The notes under the pieces: generated by a model
What the model was told of the DNA's origin: nothing
The model's input: the letters and a program-made list of their open reading frames with translations, nothing else
Databases searched by the model: none
In this document: positions 1-13,792 of the stretch, one piece after another
How the letters are laid out: each line of letters begins with the position of its first letter
How positions within the stretch are numbered: the first letter of the stretch is position 1
Program-made: the position numbers and the translations under genes
UHGV virus genome: UHGV-1763989
Direction: 5' to 3' (one strand)
Length of the DNA: 13,792 nucleotides
Origin: a virus

Positions 1-72
1 AAGCGGATAACGTTCATAGAATTTATTAATCAAAAGTGCTTGATCGAATTTTGTTGCGTCATGATTCTTCAT
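1..72 (-). CDS. Partial CDS (N-terminus only; continues beyond left edge), hypothetical protein
   Basis: ATG at 72..70 preceded by GGGAGG 8 nt upstream; frame stays open to position 1 (MKNHDATKFDQALLINKFYERYPL...). Not in ORF track because it runs off the window. Confidence 0.4.
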   Translation of the reverse strand, partial: MKNHDATKFDQALLINKFYERYPL

Positions 73-111
73 CCGTACACCTCCCGGAAAACGTGCGCCA
101 CATAGAGCGCA

Positions 112-318
112 CTAATGATTAGCCAGGCTTTCGAACTGGCGGTTAGTCGTATCAAAATCGTCTACTATTTTGTCCAGTATCCCGTAAGAATGAGAAACCA
201 GCGAGTTAAATTCATCATCACTGGTTACCGGTACAGGGACAAATCTAATCCCGGCATGTGCAAGACTGTTTGCCATTTCAAGACATTTGCGTATTTCTGC
301 AGGCGATACTTTATTCAT
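112..318 (-). CDS. Hypothetical small protein (68 aa)
   Basis: ATG at 318..316 with GGAGG 8 nt upstream; same strand and tight packing as neighbours. No recognisable motif. Confidence 0.55.
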   Translation of the reverse strand: MNKVSPAEIRKCLEMANSLAHAGIRFVPVPVTSDDEFNSLVSHSYGILDKIVDDFDTTNRQFESLANH

Positions 319-544
319 GTGTTAGTTCCTCCGGGTAACGTTTCAAAAAATTGGTGTAACCACAATATACGACAGGACCGTCATCACCGTATCTGAACAT
401 AACCTTAAAACCACGACCTGCTCTGTAGACGTTGAGCACTTTTACAAATACCTGTGGTTTATTTACATCACGACAAAACCTTTTATTAATCAGGTCCGCG
501 CGTAGTTTACACAGTAAGTTATCTACACTCATCGCCACCACCAT
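311..544 (-). CDS. Hypothetical small protein (about 73-77 aa; start uncertain)
   Basis: ORF-track start at 553 is a TTG; first ATGs are at 544 and 532. Stop overlaps next gene start (311-318). No recognisable motif. Confidence 0.45.
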   Translation of the reverse strand: MVVAMSVDNLLCKLRADLINKRFCRDVNKPQVFVKVLNVYRAGRGFKVMFRYGDDGPVVYCGYTNFLKRYPEELTHE

Positions 545-668
545 TCGAAACAAAGACGACCGATCCAGAATGCGCGGTACGGCCCGTCATACCACAGTTT
601 GAAATAACCCCACTTACTGTAACTGTTCCAGCTTACGGCGAACCAGTACCCGGCACATTTTAGTTTCA

Positions 669-839
669 TTACGGGTTTTCCTTAATATACTTAGCCAGTT
701 TTTCACCTTTATTCAATTTCTGAATTAAAAGCGTATCAGATAAAGAACATGGTGGATTAACCACTATCCAGTTATTTTCAACAGTAATTTGATGACCAGC
801 AGCACGTAAACGTTTAACCAGTTGTTCTATTTCTTTCAT
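669..839 (-). CDS. Unlisted small ORF (56 aa), hypothetical
   Basis: Hand-translated: ATG 839..837, GGGAGA 10 nt upstream, 2 nt after the stop of the HD gene; MKEIEQLVKRLRAAGHQITVENNWIVVNPPCSLSDTLLIQKLNKGEKLAKYIKENP. Below the 60-aa track threshold. Confidence 0.4.
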   Translation of the reverse strand: MKEIEQLVKRLRAAGHQITVENNWIVVNPPCSLSDTLLIQKLNKGEKLAKYIKENP

Positions 840-841
840 AA

Positions 842-1459
842 TCACAGATCTCCCATCGCTTTAACCAGTGCGTCGTAGTGTTTGTCAAACGCGGTTAACT
901 GGACGTTCGTTAGTTTGTATTTGGCTTTAAACAATTCACGCTCAACAAGCGCGTATAACTCCTGATTACTGGCGTCTGACAGGTGAGCAAGCATGAGTTG
1001 TTTTTCAGCCAGGTATGTTACAGCAAACTTCGGATCGTGTCGGACAATTGAAGAGGTGTTATCCAGCAGATCACACAGTTTTATAGTTTTCACCACAGGT
1101 TCAGCCCGTGATAAATGGTCGATATCCCGTGCTTTACGCTTAACACGGTTGCCGTGGTGTGGACGACTCACATCAGTAAGCTGATCAACATAACGTGCCA
1201 CAGTCTCACCGAACTGCGAACACACATCACCCACGGTCACGGGCGTATCTTCAACGACGTCATGCAGCCAGGCAGCGGTAACCATATCCGGCGTACCACC
1301 ATAGCGTTTAACCAGTTCAGCAACGTTCCGGCAGTGGTTCACATATGGGTCGTTGGTGTACTTACGAAGTTGATCACCGTGTGCTGCTGTTGCGAATTGT
1401 TCAGGTGTCATCATAGTTTTTGATAGTGGTGAAAAACCAAGTTGAAGTTTAGTGCTCAT
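842..1459 (-). CDS. HD-domain phosphohydrolase, RelA/SpoT (Mesh1/small alarmone hydrolase)-like
   Basis: Motifs AAHGDQ ... DPYVNHCRNVA ... AAWLHDVVEDT ... FGETVARYV match the SpoT/RelA hydrolase HD signature. Track start 1465 is TTG; first ATG is 1459, 2 nt after upstream stop, AAAAGGG upstream. Confidence 0.8.
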   Translation of the reverse strand: MSTKLQLGFSPLSKTMMTPEQFATAAHGDQLRKYTNDPYVNHCRNVAELVKRYGGTPDMVTAAWLHDVVEDTPVTVGDVCSQFGETVARYVDQLTDVSRPHHGNRVKRKARDIDHLSRAEPVVKTIKLCDLLDNTSSIVRHDPKFAVTYLAEKQLMLAHLSDASNQELYALVERELFKAKYKLTNVQLTAFDKHYDALVKAMGDL

Positions 1460-1461
1460 AT

Positions 1462-1725
1462 TCAATACCCTTTTAATTTTCTACACTCAGGACAGCGCCA
1501 TCTACCTTTTTGATAAACTCGCGCATGACCACGTTTACATTTATTGGTTACCAGTGATATACCGAGACGTGACGCTTTAATGTGCACCGCTTCAACGTCC
1601 CGGCGAAGGTAATACGCTATTTCGTCCGCACTGATCTTTCCTGCATTAATTTTTAATAACGCCAGATCTCGTGCGGACCATTTCAAACCGTTACGAGGGA
1701 ACCTGTTAGTCGAATACTCATACAC
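1462..1725 (-). CDS. Small HTH DNA-binding protein with C-terminal zinc-ribbon-like Cys/His cluster (start uncertain)
   Basis: WSARDLALLKINAGKISADEIAYYLRRDVEAVHIKASRLGI resembles GcrA/sigma-70 region-4-type HTH; C-terminus CKRGH...CPEC. Track start 1857 is GTG and overlaps the upstream gene by 140 nt; GTG at 1725 has AAAAGG 7 nt upstream, ATG at 1797 is the alternative. Confidence 0.55.
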   Translation of the reverse strand: MYEYSTNRFPRNGLKWSARDLALLKINAGKISADEIAYYLRRDVEAVHIKASRLGISLVTNKCKRGHARVYQKGRWRCPECRKLKGY

Positions 1726-2206
1726 GAACACACCTTTTACGAAGCTGTATGGCGCGATTATTGGCCTGCTGGAGAACCATCTTCCATCCCACAACATCGT
1801 GCATATCAGATGAGCACGACTGATTGGAGAATTTGACCAACATTGTTTCAGCCACACCAGCTAAACTATCAAGTTCGCTGGCCCGTACTTCAGCCAGGAA
1901 AGAGTCGGTGGCTGGAGTTTCAGTGAGCTCACTAACCCAGTCGGGTCCAAATTCTTCTGCGCACATCTTATCGAACTCACGCTCAGATTCTTTCAGCTTT
2001 GCATTCTCCGCCGCCAGAGCCGCGCACTTGGCCTCAAGGTTATCAATCGTGATTCCAGCAGAACGACACTCCCGCAACGCCGTTTCTAGTTTTGATTCAA
2101 GTTCAGCAAATTTACGCGCCAGATATTCAGCGTTTGTTTCGTTAACTTTCAGGTCGCCCGGAATACATTTACCACGAAGAAAACCTTCCATTTCATATAC
2201 AGTCAT
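1718..2206 (-). CDS. Hypothetical protein, predicted coiled-coil (162 aa)
   Basis: ATG start verified; heptad-like Ala/Leu/Glu/Lys-rich segment (AELESKLETALRE...LEAKCAALAAENAKLKESEREF). No catalytic motif recognised. Confidence 0.6.
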   Translation of the reverse strand: MTVYEMEGFLRGKCIPGDLKVNETNAEYLARKFAELESKLETALRECRSAGITIDNLEAKCAALAAENAKLKESEREFDKMCAEEFGPDWVSELTETPATDSFLAEVRASELDSLAGVAETMLVKFSNQSCSSDMHDVVGWKMVLQQANNRAIQLRKRCVRV

Positions 2207-2431
2207 TTAACGCACCTCGACATCAATTATTAAATCTTCTGGTACTGTCACCACAACGCGGTCGTTTTCGCAAAATGGTGACAGCGGTTCCTCTTCCGGT
2301 TGTAAGCGAATGGTAAGTGTTGCCCCGTGGTAATTGATATAGCGTACCCAATACCAATCGTTAAACACTTCAATCTTGTCACCCGGTTTAATATCACGGG
2401 CAACGGTTGGATTTATCAGTCGGATAGTCAT
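2207..2431 (-). CDS. Hypothetical protein (74 aa)
   Basis: ATG start; ATGA overlap with upstream gene stop; same strand, dense packing. Confidence 0.55.
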   Translation of the reverse strand: MTIRLINPTVARDIKPGDKIEVFNDWYWVRYINYHGATLTIRLQPEEEPLSPFCENDRVVVTVPEDLIIDVEVR

Positions 2432-2724
2432 ACTTTCACCTCACGGTTAGAACAGCCACGTTCAATCATCCAATCCTGAACAGGAAAGCGACTACCGAAT
2501 ACTTTTGTTTCTTTATCGTCACAGAAACGCCAGTTTTCCGCTTCAGGCCAGTTTAATTTAACATGGTGTTCTGCCTGTTTTTGATCATCAACATCGACCA
2601 AAGCAACAAGCGTTGCACCTTTTTCAACATGTCCTGTACACCACCACGCGAGAATCTTTTCAGTAGGCGGGTAATTGATCGGACGATAATCATCGGTTGG
2701 TTGATACCAAGAGATCCATTTCAT
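2428..2724 (-). CDS. Hypothetical protein (98 aa)
   Basis: ATG at 2724; TGATG overlap with upstream gene stop. No motif recognised with confidence. Confidence 0.6.
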   Translation of the reverse strand: MKWISWYQPTDDYRPINYPPTEKILAWWCTGHVEKGATLVALVDVDDQKQAEHHVKLNWPEAENWRFCDDKETKVFGSRFPVQDWMIERGCSNREVKV

Positions 2725-2924
2725 CAGAACACCTTTTTAATTAATTGATAGATCAGTACAAGAATCGACAGTACCAAGTAAAAAGGCCAGAAGATCGTGA
2801 TTAGCACAAAACAAATTATTTGAATTTTCCAACCCGGGTTAATTCGTGTTAATTTTGCATCAATGTAATCTAATAATGCATTCAGAACACCCAGTATCAG
2901 ATACAATGACAATAATTTAATCAT
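2724..2924 (-). CDS. Small hydrophobic membrane protein (66 aa, two predicted TM segments)
   Basis: Sequence is almost entirely hydrophobic (LLSLYLILGVLNALL ... IICFVLITIFWPFYLVLSILVLIYQLI); ATG start, coupled to neighbours. Confidence 0.6.
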   Translation of the reverse strand: MIKLLSLYLILGVLNALLDYIDAKLTRINPGWKIQIICFVLITIFWPFYLVLSILVLIYQLIKKVF

Positions 2925-3085
2925 TTCTTTTTACTCCCGGTTAGTTTAGCAATCCAACGATTTTCATTAACGCTGGGAAAACTGTTATTGAACTTACACT
3001 GACGTTCTTCTTCTTCTTTTGTCAACGGTTTAAATTTAGAACGACAGGTCAATGTACCGTAAATTGATGTTAAGTTGTCTGACAT
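2921..3085 (-). CDS. Unlisted small ORF (54 aa), hypothetical
   Basis: Hand-translated: ATG 3085..3083 with AAAGGAG 9 nt upstream; stop TGA overlaps next ATG (ATGA at 2924..2921); MSDNLTSIYGTLTCRSKFKPLTKEEEERQCKFNNSFPSVNENRWIAKLTGSKKK. Confidence 0.45.
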   Translation of the reverse strand: MSDNLTSIYGTLTCRSKFKPLTKEEEERQCKFNNSFPSVNENRWIAKLTGSKKK

Positions 3086-3088
3086 AAA

Positions 3089-3277
3089 CTAGTCTCCTTT
3101 AGTGCGCAGGTGGTTTTTCCAGCGGTTTTGCGCCGCGCTGGGCTTTTTGCAAAAACCACAATCCATCATCCCGTAATATTTTATTAACCCCATTCGTCGG
3201 TTGCTGAGTCTCACCCACTGCCAGACGCCGGGACCGTTTCTACGAACTAACAGAATCTTTGCTTTACGGTTTTTCAT
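3089..3277 (-). CDS. Small basic protein (62 aa), hypothetical
   Basis: ATG start; 4-nt overlap with ParB-like gene stop; Arg/Lys-rich. Confidence 0.5.
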   Translation of the reverse strand: MKNRKAKILLVRRNGPGVWQWVRLSNRRMGLIKYYGMMDCGFCKKPSAAQNRWKNHLRTKGD

Positions 3278-4041
3278 AACCGGTGCTCCTTCAGTGCTTT
3301 TAACGCTTCAAACTGTTCAGCAGTAAGTTCAACCAGGACTTTACCACCTTCCTGGCGGGTTGCAGACCATTCACCACGGATTGCTTCCACTGCAGACCGT
3401 ACCAGTTTAGCGGGTGGACGACGCGTGACTACAGGTTCTTTATCACCTGCTTTAAACTGGCGAATGGCTGCTGATGCGCTGATTTCACCATTCTGGATCC
3501 GGCGTTTAAGTTCCAGCGGCATATCAAGAATATTCAGTTGTTCGTAAACGTGCTGAACGGTTTTACCGACCTGTGTAGCGATCTGCTCAACACTCATGCC
3601 ATATGAACGGAAACGACCGTAAATAACAGCACGTTCAACAGGGGACCACGGTTTACCTTCATTACCTTTTAACAGTGTCAGGGTCTGTTGTAGTTCGTCA
3701 CCGGACGATTCAACAACATCTACTGTCAGAATCGGCGTCCCGGCTTCAATAGCTGCCAATACGCCACGTAAACGATGCTCACCATCCTGGACATACGGAA
3801 CACCGTCAACAACCTGTACCACGATGGGTGGAACGAAATCGCCGTTGGTATAAGCCTGACGAAAGTTTTCAATGTGTGCCAGTGCTGCTTCAGTTTCCCA
3901 GTAGTTGTCGGTAAACACACCGCGTGGGTTATGTCCTGGACGAATCTTGATAATACGCGGATCAATGCGATATGCGTTACCACGTTTTACGTTGGTTTTA
4001 TCGGTATCAGACAGCTTGCGAAGGGAGTTAATGTTAGCCAT
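3274..4041 (-). CDS. ParB-like N-terminal domain protein with HTH
   Basis: ParB-box-like IRPGHNPRG and VQDGEHRLRG (cf. GERRxRA), followed by HTH-like MSVEQIATQVGKTVQHVYEQL. ATG at 4041; own promoter upstream. Confidence 0.8.
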   Translation of the reverse strand: MANINSLRKLSDTDKTNVKRGNAYRIDPRIIKIRPGHNPRGVFTDNYWETEAALAHIENFRQAYTNGDFVPPIVVQVVDGVPYVQDGEHRLRGVLAAIEAGTPILTVDVVESSGDELQQTLTLLKGNEGKPWSPVERAVIYGRFRSYGMSVEQIATQVGKTVQHVYEQLNILDMPLELKRRIQNGEISASAAIRQFKAGDKEPVVTRRPPAKLVRSAVEAIRGEWSATRQEGGKVLVELTAEQFEALKALKEHRL

Positions 4042-4047
4042 TTGTGT

Positions 4048-4076
4048 TTAGCCTCATGTGTGTTAACTGAGGCTAA
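4048..4076. promoter_or_regulatory. Perfect 9-bp inverted repeat (TTAGCCTCA-N11-TGAGGCTAA), candidate operator
   Basis: Arms 4048-4056 and 4068-4076 are exact reverse complements; lies between the predicted -10 and the ParB-like start codon and covers its GAGG ribosome-binding site. Confidence 0.5.
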
Positions 4077-4115
4077 TTATCGGGGAGGTTTGGTAATCTG
4101 TCAAGAATTATTTTA
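4076..4115 (-). promoter_or_regulatory. Sigma70-like promoter with A/T-rich upstream element (internal promoter for ParB-like gene)
   Basis: Minus strand AAAATAATTCTTGACAGATTAC: -35 TTGACA (4104..4099), 17-nt spacer, -10 GATAAT (4081..4076). The 22-nt element is identical to the copy at 11014-11035. Confidence 0.6.
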
Positions 4116-4508
4116 AGGATATGGAACCCACACAGTTAAACCAGCTTTCAACATGCGACGATGCATATCAGCAGTACCACGCCCACCGGGGAACACAACA
4201 CCGTATGTAGGACGTGGCTCACCCTCTAACATCGCCTGATTACGTTGATGACCTGCAACAGCGTTATAAGCCCCGTGCTTACCCTGTTTTACAACCGCAC
4301 CAGGTACAGTCAGATCGTCCCACGCTGCCGGGCAACTACGCACAGGAATACCGTGTAATTGCGCCCATTGCTTACACAGGTTATCAACACCTGACGCACC
4401 ACCTTCAATTAGTTCGGTAACCGGAAATTGTTTGTGAAGTAGTCCTAACGCGGAAAACACTGCTGTTCTGTCGTTAAAGTCACGACCACCTGTGACGACA
4501 ATTATCAT
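4113..4508 (-). CDS. DUF2493-like protein (SLOG/LOG-like Rossmann fold)
   Basis: IIVVTGGRDF ... EGGASGVDNL ... GIPV ... VVFPGGRGTADM matches the DUF2493/SLOG pattern (GGR near N-terminus, PGGxGT near C-terminus). ATG start; ATGA overlap with next gene. Confidence 0.75.
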   Translation of the reverse strand: MIIVVTGGRDFNDRTAVFSALGLLHKQFPVTELIEGGASGVDNLCKQWAQLHGIPVRSCPAAWDDLTVPGAVVKQGKHGAYNAVAGHQRNQAMLEGEPRPTYGVVFPGGRGTADMHRRMLKAGLTVWVPYP

Positions 4509-5185
4509 TGTTTATTAGCCTCAAATACAGCGCGAGCAAAACCACGCGGGGTTAATGAACGTAACTGTTTAGTTGTTTCAGACTTACCACCCAGATATTT
4601 CCAGCCCCAGAAGAAACCAATATTAATCGGTCCAGGACGTTTTTCAGGCATTCTGAAACCGTTACCGAACCACAGACATGTTTTCTTCGTGTATCCGTCA
4701 AACATCGGCATTTTAGGGTGAAAAGGTTTATCATCTGTTGTCATATAACCGCCATATTCCCACGGATGAAAATAAGCGTCAGGTGTCCCCATCATTTCAG
4801 GACGTGATAAAGCACCGACAGGGTTTTCGACCATCCAGGGTACATCATAACGTTCTCCAAGTTCCCGGATTAGTTTTGCGTTTGCCAGTGCATACTGTAG
4901 TTCAGCGTCATCCCGGTCATGTTGTGAACCGCTTTGAGCAAACAGGGTGCAATCCGGGAAACCAAAAATAATCGACGGTAAAGGTGTTCCCAGTATTTCC
5001 TGCTTAATTGCAAATTGTGGGTCAATCCACTGATTAACGTAATGAAGATTGGGGTGATCAGCTTTAATAAAATATTCCCCGTGATTAGCGGAATCAGCAT
5101 TAAAACAATAAACCTGATAACCATGTATCGCCCACGGTAAACCCATAATCCCGGAACCGTCGAACAATGACCAGACAATTTTCAT
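4505..5185 (-). CDS. DNA (cytosine-5)-methyltransferase-like protein, atypical and short (226 aa)
   Basis: SLFDGSG (motif I-like, res 6-12), FGFPDCTLFAQSG (motif IV-like, PDCT in place of PCQ, res 77-80), MVENPVG (motif VI-like ENV, res 120-122); spacing parallels M.HhaI-type enzymes, but no obvious target-recognition domain. Confidence 0.65.
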   Translation of the reverse strand: MKIVWSLFDGSGIMGLPWAIHGYQVYCFNADSANHGEYFIKADHPNLHYVNQWIDPQFAIKQEILGTPLPSIIFGFPDCTLFAQSGSQHDRDDAELQYALANAKLIRELGERYDVPWMVENPVGALSRPEMMGTPDAYFHPWEYGGYMTTDDKPFHPKMPMFDGYTKKTCLWFGNGFRMPEKRPGPINIGFFWGWKYLGGKSETTKQLRSLTPRGFARAVFEANKQ

Positions 5186-5397
5186 CCTTCTGTCTCCTCG
5201 ACGATCCTCGTGATTTTAACCGGCGCGATTGTTACTTTTCTGCAATTGAAACCTTGATCACGAAGTGCTTTAAGTGCAACACCAGCCATGTAAGTTGAAC
5301 TGAACAGAGTAGCTTCACTGATATCAACCCAGGTAATCCGGGTATCAATATGTGCATAACGGTCTTCTTTTTTGATTACAGCACCGAATTCAGTCAT
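5182..5397 (-). CDS. Hypothetical protein (71 aa)
   Basis: ATG start; 4-nt overlap with downstream gene; no motif recognised. Confidence 0.5.
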   Translation of the reverse strand: MTEFGAVIKKEDRYAHIDTRITWVDISEATLFSSTYMAGVALKALRDQGFNCRKVTIAPVKITRIVEETEG

Positions 5398-5587
5398 GAT
5401 CGTTTTTCACTCCCCACATGCAAGCACCAATTGATGCAGCAGCCGCTAATAATCCAAGACCCGCCAGAAACCACCACGGTGTTTCCGCATGATTACCACG
5501 GGTCATTAGTCCGACAATACAAGACGCGAGTGTTACGGATACAAGAAATACAATAACAGTAATTAAACGGTCAAATATGTTTTTCAT
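5390..5587 (-). CDS. Small membrane protein (65 aa, two predicted TM segments)
   Basis: Track ORF starts at a GTG (5632); internal ATG at 5587 has AAGGAG 7 nt upstream. MKNIFDRLITVIVFLVSVTLASCIVGLM ... WWFLAGLGLLAAAASIGACMWGV is strongly hydrophobic. Confidence 0.6.
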   Translation of the reverse strand: MKNIFDRLITVIVFLVSVTLASCIVGLMTRGNHAETPWWFLAGLGLLAAAASIGACMWGVKNDHD

Positions 5588-5618
5588 AACAATCACTCCT
5601 TGTTCACTTGATGTACAG

Positions 5619-5660
5619 ACTATAGCGCACACATCTGTAATTCGTCAAGAATTATTTTAC
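5619..5660 (-). promoter_or_regulatory. Sigma70-like promoter with A/T-rich upstream element (drives small membrane protein gene)
   Basis: Minus strand AAAATAATTCTTGACGAATTAC: -35 TTGACG (5648..5643), 18-nt spacer, -10 TATAGT (5624..5619); in the 90-bp gap after the primase gene. Confidence 0.6.
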
Positions 5661-5677
5661 ACATCCTTGTGCAATGA

Positions 5678-8032
5678 CTAACTATTACTCGCAGGTGGAA
5701 AAGGCACTACATTAGCTGTTGACTGAAAAGGGAGAAGACGAATACCCCTGAAACCGTTTAGTCGAACGTTATTTATATTAACAACGTCTTTTTTCACTTT
5801 ACCACGAAGGGTGGATTTAAACGCCCGACTAAATGCAGTTTTAGTCATTGCTGGACCACCTTCCTGTGTTTTCCAGAGACGATAACGACCATAGAGTTCT
5901 TCAGTGTGCACCTCACCATCAGATACCAATTCGCAACAATCTCTGATAAAACTTCTAAGTGGTGATTGTTGATCCATAATTTCCTGACGTTCTTCCAGAC
6001 TTGCTTTTGGTTCAGTAAACCGTCCGTTTGCACGTAACCGTTGTAAACCTTCAATCGCCCAGTTACAGATCCCCGGTAGTTCTTTCATCAGTCGTGCTTC
6101 CAGAGTGGTATCTTCACGACCCAGGAACGAAATGTTGAACGGCAGGATCAGCAAACGGTTAGCCATTGCACCGGAATCATCAGCAAATGCAGGTATGTTG
6201 TTAGCAGCCAGTGTCATACGTCCAGGTAAACGACCGTTCCATGCACCTTTATACTTACGATTAACCGGAATCGCATCACAACCTGTAATAGATTTGAAAC
6301 GGTCCAGAATTCGGTTGCGGTCAGGCCCGGACACACTGTGAGCATCACCAATAAACAGCACAGATTTATCCAGCACAGTTTCAAGTACCGCATCACTGGC
6401 TAAACCCTCCAGTGTGATCCCTGCATACGCTTCATCACCTACCAGTGCCTGAATGATGCGACCAATCGTACCTTTACCGGAACGTGGCGCACCAATCAAC
6501 AACATCGCTTTCTGATAGTCGTACGAGTTGACAAGCATGTAACCCAACCATTCCTGCAACAGTGCAATACGTTCCTGATCACCTTCCAGAGTTGTATTAA
6601 GAAACTGTTCAAATGCTGGCGCACGGGCAAACGGATCGTAGCTATACGGTAAAATACTGGTCGTAAAGAAATCAGGGTTATGTGCATCACATTTACCCGT
6701 GTGTACATCCAGTATCCCGTTCTGACAAACAATATAGTGTGATACATCAACGCCGGGCCATGTTCCAAGCTCACGATCAGCGCGTGTGAATAAATACGAC
6801 AAAACCTTGTACGTACCGTTAATTACGTCAGCTTTTGGTTCGCTGGCGAGCATTGCCATAGATATCTGATGTTTCAGTTCATCTTCACTCACACGTTCCC
6901 ACACGCGACCGTTGAACCGGTACGGCTGTTGCTGGACAAAAATCAATGTGTTGTTTGGATAATAGTTATTAACGAACGTGGATGCGTTAACCGTATGGTT
7001 TGAACCATATGCACCTTCACCGGGTTTCACACTCATGTACGCAGGTGTTCCACCATTAGGAACGACGGTAGGCGCTGGTGTGACTGCTTTCATCAGTTCT
7101 GGTGTCATTGTCGGTTGACTACGATACACAGTATCACAACGTTCCACAGCGCCCAAAATCGTGTTTTCACGGTAATCCTGACGATCTGTCCATTTACCAC
7201 GAACCAGCCCAGAACGGTTAAACAAACGTTCAATACGTTCGCAATCTTTCCCTGTCCAGAACGCAAGGTGTGAGCACAGGGCAGCATCAGCGGCAGATGC
7301 ATTGTAGTCTTTTCCCTGGTCGCTGGGGTATGACACAGACAGGCGTTCAACGTTTGCATTCCACAGATCTGCAAATGACGCTTTATTACCAAATACTGAA
7401 GCAGCACTGGACGAATTTAACGCCATTTTAATCAGTTCATCATCGTCTGCCGGACCTGACCAGTCATCACAGGGTGCTGTTGTCCAGCGTGCGGAACGGT
7501 CTGAACGGATACGACCATACCGGGCAATAGAATCATGAATGCCCTGGGTATAATCAATATCAACATCGCCATTACCCGTGAGCGTCATCGCGACGAAACG
7601 ATCACGCCAGTACATTTCCAGCCCGGTTTTCTGGTCGTTCAGACTGTTAAAACCTTCCGGTATGCTGGTATAAGCACAGATGATATGCAAACCTGTTCCT
7701 GACTGGCTGACTTCAGTGTAAGCATTTGGAAAACGGTTTACGAATTCATGCGCCAGTGGTGACCATGTGGCTGTTGCCTGATCTACCAGACAGTTATCGA
7801 CATCAATAAAGAAATAAGGGTCATTTTCTGTGAATACAAAACCAACACCAGACATGCCGTACATTTGCGCCATACCTAACGCGGTGTGATAGTCAGACCA
7901 GTCGTTAGGGTTAGTGGTACTGGCTTTATAACCGTGTACCGGGCTGTATGGTACTTTCGTTGGTTTTGGACGATCGGCAACTGTCTCAAGTCGCCACATG
8001 ACCCACTGTTTACGGTTCAGTAACCCTTTCAT
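5678..8032 (-). CDS. DNA primase-polymerase / D5-type SF3 helicase fusion (784 aa)
   Basis: N-terminus has primase-polymerase-like features (KVPYSPVHGYKAST ... GVGFVF ... FFIDVDNC); C-terminus has Walker A GAPRSGKGT and Walker B-like VLFIGDA. ATG at 8032. Confidence 0.85.
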   Translation of the reverse strand: MKGLLNRKQWVMWRLETVADRPKPTKVPYSPVHGYKASTTNPNDWSDYHTALGMAQMYGMSGVGFVFTENDPYFFIDVDNCLVDQATATWSPLAHEFVNRFPNAYTEVSQSGTGLHIICAYTSIPEGFNSLNDQKTGLEMYWRDRFVAMTLTGNGDVDIDYTQGIHDSIARYGRIRSDRSARWTTAPCDDWSGPADDDELIKMALNSSSAASVFGNKASFADLWNANVERLSVSYPSDQGKDYNASAADAALCSHLAFWTGKDCERIERLFNRSGLVRGKWTDRQDYRENTILGAVERCDTVYRSQPTMTPELMKAVTPAPTVVPNGGTPAYMSVKPGEGAYGSNHTVNASTFVNNYYPNNTLIFVQQQPYRFNGRVWERVSEDELKHQISMAMLASEPKADVINGTYKVLSYLFTRADRELGTWPGVDVSHYIVCQNGILDVHTGKCDAHNPDFFTTSILPYSYDPFARAPAFEQFLNTTLEGDQERIALLQEWLGYMLVNSYDYQKAMLLIGAPRSGKGTIGRIIQALVGDEAYAGITLEGLASDAVLETVLDKSVLFIGDAHSVSGPDRNRILDRFKSITGCDAIPVNRKYKGAWNGRLPGRMTLAANNIPAFADDSGAMANRLLILPFNISFLGREDTTLEARLMKELPGICNWAIEGLQRLRANGRFTEPKASLEERQEIMDQQSPLRSFIRDCCELVSDGEVHTEELYGRYRLWKTQEGGPAMTKTAFSRAFKSTLRGKVKKDVVNINNVRLNGFRGIRLLPFQSTANVVPFPPASNS

Positions 8033-8035
8033 AAT

Positions 8036-8209
8036 TTACGCTCCGAACTGACGTTCAGCAGCCATCAGTTTGACCAGGTTGATAGCAGATCGCCCGGTAA
8101 GCAGATTACGTTTAACATGAATTTCAGTAACGTTCAGACGTTTAGCAACAGCCTCAATACCGTGGTTATCAATCAGTTTTTGCAGACGTTTAATGCGTTC
8201 AGTATTCAT
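8036..8209 (-). CDS. Unlisted small ORF (57 aa), putative HTH-like DNA-binding protein
   Basis: Hand-translated: ATG 8209..8207 overlaps upstream stop (ATGA), own stop 3 nt before primase ATG; MNTERIKRLQKLIDNHGIEAVAKRLNVTEIHVKRNLLTGRSAINLVKLMAAERQFGA. Confidence 0.5.
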   Translation of the reverse strand: MNTERIKRLQKLIDNHGIEAVAKRLNVTEIHVKRNLLTGRSAINLVKLMAAERQFGA

Positions 8210-8697
8210 TGTTTAATCCATTTTTCAAATTGTGAAGGATGAGTGATGAAACGAAATTCACCACCTGCGTTTTCAACAATCGCACCGAAAGTGGCCTGTG
8301 CTTGTGCACGTCTGTCACTCGGGGTCATGTGCCAGTCAGGGCGTTTCATTTCGGCAGCAATAAAGACACCCACTTTCGAACCGATCATATCCGGTGTAAC
8401 GATTTTGGTTTTAATGCCGATGTAGTCGCTTGACTTCATAACAGCGTTGATTTTCGCACTGGTGTTACCAAGACCATAACGAACCATCATTCCTTTTTCG
8501 TTTTTCAGAGCACCTGAGTTATTACGCCAGATACGTTGCCCTGCGCGTGCCGCAATCAGTTCACACTCTTTACTGGTGGCGCTTTCACTTACACCGTCTT
8601 CGTGTGGTGTTCCATCAGGCTGATAAAGCGCGTATAACTCGTACAACGCCATCTGACTAATACCGTGACGAATCGCCCATTGTTCAAGCGTTGTCAT
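8206..8697 (-). CDS. PD-(D/E)xK nuclease, VRR-NUC-like
   Basis: WRNNSGAL ... SDYIGI ... GVFIAAEMKRP fits a D...ExK arrangement seen in VRR-NUC-type phage nucleases. ATG start; ATGA overlap with exonuclease stop. Confidence 0.65.
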   Translation of the reverse strand: MTTLEQWAIRHGISQMALYELYALYQPDGTPHEDGVSESATSKECELIAARAGQRIWRNNSGALKNEKGMMVRYGLGNTSAKINAVMKSSDYIGIKTKIVTPDMIGSKVGVFIAAEMKRPDWHMTPSDRRAQAQATFGAIVENAGGEFRFITHPSQFEKWIKQ

Positions 8698-9200
8698 AAT
8701 GTTTTAGTCCCACTAGTAAGATATTTAATCTGGTGTAAACAGTCGTCTAACGCATTGTGGTAAGTACCGTCACGGGTAAATTCTTTCGGGTTAATACCCA
8801 GCAAATCAACAGCGGTACGAACATCACGGACGTTCCAGAACTTCCACGGGCAACGAACACCAATCGCATTAAACCATGCTTCCAGAATAGTGATATCGAA
8901 TGTGGAACCATTGCCCCACGGTTTAGCATCGTGCCAGATGAATTTGGCAAAATCTTTAGCAACCTGAACAGGATCGGCAGTACCACCAAAAGCATCTTTT
9001 TGTGCTTGTTCTGACTGCTGCGACCACCACTTCATAGTGTCAGGGTCTGTGTGACCGTAAGCGAGCGCATTAAAACCCATTGATGCGTAAAACGTTTCAC
9101 CAATGTTACCCTGACGATCAAAGTAAACAGCGCCAATTGACAGCACTGCACAACCTGGTTTAGTACCACACGTCTCAATGTCAACCATCAAATCACGCAT
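8694..9200 (-). CDS. DnaQ-like (DEDD) 3'-5' exonuclease
   Basis: Exo I motif MVDIETCG near N-terminus and Exo III-like YHNALDDC near C-terminus; ATG start with AAGGA upstream. Confidence 0.8.
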   Translation of the reverse strand: MRDLMVDIETCGTKPGCAVLSIGAVYFDRQGNIGETFYASMGFNALAYGHTDPDTMKWWSQQSEQAQKDAFGGTADPVQVAKDFAKFIWHDAKPWGNGSTFDITILEAWFNAIGVRCPWKFWNVRDVRTAVDLLGINPKEFTRDGTYHNALDDCLHQIKYLTSGTKTL

Positions 9201-9214
9201 TACAGTTCCTTACG

Positions 9215-9241
9215 TTTAAAATATTTCTATGCAGATTACCA
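9215..9241 (+). promoter_or_regulatory. Degenerate copy of the repeated promoter element, opposite orientation (function unclear)
   Basis: AAAATATTTCTATGCAGATTACC matches AAAATAATTCTTGACAGATTAC at about 18 of 22 positions but has TATGCA in place of TTGACA and no convincing -10; sits in the 41-bp gap between helicase and exonuclease genes. Confidence 0.3.
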
Positions 9242-10909
9242 TCAGATTAATGAACTTGCAACCCTTGCGGCGAGTTCATTAGCTTCACGAGTACGTAACC
9301 CCTGAGCGCTAAGTACATCAACACCAAACACCCTGTAAAACATCTTGTAAGCGTCATCAACGGGTATACCTTTATCACGCTGAATACCCGCCCATGTGGT
9401 GATCATACTGCGTAATTTACGCTGTGCATCGTTCATTGCCTGAATGTTTTTCATTGCACTGTAAGCTGCAATAGGGGGTGCACCAGCGTTTAACATTTGT
9501 TCTTTTACTGCAACAGGGTCACGGTCGATTATCACCACTGCCCGGCGTAATTCTTCCAATTCTTCAGGTGTCAGTTCACGTAAATTACCTTCTACACGAT
9601 CCGGGCCTGAGCGTTCGGCTTTTTCAGGAATATGACCACAATACGGGCAGCACGGAAGACCAGACGGATAAGGCTTCAGACACGGTGGAATACCATTATC
9701 AGGATCACCCTTGTTTGTACATGTTGTATTACTGTTCCCACTGCTGTTAGATGAACGACGATCACGGTCATCTAAAGACCAGTTGTAGTGCTGATCGGGA
9801 AGTGGAAAACCACGGGCCAGAAATCGACGAACATTACCGACTTTATCAATAATCAGTGCTTTTTTACCGGGTTTGAAACGCAATGGTCGACCCATCTGTT
9901 GTACAAACAAAGAGTAAGATTCTGTTGGACGGTCCATTACAGCGCATTCCATCGCCGGGCAATCGTACCCTTCACCGAATAAATCGTTGTTACATAGCAC
10001 GAGTGTTTTACGTCGTTCAAAACGTTCCAGAATATCCGCTCGTTCCTGATTGCTGTTTCGTGAGCTGATCGCCTCTGCAGGAATGCCAGCATCGCGAAAT
10101 TCTTTTGCGAGTGCTTCAGCAGAATCTACGTCACACGTAAACACAACAGTGAGTAAACCGTCTGCGTACGTTTTCCACGTACTGACGGTATCACCAACGA
10201 TGTTTGAATCTTCCATCGCTTTTTTTAACGCAGAGGGTTTGTAATCACCCGTAGTATGGGAAATCATTTCTGCAGTTAATTCCAGGTCTGTTTCAGCCAT
10301 GATCAGGCGATAATCAGCCAGGTGTTGTTGGCTGATTAACTCACGCATTGATGGACCGATGATCATCTGATCTGCGTAACCTGACGCATGACGACCCAAG
10401 CCTTTACCGTCAGCACGGATCGGTGTAGCTGTAACACCCAGACCTTTAGCGTTAGGGAATTTTTCCCGGCAGTCTCCCCACTGTGTGCCACGTACCAGGT
10501 GATGCGCTTCATCGCTGAATACAAGAGACACGTCGTTGTACCATCGTTCGTACTGTTTTGTTCTTAACGTTTGTGAACTGGTAATAACGATGTCAGCGCC
10601 GGGGGAATAGGTACTGTAACCAAGCGTTTTCATCTGCTGATTAGTTGCAAACTTAACAGTATCTTTTTGCGCTATAAATCTGTGTGGTAATCCCTGGCGA
10701 GCAACAGCCATTGCGATTTGACTAACCAGTTCTTTACGGTGTGCCTGGATGACTTTTACACCGTCGGATTTTACCAGTTCTGCAAGCGCTCGGGTCTTTC
10801 CTGCACCCGTGGGAAGTACAAGAATCACGTCATCAGCACCGTTCGACCATGCCTGGCGCACGTTGTTAACGGCATCTTGTTGATAGTGACGAAGTGGTTG
10901 TTGACTCAC
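9242..10909 (-). CDS. SF2 DEAH-box helicase with C-terminal Cys-rich extension (555 aa)
   Basis: LRHYQ, Walker A VLPTGAGKT, Walker B FSDEAHH, motif III TATP, motif VI QQMGRPLR; C-terminal CLKPYPSGLPCCPYCGH cluster. GTG start at 10909 with AAGGAAAG upstream, no in-frame ATG nearby. Confidence 0.85.
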   Translation of the reverse strand: MSQQPLRHYQQDAVNNVRQAWSNGADDVILVLPTGAGKTRALAELVKSDGVKVIQAHRKELVSQIAMAVARQGLPHRFIAQKDTVKFATNQQMKTLGYSTYSPGADIVITSSQTLRTKQYERWYNDVSLVFSDEAHHLVRGTQWGDCREKFPNAKGLGVTATPIRADGKGLGRHASGYADQMIIGPSMRELISQQHLADYRLIMAETDLELTAEMISHTTGDYKPSALKKAMEDSNIVGDTVSTWKTYADGLLTVVFTCDVDSAEALAKEFRDAGIPAEAISSRNSNQERADILERFERRKTLVLCNNDLFGEGYDCPAMECAVMDRPTESYSLFVQQMGRPLRFKPGKKALIIDKVGNVRRFLARGFPLPDQHYNWSLDDRDRRSSNSSGNSNTTCTNKGDPDNGIPPCLKPYPSGLPCCPYCGHIPEKAERSGPDRVEGNLRELTPEELEELRRAVVIIDRDPVAVKEQMLNAGAPPIAAYSAMKNIQAMNDAQRKLRSMITTWAGIQRDKGIPVDDAYKMFYRVFGVDVLSAQGLRTREANELAARVASSLI

Positions 10910-10950
10910 GTATCTTTCCTTCAGTTAATATCGAATCGTGAAAAAAGTTT

Positions 10951-10990
10951 AAAATAGTTCTTGACGTATTGCAACTTATTCCTCTAACAT
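10951..10990 (+). promoter_or_regulatory. Sigma70-like promoter (upstream member of a tandem pair for the rightward genes)
   Basis: AAAATAGTTCTTGACG: -35 TTGACG 10961-10966, 18-nt spacer, -10-like TAACAT 10985-10990. Confidence 0.5.
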
Positions 10991-11013
10991 CTGCATCAAC
11001 GAAAGGCGAGTGT

Positions 11014-11053
11014 AAAAATAATTCTTGACAGATTACACAACACCTTTTAAAGT
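11014..11053 (+). promoter_or_regulatory. Sigma70-like promoter with A/T-rich upstream element (rightward genes)
   Basis: AAAAATAATTCTTGACAGATTAC: -35 TTGACA 11025-11030, 17-nt spacer, -10-like TAAAGT 11048-11053; AAGAGGA ribosome-binding site then ATG at 11086. Confidence 0.6.
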
Positions 11054-11085
11054 TAGCGATAACCAAACAACAAGAGGAAAACGTA

Positions 11086-11856
11086 ATGTTCGAAGTTAAA
11101 TTACTTGTAACTGCTCCGGGTCTGGAAACTGCGATCAACAATCTGGCAAATGCTATTGCGACTGGTGCTGCACCACTCATGACTGCTCAGGATGATGGTA
11201 TCACTAAAGAAACCGTGACAGTCGTTGCTGAATCACTGCCTGTTGTATCAGCAACAACTGAAGATATTGACGATAACGAAACCAGCACTGAAGAGTTCGA
11301 CAAATGGGGTTTGCGCCACGATCCACGTATCCACACTGACAGTAAATCCCTGAACAAAGGTGATGGTCTGTGGCGTCAAAAGAAAAAACTGGATGAAGCG
11401 TTTGTTGACGGTGTTAAACGTGAACTTATTGCTGAAGCAGTTGAAGCAGGGCGTTATACCGGACCTGCAGAACTTGCACCGGGTTATGTAGCACCTGTTG
11501 ATCCTGCTCCAGCGGTTCCTGCCGCTCCGGTAGCTCCAGTTGTACCAGCAGCACCGGCTGCACCAGTCGCGCCTGTCGAGCAACCTGTAACCACGGATCC
11601 AGCTAAAGTTTATAATACCCAGGTTCTTCAGTCAGCACTAATGCAGATGTTTGGACAAATTACGGGTGACCGTGCCGCGCCATTAAGTCAGCGAATCATG
11701 GGACTGTATGAAACTCAGAACGTGATGCAGATTGACGACCCAGTAAAACTGAAATCTATCATCGAACTGATTGAACGCATTAACGCGGCCCCGGCTGATG
11801 CTGAAAACATTGTTGGTCAGGCTGAATCTGTTAAACAAATGGGTGGGGCATTCTGA
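11086..11856 (+). CDS. Hypothetical protein with central Pro/Ala/Val-rich linker (256 aa)
   Basis: ATG with AAGAGGA upstream; two regions separated by APVDPAPAVPAAPVAPVVPAAPAAPVAPV. Function not recognised. Confidence 0.7.
   Translation: MFEVKLLVTAPGLETAINNLANAIATGAAPLMTAQDDGITKETVTVVAESLPVVSATTEDIDDNETSTEEFDKWGLRHDPRIHTDSKSLNKGDGLWRQKKKLDEAFVDGVKRELIAEAVEAGRYTGPAELAPGYVAPVDPAPAVPAAPVAPVVPAAPAAPVAPVEQPVTTDPAKVYNTQVLQSALMQMFGQITGDRAAPLSQRIMGLYETQNVMQIDDPVKLKSIIELIERINAAPADAENIVGQAESVKQMGGAF
11491..11590 (+). repeat. Imperfect tandem repeat encoding the Pro/Ala/Val linker
   Basis: Reiterated gc(a/t)cc(a/g)g(c/t)(t/a)g units (e.g. gcaccggctgcaccagtcgcgcctgtc) inside the 256-aa CDS. Confidence 0.5.
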
Positions 11857-13001
11857 TGACAAGTCACGCTACCTTTAGTGCCAGTGGATCAAAACGTTGG
11901 TTAGCTTGTCCGGGTAGCGTTCAACTGTCACAGCGGATTGATTATGTAGAACCATCATCACCCAGTGCTGAAGAAGGTACAGCCGGGCACTGGGTGTTAG
12001 AACAGAAGATTAAAGGTAAACAGCCATTAATGCCGTGTATTGCTCCTAACGGTGTTCAGGTTACTGAAGACATGCACATTTACGCGGATGACTTTATAGC
12101 AGATGTTCTTTCAGTTGGTGCGAAACTTGATCCGCTGTTTTCAGAAGTTCGCATTCACATTGACTGGTTGTTACCCGGTCAGTACGGAACCTGTGATTAT
12201 CGCTGGTATGACTTTAATACTGATACGCTTTATGTATGGGATTATAAATACGGTCATGTTGCAGTTGACGCAGTTGATAACTCACAGGGGGTCTATTATG
12301 CACTGGACCAACGTTGCATCGACACTGTTAAGCGCGTTGTGTTCACAATTGTTCAGCCACGGGCTTATCACCCACTCGGACCTGTAAGACGATGGGAGTT
12401 TAACCTGGCAACATTGATGGAATGGGCTGAACGATTTAAACACGGGTTTAACGAAGCACATAAACCAGACGCACCTTTAAATGTTGGTAGTCATTGTCAT
12501 TACTGTCCGGCGCGTGGTATGTGTCCGGCGATGTATGAGAGGGTTTTAGAATTGGCTACTGTTCTTGATGCACCACCATCACTTACGCCAGAAGAAGTAG
12601 CGCGTCGTCTGGCACTTCTTGAAGAACTGTATACGCGTTCTTCTGAAGCAAAAACAGCGTTACATACTCAGGGGTTACATTTTGTTCGTATGGGTAAAGT
12701 TTTACCGGGTTTTAAACTTGCAACAAAACAAACCCGACGTCAGCTTACGGACGAAGGAAAACTGATCGGTGCTGCACCCATGTTTGGTGTAAACCCTGAA
12801 ACATTGTACGAACGTAAATTAAAACCATTGTCAACACTGGAAAAATCACTGCCTCCGGCACTTGTTGACATGTGTACGACAAAACCAGAAGGTCAGCCAG
12901 TTTTAGTACCTGACAGTGACCCGCGTAAAGGTCACAGCACACTGGCAGAATCTGTTTTTAATAAACCCGTGACGATGCCGACTGGCGCACGTCCACTTTA
13001 A
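11856..13001 (+). CDS. DUF2800-like PD-(D/E)xK nuclease (Cas4/RecB-like, Cys cluster)
   Basis: N-terminus MTSHATFSASGSKRWLACPGS typical of DUF2800; WDYKYGH nuclease core; C-terminal CHYCPARGMCPA with an N-terminal Cys suggests an Fe-S cluster. ATG overlaps upstream stop (TGATG). Confidence 0.8.
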   Translation: MTSHATFSASGSKRWLACPGSVQLSQRIDYVEPSSPSAEEGTAGHWVLEQKIKGKQPLMPCIAPNGVQVTEDMHIYADDFIADVLSVGAKLDPLFSEVRIHIDWLLPGQYGTCDYRWYDFNTDTLYVWDYKYGHVAVDAVDNSQGVYYALDQRCIDTVKRVVFTIVQPRAYHPLGPVRRWEFNLATLMEWAERFKHGFNEAHKPDAPLNVGSHCHYCPARGMCPAMYERVLELATVLDAPPSLTPEEVARRLALLEELYTRSSEAKTALHTQGLHFVRMGKVLPGFKLATKQTRRQLTDEGKLIGAAPMFGVNPETLYERKLKPLSTLEKSLPPALVDMCTTKPEGQPVLVPDSDPRKGHSTLAESVFNKPVTMPTGARPL

Positions 13002-13016
13002 AAGAAGGTTAATAAC

Positions 13017-13454
13017 ATGGCACAGAAAGAATCTTTTGTAACTCCGGTTGGTCGTCTGGTTGGCGGTTCTTTTTTCGATATCAACACCCATGACCACGAA
13101 AACAAACCGTTAGCACCTGAAAAACACAACTGGTGGGTTGGTCTGGCGTTTCCTAAAACAGCGGCGAACTGGTGGGAAGAACAAGGTGAACTGGGTGCGG
13201 TATTCCAGGCGATTATGCGAGCGGCTAATTCACACTATGTGAATGGCGAACCACAACAACCTACTTTCGCATGGAAAATTATTAACGGTGACGACCCGAA
13301 ACATGCGAGTAAAACTGGTTATGCTGGTCACTGGGTAATTGGTTTCTCACGCAACGTGGCTATTGACGCGTGTCCGGTTTATAACGCAGCGTACCAGCCA
13401 GTTATTGATAAAAATCTGGCGAAAAAAGGTTATTACGATGTTAAAAACATTTGA
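13017..13454 (+). CDS. DUF2815-like protein (putative phage ssDNA-binding protein)
   Basis: N-terminus FVTPVGRLVGGSFFD ... WWVGLAFPK resembles the DUF2815 pattern; lies immediately after the DUF2800 gene, a pairing known from other phage replication modules; AAGAAGG upstream. Confidence 0.7.
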   Translation: MAQKESFVTPVGRLVGGSFFDINTHDHENKPLAPEKHNWWVGLAFPKTAANWWEEQGELGAVFQAIMRAANSHYVNGEPQQPTFAWKIINGDDPKHASKTGYAGHWVIGFSRNVAIDACPVYNAAYQPVIDKNLAKKGYYDVKNI

Positions 13455-13792
13455 TGAACCAAACCTATCAAGCGGCATTAAAGTAAGACCAGATAATAGT
13501 AATACACTTGGTACTAATTTTATCGGTAATATAGGATATTTTTTAAATGCTGGAAATAATGTTGACAATAATGTTCAAAGTGTCGCTTTGTTCACATCAG
13601 CTTACGGTAATGGTCACGGTCACGGTATCAACACAGACAATTTCGACCGTGTCGTGACATTGTTCTCTGCAAGGCGTCTTGTGTCTTGTAATTGGCAAAA
13701 CTGGGCGGATGAATACATCGCGCCAAACACAAAACACGAGAAATGGAGCGAGTTTGTAGCAGACTCTGTGGTCTATTCTCTGTTTGAGAGTA
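13438..13792 (+). CDS. Partial CDS (N-terminus; continues beyond right edge), hypothetical
   Basis: ATG 13438 with AAAAAAGG upstream, overlaps DUF2815 stop by 17 nt; open frame to end of window (MLKTFDEPNLSSGIKVRPDNSNTLGTNFIGN ... RVVTLFSARRLVSCNWQNWADEYIAPN...). Asn/Gly-rich, AT-rich start; not in ORF track because no stop is reached. Confidence 0.45.
   Translation, partial: MLKTFDEPNLSSGIKVRPDNSNTLGTNFIGNIGYFLNAGNNVDNNVQSVALFTSAYGNGHGHGINTDNFDRVVTLFSARRLVSCNWQNWADEYIAPNTKHEKWSEFVADSVVYSLFES

Follow-up and report, generated by a model that had tools for sequence, protein, structure and literature searches.

Results and Discussion

Organization of the locus

The DNA analysed here (the window, 13,792 nucleotides) matches a 54.8-kb metagenomic Sashavirus contig at 100% identity, and the E. 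coli phage KarinMuster (Bas82) shares 96.4% identity with it. The phage is a virulent one of the 9NA/Sasha type that infects E. coli and Salmonella and has neither integrase nor repressor, and positions 1–5660 make up that end of one of its gene blocks which is variable and can be dispensed with. All real genes in 1–10909 lie on the minus strand. Between the left edge and the primase gene (5678–8032), 18 genes are tightly packed, 13 of them encoding 100 residues or fewer, which agrees with the description of the region in the initial annotation as crowded with short open reading frames (ORFs). The only intergenic gaps are 73–111, 4042–4112 and 5588–5677. Pfam or PHROG matches place all four enzyme-like genes named there (HD hydrolase, SLOG-like, methyltransferase (MTase)-like and ParB-like) in the region, and 11 of the 18 genes belong to no family of known function. 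The features of this arm are:

1–72, minus: first 24 codons of another small gene, interrupted by the window edge; RBS GGGAGG, ATG 72–70
112–318, minus: lambda Orf63 homologue (DUF1382), 68 aa; Pfam DUF1382, E 2.4e-21
311–845, minus: three small genes (311–553, 529–669, 669–845); matched only by PHROGs 36357, 34921 and 5649, none with an assigned function
842–1465 (core 842–1411), minus: predicted small alarmone hydrolase, RelA/SpoT-type HD domain, PaSpo-like; Pfam HD_4, E 5e-15
1462–1797, minus: basic helix-turn-helix and zinc-ribbon protein (HTH-Zn), about 87–111 aa, putative DNA-binding regulator; PHROG 323 "transcriptional regulator", E 5e-6
1718–2206, minus: Ead/Ea22/EaE-like coiled-coil protein; PHROG 614, E 1e-46
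2207–3277, minus: five small cargo genes (orf74, orf98, TM66, DUF2737, basic orf62)
3274–4041, minus: ParB-like protein, N-terminal ParB/Srx domain with GEHRLRG box plus ParB helix-turn-helix; HTH_ParB, E 2e-6
4076–4114, minus: putative promoter of the operon from ParB to the left end; TTGACA-17-GATAAT at 4104–4076, within the 22-nt family motif
4113–4508, minus: stand-alone SLOG protein (YspA/YAcAr, DUF2493), 131 aa; Pfam YAcAr, E 1e-19
4505–5185, minus: compact orphan C5-cytosine DNA MTase-like enzyme, 226 aa; PHROG 757 "DNA methyltransferase", E 1e-78
5182–5397, minus: orf71, family-wide protein; PHROG 26050 only
5390–5587, minus: small membrane lipoprotein, lipobox LASC, 65 aa; PHROG 22517 "lipoprotein", E 4e-47
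5619–5658, minus: putative promoter of the lipoprotein–orf71–MTase–SLOG operon; TTGACG-18-TATAGT at 5648–5619

The initial annotation gave 112–5600 as the left half of a block. The operon does not stop at 112, since the further gene starting at 72 passes the left edge; the full form of this gene encodes 64 residues with an acidic C-terminus and matches L015 12853–13047 (64 aa) and AVIO78A_104. Two other starts were revised. The lipoprotein begins at ATG 5587 behind the RBS AAGGAG, not at 5632, and the true start of ORF 1462–1857 is about 1797 or 1725.

Promoters

The proposal of two internal promoters is borne out by strong sigma-70-type sites in both larger gaps, with which the two best minus-strand sigma-70 matches coincide; the total number of promoter-like matches is not above chance (15 observed, 22.5 expected). 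Both sites carry a common 22-nt motif, AAAATAATTCTTGACNNATTAC, which occurs four times in the window and not once in 200 shuffles, and which relatives keep at the same positions. A perfect dyad, TAATTC-N5-GAATTA, encloses the −35 element of the site at 5619–5658. The region would be transcribed from two promoters of host type (sigma-70) that belong to a single conserved class, the first reading the lipoprotein, orf71, MTase and SLOG genes and the second the ParB-like gene and thirteen mostly small cargo genes. The promoter type, as the one indication of timing, suggests that both operons are early.

Variability and small cargo genes

We compared the arm with 16 relatives, using a presence/absence matrix for 12 GenBank relatives and ORF clustering for 13 genomes. 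In the matrix, the replication genes are universal and the genes in 112–3277 patchy. The clustering yielded 75 ORF clusters in the arm, of which no more than three, those of ParB, orf71 and the lipoprotein, are represented in every one of the 13 genomes. Even these three are dispensable in the metagenomic relative L016, which has replication genes 95–97% identical and lacks lipoprotein, orf71, MTase, SLOG, ParB and hydrolase at this locus; a 106-nt remnant is all that is left there of the ParB-like gene. The gene-content comparison that the initial annotation had suggested turned up variable genes rather than a uniform core, and its description of the region as accessory is well supported.

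Judged from its gene content, the arm is a mosaic. Gene gain, loss and swapping take place at the borders of genes and through deletion at microhomologies, and temperate lambdoid and P22-like phages are among the partners. Exchange with lambdoid phages is evident from the gene at 1718–2206, which is 78% identical in nucleotide sequence to HK629 and HK106, and from the Orf63 and Ead/Ea22 homologies. The protein encoded at 112–318 matches lambda Orf63 (PDB 8DSB, E 6e-10) and is present in 8 of the 13 genomes; the genes at 311–845 are found in 3–4. Ead/Ea22-like proteins are common to lambdoid, P22-like and Stx phages, with tblastn matches in 221 phage records, some of which bear the annotation Eae or ead/Ea22-like. 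The lambda exo-xis/ea and nin-type "moron" regions of lambdoid and P22-like phages are likewise high-turnover runs of small early genes, and Orf63 (DUF1382), Ead/Ea22 and DUF2737 link the arm to them by direct homology. In contrast to those regions, the arm is attached to a primase/helicase block instead of exo/xis, and it sits in a virulent phage without integrase or repressor.

G+C falls to 0.37 across 2207–3277. Within this stretch, TM66 (2724–2924) is a two-helix membrane protein missing from the 12 GenBank relatives, and orf98 belongs to a family represented by only 21 clusters among 5.8 billion proteins. The HTH-Zn protein (pI 10.2) carries a CxxGH...CxxC pattern, and its Bas82_0086 orthologue begins MMLWDGRW. 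The ParB-like protein also matches Spo0J (E 3e-7 over residues 69–192) and PHROG 1033 (E 3e-60). For the lipoprotein, the Sasha annotation places a signal peptidase II site, and the protein looks more like an exclusion function than an anti-defence one. Together with the ParB-like, HTH-Zn, Orf63-like and Ea22-like proteins and the small unknowns, it probably serves regulatory, host-manipulating or exclusion functions.

Candidate counter-defence enzymes

Among three candidates for counter-defence, the hydrolase is the best supported. It matches Lmo0812, MESH1 and Rel hydrolase domains in the PDB, with the H...HD..ED...D..N motifs aligned, and it is 52% identical over 145 residues (E 2e-45) to PaSpo of Salmonella phage SSU5. 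The initial annotation had recognised no specific known anti-defence family in the region. This identity overturns that statement, since PaSpo neutralised all five toxSAS toxins assayed (CapRel, PhRel, PhRel2, FaRel and FaRel2; PMC7229694). PaSpo also serves to detoxify CapRelSJ46, and some small alarmone hydrolases reverse tRNA pyrophosphorylation. The window hydrolase most likely acts on (p)ppGpp, (p)ppApp and pyrophosphorylated tRNA CCA ends by stripping off the 3′-pyrophosphate, which would cancel toxSAS effectors such as CapRel, PhRel and FaRel that otherwise abort infection. PaSpo (SSU5_099), of the RelA/SpoT homologue superfamily, is likewise a stand-alone phage HD_4 hydrolase with the same metal-binding and catalytic motifs, from a phage of the same host group. 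The two proteins differ in length (213 aa in PaSpo, 189 aa here or 205–207 with a fused leader), and the C-terminal 40–60 residues fail to align. The phages differ as well, SSU5 being plasmid-like (103 kb) and the window phage a virulent siphovirus of 55 kb. The toxSAS activity is that of PaSpo, to which the window protein is likened by sequence. ORF 842–1465 itself is an in-frame fusion: loss of 198 nt by deletion at the microhomology ATCATG joined two genes, and the N-terminal 16–18 codons come from the lost upstream gene.

The MTase, second in support, is a plausible candidate. The 226-residue protein falls under PF00145 detection and has no Pfam match; its AlphaFold model (pLDDT 89.7) matches DNMT3A/B, the CP-933R prophage MTase (3G7U) and M.HaeIII. 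The model points to a compact DNMT3-like C5-MTase fold with intact catalytic motifs, namely FDGSG (I), FPDCT with the invariant Cys79 (IV), ENPVG (VI) and RSLTPRGFARA (IX). Motifs I, IV (Pro-Cys), VI (ENV) and IX are common to C5-MTases, and the fold is that of the Dcm/M.HaeIII/DNMT3 catalytic domain (Foldseek probability 1.0, TM 0.5–0.58). Unlike these enzymes, the window protein has only 226 residues with a target-recognition insert of about 70, no recognised motif X (GNAV) and no partner nuclease. Orphan C5-MTases are a classical means of escaping restriction, and the enzyme most likely methylates phage DNA, which would allow escape from cytosine-sensitive restriction. The gene is missing from Bas82, AVIO78A and 536P12, and relatives that carry it show the same site-avoidance patterns as those that lack it.

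The SLOG protein is also plausible and comes third. It has the invariant motifs TGGRD, GxAxGxD and PGGxGTADM, and its AlphaFold model (pLDDT 96.6) resembles LOG TT1465, ShosA, DprA and the Moco carrier protein; these matches are weak (E ~2e-3), and DprA, LOG and ShosA are equally close. Binding or cleavage of immune signals derived from NAD/ADP-ribose is a possible role for a YspA-type SLOG. That viral SLOGs counter ADP-ribose-derived signals is a computational prediction (Iyer, Burroughs, Aravind 2022; PMC9503650). The YpsA-like SLOGs of that study are also stand-alone phage proteins, whereas Pfam assigns the window protein to the YAcAr (YspA) family. The same work describes SLOG–NADAR neighbourhoods, and in two of our relatives, AVIO78A and KP13-27, a NADAR gene fills the slot adjoining SLOG. 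NADAR is a proven anti-DarTG1 family (PMC11257639). As with T4 AdfN (NADAR) and DarTG1, the hydrolase would be a free-standing phage copy of an enzyme that reverses toxin chemistry, standing to toxSAS as NADAR stands to DarT1; unlike AdfN-type systems, the window has no NADAR but a 71-nt promoter gap at that position. SLOG is absent from 9NA.

Function of the arm

The reading we favour, and consider somewhat better than an even bet, is that the arm is the promoter-distal flexible end of a leftward block in Sashavirus/Nonanavirus, carrying a PaSpo-type hydrolase, a C5-MTase and a SLOG protein as counter-defence candidates. It draws on homology, intact catalytic motifs, variable presence and the promoter motif; the enzyme activities and their role in infection are what we infer. 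The suggestion that this is an anti-defence region is accordingly supported for one gene, the hydrolase, and plausible for MTase and SLOG, and it is not supported in general form. PADLOC found nothing, and NCBIfam gave only RelA/SpoT and ParB family signals, both under the curated cutoffs. Because it offers one enzyme from a toxSAS-neutralising family and two weaker candidates, the arm is a reasonable but ordinary screening target, and its prioritisation was sound.

A possible but distinctly less probable explanation is that the arm is accessory and works mainly in host takeover, developmental tuning and phage exclusion rather than in neutralising specific defences. The hydrolase would then hold down (p)ppGpp, leaving transcription and translation of the host in the service of the phage, Orf63-like and Ea22-like proteins would tune host physiology as in lambda, the lipoprotein would stop superinfection, the ParB-like and HTH-Zn proteins would regulate phage genes, and the MTase would have a regulatory or packaging role. 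Indeed, (p)ppGpp are canonical substrates of RelA/SpoT hydrolase domains, and a phage alarmone hydrolase could serve just to stop the host from entering the stringent response. The homology of two genes, those of the Orf63-like and Ead/Ea22-like proteins, to lambda exo-xis developmental genes and the lipobox and membrane topology of the lipoprotein fit this explanation, as does the lack of any known anti-defence family but the hydrolase in Pfam and PHROGs. Bas82 has the same hydrolase, SLOG and ParB without the MTase; it is markedly sensitive to restriction-modification and Old and gains no robustness to either, which speaks against a broad anti-defence reading. The defence panel for Bas82 reportedly did not include toxSAS, Thoeris or DarTG. 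Against a pure takeover role stand the toxSAS-neutralising activity of the closest characterised homologue of the hydrolase, NADAR at this locus in sister genomes and a gene turnover typical of conflict genes. Moreover, the phage is virulent and has no evident need of exo-xis homologues to tune lysis–lysogeny.

We regard it as unlikely that the enzymes are conserved core auxiliaries of replication and DNA metabolism, with ParB in segregation or packaging, SLOG as a DprA-like handler of ssDNA and the MTase controlling either replication or packaging. The genes do lie directly downstream of primase-helicase and use a promoter class that also serves the recombination and polymerase operon, ParB, orf71 and the lipoprotein are in 13 of 13 clustered genomes, and the SLOG fold resembles DprA, with ICP1 HelB fusing DUF2493 to an SF1B helicase. 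Yet L016 keeps closely similar replication genes without the lipoprotein-to-ParB genes, and SLOG and MTase are each missing from the relatives named above. Least probable of all is that many short ORFs are not genes and the dense packing an artefact of ORF calling. Starts are uncertain for 311–553, 1462–1857 and 5390–5632, and two ORFs overlap their neighbours by 80–140 nt; but PHROG or Pfam matches exist for 15 of 17 complete ORFs (the exceptions being TM66 and orf98), and for all, these two included, orthologous proteins occur in related phages or contigs. The ORFs also share one strand with operon-typical start/stop overlaps, and independent gene callers return the same gene set on L015.

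Results and Discussion

The arm of the window distal to the primase gene (5678-8032) is a mosaic accessory arm with putative counter-defence cargo. This is an expected pattern in phages and changes no concept. We compared the complete window by megablast with 50,697 phage records. The best match was Escherichia phage KarinMuster_Bas82 (96.4% identity, 86% coverage), followed by the Sashavirus/Nonanavirus siphoviruses PDP46, AVIO78A, Sasha, Sergei, Solent and PJ16; for 9NA and Klebsiella relatives identity is 77-79%. An exact-protein look-up led to two ENA metagenome contigs, one of 54.8 kb, to which positions 1-12924 are 100% identical. The virulent phage 9NA uses headful packaging, and the genomes of its group are mosaically related (PMC4153490).

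Every real gene from the left edge to 10909 lies on the minus strand, and the operon starting at 11086 diverges from them on the plus strand. The arm itself holds 18 minus-strand genes, with sole gaps at 73-111, 4042-4112 and 5588-5677. The initial annotation had bounded this region at 112 and 5600. Its description of the content holds, but the coordinates need revision: a further gene lies beyond 112, the lipoprotein gene starts at 5587, 3' of its own promoter, and the true start of the ORF at 1462-1857 is later than listed. Since the further gene starts at 72 and runs off the window, the operon must extend past the window edge. The four genes singled out at that stage (HD hydrolase, SLOG, MTase-like and ParB-like) are all real, with matches to HD_4, YAcAr, PHROG 757 and HTH_ParB/Spo0J, respectively. 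The features discussed below are:

1-72, minus strand: start of the further gene (64 aa, acidic C-terminus), complete in the metagenome locus L015 (12853-13047) and as AVIO78A_104
842-1411, minus strand: core of the HD hydrolase
3274-4041, minus strand: ParB-like protein
4113-4508, minus strand: SLOG protein
4505-5185, minus strand: MTase
5182-5397, minus strand: orf71
5390-5587, minus strand: lipoprotein

The region is accessory, as the initial annotation had supposed: its genes vary among close relatives instead of all being conserved core genes, and its flanks are conserved. According to a tblastn matrix, the primase, helicase, orf57 and orf163 genes occur in all 12 GenBank relatives with 79-100% identity and the exo168 exonuclease in ten of them; the genes of window 112-3277 are patchy across the same set. 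The MTase is absent from Bas82, AVIO78A and 536P12 and is represented in Sasha by a 51% identical allele, SLOG is absent from 9NA, and TM66 (2724-2924), a two-helix membrane protein, is found in none of the 12. From the left end to the primase, all minus-strand ORFs of 13 genomes together fall into 75 clusters; SLOG occurs in 11 of the 13 genomes, and just three clusters (ParB, orf71 and the lipoprotein) are universal. We considered these three as indispensable core genes and rejected this reading, since they are missing in a metagenome contig (ENA ERZ27317858 k141_561431, 58.4 kb; L016) and are thus dispensable. The replication genes of this contig share 95-97% nucleotide identity with the window. 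It has no lipoprotein, orf71, MTase, SLOG or hydrolase gene, and of parB only the last 106 nt are left. The Orf63-like gene and the exo168 exonuclease are also missing from L016 (locus 9200-12700), where DUF4376 and T5orf172/DUF723 genes stand instead.

Gene turnover is visible at finer scale as well. Compared to Bas82, about 198 nt have been deleted from the window at an ATCATG microhomology (window 1390-1480; 4270-4560 of the relative locus L001). This event removed the small gene Bas82_0087, whose RBS and first 16 codons are now fused in frame to the hydrolase. No gene stands between SLOG and the ParB promoter in the window. Sasha, 9NA, Carvaje, BU9 and SP069 have an HNH gene in this slot, and AVIO78A and KP13-27 have NADAR there. 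Among 20 cargo proteins taken from relatives, Pfam recognized NADAR, a T5orf172/DUF723 protein and a tailspike-N fragment, and nothing else. Papers on gene essentiality (HIDEN-SEQ) and accessory-gene screens do not cover this phage group.

The initial annotation had recognized no known anti-defence family in the region. This statement is overturned by the hydrolase. The protein matches the RSH hydrolase domain (Pfam HD_4, E 5e-15; N-terminal part of TIGR00691 spoT_relA, E 1.5e-20), and its PDB matches comprise Lmo0812, human and fly MESH1, Rel/SpoT hydrolase domains and bacterial SAHs. In the alignments with Lmo0812 and human HDDC3/MESH1, the segments QLRKY, NHCRNVA, LHDVVEDT and KLCDLLDN fall on the corresponding motifs, so that the catalytic and metal-binding motifs (R-K, H, HD, ED, D..N) are kept. 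We take these positions to correspond to Arg24, His35, His61/Asp62, Glu65/Asp66 and Asp122/Asn126 of MESH1. With 189-207 aa and HD_4 and HD as sole Pfam matches, the hydrolase is a single-domain protein with no synthetase or regulatory domain. Homologues occur in 346 phage records. The best one outside the 9NA group is SSU5_099 from Salmonella phage SSU5 (52% identity over 145 residues, E 2e-45, BLASTP). This small alarmone hydrolase, PaSpo, neutralized the toxSAS toxins CapRel, PhRel, PhRel2, FaRel and FaRel2 (Jimmy et al. 2020, Table 1; PMC7229694) and is routinely co-expressed for detoxifying CapRelSJ46 and PhRel2. Some SAHs reverse tRNA 3'-pyrophosphorylation. Because the hydrolase is homologous to PaSpo, the region does contain a recognizable counter-defence family.

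The PDB sequence searches were empty for both SLOG and the MTase, and their structures were therefore predicted. SLOG, which is Bas82_0080 in the best-matching phage, belongs to the YspA/YAcAr (DUF2493) family by its match to the family model (PF10686, E 1e-19). Its predicted structure (pLDDT 96.6) shows the Rossmannoid SLOG fold including the glycine-rich loops; the closest folds, at weak E-values (about 2e-3), are those of LOG-type proteins, ShosA, DprA and the Moco carrier protein. The family conserves TGGRD, GxAxGxD and PGGxGTADM. In contrast to LOG enzymes, which carry a catalytic glutamate in PGGxGTxxE, the window protein (PGGRGTADM) has Met at this position and a conserved Asp one residue earlier. 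The literature found on DUF2493 offered little beyond its fusion to the ICP1 HelB helicase. Viral SLOG proteins have been predicted to counter ADP-ribose-derived immune signals, and SLOG-NADAR neighbourhoods have been noted (Iyer, Burroughs, Aravind; PMC9503650). The NADAR genes that adjoin SLOG in two relatives are consistent with this picture, and phage NADARs are proven anti-DarTG1 factors (PMC11257639). SLOG could be an uncharacterized enzyme or sponge that removes Thoeris-type NAD/ADP-ribose-derived immune signals.

The MTase matches PHROG 757 (E 1e-78) and gave no match in Pfam, NCBIfam or PDB sequence searches; PDP46 and PJ16 carry an enzyme of 97-99% identity. Its AlphaFold model (pLDDT 89.7) has a class I MTase fold of the C5 type, and the best 50 Foldseek PDB matches listed are all C5 DNA methyltransferases, including DNMT3A/B, the CP-933R prophage enzyme 3G7U, M.HaeIII and DNMT1. 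An alignment of 27 family members shows conserved motifs I (FDGSG), IV (FPDCT, with Cys79 invariant), VI (ENPVG) and IX (RSLTPRGFARA). The protein is not matched by the curated family model PF00145, motif X was not recognized in it, and it ends right after motif IX; among the matches listed, one of 120 homologues carries PF00145. We also looked for MTase-linked avoidance of restriction sites. The 6-bp palindromes GGTACC, CCCGGG and CAGCTG are strongly depleted across the whole loci of the window and of the relatives L001, L003 and L015. Since this depletion occurs in relatives with and without the MTase, it is uninformative on the specificity of the enzyme.

The ParB-like protein matches HTH_ParB (E 2e-6), PHROG 1033 (E 3e-60) and Spo0J (E 3e-7), the latter in an alignment spanning the N-terminal and HTH domains. 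Its arginine patch, GEHRLRG, retains two of the three arginines of GERRxRA; there is no Pfam ParBc match, and TIGR00180 scores below cutoff. A search for a repeated parS-like palindrome returned none, the only recurring dyad being TAATTC-N5-GAATTA in a promoter motif. This motif bears on the two internal promoters of the initial annotation, which were borne out. Promoter-like sites overall are not above chance in number; these two are the best minus-strand sigma-70 matches, lie in the two larger gaps, and fall within a recurring 22-nt motif, AAAATAATTCTTGACNNATTAC. Four copies occur in the window and none in 200 shuffles, and the two remaining copies lie ahead of the plus-strand operon:

4093-4114 and 5637-5658, minus strand: 22-nt promoter motif copies
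10951-10972 and 11015-11036, plus strand: 22-nt promoter motif copies
9205-9241, plus strand: fifth, longer copy with no usable -35 (TATGCA), antisense, between the exonuclease and helicase genes

In 11 of the 13 loci that were fetched, 9NA among them, the motif is found unchanged at these positions. The one pointer to an early timing of the region is its promoter type. A gene of about 70 aa directly follows the primase in 11 of 13 genomes (12 relatives and the window). It is missing from the window at 5588-5677, and the promoter therefore comes straight after the primase.

The dyad surrounds the -35 of the motif and is perfect at 5638-5654. Because of this dyad and of the fifth copy without a usable -35, the sequence suggests that the motif may double as a protein-binding operator. 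Its binder could be a phage regulator, perhaps the ParB-like protein working in the manner of a KorB-style CTP switch. If true, one circuit would span all motif-bearing operons in a virulent phage. Taking the two readings together, it seems unlikely to us that SLOG clears Thoeris-type NAD/ADP-ribose signals or that the promoter motif serves as the operator of a phage regulator.

How far the arm as a whole deserves the label anti-defence, as proposed in the initial annotation, differs from gene to gene. Judged by homology, such a role is well founded for the hydrolase; it would be a conventional assignment for the modelled MTase, is speculative for SLOG, and lacks support for most other genes. 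Members of experimentally validated counter-defence families are the PaSpo-like hydrolase in the window and NADAR in the two relatives. Other results speak against an anti-defence role of the arm in general. The ten larger proteins had no match among PADLOC defence models, NCBIfam gave only sub-threshold signals for the RelA/SpoT and ParB families, the depletion of palindromes does not follow the presence of the MTase, and Bas82 is sensitive to RM and Old (BASEL completion paper). Since Bas82 has no MTase, its phenotype is uninformative on this enzyme. The BASEL defence panel is not known to include toxSAS, Thoeris or DarTG, and for this reason the sensitivity of Bas82 does not refute the hydrolase and SLOG hypotheses.

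Little work exists on the 9NA/Sasha group, whose extra 10 kb have been described as without recognizable function (PMC11990801). The arm is practically useful: it encodes a close homologue of a validated toxSAS-neutralizing hydrolase, and relatives swap in NADAR at the same locus. Bas82, a BASEL phage open to public access, carries an orthologue, Bas82_0088, with 100% identity over the 189-aa hydrolase core. Because Bas82 is a community resource, the arm is unusually easy to test and opens direct, cheap experiments on alarmone-, ADP-ribose- and restriction-based immunity in E. coli.

Several small genes could also be assigned. The gene at 112-318 encodes a homologue of lambda Orf63 (DUF1382, PF07131, E 2.4e-21; 8DSB, E 6e-10); it is a clear case in a virulent 9NA-type siphovirus and occurs in 8 of 13 genomes. 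The "orf63" of the Silas screen was rejected as lambda Orf63, as the name follows the screen's own numbering. The gene at 1718-2206 encodes a member of the Ead/Ea22/EaE family known from lambdoid, P22-like and Stx phages, and a PDB sequence search with this protein gave no match. At 1718-1797 this ORF has lost the stop present in Bas82 (...FSNQ*), which makes it 33 codons longer with an overlap of about 80 nt with the next gene. The gene at 2921-3085 is DUF2737, and the other small genes match PHROGs of unknown function only, or nothing. The region yielded no tRNA, Rfam family or relevant tandem repeat.

A low-G+C patch (0.37) at 2428-2924 contains TM66 and orf98, a small cargo gene with just 21 related clusters among 5.8 billion proteins. 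A P2/186-like E. coli prophage carries an orf98 homologue in its gpA-portal variable hotspot, and a YafO toxin gene lies two genes downstream of this homologue. The contig collection has 38 listed blocks with TM66. On the plus strand, a 27-nt tandem repeat (11506-11557, 1.9 copies) encodes a Pro/Ala/Val-rich linker of the first gene, and the Sasha annotation likewise marks tandem repeats in neighbouring genes.

Follow-up and report, generated by a model that had tools for sequence, protein, structure and literature searches.

Small genes of the nin and ea regions of lambdoid phages, often called morons, are short, tightly overlapping, mostly without an assigned function and swapped as single-gene modules. 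One described family is DUF2737 (P22 orf56, HK620 hkaI and ST104 orf10), which is typically found in the pL early-left operon of temperate P22-like phages, downstream of abc2. A different point of reference is provided by the β-hairpin docking domains of NRPS and PKS systems, which grip a short peptide tail via β-strand addition.

The DNA analysed here, referred to as the window, is a stretch of 13,792 nucleotides from the virus genome UHGV-1763989. By megablast, it comes from a 9NA/Sashavirus-like E. coli siphophage, with ∼96% identity to Bas82 and with matches to other Sashavirus/Nonanavirus records. Three of its open reading frames (ORFs), A56, B46 and C54, resemble the lambdoid morons in their length, their tight packing and their exchange as single genes, and there are links in location as well, with relatives of B46 lying in lambdoid nin regions and DUF2737, to which C54 is assigned below, in the ea/pL region of P22. 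Unlike the lambdoid morons, the window genes belong to a virulent phage and to a block downstream of replication and ParB-like genes. Our main reading, to which we give a probability of roughly 0.85, is that A56, B46 and C54 are bona fide accessory genes of this virulent 9NA/Sasha-like E. coli siphophage that lie in one packed block as exchangeable modules.

Three small ORFs in a packed gene block

All three ORFs lie inside a minus-strand block at 1..4041, which contains mostly short accessory genes and shows mosaic sharing with 9NA-like and lambdoid phages. The relevant features, by position in the window, are listed here.

1..4041, minus strand: packed block of ∼14 genes; the ParB-like gene is its first, and its last starts at 72 and leaves the window
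529..669, minus strand: ORF of B46, 46 aa with 8 Trp (MKLKCAGYWFAVSWNSYSKWGYFKLWYDGPYRAFWIGRLCFEWWWR), phrog_34921; TAATG overlap with A56 upstream
669..839, minus strand: ORF of A56, 56 aa (MKEIEQLVKRLRAAGHQITVENNW...), phrog_5649; ATG start at 839
679..683, minus strand: AAGGA, weak Shine-Dalgarno-like site of B46 within the 3' end of A56; duplex −6.1 kcal/mol
849..854, minus strand: GGGAGA, Shine-Dalgarno-like site of A56, 9 nt upstream of the ATG and within the 3' end of the HD-domain gene
2921..3085, minus strand: ORF of C54, 54 aa, a divergent member, by sequence match, of Pfam DUF2737 (P22 orf56/HK620 hkaI family)
3094..3100, minus strand: AAAGGAG, Shine-Dalgarno site of C54, 8 nt upstream of the ATG; duplex −8.7 kcal/mol
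4076..4104, minus strand: sigma-70-type promoter-like site, TTGACA-17-GATAAT (11/12 consensus match), in the gap that precedes the ParB-like gene

Counted from the ParB-like gene through to its end, the block has 13 junctions; 12 of them fall within −8 to +3 nt, and the remaining one is 39 nt. The TGA of the HD-domain gene is separated from A56 by a 2-nt gap, and the TAA stop of A56 overlaps the B46 start as TAATG. Downstream, the stop of B46 and the start of a 73-aa gene (311..532) form an ATGA overlap, and C54 lies 3 nt behind the TAG of the gene at 3089..3277 and has an ATGA overlap with the gene at 2724..2924. The GGGAGA of A56 gave an anti-Shine-Dalgarno duplex of −7.3 kcal/mol; at the distance at which B46 has its weak AAGGA, relatives of B46 in other contexts have GGGGA or GAGGTGA. 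An in-frame GTG at 845 (58 aa) was considered as an alternative start of A56 and rejected, because homology with Klebsiella phages begins at the ATG at 839. These findings uphold the original prediction, which had placed three small ORFs at these positions: all are on the minus strand, and the Shine-Dalgarno sites and start/stop junctions that it had described are present.

The promoter-like site at 4076..4104 is homologous in position to a promoter annotated in AVIO78A. A scan found 8 promoter-like sites when 10.5 were expected from shuffled sequence, i.e. no excess. This putative site is probably the promoter of the ∼14-gene block, all three ORFs included. Transcription of the whole minus-strand block would then start at a host-type sigma-70 promoter ahead of the ParB-like gene, and A56, B46 and C54 would be translated from their own Shine-Dalgarno sites and by termination-reinitiation coupling, as the junctions of −8 to +3 nt suggest. 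An Rfam scan of the window returned no RNA family, and an explanation based on an RNA element was dropped.

Exact copies of the three proteins (100% identity) are present in NCBI nr as DAI71403.1 (A56), DAI71402.1 (B46) and DAI71409.1 (C54, named DUF2737), and the annotated CDSs Bas82_0089, Bas82_0090 and Bas82_0083 of Escherichia phage KarinMuster_Bas82 are 92–98% identical to A56, B46 and C54, respectively. The ORFs had been described as unlisted, which is true of the ORF list on which the original prediction was based but not of these public records. The three proteins are already known as database entries of unknown function, and the finding is correct but ordinary. Bas82 has the genes in the same order as the window, and the overlaps of A56 and B46 are also the same. 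Its DUF2737 gene, which has three extra N-terminal residues compared with C54, lies directly behind the ParB-like gene, whereas in the window a 62-aa gene (3089..3277) separates C54 from the ParB-like gene, and C54 is followed by a pair of genes of 98 and 66 aa (2428..2924). Word-indexed protein searches returned close relatives only (2, 8 and 9 matches), and PDB sequence searches with A56, B46 and C54 returned chance-level matches only.

Comparative evidence for coding

For each of A56, B46 and C54, the proposed frame is the sole stop-free frame in all relatives. A56 is present in 5 phage records at 86–98% identity (tblastn) and matches phrog_5649 (E = 8.9e-11, residues 1–55 on profile positions 1–57 of 63). 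Compared with Klebsiella phages, it has a dN/dS of 0.05–0.07 (19–22 synonymous and 7.5–8 non-synonymous changes), with 8–10, 0 and 18–20 substitutions at codon positions 1, 2 and 3, respectively. When the substitutions observed in A56 were randomised, 0 of 20,000 trials had equally few amino-acid changes and no stop. C54 has counterparts in 14 phage records, one of them 9NA gp82, and has a dN/dS of 0–0.57. The codon-usage scores of both ORFs (0.49 for A56 and 0.34 for C54) are as in accepted genes (0.3–0.6 bits/codon).

B46 matches phrog_34921 over its full length (E = 3.9e-18, residues 1–46 on profile positions 1–46 of 46) and has a dN/dS of 0.19–0.37 among 9NA-like phages. In the 50-aa lambdoid branch of its family, synonymous sites are saturated (pS 0.66–0.92, versus a pN of 0.08–0.30), and the third codon position dominates the changes (for example, [13, 2, 26]). 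When the substitutions observed in B46 were placed at random, 0.055% of 20,000 trials yielded so small a number of amino-acid changes and no stop (P = 0.00055). Its codon usage scores 0.05 bits/codon, versus 0.3–0.6 for accepted genes, one opposite-strand frame scores equal, and its GC3 is 0.61, versus 0.23–0.43 in most neighbouring genes. Judged from its sequence, B46 is a weak case by intrinsic codon usage and a decisive one by comparison. The frame at 529..669 had been called much weaker than the others and a possible frame artefact. The first description holds for its codon usage but gives way to the comparative evidence, and the second is contradicted by a conserved family of ∼20 sequences in which saturation at synonymous sites contrasts with constraint at non-synonymous ones.

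These data bear directly on the possibility that the frames arose by chance or merely separate real genes as non-coding spacers, with 529..669 an artefact. Their short length (46–56 codons) would fit such an origin, as would the near-zero codon-usage score and odd composition of B46 (8 Trp, GC3 0.61). However, only the proposed frames are free of stops across relatives, purifying selection is seen with saturated synonymous sites, the randomisation gives P ≤ 5.5e-4, a B46-type protein of 46–52 aa recurs in unrelated genomic contexts, and the ORF borders coincide with the ends of homology blocks. A shared non-coding DNA element would need equal conservation at the three codon positions, and this is not seen. 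The comparative data refute this explanation, which we consider extremely improbable. All three ORFs are, on sequence comparison, almost certainly real, selected coding genes.

Exchange of single genes among relatives

Positions 319–834 of the window are missing in PDP46 and AVIO78A. In SP-062 the HD-domain gene is followed directly by B46, with A56 precisely absent. In the A56/B46 region, phi_KPN_H2 shares 524–666 only and VLCpiS10a shares 665–839 only, and the homology block of C54 spans 2918–3086. Relatives carry any single one of A56, B46 and C54 without the other two. These data show that the three genes are independently exchangeable mosaic modules, with homology ending at ORF borders.

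The same comparison is informative about a role of the ORFs as mere relays, in which the passage of ribosomes would keep downstream genes both coupled and unmasked and the peptides would be without function. The extremely tight junctions (−8 to +3 nt) are in keeping with a relay, and so is the end of most members of the B46 family, which provides the next gene with its ATG. Such a role requires no amino-acid sequence, yet non-synonymous change is strongly suppressed (A56 dN/dS ∼0.06; B46 pN 0.08–0.30) and specific residues are invariant. Moreover, relatives that lack one ORF have the neighbouring genes joined directly, and a relay is therefore unnecessary. We consider it very unlikely that the ORFs are relays only and retain the reading that they are accessory genes with selected products.

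The proposal that these are genuine small genes of a coupled block is thus supported by purifying selection, by frame-specific openness and by module borders that are also ORF borders. The analysis of conservation and synonymous sites against related phages, which had been put forward as a check, found conserved frames and purifying selection on all three. Simple cues (start-stop overlaps, Shine-Dalgarno sites and the filling of gaps) reliably picked real small genes in this phage, and intrinsic grounds alone were insufficient for dismissing a compositionally odd frame.

C54 and the DUF2737 family

C54 is, by sequence comparison, a divergent DUF2737 member. It passes the gathering cut-off of PF10930 marginally (25.1 bits; cut-off 25.0) and matches phrog_1117 (E = 3.7e-6), and its close homologues have precomputed PF10930 matches and the NCBI name DUF2737. 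C54 can be aligned end to end with ST104 orf10, the homologue of P22 orf56, with SFPSVNxN invariant, although the two proteins are just 28% identical. Members of the described family (P22 orf56, HK620 hkaI and ST104 orf10) have 56 aa versus 54 in C54 and share with it SFPSVNxN and a place in an early operon. Its context is unlike the DUF2737 norm, in that the phage is a virulent 9NA-like siphophage and C54 follows a ParB-like gene and a 62-aa gene; genomic context is not part of Pfam's definition of DUF2737.

Predicted fold of A56 and its likeness to docking domains

The AF2 model of A56 (pLDDT 90.8, from a shallow alignment of 9 close sequences) has helices at residues 2–13, 33–42 and 47–54 and strands at 17–21 and 24–28. 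A56 is predicted to adopt the αββαα fold of NRPS β-hairpin docking domains, a resemblance in which membership is unproven. The topology of the model, over ∼55 residues, is shared with TubC (2JUG), EpoB (5T7Z), the Kj12 NDDs (6EWS-U) and AerJ (8AQQ). In a Foldseek search of the PDB, docking domains accounted for 8 of the 14 top matches (EpoB, Kj12A/B/C, AerJ and the condensation-domain protein 6cgo) and TubC was at rank 38, with TMq up to 0.70 and weak E-values (0.7–9). Matches in BFVD had probabilities of 0.99–1.00 and included a phage protein named TubC N-terminal docking domain (0.99), and a homologue of A56 has been named after an NRPS docking structure by an independent annotator. When A56 was compared with real docking domains by hhalign, P was 6.6e-4 and the probability only 27%, with 37 columns in register, in which helix, Gly, hairpin, Pro and helix correspond.

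Pfam searches with 9 A56 homologues gave no TubC_N match, even at E ≤ 10, and a PDB profile search with A56 had no docking domain among its matches. An N-terminal match to SpxO (NCBIfam) was sub-threshold (17.5 bits versus a cut-off of 107) and was attributed to chance. No synthetase is found nearby in the phage operon. TubC_N-type domains of NRPS/PKS form the N-terminus of a synthetase, where they bind the C-terminal tail of the subunit upstream; A56, in contrast, makes up a whole phage protein of 56 aa, with weak profile similarity to such domains, no Pfam match and no known partner tail. Given that docking domains of this kind capture peptide tails, the model suggests as the most likely role of A56, albeit tentatively, that of a small tail-binding adaptor or inhibitor.

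Alternatively, A56 could be a small nucleic-acid-binding or regulatory protein whose docking-domain likeness is a coincidence of a tiny fold. This would account for the non-significant E-values of the docking matches in the PDB (0.7 or worse) and for the absent TubC_N match, and convergence repeatedly yields small α/β folds. A coincidence is at odds with best PDB matches that are consistently of one fold class, with the high-probability BFVD matches that include a TubC_N-annotated phage protein, with the independently given name of the homologue and with the register seen by hhalign; as for nucleic-acid binding, neither a helix-turn-helix nor a basic patch is evident. We regard this alternative as unlikely and prefer peptide-tail binding as the possible role of A56.

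The B46 family and its predicted fold

The B46 family comprises ∼20 distinct sequences, some from 9NA-like phages and others from the nin regions of lambdoid prophages. It was found in 5 phage records, as 4 representatives in an exhaustive search, at 16 IMG/VR loci and in one Tatumella prophage. In the nin regions, relatives of B46 adjoin Lar, NinB, NinX and RusA, and the genes downstream are unrelated. No conserved neighbour emerged from a comparison of 20 loci, which leaves no pointer to a partner. The family ends in TGGTGGTGGCGATGA in 14 of 17 loci, which gives the following gene its ATG; a 'MVVAM...' likeness among ORFs downstream of B46 was rejected as an artefact of ORF calling that ran through this conserved end. 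Neither the A56/B46 region nor a B46 locus of lambdoid type had a blastn match among 5,426 complete E. coli genomes.

The signature of the family is M[KR]IxxPG..GWWxxxSW..W.Y...W.DGP.R..W.G.LxIEWWWR. B46 has 17 aromatic residues out of 46 and a net charge of ∼+5, and its C-terminal WWW (WWWR) is invariant. The AF2 model (pLDDT 79.9, built on 5 sequences) is all-β, and a Foldseek search of the PDB with this model produced nothing meaningful (E ≥ 6). The predicted fold of B46 is a cationic β-meander with one fully aromatic face. Since a 46-residue monomer could not bury such a face, B46 may perhaps form oligomers or function in association with a partner or a membrane interface.

Cationic Trp-rich peptides are usually interfacial, and B46 might instead be a membrane-active peptide (superinfection-exclusion, lysis-timing or toxic) that acts at the membrane interface rather than as a soluble binder. 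Its aromatic content, its charge and its invariant C-terminal WWWR are what such a peptide would have. However, the sequence has no hydrophobic transmembrane stretch, signal peptide or lipobox, the predicted β-meander is compact, and the gene is found in accessory regions of the replication/recombination type (nin), not in lysis cassettes. We consider a membrane-active peptide improbable and continue to favour, with reserve, an oligomer or a bound form of B46.

Possible functions

None of the three proteins has enzyme-like features, and stoichiometric binding to another macromolecule would be their most likely action, a suggestion made with low confidence. Searches with PADLOC and NCBIfam gave no informative match to an anti-defence or host-takeover family, and a literature search on DUF2737, hkaI, phage TubC docking domains, Trp-rich nin-region proteins and an anti-defence role found nothing useful. 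The general remark in the original prediction that small early phage proteins are a rich source of such factors is neither strengthened nor weakened by these results. Confidence in any specific function for A56, B46 or C54 is low. In a more speculative and doubtful proposal based on the models, B46 would represent an uncharacterised family of Trp-rich mini-proteins of 46–52 residues, a β-meander without a PDB counterpart that is shared by virulent 9NA-like phages and the nin regions of Enterobacterales lambdoid prophages, A56 would be a free-standing version of the NRPS β-hairpin docking fold encoded by a phage, and either protein might specifically inhibit a host protein (e.g. a defence or DNA-metabolism factor) by clamping it via aromatic-face binding or β-strand capture of a peptide tail. 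The practical value of these genes is as candidates, namely a Trp-rich mini-protein and a docking-domain-like protein. Bas82, which is 96% identical and has all three genes, is an available phage of the BASEL collection, making deletion and pull-down work feasible.

As a separate observation on the DNA of B46, TGGTGGTGG is one base away from Chi (GCTGGTGG), and WWW has no other possible encoding.

Three Small Genes in a Tightly Packed Minus-strand Block

By megablast, the left 4.2 kb of the window is assigned to 9NA/Sasha-like siphophages of enterobacteria, with 96% identity to Escherichia phage KarinMuster_Bas82 (Bas82) and 93–97% identity to AVIO78A, PDP46, Sashavirus 536P12, and BDX09P1. 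The minus strand carries every gene from about 10,900 to position 1. The block containing the 56-aa ORF A56, the Trp-rich 46-aa ORF B46, and the 54-aa ORF C54 includes many ORFs of 46–98 codons, and the spacing is −8 to +3 nt at 12 of its 13 junctions (39 nt at the remaining one).

Features of the block
3274..4041 to the last gene, starting at 72, minus: block of about 14 genes with A56, B46, and C54
4076..4104, minus: near-consensus sigma-70-type promoter-like site, TTGACA-17-GATAAT, within the 71-nt gap preceding the ParB-like gene
3274..4041, minus: ParB-like gene, first of the block
3094..3100, minus: AAAGGAG upstream of C54
2921..3085, minus: C54; ATGA overlap with gene 2724..2924
1718..2206, minus: Ea22-like coiled-coil gene, 162 aa, phrog_614
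842..1459, minus: HD_4-domain phosphohydrolase gene
849..854, minus: GGGAGA, 9 nt upstream of the A56 ATG
669..839, minus: A56; ATG start, TAA stop overlapping the next start as TAATG
679..683, minus: AAGGA, a weak site, of B46
529..669, minus: B46, Trp-rich (8 of 46 residues); ATGA overlap between its stop and the 73-aa gene start
311..532, minus: 73-aa gene, start overlapping the B46 stop
112..318, minus: DUF1382 gene

These positions confirm the ORFs, Shine-Dalgarno sites, and start/stop junctions of the original prediction; gaps of 2 nt (HD-domain gene stop to A56 start) and 3 nt (gene 3089..3277 to C54) separate two of the ORFs from their upstream neighbors. The 71-nt gap is the only sizeable one in the region, and the AVIO78A record has a promoter annotated at the place homologous to 4076..4104. 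In a promoter scan, promoter-like sites were no more numerous than in shuffled sequence. From the near-consensus site and the AVIO78A annotation, we infer that the block is probably one operon transcribed by host RNA polymerase; the putative promoter would drive the whole block down to position 1.

The ORFs had been put forward as unlisted, but public annotation already includes all of them. Identical proteins are present in nr (DAI71403.1, DAI71402.1, and DAI71409.1, from a MAG TPA Caudoviricetes record), all three are annotated in Bas82 as hypothetical proteins, and a C54 homolog is named "DUF2737 family protein" by the PDP46 record and NCBI. A56, B46, and C54 are thus already known at the level of gene calls, and as a discovery the finding is ordinary. 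A56 matches phrog_5649 (E = 8.9e-11), B46 matches phrog_34921 over its full length (E = 3.9e-18), and C54 matches phrog_1117 and Pfam DUF2737 (25.1 bits, cut-off 25.0). Defence-system models gave no match to the three ORFs, NCBIfam gave nothing informative, and a search of the window against Rfam gave no RNA family. Neither the A56/B46 region nor a lambdoid B46 locus has a copy in complete E. coli genomes, and the literature searched does not treat the three families.

All Three Frames Are Conserved and under Purifying Selection

When relatives were sought by tblastn among 50,697 phage records, all three ORFs were intact in those found: A56 in 5 records (lowest identity 86%, Klebsiella phages), B46 in 5 (lowest 56%, Klebsiella phage phi_KPN_H2), and C54 in 14 (lowest 54–61%, 9NA and Klebsiella phages). 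The proposed frame, alone among the six, is stop-free in every relative. In codon-level comparisons, A56 differs from its Klebsiella phage counterparts by 19–22 synonymous and 7.5–8 non-synonymous changes, none of them at second positions (dN/dS 0.05–0.07); dN/dS is 0.19–0.37 for B46 and 0–0.57 for C54. When the observed substitutions were placed at random in 20,000 trials, 0.055% of the trials for B46, and not one for A56, gave equally few amino acid changes with no stop. Comparison with related phages, at the level of both conservation and synonymous sites, finds the frames kept and shows purifying selection on each.

The Trp-rich ORF Represents a Protein Family

The original prediction held that 529..669 might be a frame artefact, and codon usage gives this reading some ground: log-odds are 0.05 bits/codon for B46, the same as for one opposite-strand frame, with 0.34–0.49 for A56 and C54 and 0.42–0.77 for accepted genes. 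The intrinsic coding signal of B46 is weak, and it is comparative evidence that decides. An exhaustive HMMER search found four relatives among 1.84 billion representatives, and pattern scans added 16 IMG/VR loci and one Tatumella morbirosei prophage. These relatives are 46–52 aa long, share the signature M[KR]IxxPG..GWWxxxSW..W.Y...W.DGP.R..W.G.LxIEWWWR, and are found in lambdoid prophage nin regions, adjoining Lar, NinB, NinX, or RusA. In a comparison of seven members of 50 aa, synonymous changes have reached saturation (pS 0.66–0.92) with pN at 0.08–0.30, and third codon positions hold most differences (e.g. [13, 2, 26]). On these comparative grounds, the relatives, their nin-region context, and the saturated pS with low pN settle B46 as a selected protein rather than a frame artefact.

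At 529..545 (minus) and across numbered loci with B46 relatives (L012–L036), B46-family genes close with one identical stretch of DNA, TGGTGGTGGCGATGA (encoding WWWR and the stop), at 14 of 17 loci compared. The ATG embedded in TGGTGGTGGCGATGA is the start codon of the following gene, whichever unrelated gene that is, and the octamer GGTGGTGG within it is one base away from Chi (GCTGGTGG). One database representative (P0014) matches B46 over its first 21 residues, beyond which the frame changes and Gly takes the place of Trp; this is either a frameshifted copy or a metagenome sequencing error. Divergent relatives (38–42% identical) on much larger IMG/VR contigs of 72–112 kb (L034–L036) seem to have Leu as their first residue (LKIKLPG...), suggesting that this branch uses TTG or CTG starts or has an extended N terminus.

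The Small Genes Are Exchanged Singly

In blastn comparisons of the window with its relatives, homology blocks stop at ORF borders. PDP46 and AVIO78A lack 319–834 (the 73-aa gene, B46, and A56), and their DUF1382 gene is joined straight to the HD-domain gene; in SP-062, B46 directly follows the HD-domain gene and A56 is precisely absent. Of the A56/B46 region, phi_KPN_H2 shares only 524–666 with the window, and VLCpiS10a only 665–839. The C54 homology block is 2918–3086, with variable flanks on either side, and the downstream neighbors of B46 at 20 loci are of unrelated families. From these block ends and neighbors, we conclude that the three are exchanged independently, each as a module of one gene, the usual pattern for phage accessory genes. 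Together with conservation, selection, and frame-specific openness, this supports the proposal that A56, B46, and C54 are real, translationally coupled small genes.

Predicted Folds and Possible Roles

What interest remains lies in two mini-protein families, one predicted to form a stand-alone docking-domain-like fold (A56) and the other a Trp-rich β-meander (B46). The AlphaFold2 model of A56, from a shallow alignment of 9 sequences, is α-β-β-α-α (pLDDT 90.8). In a Foldseek search of the PDB, 8 of its 14 top matches are NRPS/PKS docking domains (EpoB, Kj12A/B/C, AerJ, and the 6cgo condensation-domain protein), with TubC at rank 38; TMq reaches 0.70 at weak E-values of 0.7–9. The best BFVD matches are phage proteins of 58 and 61 aa (TM 0.84, probability 1.00), and a phage protein annotated with a TubC N-terminal docking domain matches with probability 0.99. 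An nr entry for A56 is independently named after an NRPS docking structure. With docking-domain sequences taken from the PDB alignments, hhalign aligned A56 in register (P = 6.6e-4, probability 27%), and Pfam gave no TubC_N match. Because the structural E-values are weak, the hhalign probability is 27%, and Pfam TubC_N is not matched, we place the modeled resemblance to NRPS/PKS docking domains at the level of fold, with homology plausible but unproven. By analogy, A56 may work as a small module, capturing peptide tails through β-strand addition.

The B46 model, from 5 sequences, is all-β (pLDDT 79.9), with no PDB match. Trypsin digestion of B46 gives few peptides. Read from the sequence, residue alternation in the strands puts Y31, A33, W35, L39, F41, W43, and W45 on one face and Arg, Glu, and Cys on the other. 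Since a 46-residue monomer cannot bury such an aromatic face, B46 would be expected to act as an oligomer or bound to a partner or membrane interface.

C54 can be aligned over its whole length with ST104 orf10 (= P22 orf56/HK620 hkaI), with SFPSVNxN invariant; in the early-left operon of P22-like phages, the gene of this family comes directly after abc2. No published function for DUF2737 was found in the literature searched.

Neighboring Genes

The HD_4-domain (RelA/SpoT-type hydrolase-like) gene has an ambiguous start, ATG 1459 giving 205 aa and ATG 1411 giving 189 aa (the Bas82 annotation), and conflicting public names (metal-dependent phosphohydrolase, polyphosphate hydrolase, and (p)ppGpp synthetase). 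At 1462..1857 (minus), a mechanically called ORF of 131 aa, with 140 nt in common with the Ea22-like gene, is almost certainly too long at its 5′ end; its PDP46 and AVIO78A homologs have 87–88 aa, as would result from initiation at GTG 1725 or GTG 1731. Its product has a Cys-rich C-terminal end (CKRGH...CPEC), no match in Pfam or NCBIfam, and no informative PHROG.

Relative to Bas82, PDP46, and 536P12, 2428..2924 (minus) is an insertion of a 98-aa and a 66-aa gene, neither with a PHROG or Pfam match. The former is shared with Klebsiella phage phi_KPN_H2, at 83% identity in nucleotide sequence; the latter encodes two hydrophobic stretches and is probably a small membrane protein. A basic 62-aa gene at 3089..3277 (minus), inserted between the ParB-like and DUF2737 genes, matches phrog_1380, phrog_12350, and phrog_9263 (E down to 7.5e-41) and, absent from Bas82 and PDP46, is present in AVIO78A. 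Across about 330 nt, the Ea22-like gene at 1718..2206 is 77–80% identical in nucleotide sequence to the lambdoid phages HK629, HK106, HK75, mEp506, and PhiR12, which indicates a fairly recent exchange between temperate phages of that group and this virulent lineage.

Follow-up and report, generated by a model that had tools for sequence, protein, structure and literature searches.

Stand-alone hydrolases of the RelA/SpoT family encoded by phages are an already described, and partly tested, kind of protein. Two small alarmone hydrolases (SAHs) of this kind, from Salmonella phages SSU5 (PaSpo) and PVP-SE1, each neutralised all five of the toxSAS (toxic small alarmone synthetase) toxins tested in the work of Jimmy et al. 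2020 (PMC7229694), namely CapRel, PhRel, PhRel2, FaRel and FaRel2, and the authors proposed that phages could use such enzymes to bypass alarmone-mediated abortive infection; a bypass of toxSAS-based abortive infection has likewise been proposed. [quoted passage not shown] Leaky expression of PaSpo neutralises FaRel2, an effect that the authors, citing earlier work, attribute to removal of the tRNA modification (PMC11245113), and PaSpo was also used to make the expression of CapRelSJ46 tolerable. The gene for the latter toxin is carried by a temperate phage of Salmonella as well as by prophages of E. coli, with related systems in Enterobacter and Klebsiella. Throughout the literature that we searched, the case for the phage SAHs is built on rescue by co-expression in E. 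coli rather than on experiments with infecting phage. Other roles have been described or suggested: in certain toxin-antitoxin loci and MuF-toxin loci of phages, an SAH acts as the antitoxin or immunity protein (ATfaRel/FaRel, Aph1/Apk2), and metabolic reprogramming has been proposed for those of large lytic phages (PMC12846349).

The SAH considered here lies on a 13,792-nt stretch of virus genome UHGV-1763989 (hereafter the window), which is ~96% identical to Escherichia phage KarinMuster (Bas82), a siphovirus of the Sashavirus/Nonanavirus (9NA-like) group, and to other 9NA-like siphoviruses of E. coli and Salmonella. On the minus strand, a complete ORF at 842-1459 runs from an ATG at 1459 to a stop codon at 842-844 and encodes 205 aa; the ORF list gives 207 aa, counted from an alternative in-frame TTG at 1465, two codons 5' of the ATG. 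A first-pass annotation had recognised this ORF as a stand-alone RelA/SpoT-type HD hydrolase from the motifs HGDQ and AAWLHDVVEDT, which are indeed present at residues 27-30 and 62-72, and had staked the identification on a profile search against the RelA/SpoT HD family. The search bears it out: residues 21-142 match Pfam HD_4 (PF13328) with 56 bits against a gathering cut-off of 27.2 (E 5e-15), and the generic HD domain is the only other Pfam domain found. The NCBIfam model spoT_relA (TIGR00691) is matched with an E-value of 1.4e-20 at model positions 4-122, that is, at its hydrolase end only, and the NCBIfam SpoT model is also matched at its N-terminal hydrolase part, these matches to long RelA/SpoT-homolog (RSH) models falling far under the full-length cut-offs. 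Neither the Pfam nor the NCBIfam profiles detected a synthetase, TGS or ACT domain in the 205-aa protein. PHROG 990, 'metal-dependent phosphohydrolase', is hit at E 2.6e-39, and sequence matches in the PDB (E 4e-15 to 1e-9) are to MESH1, Rel/SpoT hydrolase domains and SAHs, the best of them including Listeria Lmo0812, human and fly MESH1, and the SAHs of C. glutamicum, L. levettii and P. aeruginosa.

Alignment with MESH1 locates a full active site. R32, K33, Y39, H42 and H66 correspond to MESH1 R24, K25, Y32, H35 and H61, and D67, E70, D71, D130 and N134 to D62, E65, D66, D122 and N126; all ten residues are invariant in an alignment of 47 homologues. By this correspondence, codons R32-H42 (RKYTNDPYVNH; 1334-1366, minus strand) would supply the substrate-binding Arg/Lys, Tyr39 and the first metal-ligand His42, codons HDVVEDT (1244-1264, minus strand) the metal-binding pair H66/D67 and the catalytic pair E70/D71, and codons D130-N134 (DLLDN; 1058-1072, minus strand) the last metal-ligand Asp and a conserved Asn, so that the metal-binding H42, H66, D67 and D130 and the catalytic E70/D71 are all kept. 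The AlphaFold2 model built on the same 47-homologue alignment is all-helical, with 11 helices, a mean pLDDT of 93.8 and a pTM of 0.88; its pLDDT does not fall under 94 beyond about residue 20 and is below 50 at residues 1-10, with disorder confined to residues 1-12. When this model was compared with the PDB using Foldseek, human MESH1 came out on top (TM 0.79-0.82 on the target, rmsd 2.1-2.5 Å), followed by the SAHs of C. glutamicum, P. aeruginosa and L. levettii and the SpoT and Rel hydrolase domains, with a probability of 1.00 to MESH1, SAHs, SpoT and Rel alike. Given these profile, residue and fold matches, together with the lack of synthetase, TGS and ACT domains, we conclude from sequence and modelled structure that the protein is a single-domain RSH hydrolase, i.e. 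an SAH, for which Mn2+-dependent hydrolysis of a 3'-pyrophosphate is predicted by analogy with its family.

MESH1 is the best structural match (human and Drosophila structures 3NR1, 5VXA, 9CHY and 3NQW) and its catalytic constellation is identical; would the phage enzyme then share its substrates? The MESH1 complexes among the best structural matches contain NADPH or PAPS, and the metazoan enzyme is reported to act as an NADPH phosphatase. As MESH1-like enzymes hydrolyse NADPH and bind PAPS, the in-cell substrate could be something other than an alarmone, perhaps one of these two compounds, another 3'-phosphorylated nucleotide or a signalling nucleotide of a defence system. We regard such a phosphatase role as improbable: the protein shares only 26-28% of its residues with MESH1, its nearest relatives are SAHs of phages and phage-plasmids for which anti-toxSAS activity has been demonstrated, and no neighbouring gene suggests NADPH or sulphur metabolism. 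The phage protein also departs from MESH1 by insertions specific to its subfamily and by an additional helix at the C-terminus.

The closest tested relative is PaSpo of SSU5 (SSU5_099, AFL47026.1), with 50% identity over residues 9-163 (E 4e-45), a level which limits how far the analogy can be taken. By pairwise similarity, the window SAH would thus sit closest to the PaSpo subfamily of Jimmy et al. 2020. Both are stand-alone phage HD_4 proteins of around 200 aa without an adjacent synthetase, and they agree in their catalytic residues and in the subfamily motif around SRPxxGNR, whereas their C-terminal 40-50 residues are unrelated. Their genomes differ too, SSU5 being a 103-kb temperate phage and the window SAH belonging to a 55-58-kb 9NA/Sasha-like siphovirus. 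No solved structure of SSU5 PaSpo is present in the PDB. For comparison, MESH1 and Rel score at ~1e-13 to 1e-9, whilst PVP-SE1 gp220 (PbcSpo), also a stand-alone single-domain phage SAH, aligns at 35% identity over 74 aa with an E-value of just 3e-5; this weak match points to a different subfamily, and membership of PbcSpo was ruled out on the same grounds. An Aph1-type, ppApp-only hydrolase is likewise disfavoured. Aph1 (PDB 7SMG), with signature residues D24, R96, D116, R119, K133 and Y134, is an HD-domain 3'-pyrophosphohydrolase too, and phage-encoded in some cases, but its similarity to our protein is weak (phmmer E 0.004; TM 0.46), it has a compact fold of 8 helices and adjoins a MuF toxin where ours is modelled with 11 helices and has no toxin neighbour, and by an indirect residue mapping Arg32 sits at the MESH1 R24 position, where the ppApp-specific Aph1 has Asp.

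The one part of the earlier description that needs revising is the length. Whilst the 205-aa ORF is real, the conserved enzyme comprises 189 aa, from Met17 to Leu205 plus the stop (842-1411, minus strand, the Met17 codon starting at 1411), as judged by its relatives' lengths of 189-194 aa, by the pLDDT profile and by Bas82_0088, a 189-aa protein to which residues 17-205 are 100% identical. The 16 codons before it (1412-1459, minus strand) are a relic of a fusion. The first 15 residues of Bas82_0087, an 81-aa protein assigned to DUF7446 by profile search (E 3e-18), recur unchanged as residues 1-15 of the fused protein, and codon 16 is a Met at the junction. In Bas82, the start of the SAH gene overlaps the stop of the DUF7446 gene (ATGA); relative to that phage, the window carries a 194-bp deletion, flanked in Bas82 by the direct repeat ATCATG, which joins DUF7446 codons 1-15 in frame with the SAH and has cost the window its neighbouring DUF7446 gene. 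A Shine-Dalgarno-like AAGGG (1468-1472, minus strand) lies 8 nt 5' of the ATG at 1459, and the same stretch precedes Bas82_0087 in the DNA alignment. It was presumably the ribosome-binding site of the DUF7446 gene in the first place, and translation of the fused protein probably starts at the old DUF7446 start by means of it. Both the fused and the unfused arrangement circulate in nature (the loci concerned being 1412-1459 of the window, minus strand, and 6809-7054 of L001).

Could the ORF be a decaying or inactive gene, or its 205-aa form an artefact of assembly or annotation? Its N-terminus is, after all, a fusion created by deletion, and a variant fused at the C-terminus is also found in databases: in P0133, of 247 aa, the SAH C-terminus runs into the downstream 56-aa gene (…AMGGVVIMKEIEQ…), corresponding to window 669-1411 (minus strand), which could be either a real frameshift fusion or a sequencing error. 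We give this reading almost no credence. At least 18 metagenomic contigs of ~55 kb, derived from independent samples (ENA, JGI and Logan), encode an identical 205-aa protein, and for this reason the fused form is not an artefact; the same protein is also deposited in NCBI nr as DAI71357.1, labelled RelA/SpoT family. The catalytic residues are intact and invariant, and the 570-nt core differs between the window and Bas82 by 15 synonymous and no non-synonymous changes, from which we conclude that it is under strong purifying selection. Decay is refuted by these conservation data. Two antisense ORFs inside the SAH gene (993-1184 and 1115-1423, plus strand) are without support and were set aside.

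Close orthologues are few. Apart from Bas82, whose core is identical, they occur in PDP46, AVIO78A, PJ16, 536P12, BDX09P1 and Salmonella phage FSL SP-062/SP069, with identities of 98-99% in the five E. coli phages of this list and of 91-92% for the two partial SP-062/SP069 fragments, and a search of phage records returned a close orthologue in no other. They occupy the same genome position, are 189 aa long, start with MTPEQ and overlap the upstream DUF7446 stop, in contrast to the fused form in the window. Their database labels vary between metal-dependent phosphohydrolase, polyphosphate hydrolase and '(p)ppGpp synthetase', of which the last is wrong and 'polyphosphate hydrolase' wrong or vague. 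With the exact protein already deposited and machine-annotated, our finding mostly confirms an existing annotation, that of a real but ordinary SAH. More distantly, significant homologues are present in more than 280 phage records, and proteins with 40-50% identity are frequently encoded by non-mobilizable plasmids in Klebsiella, Enterobacter, E. coli and Salmonella whose length, ~108 kb, is close to that of SSU5. Two close metagenomic relatives that we sampled are found on phage-like contigs which also encode terminase and replication proteins. In bacterial data reduced to one genome per species, the best matches reach at most 55% identity and are taxonomically scattered. When 5,426 complete E. 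coli genomes were searched in distant mode, no copy of the SAH core was recovered, the only match being the 51-nt DUF7446 remnant, which corresponds to DUF7446 genes in E. coli chromosomes; an origin of the SAH from the host is ruled out by this absence.

By analogy with the SAHs that are paired with a toxin, as described above, the phage SAH might be a type IV antitoxin, or an immunity protein, against a toxic alarmone synthetase of the phage's own. An example is C. marina ATfaRel, a PbcSpo antitoxin and single-domain SAH which adjoins its toxin; the window SAH has no toxin neighbour. No alarmone synthetase domain (RelA_SpoT, PF04607) was found in the 16.6 kb around the SAH on a near-identical contig, none among the scanned neighbours or adjoining the SAHs of the two sampled relatives, and none is annotated in the complete Bas82 genome or present among its larger hypothetical proteins. 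The SAH is an orphan and not an antitoxin, and the pairing that makes up a toxSAS-SAH type IV module is missing from this locus. An antitoxin or immunity role was therefore rejected as very improbable, being largely refuted by the missing synthetase, both nearby and in Bas82.

Within the genome, the SAH gene belongs to a string of tightly packed small genes, with a gap of 2 nt on each side of it, and lies on the strand common to the helicase, exonuclease, primase, methyltransferase-like, SLOG (YAcAr) and ParB-like genes. Phage Sasha lacks the whole block between the ParB-like and DUF1382 genes, the SAH included. Considering that the block is absent from Sasha and that orthologues are few, we interpret the SAH as accessory cargo in a mosaic region, part of which (1875-2208) has counterparts of about 78% nucleotide identity in lambdoid and Stx phages; the block has the look of a hotspot for variable accessory genes where the replication-gene string ends. 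It covers about 550-3270 of the window (minus strand) and holds around ten small genes including the SAH, and in Sasha its place is taken by one gene of 63 aa (gp78), which immediately follows the ParB-like gene.

Perhaps the SAH serves host takeover only, hydrolysing host (p)ppGpp so that transcription, translation and replication keep running under starvation or stress. The fold and the catalytic residues are those of the (p)ppGpp hydrolases MESH1, SpoT and Rel, the Arg at the MESH1 R24 position (again by inferred mapping) sets it apart from the ppApp-specific Aph1, and genes for stand-alone SAHs are widely distributed among large lytic phages infecting Pseudomonas, Erwinia, Vibrio and Caulobacter, for which the reprogramming role mentioned above was put forward (PMC12846349). 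On the other hand, the SAH is dispensable within its genus, since Sasha is without the block and no further phage record has a close orthologue; a mosaic accessory block is a location more typical of counter-defence cargo; and the closest tested relative acts on the products of toxSAS that are not alarmones. We hold host takeover as the sole role to be unlikely, though far from negligible, and it and a role against toxSAS are not mutually exclusive.

We consider it reasonably probable that the protein is an active 3'-pyrophosphohydrolase which acts on alarmones and on pyrophosphorylated tRNA, with counter-defence against toxSAS as its main function and the collapse of (p)ppGpp coming second. 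We favour the neutralisation of toxSAS because of the nearest tested homologue and the accessory distribution. In this scheme, the SAH gene probably shares its transcript with the replication and accessory genes of the phage; the first-pass annotation had placed it in an early-gene block, which is plausible judging from the strand and from the helicase, primase and exonuclease neighbours. Its product would be a metal-dependent 3'-pyrophosphohydrolase, using Mn2+ if it behaves as its relatives do, and would remove the 3'-pyrophosphate from (p)ppGpp and (p)ppApp as well as from tRNA CCA ends pyrophosphorylated by toxSAS. The most likely benefit to the phage would be to counter toxSAS-type abortive infection, for example by a CapRel carried on a Salmonella or E. 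coli prophage, and the (p)ppGpp pool of the host would collapse as a second, non-exclusive effect. As CapRelSJ46 is found in a temperate phage of Salmonella and in prophages of E. coli, such systems are plausible targets within the host range of this phage. The roles suggested for the SAH at first pass are those already proposed for phage SAHs and partly tested (PMC7229694), and the accompanying caution, that substrate preference is not readable from sequence, is a fair one; that description did not include the SSU5 and PVP-SE1 enzymes tested in 2020, nor pyrophosphorylated tRNA, which is probably relevant as a further substrate.

We tentatively put forward a more specific proposal, judging it possible rather than probable: that the orphan SAH of a virulent siphovirus strips the CapRel-type 3'-pyrophosphate from tRNA during infection, and so allows escape from abortive infection. 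A weaker addition would be that the adjacent DUF7446 protein, whose gene was lost here by fusion, modulates the SAH. If CapRel counter-defence were found to operate in infection, it would, going by the literature that we searched, be the first demonstration of an anti-toxSAS enzyme at the level of infection. The identical core is present in Bas82, which is culturable and publicly shared, and close relatives naturally carry or lack the SAH; with this isolate and the SAH-lacking relatives, a clean genetic test is possible in the standard E. coli K-12 system. The BASEL paper describing Bas82 makes no mention of alarmones or CapRel and recognises no extra functional locus, and its authors observed no extra robustness of Bas82 to the defences tested, a set which did not include toxSAS.

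As for transcription signals, a sigma-70-like site (TTGACA-17 nt-GATAAT, 11 of 12 consensus positions) lies at 4076-4104 (minus strand), in the 71-nt gap between the SLOG and ParB-like genes and upstream of the latter. As a candidate promoter of the co-directional genes among which the SAH lies, it is only a lead, because the total number of such sites does not exceed the shuffled expectation; indeed, total counts from the promoter and terminator scan of the window were at or below that expectation. No RNA features were detected in the whole window by an Rfam scan at gathering thresholds or by a tRNA scan.

Several of the genes around the SAH have features of their own. Immediately upstream of it, an 87-aa protein (1462-1725, minus strand; 131 aa in the ORF list, from an upstream GTG) combines a helix-turn-helix-like segment with a C-terminal CxxxH…CPEC zinc-ribbon-like motif, and weakly matches the PHROG 'transcriptional regulator, D5-like' (E 2e-6). 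The SLOG-family protein of 131 aa (YAcAr/YspA; 4113-4508, minus strand; Pfam E 1e-19) is conserved in Sasha and labelled 'GTP-binding domain' in relatives. Next to it, a 226-aa protein (4505-5185, minus strand) is labelled in relatives as a C-5 cytosine or DNA methyltransferase, a label that is unconfirmed because the protein has no Pfam match at E <= 0.01. The accessory block also has DUF1382 (112-318) and DUF2737 (2921-3085) genes. Finally, the stretch at 1875-2208 (minus strand), which is the N-terminal part of a 162-aa gene at 1718-2206, has ~77-80% DNA identity to lambdoid and Stx-converting phages such as HK629, HK106 and HK620; small accessory genes thus seem to be common to this virulent siphovirus and temperate lambdoid phages.

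Follow-up and report, generated by a model that had tools for sequence, protein, structure and literature searches.

The analysed stretch of DNA (the window; 13,792 nucleotides of the virus genome UHGV-1763989) comes from a virulent siphovirus of the 9NA/Sasha type. Its close relative Bas82, from the BASEL collection, is able to infect an E. coli K-12 strain with restored O-antigen. The locus studied here contains a parB-like gene with its leader and promoter, and follows downstream on the helicase, exonuclease and primase genes, from which it is separated by an accessory run of lipoprotein, C5-MTase-like and SLOG genes. An earlier reading of the letters alone (the sequence-only reading) had placed the gene inside the replication block, which is right only in a rough sense, as the accessory genes lie in between. 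The adjacency of SLOG or NADAR genes was considered as a functional link and was judged to be synteny within the 9NA supergroup. The features of the locus are as follows.

3089..3277, minus strand: next open reading frame, 62 aa, PHROG 1380 (unknown function); its start overlaps the parB stop (ATGA)
3274..4041, minus strand: parB-like coding sequence, ATG start, 255 aa and stop; divergent orphan of the ParB/KorB/Noc family
3277..3447, minus strand: C-terminal alpha-beta-beta-alpha module, aa 199-255 (57 aa), from the predicted structure
3448..3666, minus strand: HTH DNA-binding domain, aa 126-198, with Pfam HTH_ParB over aa 133-192
3652..3666, minus strand: degenerate Box III, G126-N127-E128-G129-K130 (ENLQR in canonical ParB)
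3667..3981, minus strand: ParB/Srx-type N-terminal (putative nucleotide-binding) domain, aa 21-125, by phmmer, profile and structural match
3772..3783, minus strand: Box II / P-motif G87-E88-H89-R90 (GxxR), by alignment
3922..3930, minus strand: Box I-like N38-P39-R40, by family alignment
3982..4041, minus strand: conserved N-terminal peptide, aa 1-20, M-x-N-I-N-S-L-R-K-L..., by family alignment
4048..4056, minus strand: 3' arm of the inverted repeat (UGAGGCUAA) with the Shine-Dalgarno (SD) GAGG at 4055..4052, followed by 6 nt (4047..4042) to the ATG at 4041
4068..4076, minus strand: 5' arm of the inverted repeat (UUAGCCUCA in RNA), anti-SD; its first base is shared with the -10 hexamer
4076..4114, minus strand: predicted promoter P_parB, with the UP-like/-35 motif AAAATAATTCTTGACA at 4114..4099, a 17-nt spacer and the -10 GATAAT at 4081..4076
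4113..4508, minus strand: upstream SLOG/YAcAr gene; its stop lies inside the P_parB upstream motif, and its RBS (4523..4515) is a third copy of TGAGGCTAA-N6-ATG

The open reading frame at 3274..4041 encodes a true ParB-family protein, as the sequence-only reading had held. It matches Pfam HTH_ParB (PF17762) at aa 133-192 (E 2e-6; 28.3 bits vs a cutoff of 22.6), PHROG 1033 'ParB-like partition protein' (E 3e-60) and, over both the N-terminal domain and the HTH, Spo0J 1vz0 (phmmer E 3e-7). A 99-member family profile matches ParB/Spo0J of the PDB with a best E of 1.5e-20, and, over the N-terminal domain plus HTH, the structures of Spo0J, ParB, Noc and KorB are matched at E values from 1e-20 to 1e-9. 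The best Foldseek matches are KorB (8qa9), Noc (7nfu) and ParB (7bm8), at E of about 1e-7. A profile search for the ParBc/Srx domain had been proposed as a check; Pfam ParB_N (ParBc, PF02195) gives no match to the protein even at E<=10, so that the homology of the N-terminal domain is carried by the family profile and by structure. Within the family, PF02195 is matched by just 3 of the 99 members and PF17762 by 86. Two further models score under their cutoffs, namely TIGR00180 (37.2 bits; cutoff 58.45) and Pfam KorB PF08535 (15 bits, E 0.025; cutoff 22.3). No DndB or DGQHR family was found for the protein in Pfam, NCBIfam or PADLOC at E<=0.01, and the PADLOC search of the protein returned nothing. 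The Box II region reads DGEHR (cf. DGQHR).

No ParA-type gene was found in the window or the PDP46 genome, and the ParA-binding motif [LIFVM]G[KR]G[LIFVM] is absent from the protein, which is a divergent, orphan (partner-less) member of the ParB family. Related genes are carried by many unrelated lytic phages with different hosts; this orphan ParB-HTH family is found in 9NA-like, Skate/Jersey-like and Roufvirus phages, N4-like EcP1, Jilinvirus and 7-7-1. Several database records are labelled 'ParB-like partition protein' and 'ParB-like nuclease domain'. Literature mentioning 9NA and ParB together concerns solely the use of ParB-parS as an imaging tool.

Concerning the N-terminal region, M1, S6 and L10 of the conserved peptide are invariant among relatives down to 37% identity; the canonical LG(R/K)GL ParA-binding motif is not found in aa 1-20, and the peptide may be a partner-binding tail. 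In the nucleotide-binding domain, R40 of Box I and both G87 and R90 of Box II are invariant in 99 diverse family members (22-91% identity), and N38 is nearly so. The GEHR of aa 87-90 aligns with the GERR of 1vz0, 6sdk and 7bnk (Spo0J and M. xanthus ParB included), with His in place of the first Arg. In Box III the Asn is retained in close relatives and the Glu and Arg are not. Taken over the whole CTP pocket, R40, G67, G87, R90 and N127 are kept, and four positions differ (N38 for Q, H89 for the first Arg, G126 for the Box III Glu and K130 for its Arg). Loss of the GxxR arginine abolishes NTP binding across the fold (10.1101/2025.10.10.680097; R104 in PMC8367383), and in C. crescentus ParB the Glu and Arg of Box III are required for CTP hydrolysis and binding (PMC8367383). 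Judging from these residues, CTP binding by the phage protein may be weak, absent or swapped for another NTP. The C-terminal module is small and family-specific: it is modelled at pLDDT 74-82 and, when modelled alone and compared with the PDB, has no structural relative better than E 0.8. It is presumed to act in dimerisation.

P_parB is located within the 71-nt gap between the stop of the upstream gene (4113) and the parB ATG. Its -35 is TTGACA (4104..4099, minus strand), and the two hexamers agree with the consensus at 11 of 12 positions, which is the best match in the window and also arises in 25% of shuffles. Because such a match alone is common by chance, the promoter call rests on placement, on membership of a 24-nt promoter family and on conservation despite differing flanks. 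The motif of P_parB recurs throughout the phage, in at least 13 copies: AAAATAATTCTTGAC(A/G) is common to P_parB and 12 further sites of the PDP46 genome, each correctly oriented upstream of a gene. The motif is about 24 nt long and has a partial dyad, TAATTC-TTGAC-GRATTA, whose centre is the -35. P_parB is kept across phages even though the upstream gene varies (SLOG, NADAR, a small ORF or HNH). Bas80, an unrelated ParB-carrying phage, has its own multi-copy promoter motif, which is uninformative about ParB.

On this evidence we take P_parB to be a real promoter, strong, near-consensus and of the host sigma-70 type, with a predicted transcription start. The stop of parB runs into the next start and no terminator was found behind the gene, so P_parB is predicted to drive not only parB but also the run of small ORFs downstream; the ATGA overlap suggests that the 62-aa ORF is co-transcribed with parB and translationally coupled to it. 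The dedicated promoter claimed earlier is therefore a promoter of the gene's own, but its motif is not special to parB and it would also serve the small ORFs.

The palindromic site that had been noticed just upstream is a perfect inverted repeat, TTAGCCTCA / TGAGGCTAA, between the promoter and the start codon, with arms of 9 nt (4048-4056 and 4068-4076) which are 100% complementary and separated by an 11-nt gap. A perfect 9-nt repeat occurs in 0.08% of random 44-nt leaders. The transcription start is predicted at about 4067-4070, 6-9 nt past the -10 and at the 3' end of the 5' arm. The leader of a read-through RNA folds at -13.8 kcal/mol (z -4.0), and that of an RNA from the predicted start at -4.2 kcal/mol (z -1.2). 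The computed accessibility of the SD is 0.00-0.04 in read-through RNA vs 0.29-0.63 from the predicted start for all seven parB promoters; at most other promoters of the motif family it is about 0.3-0.6 in read-through RNA. Across six hairpin haplotypes, 98% of the pair cells are paired, through a U-A / U.G / C-G series and one G.U. A covariation test on these six haplotypes, which hold one compensatory pair, was suggestive but not significant (91 of 500 shuffles were equally good). Mismatches that speak against the hairpin are a C-A in locus L034 and an A-C in phiKPN_H2. Promoter-anchored pattern scans recovered 7 loci in IMG/VR and 4 in metagenomes, with a gain of just two new haplotypes. Loci L030 and L033, whose ParB proteins are 49-50% identical, repeat the layout with arms of unrelated sequence, GTTTCTTGT / ACAAGAG(A/G)C, that follow immediately on their -10 and extend over their SD. 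An equivalent promoter-hairpin layout is also present in 9NA, the Carvaje group and L034. The leader repeat occurs once in about 56 kb and has no second copy in the genome; a search for more in the window and the complete PDP46 genome gave a sole extra half-site, the RBS of the SLOG gene, which is likewise TGAGGCTAA-N6-ATG. Several of this genome's promoters seem to employ the promoter-in-hairpin layout.

The 3' arm coincides with the SD, the 5' arm occupies the stretch from the -10 to the predicted start, and relatives with 49-50% identical ParB keep this layout with other arm sequences; the inverted repeat is therefore most likely an RNA hairpin which would block translation of read-through transcripts, rather than a protein operator. 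This bears on the self-contained regulatory unit suggested by the sequence-only reading. Promoter and palindrome do form a conserved cassette across phages with differing upstream genes; however, the palindrome is better read as an RNA hairpin than as the DNA site of a regulator, and in PDP46, L011, L014, L027 and L028 an extra ORF is located between this block and parB.

The best overall explanation, which we believe and doubt in about equal measure, combines an NTP-gated ParB-family protein, its own sigma-70 promoter and an RBS-sequestering hairpin. Host sigma-70 RNA polymerase would transcribe parB from P_parB. RNA reading through from the upstream replication/accessory operon would fold the hairpin (about -14 kcal/mol) and hide the SD, and RNA begun at P_parB, being without the 5' arm, would be translatable. 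Translation would probably be limited to the P_parB transcripts; with the SD hidden in one RNA and free in the other, the dosage of ParB would be set by its own promoter. Some observations run counter to such gating. A transcription start upstream of 4076 would put the hairpin in parB's own mRNA too. P_parB and the upstream promoters are of one class, unlike in T4, so that gating has no obvious benefit, and a weak terminator-like site (4547..4530) might already curb read-through. As for the protein, its role is still essentially not deducible from sequence, as had been stated earlier; our best guess is that it is produced early in infection and serves as an NTP-gated DNA clamp or regulator, a switch that would organise or regulate DNA transactions much as KorB, Noc or HerB do. 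A role as partition factor or nuclease is less likely.

The inverted repeat could instead work at the DNA level, as an operator or a loading site bound by ParB or by a different repressor. As the repeat overlaps +1, binding would silence P_parB, giving KorB-type autoregulation, possibly with clamp loading and sliding. We consider this rather unlikely, although several features are in keeping with it. The repeat spans -1 to about +28, a classic repressor location, and its symmetry is upheld by a two-sided change from TTAGCCTCA/TGAGGCTAA to TCAGCCTCA/TGAGGCTGA. KorB is the best structural match of the protein, and the outer pentamers TTAGC...GCTAA are the half-sites of the KorB operator TTTAGCSGCTAAA; these pentamers, the sole part of the repeat that is like the KorB OB site, lie 19 bp apart. 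The Pfam KorB score noted above is, however, weak, the arms are separated by 11 bp (20 bp from one centre to the other) vs the contiguous 13-16-bp sites of ParB and KorB, and the repeat is present only once in the DNA searched. The recognition-helix region differs between the window (GKTVQHVYEQ) and L030/L033 (NMSVGHVYQY), so that co-evolution of operator and HTH is possible, whereas P0003 (L034) has an altered recognition helix (TVQTVYNLL) and an unchanged arm core. The variants of 9NA and of PDP46/L028 retain the RNA pairing via G.U and break the DNA symmetry. In both families of arm sequences the 3' arm is exactly the SD and the 5' arm is the -10 to +1 stretch, a coincidence that an operator does not need.

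Other alternatives concern the protein. It might be an accessory to a DNA-modifying enzyme, recruiting or activating the nearby C5-cytosine methyltransferase-like protein on phage DNA. ParB-fold/MTase fusions, in which the ParB part may recruit or activate the MTase, are common in phages, and phage ParB proteins activate T-dioxygenases, the cognate 5mYOX being activated on dsDNA (10.1101/2025.10.10.680097; PMC13229309). The C5-MTase-like gene of the window is two genes upstream of parB (PHROG 757 match; LFDGSG, FPDC and ENP by eye), in Skatevirus Bas80 and KpV2811 the stop of the homologous ParB-like gene overlaps the start of a PF00145 C5-MTase gene, and in L031/L032 a DUF4942/MTS methyltransferase is encoded two genes downstream. 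Yet no MTase adjoins the homolog in AVIO78A, EcP1, DS8, Arya, ECOO78, 7-7-1, pIS4-A or OS31, and in the window P_parB and the predicted anti-read-through hairpin stand between parB and the MTase operon. The 5mYOX-associated ParBs are without a DNA-binding domain (PMC13229309), which the present protein has, no dioxygenase was detected among the window ORFs scanned, and the Nonanavirus Bas82 is markedly sensitive to restriction-modification systems (PMC11990801). An accessory role is quite improbable. Action on the host chromosome, as a HerB/YfjB-like early 'reprogrammer' that alters host transcription or the nucleoid, seems to us improbable to the same degree. In HerB, a ParB-like orphan, a CTP pocket and an HTH are combined with a novel dimerisation module; the protein is produced as soon as the plasmid enters and occupies many chromosomal sites without a parS-like motif (PMC13370423). 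The parB locus is similar in that its promoter is strong and of the host type, no ParA was found, the C-terminal module is specific to the family and the phage genome showed no parS-like repeat. HerB is, however, much larger and has extra domains, and the spread of the family over unrelated lytic phages with various hosts fits a role centred on phage DNA at least as well. A true partition protein or a ParB-type nuclease, as stated by the annotations on several database records, is highly improbable: the phage group is virulent, no ParA gene was found in the window or the PDP46 genome and no ParA-binding motif in the protein, no centromere-like repeats were found, TIGR00180 is under its cutoff, and 'nuclease' is the legacy name of a Pfam domain, with no nuclease motif or family match found. 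A search for a parS-like repeated palindrome (8-nt arms, at most one mismatch, spacers of 0-2) gave none that is multi-copy and none conserved between PDP46 and Carvaje, except a variant of the promoter motif.

A wider proposal, more doubtful than the NTP-gated protein under its own promoter and hairpin favoured above, is that the orphan ParB-HTH family consists of phage-specific NTP-gated clamps that act as a global regulator at the very start of infection, their expression being hairpin-insulated as dosage is critical; we would think it unlikely, if less so than a methyltransferase partner. In one version the protein would load at the phage's promoter motif (at least 13 copies) and tune all phage transcription units, a KorB-like regulon; in the other it would load on the host nucleoid in a HerB-like takeover. 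Should the protein prove to be a global regulator or a clamp that reprogrammes the host, lytic infection would be added to the known uses of the ParB switch.

ParB-CTPase-fold proteins beyond segregation are an active field, which includes KorB, Noc, VirB, BisD, HerB and the 5mYOX activators. Orphan ParB-HTH proteins are widespread in strictly lytic phages, and the parB locus is a compact example with testable residues (R40, R90) and a cis-regulatory design that points to dosage-critical expression. Its promoter-in-hairpin is predicted to gate translation by transcript, in the style of T4, in a siphovirus that is unrelated to T4 and has sigma-70 promoters.

Both the parB-like gene and its control are of already known kinds. 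With the CTP-dependent sliding clamps KorB (RK2), ParB, Spo0J and Noc, the protein shares the ParB/Srx domain with GxxR and the ParB HTH, as well as the conserved Box I Arg and second Box II Arg; like KorB and Noc, it is without an evident segregation role. It differs from them in scoring under the Pfam ParB_N, KorB and TIGR00180 thresholds, in having GEHR for GERR and GNEGK for ENLQR, in a C-terminal module unrelated by fold search and in being encoded by virulent phages; nor was a ParA/IncC partner, a ParA-binding motif or a multi-copy 13-16-bp palindrome found for it. HerB/YfjB of the conjugative-plasmid leading region, which is expressed at once on entry of the mobile DNA into the cell (PMC13370423), is likewise an orphan with an NTP pocket (putative in the phage protein), an HTH, a non-canonical C-terminal module and no parS-like motif. 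The likeness considered here is that of the shared family; HerB differs in its size (about 650 aa), in further domains and in a canonical Box II/III with CTPgammaS binding. The 5mYOX-associated phage ParB activators (PMC13229309) are also phage-encoded and ParA-less, with a DNA-modification gene nearby in several lineages; they are without a DNA-binding domain and are paired with a T-dioxygenase (by family definition, an adjacent Fe(II)/2OG enzyme), whereas here there is an HTH and no dioxygenase was detected. Concerning expression, the locus resembles T4 e, soc, 49 and I-TevI (PMC3014915), where a hairpin hides the SD in read-through RNA and a promoter at the 5' arm gives a translatable RNA, as predicted here. 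Unlike in T4, the internal promoter of parB is no late promoter but has the sigma-70 consensus and shares its class with the upstream promoters, so that gating could serve either dosage insulation or timing. The transcript-specific sequestration of the RBS predicted for parB is also similar to the 'fold-back inhibition' of IS10/IS50.

The DNA comes from a virulent siphovirus of the 9NA/Sasha type and has 96% nucleotide identity to Sashavirus BDX09P1, PJ16, PDP46 and Sasha; the IMG/VR contig UViG_3300014770_000007 matches it at 100% across ParB and the 140 nt upstream. The ParB-like ORF (parB) is present exactly where the sequence-only reading placed it, as a member of a long leftward gene array on the (-) strand:

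9242..10909, leftward array: helicase
8694..9200, leftward array: exonuclease
5678..8032 (-): prim-pol/helicase, 784 aa, with an NrS-1-polymerase helix-bundle domain, D5_N and DUF5906 (helicase)
next, in array order: a promoter, a lipoprotein gene and a small ORF
4505..5185 (-): compact C5-MTase-like protein, 226 aa (PHROG 757, E 1e-78)
4113..4508 (-): SLOG/YAcAr protein, array neighbour upstream of parB
gap of 71 nt between the SLOG gene and parB
3274..4041 (-): parB, 255 aa
downstream of parB: eight or more small ORFs, and the HD_4 protein
842-1465 (-): HD_4/HD-domain protein, 207 aa, annotated in PDP46 as RelA/SpoT family

The replication protein at 5678-8032 is not a primase of the classical DnaG type but a fusion of prim-pol and helicase. 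The C5-MTase-like protein, called a C5-cytosine methylase in other records, is far shorter than standard C5-MTases; motifs I (LFDGSG), IV (FPDC) and VI (ENP) are recognisable by eye, and no match is found in Pfam, NCBIfam or PDB. Some 9NA-like phages contain its gene and others, e.g. AVIO78A, do not. Across the whole 9NA supergroup (loci L001, L029, L030, L033) parB has the SLOG/YAcAr gene 0-2 genes upstream, and some relatives have extra NADAR and Nmad5 genes; all three are predicted to be NAD+/ADP-ribose or nucleotide-modification conflict domains and are probably counter-defence cargo. The HD_4 protein is possibly a small alarmone ((p)ppGpp) hydrolase encoded by the phage.

Concerning the protein itself, the only Pfam match is HTH_ParB (aa 133-192, over its cutoff); the ParB_N (ParBc) profile, proposed as a check in the sequence-only reading, gives no match even at E<=10. 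TIGR00180 matches at E 2e-9, yet with 37 bits against a cutoff of 58. In phmmer, aa 53-192 align with Spo0J/ParB structures, GEHR facing GERR. A deep homolog search found 239 representatives (E<1e-30), and a profile built from 99 of them matches chains of Spo0J, ParB, Noc and KorB (E 1e-20 to 1e-9). The best PDB matches of the AlphaFold model (pLDDT 81) are KorB, Noc and ParB. The ParB-like identity is thereby upheld, and public records already annotate the gene as such. The only invariant residues among the 99 members are R40, the Arg of nucleotide-pocket motif Box I, and G87 and R90, the GxxR of Box II; N38 is nearly invariant. Compared with canonical ParB, and with residue roles taken from PMC8367383, His replaces the first Arg of Box II, and Box III has lost its Glu and has Lys or a variable residue for Arg. 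Mutation of the GxxR Arg abolishes NTP binding throughout the fold (PMC8367383; 10.1101/2025.10.10.680097), which binds CTP, ATP or GTP depending on family (10.1101/2025.10.10.680097). With the Box I Arg and GxxR kept, NTP binding by the parB product is plausible; given the altered pocket residues, the nucleotide may not be CTP. An alpha-beta-beta-alpha module makes up the last 57 aa, and no structural relative of it was found.

The parB promoter, P_parB (TTGACA-17-GATAAT, 4104..4076, -), is the top sigma-70 match in the window; its hexamers by themselves are not significant, an 11/12 match being present in 25% of shuffles. P_parB carries the motif AAAATAATTCTTGAC(A/G), 13 copies of which occur in the closely related phage PDP46 (complete genome, L006/L007), all just upstream of a correctly oriented gene according to its gene table and followed by TAnnnT 17-18 nt further. 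Family members have about 24 conserved nt in common: AAAATAATTCTTGAC(G/A)(G/A/C)ATT(A/G)CA, then TAnnnT after 17-18 nt. Four copies lie in the window (-4114, -5658, +10951, +11015), the one at parB having the best -10. The P_parB block is kept in 9NA and in Klebsiella phages with ParB 66-70% identical; just upstream, divergence is complete and the preceding gene is SLOG, NADAR, a small ORF or HNH, depending on the phage. The dedicated promoter of the sequence-only reading stands as a conserved family copy in the parB gap, but it is not private to parB: the parB stop codon and the start of the following ORF overlap as ATGA, with no terminator found after parB.

PDP46 and loci L011, L014, L027 and L028 have an extra ORF (about 77 aa in PDP46) between the promoter block and parB. 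These ORFs differ, and each has entered precisely at the start codon of parB (L007 13073-13303; L011 and L014 about 2757-3000; L027; L028), capturing the promoter/hairpin block and first codons (ATG GCT AA / ATG TCY AA), while parB gains a new RBS; the parB start is a recombination hot spot. Some PDP46 copies precede small leftward gene groups scattered among structural genes, and a decayed, antisense copy lies at 9205-9241 (+) between the exonuclease and helicase genes. A partial dyad, TAATTC-TTGAC-GRATTA, is centred on the -35 of the motif, which could therefore also be a regulator site.

The palindrome claimed just upstream of parB is present, with perfectly complementary arms TTAGCCTCA / TGAGGCTAA (4048-4056 / 4068-4076) and an 11-nt gap; 0.08% of random leaders contain one equally good. 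Read along the (-) strand, the final T of the -10 hexamer is also the first base of the 5' arm, and the 3' arm holds the Shine-Dalgarno (SD) GAGG, followed by six nt and the ATG. The RBS of the SLOG gene is the identical TGAGGCTAA-N6-ATG. The predicted P_parB start, 6-9 nt past the -10, is at the end of the 5' arm, so that RNA initiated there would be without the anti-SD arm; read-through RNA from the upstream operon would form a hairpin hiding the SD. The computed folds are -13.8 kcal/mol (z -4.0) for read-through RNA vs -4.2 kcal/mol (z -1.2) for the short RNA. Computed SD accessibility at seven of seven parB promoters is 0.00-0.04 in read-through RNA vs 0.29-0.63 from the predicted start; for other promoters of the family it is mostly about 0.3-0.6 in read-through RNA, and two or three show the same SD hiding by computation, e.g. 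window +11015 and PDP46 -3595.

One arm pair varies between U-A, U.G and C-G, and a second one shows G.U; across six haplotypes 98% of cells are paired, which is not significant at that sample size. The distant relatives L030 and L033 (ParB 49-50% identical) provide the stronger argument for the hairpin: each has its own promoter-motif copy and, directly after the -10, a repeat of unrelated sequence, GTTTCTTGT...ACAAGAG(A/G)C, in which the SD once more forms the 3' arm. L034 (78% identical) also keeps the layout. A DNA operator fits less well than an RNA hairpin: the distance between the arms does not resemble that in ParB or KorB sites, the genome has a single copy, and an operator gives no account of the 3' arm coinciding with the SD in both sequence families. 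For the hairpin, the same promoter/hairpin arrangement has been described at T4 genes e, soc, 49 and I-TevI (PMC3014915), by analogy a classical precedent for the logic suggested at parB.

At 10951-11090 (+), ahead of the rightward operon, two tandem motif copies lie 64 nt apart. The spacer of the downstream promoter contains an anti-SD, CCTTTT, so that for ORF 11086 the SD is predicted to be hidden in RNA started at the upstream promoter (accessibility 0.02 vs 0.80), the same gating idea as at parB.

Homologs about 30-45% identical are found in many lytic phage groups (Skate/Jersey-like, Roufvirus, N4-like EcP1, Jilinvirus, 7-7-1), mostly near the head of an early operon. Skatevirus- and Roufvirus-type phages have a divergent early promoter and then the ParB-like gene as gene 2 or 3 (Bas80, L035 1504-3110; KpV2811, L036 1438-3248; DS8, L038 683-2688). 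Its stop is overlapped by a C5-MTase start in Bas80 and KpV2811 and by an HNH start in DS8; next in DS8 come an ORF of 57 aa and a protein of 178 aa whose annotation reads 'beta clamp domain protein'. In the whole Bas80 genome (L043) promoters are seemingly two copies of TTGAYGTAGAWT 17 nt apart, the first giving the -35 and the second the TAGATT -10, with about 10 copies genome-wide. Relatives 40-44% identical (L017, L031, L032) have a GC-rich hairpin, GCCCCGG-N5-CCGGGGC, between the upstream gene and the ParB-like SD; the flanking thymidylate-synthase-family, dCTP-deaminase and DUF4942/MTS methyltransferase genes point to a context of nucleotide metabolism or modification. In EcP1 a thymidylate synthase gene is directly upstream.

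Partition and nuclease roles are unlikely, because the phage is virulent and no ParA gene or ParA-binding motif, centromere-like repeats or nuclease signature were found; defence-system and DndB-type models do not match the protein either. A helper of a DNA methyltransferase has some support from the neighbourhood, with a methyltransferase or methyltransferase-like gene near the ParB-like gene in Bas80, KpV2811, L031 and the window, but the linkage is absent in eight other lineages and Nonanavirus Bas82 is markedly RM-sensitive (PMC11990801). Phage ParBs that activate T-dioxygenases are without a DNA-binding domain (PMC13229309). With modest confidence, we propose that the parB product is a clamp or switch that binds DNA under NTP control and is expressed early under an insulated promoter, its target being either phage or host DNA. 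The sequence-only observation is confirmed and its interpretation supported in part; the importance of the find would grow only if the family were a global regulator or a host-takeover clamp. The closest functional counterparts are the non-segregating ParB switches KorB and HerB/YfjB. KorB is a regulator. HerB/YfjB is produced as soon as the plasmid enters the cell, and its binding to the host chromosome involves no parS motif (PMC13370423).

Follow-up and report, generated by a model that had tools for sequence, protein, structure and literature searches.

Besides T4, other virulent coliphages such as T5 and T7 (A1-A3) possess strong early promoters. Dispersed asymmetric operators that overlap promoters are represented by the C1 operators of P1, the stoperators of mycobacteriophage L5 and the KorB sites of RK2, whose global regulator KorB is a ParB-family protein. 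The early promoters of T4, which combine UP, -35, TGn and -10 elements ('uber' promoters), show extra consensus beyond that of host promoters, and this has been read as a means of out-competing host promoters right after infection (PMC2988021). In T4-type phages, promoter-early stem-loops (PeSLs) have been described as mobile regulatory cassettes (PMC4122927).

Here, a stretch of 13,792 nucleotides from the virus genome UHGV-1763989 (the window) was analysed. It originates from a Nonanavirus/Sashavirus siphophage and is 96% identical to Escherichia phage KarinMuster_Bas82 (Bas82).

Copies of the repeat in the window and the genes behind them

The sequence AAAATAATTCTTGACR occurs exactly at 4114..4099 (-), 5658..5643 (-) and 11015-11030 (+), and with one mismatch, as AAAATAGTTCTTGACG, at 10951-10966 (+). 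These four matches compare with 0.05 expected by chance, a level reached by none of 200 dinucleotide shuffles of the window, and the repeat family was recovered independently by an unguided repeat search. All four near-identical copies of the original prediction are thereby present, albeit at coordinates that had been 1-2 nt off at three sites and with the mismatch of the 10951 copy unmentioned; a degenerate fifth copy at 9215-9240 (+) had been overlooked. The 22-mer said to be shared by two of the copies, AAAATAATTCTTGACAGATTAC, was found at 11015-11036 and 4114..4093. As predicted, each of the four full copies occupies a gap between ORFs and is oriented towards the gene that follows, and the promoter scan of the window recovered the expected -10 boxes at 17-18 nt (TAAAGT, GATAAT, TATAGT and TAACAT). 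The best three sigma-70 matches of the whole window are three of the repeat copies. The features are as follows:

11012..11037, plus strand: conserved block of copy A (-48..-23), with the -35 TTGACA at 11025-11030 (motif and promoter scans)
11048..11053, plus strand: predicted -10 of copy A, TAAAGT, 17-nt spacer (promoter scan)
10948..10973, plus strand: conserved block of copy D, one mismatch (AAAATAGTTC), -35 TTGACG at 10961-10966
10985..10990, plus strand: predicted -10 of copy D, TAACAT, 18-nt spacer (promoter scan)
11086-11856, plus strand: 256-aa protein of the rightward operon, faced by copies A and D
11856-13001, plus strand: DUF2800/PD-(D/E)XK exonuclease of the same operon, faced by copies A and D
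from 13017, plus strand: annealing protein of the same operon, faced by copies A and D
5636..5661, minus strand: conserved block of copy C, -35 TTGACG at 5648..5643
5619..5624, minus strand: predicted -10 of copy C, TATAGT, 18-nt spacer (promoter scan)
ATG at 5587, minus strand: 65-aa lipoprotein, first gene behind copy C
minus strand: 71-aa ORF in the copy C block of genes
4505..5185, minus strand: DNA methyltransferase in the copy C block of genes
4113..4508, minus strand: YAcAr/SLOG protein in the copy C block of genes
4092..4117, minus strand: conserved block of copy B, -35 TTGACA at 4104..4099
4076..4081, minus strand: predicted -10 of copy B, GATAAT, 17-nt spacer (promoter scan)
10946..10974, minus strand: candidate leftward promoter, TTGCAA (10974..10969), 17 nt, TAAACT (10951..10946)
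9215..9240, plus strand: copy E, TTTAAAATATTTC TATGC AGATTACC, antisense in the 41-bp helicase/exonuclease gap (repeat search)
5659..5681, minus strand: half-copy ATTGCACAAGGATGTGTAAA, directly upstream of copy C

Copies D (distal, 10951) and A (proximal, 11015) are tandem predicted promoters of the rightward recombination/replication operon. For copy A, transcription is predicted to start near 11059-11061; the ATG at 11086, with the Shine-Dalgarno site AAGAGGAA, begins 61 nt after the first base of the -35. Copy D is found in Sasha-like genomes but not at the equivalent place in Salmonella phage 9NA and Klebsiella phage Carvaje. Copy C (5658), located in the 90-bp gap following the primase stop codon, is the predicted driver of the block consisting of the lipoprotein, the 71-aa ORF, the methyltransferase and the YAcAr/SLOG protein. 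Copy B (4114), which shares part of its A-tract with the TAA stop codon (4115..4113) of YAcAr, would drive the ParB-like gene (4041..3274) and small downstream ORFs. The ParB-like protein aligns with Spo0J and Noc over the N-terminal domain and the HTH.

The claim that the repeat defines transcription units applies to the ParB-like, lipoprotein and rightward blocks, which are fronted by copies, but not to the helicase and primase blocks, since no copy faces either gene. Helicase to primase (10909..5678) form a single, tightly packed leftward operon, which is apparently served by a weaker reverse promoter embedded in copy D, with a predicted start near 10939 and the helicase start codon at 10909. 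An equivalent leftward arrangement, TTGCAA-17-TATGAT, is present in 9NA and Carvaje. Since this candidate scores 8/12 to the consensus, which is below the promoter-scan threshold, we infer its promoter status.

Distribution, architecture and conservation of the repeat

A motif search of the complete Bas82 genome revealed 15-16 copies, almost all intergenic and all co-oriented with the downstream gene, and about 10-11 copies each are present in the whole genomes of 9NA and Carvaje. In unbiased k-mer counts, the motif is the top dispersed repeat of both Bas82 and Carvaje. Equal frequency inside coding sequence was not seen: 13 of the 14 strongest Bas82 copies are situated within annotated intergenic gaps, which make up 7% of the genome, the remaining one inside the final 40 nt of a small ORF, and all 14 face the next gene. 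The copies precede replication, recombination, nucleotide-metabolism and small-ORF blocks, and the placement survey of Bas82 detected none ahead of the main operons for virion assembly and lysis. Within the virion-assembly/lysis part, a copy at 1808 (plus strand) precedes the small ORFs hyp2-6; another at 13731 (plus strand) precedes hyp33, itself upstream of head genes. A relative with a helicase of only 70% identity possesses about 7 copies of a looser form, AATAAT-TCTTGAC-nn-ATTGCA. Across 596 Gb of bacterial genomes, the 21-mer pattern was matched only 15 times, each time singly and once as a CRISPR spacer. The ATTRCA segment is retained in a Yersinia CRISPR spacer.

The conserved block comprises 26 bp, from -48 to -23, and consists of TTTAAAATAATTC, TTGACR and nATTRCA. 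TTGACR is a near-consensus -35, and TTTAAAATAATTC is an A/T tract located where the proximal UP-element subsite falls; its fit to the consensus of this subsite, reportedly AAAAAARNR at -46..-38, is only about 6/9. Downstream of the block follow about 10 variable nt, a TAnnnT -10 placed 16-18 nt from the -35, and a CA-rich leader of roughly 25 nt that includes the Shine-Dalgarno site. The ATG is thus found 59-64 nt from the -35 in most copies. The strict TAnnnT at 16-18 nt is present in 28 of 35 copies, compared to a background of 4.6%; some of the other seven have near-matches such as GATAAT, CATAAT or CATACT.

Information content amounts to 1.5-1.9 bits per position across -46 to -23, with the exception of -30, -29 and -25, and to about 0 bits outside the block, including the region of the distal UP subsite; positions -48..-42 and -28..-23 had not been used for site selection. 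In eight orthologous triplets, identity is 0.94 at -48..-36, 0.97 at -35..-30 and 0.83 at -29..-23, compared to 0.44-0.52 in the adjoining flanks, and this sharp drop at the block edges is the mark of purifying selection. With a block conserved in three genera between diverged flanks, the idea of a phage-specific promoter class extending beyond the -35 hexamer is borne out, while the original prediction as a whole is partly supported.

Two loci carry the block without a promoter. Copy E retains both block flanks, but its -35 core is destroyed and a -10 is absent. It is paralogous to copy B, in inverted orientation, with 78% identity over 37 nt, and its orthologues in 9NA, Carvaje and metagenomic relatives have the centre TAAAC. 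The second locus, in the polymerase gap, has the centre TATAC and likewise both flanks; it is identical between Bas82 and 9NA at 43 of 44 positions, whereas the neighbouring coding sequence shows 6 differences in 22 positions. Retention of these two copies would not be predicted from pure promoter function. The half-copy next to copy C consists of the spacer and -10 of a paralogous promoter (Bas82 54806) and has no -35 of its own, that place being occupied by the 3' end of the primase gene. A half-copy by copy C is also present in 9NA.

Probable host sigma-70 early promoters and competing explanations

Architecture, copy number, placement and orientation of the repeat, together with the purifying selection, are established, and the most likely explanation is that the repeat forms the invariant upstream part of strong early promoters of the host sigma-70 type, a class specific to this lineage. 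In Nonanavirus, Sashavirus and Carvajevirus, one such promoter would stand ahead of nearly every non-structural, presumably early, unit. Once the DNA has been injected, the holoenzyme of the host RNA polymerase would be recruited, with sigma region 4 contacting TTGACR, sigma region 2 contacting TAnnnT and the alpha C-terminal domain contacting the A-tract, and the outcome would be strong transcription without the need for any phage protein. An RNA polymerase or sigma factor is not annotated in Bas82, 9NA or Carvaje. Our literature search on 9NA-like phages turned up neither mapped start sites nor expression data; that the copies act as promoters, and early ones, is therefore deduced from the sequence, as are the use of sigma-70 and alpha and the start sites.

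The near-invariance of ATTRCA (-28..-23), for which we know of no explanatory RNA polymerase contact, and its retention in the 70%-identity relative and the Yersinia spacer could indicate that the block is, in addition, an operator bound by a sequence-specific protein. Such a composite of promoter and operator, also raised in the original prediction, is a tentative but serious possibility. The protein would most likely be a phage global regulator that switches off or times all early promoters jointly, and the shut-off could allow rightward late transcription through the leftward early blocks of the structural module. Candidates are the ParB-like protein, given its match to Spo0J/Noc, and uncharacterised small early proteins. 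The promoter-less loci, which lose the sigma-contact core TTG yet keep both flanks, and a weak dyad, TAATTC-N5-GRATTA, with the -35 at its centre, fit this proposal, as does the absence of any recurrent parS-like palindrome from these phage genomes. However, every copy holds the block in one fixed register to the -35 and -10, which is what recognition by polymerase itself would predict. In addition, the dyad is short and A/T-rich, and its symmetry is broken by the positions that are conserved best, C-24, A-23 and TTTAAA (-48..-43). ParB-family sites are normally palindromic, TAGTGCA iterons that precede the small terminase gene offer ParB another target, and a Pfam search of 20 conserved small proteins revealed no HTH. 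The promoter-less copies, in turn, could persist for an RNA-level reason, since they sit just upstream of the Shine-Dalgarno site of the sense transcript, and copy E can be shown to be a decayed paralogue of copy B.

That the 26-bp blocks are mainly recombination linkers or mobile cassettes, i.e. short homologies for module swap, inversion, insertion and deletion as proposed for T4-type PeSLs, is doubtful. Block uniformity would then be partly upheld by module traffic. Homology of the window to 9NA or Carvaje does end exactly where copies A (11015) and B (4114) have their upstream edges, copy C has a half-copy next to it, copy E is inverted relative to its paralogue, copy B, spacers such as CAAGGAYGTG are common to paralogous subfamilies, the gene blocks that follow the copies vary more than any other part of the genome, and the phages carry their own exonuclease and annealing-protein pair. 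Genome-wide, 1-3 of 42-58 HSP endpoints lie within 12 nt of a block, compared to 0.3-0.7 expected; this enrichment, however, is small and refers to a null of uniform rather than intergenic-only placement. Moreover, one consensus in three genera with sharp conservation limits argues for selection on function over within-genome homogenisation, and the PeSL stem-loop is mostly missing (see below). A middle-type promoter, read by a phage-specified or modified polymerase with an activator or sigma-appropriation factor and with ATTRCA as a MotA-like box, is very unlikely. The element does lie directly downstream of the -35, roughly where T4 middle promoters have their phage-specific box (PMC2988021), and many phage proteins are of unknown function. 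In T4, however, this box replaces the -35, while every active copy here has a near-perfect TTGACR; a recognisable sigma or polymerase gene is missing; and the block fronts nearly every non-structural unit (the main exception being the helicase-primase operon with its weak reverse promoter), so that no distinct immediate-early class from which the activator could be made is evident. Chance or low-complexity similarity, or a functionless recent duplication, could appeal to the A/T-rich upstream half, but is ruled out for practical purposes by the shuffles and by the recurrence of the 26-mer, amid flanks that have diverged, in three genera at 10-16 copies per genome; the bacterial matches to the 21-mer are never multiple.

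Comparison with known systems

Like the T4 early promoters, the proposed host sigma-70 promoters are present in many copies per genome, join sigma-70 elements to an A-rich upstream tract and show consensus that goes beyond that of host promoters. They differ in lacking the TGn extended -10, with only a minimal TAnnnT, and in concentrating their information at -48..-23, a conserved spacer segment included. The consensus sequences are unrelated, and the 9NA-like phages are siphoviruses with early blocks lying antisense among late genes. With PeSLs they share near-identical early promoters before small variable ORF blocks, indel or replacement junctions adjoining copies, and the occurrence of degraded or partial copies (PMC4122927). 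In contrast, a terminator stem-loop accompanies only 3 of the 35 copies and none of the four in the window, and the PeSL consensus resides in the -35 and -10 hexamers instead of at -48..-23. Because the defining stem-loop is missing, the element is not a PeSL.

As in the UP element of rrnB P1 and related promoters, a binding site of the alpha C-terminal domain, an A/T tract lies directly upstream of the -35, and its A-run (-45..-42) falls where the proximal subsite is said to be positioned; alpha may bind there too. The 9NA-like block, however, conserves the proximal part only and varies far less than the degenerate UP consensus would allow. The 10-20 scattered copies, many overlapping promoters and a few inside operons, resemble the P1 C1, L5 and RK2 KorB sites. 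Those have an identified repressor and a variable register to the promoter, whereas the 9NA-like register is fixed, the phage is virulent and only two loci are promoter-less. The repeat is real and belongs to a familiar kind of phage element, of which it is an apparently undescribed new member.

The repeat and its surroundings

A search of the whole window with the pattern AAAATAATTCTTGACR, allowing up to two mismatches, yields exactly four sites, in agreement with the original prediction of a near-identical 16-22 nt element in four copies:

11015-11030, plus strand: copy A, exact match
10951-10966, plus strand: copy D, one mismatch (G for A at position 7)
5658..5643, minus strand: copy C, exact match
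4114..4099, minus strand: copy B, exact match

Only 0.05 such sites are expected by chance, and four were reached in none of 200 dinucleotide-preserving shuffles. The coordinates first proposed were 1-2 nt off at three sites, but the remainder of the observation stands, including the 22-mer shared by the copies at 11015 and 4114 and the -10 boxes at a spacing of 17 or 18 nt (TAAAGT in copy A, GATAAT in B, TATAGT in C and TAACAT in D). In a consensus scan, three of the four copies are the three best sigma-70-like sites of the whole 13.8 kb and the fourth is above the threshold. A repeat search without prior knowledge recovered the same family (D12, I2 and I3 of that search) together with a fifth, degenerate copy at about 9205-9241 (I1; copy E), and a search of the whole window against Rfam gave no RNA family match. 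The repeat itself can be regarded as real and statistically unambiguous, and its interpretation as a promoter is well supported as far as sequence can tell.

By megablast, which matched 226 records, the window is closest to Escherichia phage KarinMuster_Bas82 (Bas82; 96.4% identity over 86% of the window length). The Salmonella phages Sasha, Sergei and Solent follow with about 96%, Salmonella phage 9NA with 79%, and Klebsiella phage Carvaje and its relatives with about 78%. The window is oriented as the reverse complement of the Bas82 replication region and comprises the following groups of genes:

Leftward operon: SF2 helicase, Rv2179c-like exonuclease, endonuclease-like protein, 57-aa ORF, D5/NrS-1-type primase
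Leftward block: lipoprotein, 71-aa ORF, DNA methyltransferase, YAcAr/SLOG protein
Leftward block headed by a ParB-family protein, the N-terminal domain and HTH of which align to Spo0J and Noc
Rightward operon: 256-aa protein, DUF2800/PD-(D/E)XK exonuclease, annealing protein

Mosaic junctions between the window and Bas82 are located at 4034-4041, 4512-5169 and 5582-5587, two of them at the leader/ATG boundary of a cassette. In Bas82, an additional 76-aa gene separates the leader of the 4114 promoter from the start of the ParB-like gene, about 680 bp of additional genes directly follow the 5658 promoter leader, and another gene takes the place of the methyltransferase.

The copies were also thought to define the transcription units of the window. 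This probably holds for the lipoprotein, ParB-like and rightward blocks, but the helicase and the primase are faced by no copy. Copies D (10951) and A (11015) stand in tandem and point rightward to the 256-aa gene at 11086, copy C points to the lipoprotein block and copy B to the ParB-like block. For the helicase operon, a candidate promoter is present on the other strand within copy D:

10946-10974, minus strand: candidate helicase-operon promoter, TTGCAA (10974..10969), 17 nt, TAAACT (10951..10946)

An A follows seven nt downstream of TAAACT, and the helicase starts at 10909. An equal arrangement (TTGCAA-17-TATGAT) is present in 9NA and Carvaje, and in a metagenomic relative with a 70%-identical helicase this gene is found behind an ordinary forward copy of the repeat. 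Since the reverse promoter in the window scores 8/12 to the consensus, we regard it as putative. If it is real, it overlaps copy D back-to-back, and simultaneous occupancy of both would be excluded.

Anatomy, conservation and distribution of the probable promoter cassette

Aligned on the -35 box, the copies share a 26-bp block (-48 to -23) with the consensus TTTAAAATAATTC / TTGACR / nATTRCA. Between -46 and -23, each position carries 1.5-1.9 bits of information, with softer values at -30, -29 and -25, and outside the block the content is essentially zero on both sides. Since the positions -48 to -42 and -28 to -23 were not used for picking the sites, their conservation is no selection artefact. 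Of 35 copies, 31 have TTGACA or TTGACG as the -35 box and four have single-base (TTGATG, TTGGCG) or two-base (TTGAGT) variants of it; the four copies in the window score 5-6 of 6. A strict TAnnnT is located 16-18 nt from the -35 box in 28 of 35 copies, compared to a background of 4.6%; some of the seven others possess near-matches like GATAAT or CATACT. Counted from where the -35 box begins, most copies have a start codon with an upstream Shine-Dalgarno sequence at 59-64 nt. The conserved -35 box, the TAnnnT and the distance to the Shine-Dalgarno sequence and ATG indicate that promoter, leader and RBS form one complete cassette, in which the leader is CA-rich and about 25 nt long. At copy C, the ORF at 5390-5632 on the minus strand (80 aa, GTG start) is probably too long: the conserved distance between promoter and ATG, and a match to phrog_22517 (lipoprotein) over the full length (65/65), suggest that the true start is the ATG at 5587, giving a 65-aa lipoprotein.

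The proximal UP subsite, the binding site of the alpha-CTD, has the consensus AAAAAARNR at -46 to -38. In the block, this region reads TAAAATAAT, which agrees with the consensus at about 6 of 9 positions and has an A-run at -45 to -42, and the distal UP region (-49 to -60) carries no information. The TAAAAT within the A-tract was considered as a -10 box and rejected, since there is no conserved -35 box or TGn upstream of it (0 bits) and the downstream TAnnnT is strongly enriched.

Comparison of orthologous promoters confines the conservation to the block:

Mean ungapped identity by region in eight orthologous promoter triplets (Bas82, 9NA and Carvaje)
-105 to -76: 0.44
-75 to -49: 0.48
-48 to -36: 0.94
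-35 to -30: 0.97
-29 to -23: 0.83
-22 to -13: 0.52

Such a conservation between diverged flanks is, on this sequence comparison, a mark of selection and not of recent duplication.

For a genome-wide scan for the block, the complete sequences of Bas82, 9NA and Carvaje were put together from annotated records. There are 15-16 copies in Bas82 and about 10-11 each in 9NA and Carvaje. In unbiased k-mer counts, the block is the most repeated dispersed sequence of Bas82 and Carvaje, and in 9NA only a tandem coding repeat is more frequent. Annotated intergenic gaps account for 7% of the genome and hold 13 of the 14 strongest Bas82 copies, the 14th being located at the end of a small ORF, within its last 40 nt; the genome-wide search therefore supports the original idea of a promoter class and does not refute it. 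All 14 copies are oriented toward the next gene. The copies stand before the operons for replication and recombination, before the dUTPase block and before every block of small unknown ORFs. The antisense insertion of such small-ORF blocks among the virion genes is a peculiarity noted already in the 9NA genome announcement (PMC4153490). The Bas82 scan detected no copy directly upstream of the main virion-assembly or lysis operons. Two plus-strand copies are located in the structural region of Bas82, at 1808 before hyp2-6 and at 13731 before hyp33, which is just upstream of the head genes.

A second, partly palindromic element, (T/C)GTACAGAAC(A/T)(G/A)TTA, occurs 25-45 nt upstream of an early block and faces in the opposite direction (Bas82 21675 and 58477; 9NA 4038 and 24457; Carvaje 4298 and 24040). 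It stands before two late operons only, those of the large terminase and the tail chaperone, and does so in all three genomes. We considered TGTACAGAAC as a general late promoter and rejected it, since it is found before two late operons only.

Outside the three genomes, the metagenomic relative with the 70%-identical helicase has a looser form, AATAAT-TCTTGAC-nn-ATTGCA, in about seven copies within 46.6 kb of reconstructed sequence. Vibrio phage 1.023.O (MG592407), whose primase is 40% identical, has the same interleaved genome architecture and plain TTGACA-17-TAtatT promoters without the block. This indicates that the block is a feature of the enterobacterial clade; since the architecture is common to both and the block is absent, the Vibrio phage gives no help on what reads the block. 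The promoters of this phage belong to bidirectional cassettes, in which TTGACA-17-TAtatT points to a small-ORF block and CCGTGATATACT, resembling an extended -10, lies 12-13 nt upstream on the other strand and points to structural genes. The core of the latter element, GTGATATAC, is the most repeated 9-mer of that genome. A scan of IMG/VR with a 15-mer gave at least 120 loci, of which only two were 9NA-like and the others single chance matches. The 15-mer alone is frequent by chance, and the full block was found in 9NA-like contigs only.

The 9NA-like phages are common enterobacterial phages, and Bas82 is part of the BASEL reference collection, but their transcription programme has never been studied. 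Their "molecular lifestyle" was called unexplored in the 9NA genome paper, and promoters are not mentioned there (PMC4153490). In the literature available, we found no description of these promoters for 9NA, Sashavirus, Carvaje or the motif string, and no transcriptome or primer-extension data. The motif offers an almost complete map of the early transcription units of these phages by sequence alone and would explain the expression of the many small antisense gene blocks within the structural module. Moreover, the cassette is a compact, portable promoter of very high predicted strength.

What reads the block

The simplest reading, which we consider probable, is that the copies form a class of strong early promoters for the host sigma-70 polymerase. 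The host holoenzyme would read the near-consensus -35 box, the correctly spaced -10 box with its three critical bases and the A-run at the proximal UP position. An RNA polymerase or sigma gene is neither annotated in Bas82, 9NA and Carvaje nor detectable in the scanned window and the small Bas82 proteins. From these features we infer that sigma-70 and alpha are used, that the timing is early and where transcription starts.

The spacer segment ATTRCA (-28 to -23) is conserved like the -35 box, and we know of no base-specific polymerase contact at these positions. A promoter on the opposite strand was rejected as the general cause of this conservation, since most copies lack a TTGCAA -35 box there and only the helicase promoter has it consistently. 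When the central five bases were ignored, a scan for the block gave the promoters and two promoter-less loci. One is copy E in the window:

9215-9240, plus strand: copy E, TTTAAAATATTTC TATGC AGATTACC, antisense in the 41-bp gap between helicase and exonuclease genes

In 9NA, Carvaje and several metagenomic contigs, the orthologous copies have TAAAC in the centre. The second locus is located outside the window, in the gap that follows the DNA polymerase gene; between Bas82 and 9NA it is identical at 43 of 44 positions, whereas 6 of 22 positions differ in the coding sequence beside it. At both loci, the TTG contacted by sigma is lost and there is no -10 box, but both flanks of the block are kept.

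ATTRCA and the promoter-less copies are not explained by the promoter reading, and they keep alive a composite promoter-operator, in which the block is also bound by a second reader such as a phage regulator. The promoter-less copies fit a second reader of the flanks, for instance a regulator that times all early promoters together, and there are only two such loci. They fit a role at the RNA level equally well, since both are just upstream of a Shine-Dalgarno sequence in the sense mRNA, and a slow decay is conceivable for copy E, since it is a paralogue of copy B (78% identity over 37 nt). We therefore hold the composite reading to be possible but rather unlikely. As for candidate binders, none of the host factor sites considered (Fis, IHF, CRP/FNR, TyrR, CytR, RcsB, DnaA) is known to match the block convincingly. 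A scan of 596 Gb of bacterial genomes yielded the 21-nt pattern only 15 times, each time as a single copy and in unrelated taxa, which gives no sign of a multi-copy host regulatory site. Among the 20 ORFs of the window and 20 conserved small Bas82 proteins, the only recognisable DNA-binding fold is that of the ParB-like protein; Pfam detected no DNA-binding domain in the 20 small proteins. A more specific form of the composite, namely a sigma-70 core fused in fixed register to a predicted site of a global phage regulator, possibly the ParB-family HTH protein behind copy B, appears unlikely to us. If it were true, a regulator acting on about 15 early promoters and two promoter-less copies in replication operons would switch off or remodel the early programme at one stroke and clear the antisense early blocks for late transcription. 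A virulent siphophage would then have a genome-wide temporal switch built on one motif, and a phage ParB might have a transcriptional role that is new.

Palindromes like parS were rejected as the target of the ParB-like protein, since these genomes contain no recurrent palindrome. TAGTGCA iterons upstream of the small terminase gene may be an alternative target. The 494-bp gap in question (Bas82 53032-53525) contains at least eight TAGTGCA-type iterons and an AT-rich segment of roughly 100 bp, which is duplicated near 13.6 kb (13557-13660). Iterons and AT-rich segment could represent a pac site, an origin or a ParB target.

A CRISPR spacer match, a possible role in recombination, and known systems

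One of the 15 bacterial matches is spacer 8 of a type I-F CRISPR array in Yersinia pekkanenii A125KOH2 (NZ_CQAZ01000023.1, 1141-1172, minus strand), which comprises at least 27 repeats of GTTCACTGCCGTACAGGCAGCTTAGAAA. The spacer, TTAAAATAATTCTTGACGTATTGCACTGATGT, corresponds to the promoter block and has ten or more matching sites in each 9NA-like genome, with agreement at 24-25 of 25-26 positions; the other spacers of the array do not match any of the phage genomes compared. This indicates that a relative infecting Yersinia carries the block, and in such a phage a single spacer would have ten or more targets. Being present in multiple copies and constrained, the block is an attractive CRISPR target.

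A role of the block as a linker for recombination is a secondary possibility that we consider improbable. It could account for partial copies and for homology breakpoints at the edges of the block, as they are found between the window and 9NA and Carvaje at the upstream edge of copy B (4114) and of copy A (11015). Over the whole genomes, 1-3 homology endpoints are near the block, compared to 0.3-0.7 expected under uniform placement. A partial copy is present directly upstream of copy C:

5659-5681, minus strand: half-copy ATTGCACAAGGATGTGTAAA, abutting the primase stop codon, also present in 9NA

It is identical over 20 nt to the spacer and -10 box of a paralogous promoter (Bas82 54806) and looks, from its sequence, like a scar of recombination between promoter copies.

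Partial copies and near-identical early promoters beside variable small ORFs, and perhaps the breakpoints at some block edges, are reminiscent of the promoter-early stem-loops (PeSLs), the mobile regulatory cassettes of T4-type phages. However, a PeSL is defined by a terminator-like stem-loop forming one composite unit with the promoter (PMC4122927), whereas a hairpin with a T-run within 90 nt upstream is found at only 3 of 35 copies and at none of the four in the window. Since the stem-loop is absent at the 32 other copies and at all window copies, the block is not a PeSL. For dispersed operators of the P1 C1, L5 gp71 or KorB type, conserved copies outside promoters would be expected; two loci are of this kind here, and the cognate regulator is putative. 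The middle promoters of T4-type phages were rejected as a model, since their MotA box replaces the -35 box, which is kept here as TTGACR in all active copies. There is an analogy to the early "uber" promoters of T4, which also possess extra regions of consensus (PMC2988021). The block, of which we found no description in the available literature, appears to join, in its extended consensus, the familiar early promoters of virulent phages.

Follow-up and report, generated by a model that had tools for sequence, protein, structure and literature searches.

A promoter-embedded hairpin predicted to mask the ribosome-binding site of a ParB-like gene on read-through transcripts of 9NA-like siphophages

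The stretch of DNA analysed here (the window, 13,792 nucleotides of the UHGV virus genome UHGV-1763989) contains a perfect 9-bp inverted repeat between a predicted sigma-70 promoter and the start codon of a ParB-like gene. [quoted passage not shown] The inverted repeat would thus work at the RNA level, and its role is somewhat more probably than otherwise the insulation of the first downstream gene's translation from upstream transcription.

The source of the window is a 9NA-like siphophage (Nonanavirus/Sashavirus). It is ~96% identical to the Escherichia phages PJ16, PDP46 and BDX09P1 and is related to the Salmonella phages Sasha, Sergei and 9NA as well as to several Klebsiella phages. In this part of the window the minus strand carries nearly all genes, which are tightly packed, and the genes upstream of the cassette are contiguous and run in the same direction as the ParB-like gene. 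The identical stretch TGAGGCTAA-N6-ATG also precedes the SLOG gene, the immediate upstream neighbour. The main features of the locus are the following:

4113..4508, minus strand: gene of the SLOG/YAcAr family (131 aa), upstream of the ParB-like gene and co-directional with it
4115-4113, minus strand: stop codon of the SLOG gene
4105..4114, minus strand: A/T-rich block AAAATAATTC, similar to an UP element, directly upstream of the -35 and overlapping the SLOG stop codon
4099..4104, minus strand: -35 hexamer TTGACA, invariant in alignments A1 and A3
4076..4081, minus strand: -10 hexamer GATAAT, separated from the -35 by a 17-nt spacer; its final T (4076) also opens the 5' arm
4068..4076, minus strand: 5' arm of the hairpin (anti-Shine-Dalgarno arm), sense RNA UUAGCCUCA, at promoter positions of roughly -7 to +2
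4066..4069, minus strand: start of transcription predicted for the embedded promoter, 7-9 nt past the -10 according to the position of this hexamer and the spacing rule, with the purines A4068 and G4067 as the likeliest start bases
4057..4067, minus strand: hairpin loop GUUAACACACA, 11 nt
4048..4056, minus strand: 3' arm of the hairpin, UGAGGCUAA, holding the ParB-like gene's sole Shine-Dalgarno, which precedes the ATG by 10 nt
4055-4052, minus strand: Shine-Dalgarno GAGG, inside the 3' arm
4041-4039, minus strand: ATG start codon of the ParB-like gene
3274..4041, minus strand: ParB-like gene (255 aa) with a ParB N-terminal-type domain and a ParB HTH, which in this phage is the first gene to follow the promoter-hairpin cassette

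On the plus strand, the repeat reads TTAGCCTCA (4048-4056), tgtgtgttaac (the 11-nt spacer, 4057-4067) and TGAGGCTAA (4068-4076), and, with T at both 4047 and 4077, it does not extend any further. In summary form, the minus-strand layout of the 71-nt gap is TTGACA-N17-GATAAT, then TTAGCCTCA-N11-TGAGGCTAA-N6-ATG; written in full on the transcribed strand, it is TAA-aataattc-TTGACA-N17-GATAAT, directly followed by TAGCCTCA-gttaacacaca-TGAGGCTAA-acacaa-ATG. An earlier note made from the sequence had described this perfect repeat, had placed it between a -10 hexamer (4081..4076) and the ParB-like start codon (4041), overlapping the ribosome-binding site, and had called the neighbouring gene ParB-like with an HTH. 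All of this stands: sequence and coordinates are correct, GAGG lies in the 3' arm, the -10 adjoins the 5' arm, and a ribosome-binding site is annotated at the same position in phages Sasha, Sergei and Solent. The ParB-like protein has an HTH_ParB match at 2e-6 (Pfam) and its family profile matches the structures of Spo0J, ParB, Noc and KorB, down to 5.5e-10; the product of gene 3274-4041 is a true ParB-family protein.

The promoter agrees with the sigma-70 consensus at 11 of 12 positions and is the best match anywhere in the window. The E. coli sigma-70 RNA polymerase starts transcription about 7 nt past the -10 hexamer. The block AAAATAATTC-TTGAC(A/G)nATT(A/G)C occurs four times in the window (from 4104 and 5648 on the minus strand and from 11025 and 10961 on the plus strand), and the same AAAATAATTC promoter block is found 11 times in the PJ16 genome, always preceding a gene or gene block. 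This recurrence makes the promoter call at the ParB-like gene credible. Another member of the family, at 5648-5619, lies further upstream of the cassette. The other family promoters double as internal controls, and several of them have no such hairpin, which means that not every family promoter follows this design.

That some inverted repeat occurs in the window is unremarkable per se: six perfect 9-mer inverted repeats with 3-20-nt loops (four distinct repeats) were observed, against 1.16 +/- 1.3 in shuffles of the whole window. When the 86-nt intergenic segment itself was dinucleotide-shuffled, only 0.17% of the shuffles had such a repeat. We consider that conservation and compensatory change among relatives, as read from their sequences, are stronger evidence than these shuffle statistics.

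In 15 phage records, the block of homology comprising promoter, inverted repeat and leader begins immediately past the upstream gene's stop codon, and this gene varies among phages (SLOG, HNH endonuclease or NADAR). The AAAATAATTC block is invariant or nearly so among these 15 related phages, and in relatives the hexamer at the place of the -10 is GATAAT, CATAAT, GATACT or TACACT. On the other side, a 231-bp gene has been inserted between the inverted repeat and the ParB-like gene in PDP46, Bas82, SP-062 and KP13-27. The flanking genes change and the cassette stays; therefore, the repeat belongs to the promoter cassette and not to the ParB-like gene as such.

The pairing of the two arms was followed in an alignment of 19 distinct close-relative sequences (mean column identity 84%), in which standard pairs occupy 97.7% of the stem cells. 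Stem pair 2 is C-G in nine sequences, U-A in seven, U.G in one (phage 9NA) and C-A in two; pairs 4, 7 and 8 show one single-sided change each, all of them G.U or U.G on the sense strand, and the remaining mismatches are A-C at the loop-closing pair in two sequences. The observed covariation score was reached by 3 of 500 column shuffles, and pairing fell to 39-49% when the partner column was slid by one position. Over 75 nt, the locus L157 and phage Sasha have two differences only, which are precisely the two paired bases. Between the Escherichia/Salmonella and Klebsiella groups, there are many substitutions in the promoter spacer, loop and leader, whereas the 18 stem bases changed only at the compensated pair. 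By cells, the close relatives have four wobbles versus four A-C/C-A mismatches, the latter confined to the two stem ends. Within this set, the wobble count as such favours neither strand; the sense strand appears to be favoured only by the position of the changes (internal versus terminal) and by the distant relatives.

To reach these, ParB-like homologues were gathered down to ~40% identity and their upstream DNA was inspected. In L140 (protein 78% identical), TACACT is directly followed by CAGCCUCAG, 10 nt and CUGAGGCUA, with the stem shifted by one pair and a G-C pair gained at the loop end. In L142 (45%), the order is TAGACT, GUUUCUUGU, 16 nt, ACAAGAGAC, 7 nt and AUG, and L143 (45%) has the same 5' arm as L142, an 18-nt loop and then ACAAGAGGC. 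L289 (~42% identity to P0018) has a 10-bp stem interrupted by a single bulge, GCCAUAC(U)CUC...GAGGUAUGGC, and here the -10 hexamer CATACT itself forms the 5' arm. The arm sequences of L142, L143 and L289 differ from those of the window and the layout is kept. In all four loci the Shine-Dalgarno lies in the 3' arm and the hairpin is part of the predicted minimum-free-energy fold; the 5' arm adjoins the -10 in L140, L142 and L143 and overlaps it in L289. Loop lengths are 10, 11 or 12 nt within class A (arms as in the window), 16 nt in L142 and 18 nt in L143. The arms of these last two are fully paired only if U.G is counted, their symmetry as double-stranded DNA being 8/9 and 7/9. Class B comprises two sequences only, and their fragment-level fold z-scores are not significant. 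A duplex test, with shuffles for comparison, paired the 20 nt surrounding the -10 with a 23-nt segment that ends at the start codon; the complementarity gave p = 0.0015 for PJ16 (class A), 0.0006 for L140, 0.0012 for L289, 0.024 for L142 and 0.06 for L143.

Other homologues have a different organization. L141 (56% identical) has neither a promoter at this position nor a hairpin, and its ParB-like gene starts 22 nt after the previous gene. Still more distant homologues carry compact palindromes between -35 and -10 (ATATCCCT-gttt-AGGGATAT; TCCCC-aaac-GGGGA), which, judging from their sequence, look like true operators. A scan of viral contigs with TAGACTGTTTCTTGT revealed no further class-B relatives; a scan with AAAATARTTCTTGACA was discarded as too unspecific, the loci that it gave (L020-L139) being unrelated.

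Folding predictions distinguish the two kinds of transcript. In read-through RNA, the hairpin folds at -13.8 to -14.5 kcal/mol (z = -3 to -4; equal stability in 0 of 200 shuffles) and is present in the minimum-free-energy fold of every read-through fragment, versus -4.8 kcal/mol and no significant structure (z = -0.18) for RNA starting at A4068. No Rfam family matched the window at gathering thresholds, and the segment 3900-4250 had only sub-threshold matches to snoRNA models. We rejected an intrinsic terminator: what comes after the stem is ACACAAAUG on the sense strand and UUAUCGGGG on the opposite one, with no run of U in either case, and the stem is absent from the output of the terminator scan. 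We also considered a long-range pairing of the anti-Shine-Dalgarno arm with the TGAGGCTAA before the SLOG gene, which is unsupported, the SLOG copy being missing in distant relatives.

These data suggest the following course of events, in which the transcription start, the presence of read-through RNA and the consequence for translation are inferred from the sequence. Since the leftward gene block is tightly packed and co-directional, transcripts from upstream promoters would run through the SLOG gene into the ParB-like gene, and the terminator scan found no candidate between the SLOG stop codon and the hairpin. Such RNA would contain the complete hairpin, in which UUAGCCUCA (4076-4068) would pair with UGAGGCUAA (4056-4048) at about -13 to -14 kcal/mol, and because GAGG would be buried in it, ribosomes would initiate poorly. 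A stem of such strength over a Shine-Dalgarno is expected to cut initiation by orders of magnitude. The stem lies 37 nt past the upstream stop codon, so that a terminating ribosome probably cannot reach and melt it. Transcripts of the embedded promoter, by contrast, should start at ~4068-4067, given that the -10 adjoins the 5' arm, and could not form the hairpin; with the 5' arm missing and an open 27-nt leader, they would be translated. Only the cassette's own promoter would consequently give rise to ParB-like protein, however much read-through there is, and in some relatives the controlled gene would be the small one inserted ahead of the ParB-like gene. The suggestion of the earlier note that an mRNA hairpin might sequester GAGG is therefore favoured by the comparative data, but its premise of full transcription needs correction: the gene's own promoter cannot transcribe the 5' arm, so that masking would concern read-through transcripts only. 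What the phage would gain from this insulation is a matter of conjecture; one speculative possibility is that the ParB-like gene's own promoter is where the level of the protein is set or autoregulated.

The same palindrome could instead act as DNA. A dimeric repressor bound to TTAGCCTCA-N11-TGAGGCTAA, at about -7 to +22, might block initiation or promoter escape, the candidates being the ParB-like protein itself (autoregulation, as in KorB) or another phage or host protein. The palindrome does overlap the transcription start, it lies next to the gene of a ParB-family HTH protein, hairpin and promoter co-occur, and a symmetric change in both arms (T-A to C-G) preserves a DNA palindrome as well as an RNA stem; moreover, its outer bases TTAGC/GCTAA seem to resemble KorB half-sites (TTTAGCSGCTAAA). 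The distance between the arms, however, is 10, 11, 12, 16 or 18 nt in the relatives, so that two DNA half-sites would not keep the same helical phasing; the imperfect DNA symmetry of L142 and L143 and the bulge required in L289 also speak against a protein-binding palindrome, as does the fact that one arm is always the Shine-Dalgarno and the other always adjoins or overlaps the -10, neither of which an operator needs. At other promoters of this phage, the true operator position is occupied by a different palindrome, TTRCAC-N6-GTGTAA, and the more distant ParB-like homologues carry their compact -35/-10 palindromes instead. In view of the variable spacing, the U.G-dependent pairing, the bulge and the constant Shine-Dalgarno arm, a repressor operator, which the earlier note had preferred, is not supported, and we consider it unlikely. 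Its other proposal, a parS-like site, fares no better, because the 9-mer is not scattered in the 57.8-kb genome of PJ16, where an exact match outside the two arms exists only at the Shine-Dalgarno of the SLOG gene, a single copy that is not conserved in distant relatives; we rejected a dispersed site on these grounds. The search for further copies of the arm sequence that the note had suggested yielded, in the window, five matches with at most one mismatch versus 1.85 expected, which is not significant. The analysis removes from this locus a tempting but unsupported parS/operator annotation.

Two other explanations accept the RNA structure or dispense with any function. The hairpin might be a processing or stability element on read-through RNA, either protecting the 3' end of the upstream message after cleavage or offering a nuclease entry site that separates modules, with masking as an incidental effect. 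Its stability, its conservation and its location at a mosaic junction of exchangeable modules would suit such a role, but an element of this kind could sit anywhere in the gap, whereas class A, class B and L289 all keep the Shine-Dalgarno in the 3' arm and the 5' arm against or across the -10. A 9-bp stem is also short for RNase III, it has no U-tract after it and is not among the terminator-like sites, and it matches no Rfam family, all of which makes this role improbable, slightly more so than the operator. As for chance, the complementarity could be a by-product of composition, or of recombination among similar ribosome-binding-site cassettes, conserved only because the intergenic region is young and little diverged. 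The 84% mean column identity of the close relatives, the several perfect inverted repeats of the window and the cassette shared with the SLOG gene are compatible with this idea. It has difficulty in accounting for the compensatory double change between the otherwise identical L157 and Sasha, for the same architecture built with different arms in L142, L143 and L289, for the rarity of the repeat in shuffled intergenic segments and for the near-invariance of the 18 stem positions between Escherichia/Salmonella and Klebsiella phages whose flanks differ widely, and we regard it as very improbable.

A second case of masking may exist in the same phages. At the PJ16 promoter P3807, which precedes PJ16_010 and lies outside the window, the 5' arm of a 10-bp hairpin includes the -10 hexamer TAGACT, and GGAG lies in its 3' arm, AACUGGAGUU (p = 0.0045). 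This design is conserved in six phages, including SP-062, Sergei and three Klebsiella phages. Two of its pairs changed in a compensatory manner; in one of them, a base within the -10 (TAGACT or TAAACT) is matched with the base that follows GGAGU (C or U). In the duplex test, complementarity between the -10 region and the Shine-Dalgarno region reached p <= 0.053 at 6 of the 10 PJ16 family promoters tested, which hints at a recurrent design. The base-pair probabilities of the Shine-Dalgarno at ten PJ16 promoters were not discriminating, since long-range pairings with unrelated upstream sequence inflate the values, and were replaced by this duplex test. It is conceivable, as a tentative generalization, that in 9NA-like phages the -10/start-site sequence of several internal sigma-70 promoters doubles as the anti-Shine-Dalgarno strand for the lead gene, each mosaic module thus carrying a portable cassette that ties the translation of its lead gene to its own promoter and makes it insensitive to read-through. 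Covariation in two conserved cases, the ParB-like cassette and P3807, speaks for this idea so far, as do the duplex results at the PJ16 promoters. Were this rule true, expression would be predictable despite module shuffling, and the regulator of an embedded promoter would have exclusive control.

If masking at the ParB-like locus is correct, operon structure by itself does not reveal how far this gene is expressed, RNA-seq coverage would give too high an estimate of the translatable message, and engineering and annotation should treat promoter, hairpin and Shine-Dalgarno as one portable cassette. A literature search on 9NA-like phages found nothing on transcription or regulation of the hairpin region, nor data on transcription starts, RNA or protein; the mentions of ParB in the BstA paper refer to an unrelated ParB-parS labelling tool.

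Among known systems, ParB-parS and KorB-OB share with the locus an inverted repeat beside a ParB-family gene and overlapping its promoter. Unlike in those systems, the half-sites are 11 nt apart instead of abutting, their spacing is not conserved, no repeats occur elsewhere in the genome, the arms are replaced wholesale in relatives with a conserved HTH region, and the Shine-Dalgarno invariably forms one of the two arms. RNA thermometers and riboswitch expression platforms also pair a Shine-Dalgarno with an upstream anti-Shine-Dalgarno stretch in a short hairpin, but their structure lies within the leader of the gene's own transcript and opens on a signal, whereas the own transcript of the phage gene should lack the anti-Shine-Dalgarno arm.

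A closer parallel for the architecture is found in the T4 genes e (lysozyme), soc, 49 and I-TevI, in which long transcripts of the early or middle period hide the ribosome-binding site by sequestering the Shine-Dalgarno or the start codon, and a promoter lying within the hairpin region gives transcripts that leave it free (PMC3014915). As in these genes, the Shine-Dalgarno is in the 3' strand of the hairpin and the promoter in the DNA encoding the 5' strand; the structure is conserved among related phages, and the masked form arises from upstream co-directional transcription, which for our locus is a prediction. The embedded T4 promoters, however, are late promoters (TATAAATA, gp55-dependent) and provide temporal control. 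The promoter studied here is near-consensus sigma-70, shares the AAAATAATTC-TTGAC(A/G) architecture with the other promoters of the phage and was not found to belong to a later temporal class than the upstream ones; since it is of the same type as the others, no T4-like early-to-late switch is evident. The phage is, in addition, an unrelated siphovirus, the regulated gene is ParB-like, and the locus is known from sequence alone.

In IS10/Tn10 (and IS50), read-through transcripts reportedly fold so as to hide the transposase ribosome-binding site and own-promoter transcripts do not, a finding said to go back to Davis, Simons and Kleckner in 1985. With IS10 the phage locus would share an own promoter of sigma-70 type, a hairpin confined to transcripts begun outside the cassette, the purpose of insulation and the portability of the module. 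The differences are that IS elements guard against fortuitous outside promoters, whereas the read-through in the phage would come from its own operon, and that neither an antisense RNA nor a methylation layer is evident at the phage locus. By analogy, insulation of the IS10 kind seems to fit better than a temporal switch of the T4 kind. On the comparative evidence, the odds somewhat favour the locus being a new instance of the known control by promoter-embedded hairpins that occlude ribosome-binding sites; if so, the device of T4 and IS10 would also operate in unrelated virulent siphophages, of a group now used in collections for phage therapy and of the BASEL type, and would do so with ordinary sigma-70 promoters located within long operons.

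The promoter-hairpin cassette is located, as the loci of relatives show, at a mosaic junction. Depending on the phage, the gene upstream of it is SLOG, HNH endonuclease or NADAR, and on its other side the hairpin is separated from the ParB-like gene by one or two genes of small size (231-240 bp) in some relatives (L002, L004, L009 and L011, from PDP46, Bas82, SP-062 and KP13-27; also L147, L150 and L155-L157). These inserted genes open with the same start context, ATGGCTAA/ATGTC. The 3' arm of the hairpin, for its part, occurs once more in the window:

4515-4523, minus strand: the 3'-arm 9-mer in a third exact copy, TGAGGCTAA, followed by 6 nt and the ATG at 4508

This copy lies at the same distance from the SLOG start codon as the 3' arm does from that of the ParB-like gene, inside the cytosine-methyltransferase gene at its 3' end; the related Escherichia phage PJ16 has it, and distant relatives do not. 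Probably the copy is a ribosome-binding-site cassette in shared use or a remnant of recombination.

Perfect 9-mer inverted repeats are in excess in the window, with 6 hits, including the one at 4048, versus 1.16 expected (a number reached by 1 of 300 shuffles). The further strong inverted repeats are:

9248-9281: inverted repeat
10311-10338: inverted repeat
11959-11996: inverted repeat

One of them, with 12-nt arms and one mismatch, is situated at the extreme 3' end of the helicase gene; the others are perfect 10-bp repeats within the helicase and DUF2800 genes. A second promoter-embedded hairpin covering a Shine-Dalgarno sequence was found in PJ16:

PJ16 OQ955832.1 (L302), about 3745-3790, minus strand: hairpin, with relatives at L304-L308

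Its 5' arm includes the -10 hexamer TAGACT and its 3' arm contains GGAG. Conservation of the hairpin extends over six phages, and two of its pairs show compensatory change; a base of the -10 hexamer takes part in one of them. Complementarity between the -10 and Shine-Dalgarno regions (p <= 0.053) was detected at 6 of the 10 tested PJ16 promoters of the AAAATAATTC-TTGAC family. The near-identical upstream halves of these promoters, AAAATAATTC-TTGAC(A/G)nATT(A/G)C, are present in 11 copies in the PJ16 genome and four in the window, two of the latter forming a tandem divergent pair (10950-11060):

4099-4114, minus strand: promoter upstream half
5643-5658, minus strand: promoter upstream half
10951-10966, plus strand: promoter upstream half
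11015-11030, plus strand: promoter upstream half

A palindrome, TTRCAC-N6-GTGTAA, is linked to promoters of this family:

Window 5657-5674, both strands: palindrome, immediately upstream of the -35 of the 5648-5619 promoter
PJ16 OQ955832.1 (L302), 1499-1516, 12875-12892 and 27450-27467: palindrome

At three PJ16 promoters it occupies the spacer between -35 and -10, a classic operator position, and its strand-matches in 45 kb number 6 against 0.79 expected, a count equalled by none of 100 shuffles. As a candidate operator, this palindrome is better than the 4048-4076 repeat. In the promoters of the distant ParB-like homologues P0032 and P0033, compact palindromes lie between the -35 and the -10:

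L290/L291, about 1085-1125: ATATCCCT-gttt-AGGGATAT
L293/L294, about 1125-1160: TCCCC-aaac-GGGGA

Both resemble autoregulatory operators; they have no relation to the 4048-4076 element.

Directly downstream of the ParB-like gene lies a small ORF:

3089-3277, minus strand: ORF of 62 aa

Most of it (3093-3277) shares ~97% DNA identity with hypothetical genes of Stx2-converting phages and of phage RCS47, a similarity that points to recent exchange with lambdoid and P1-like phages.
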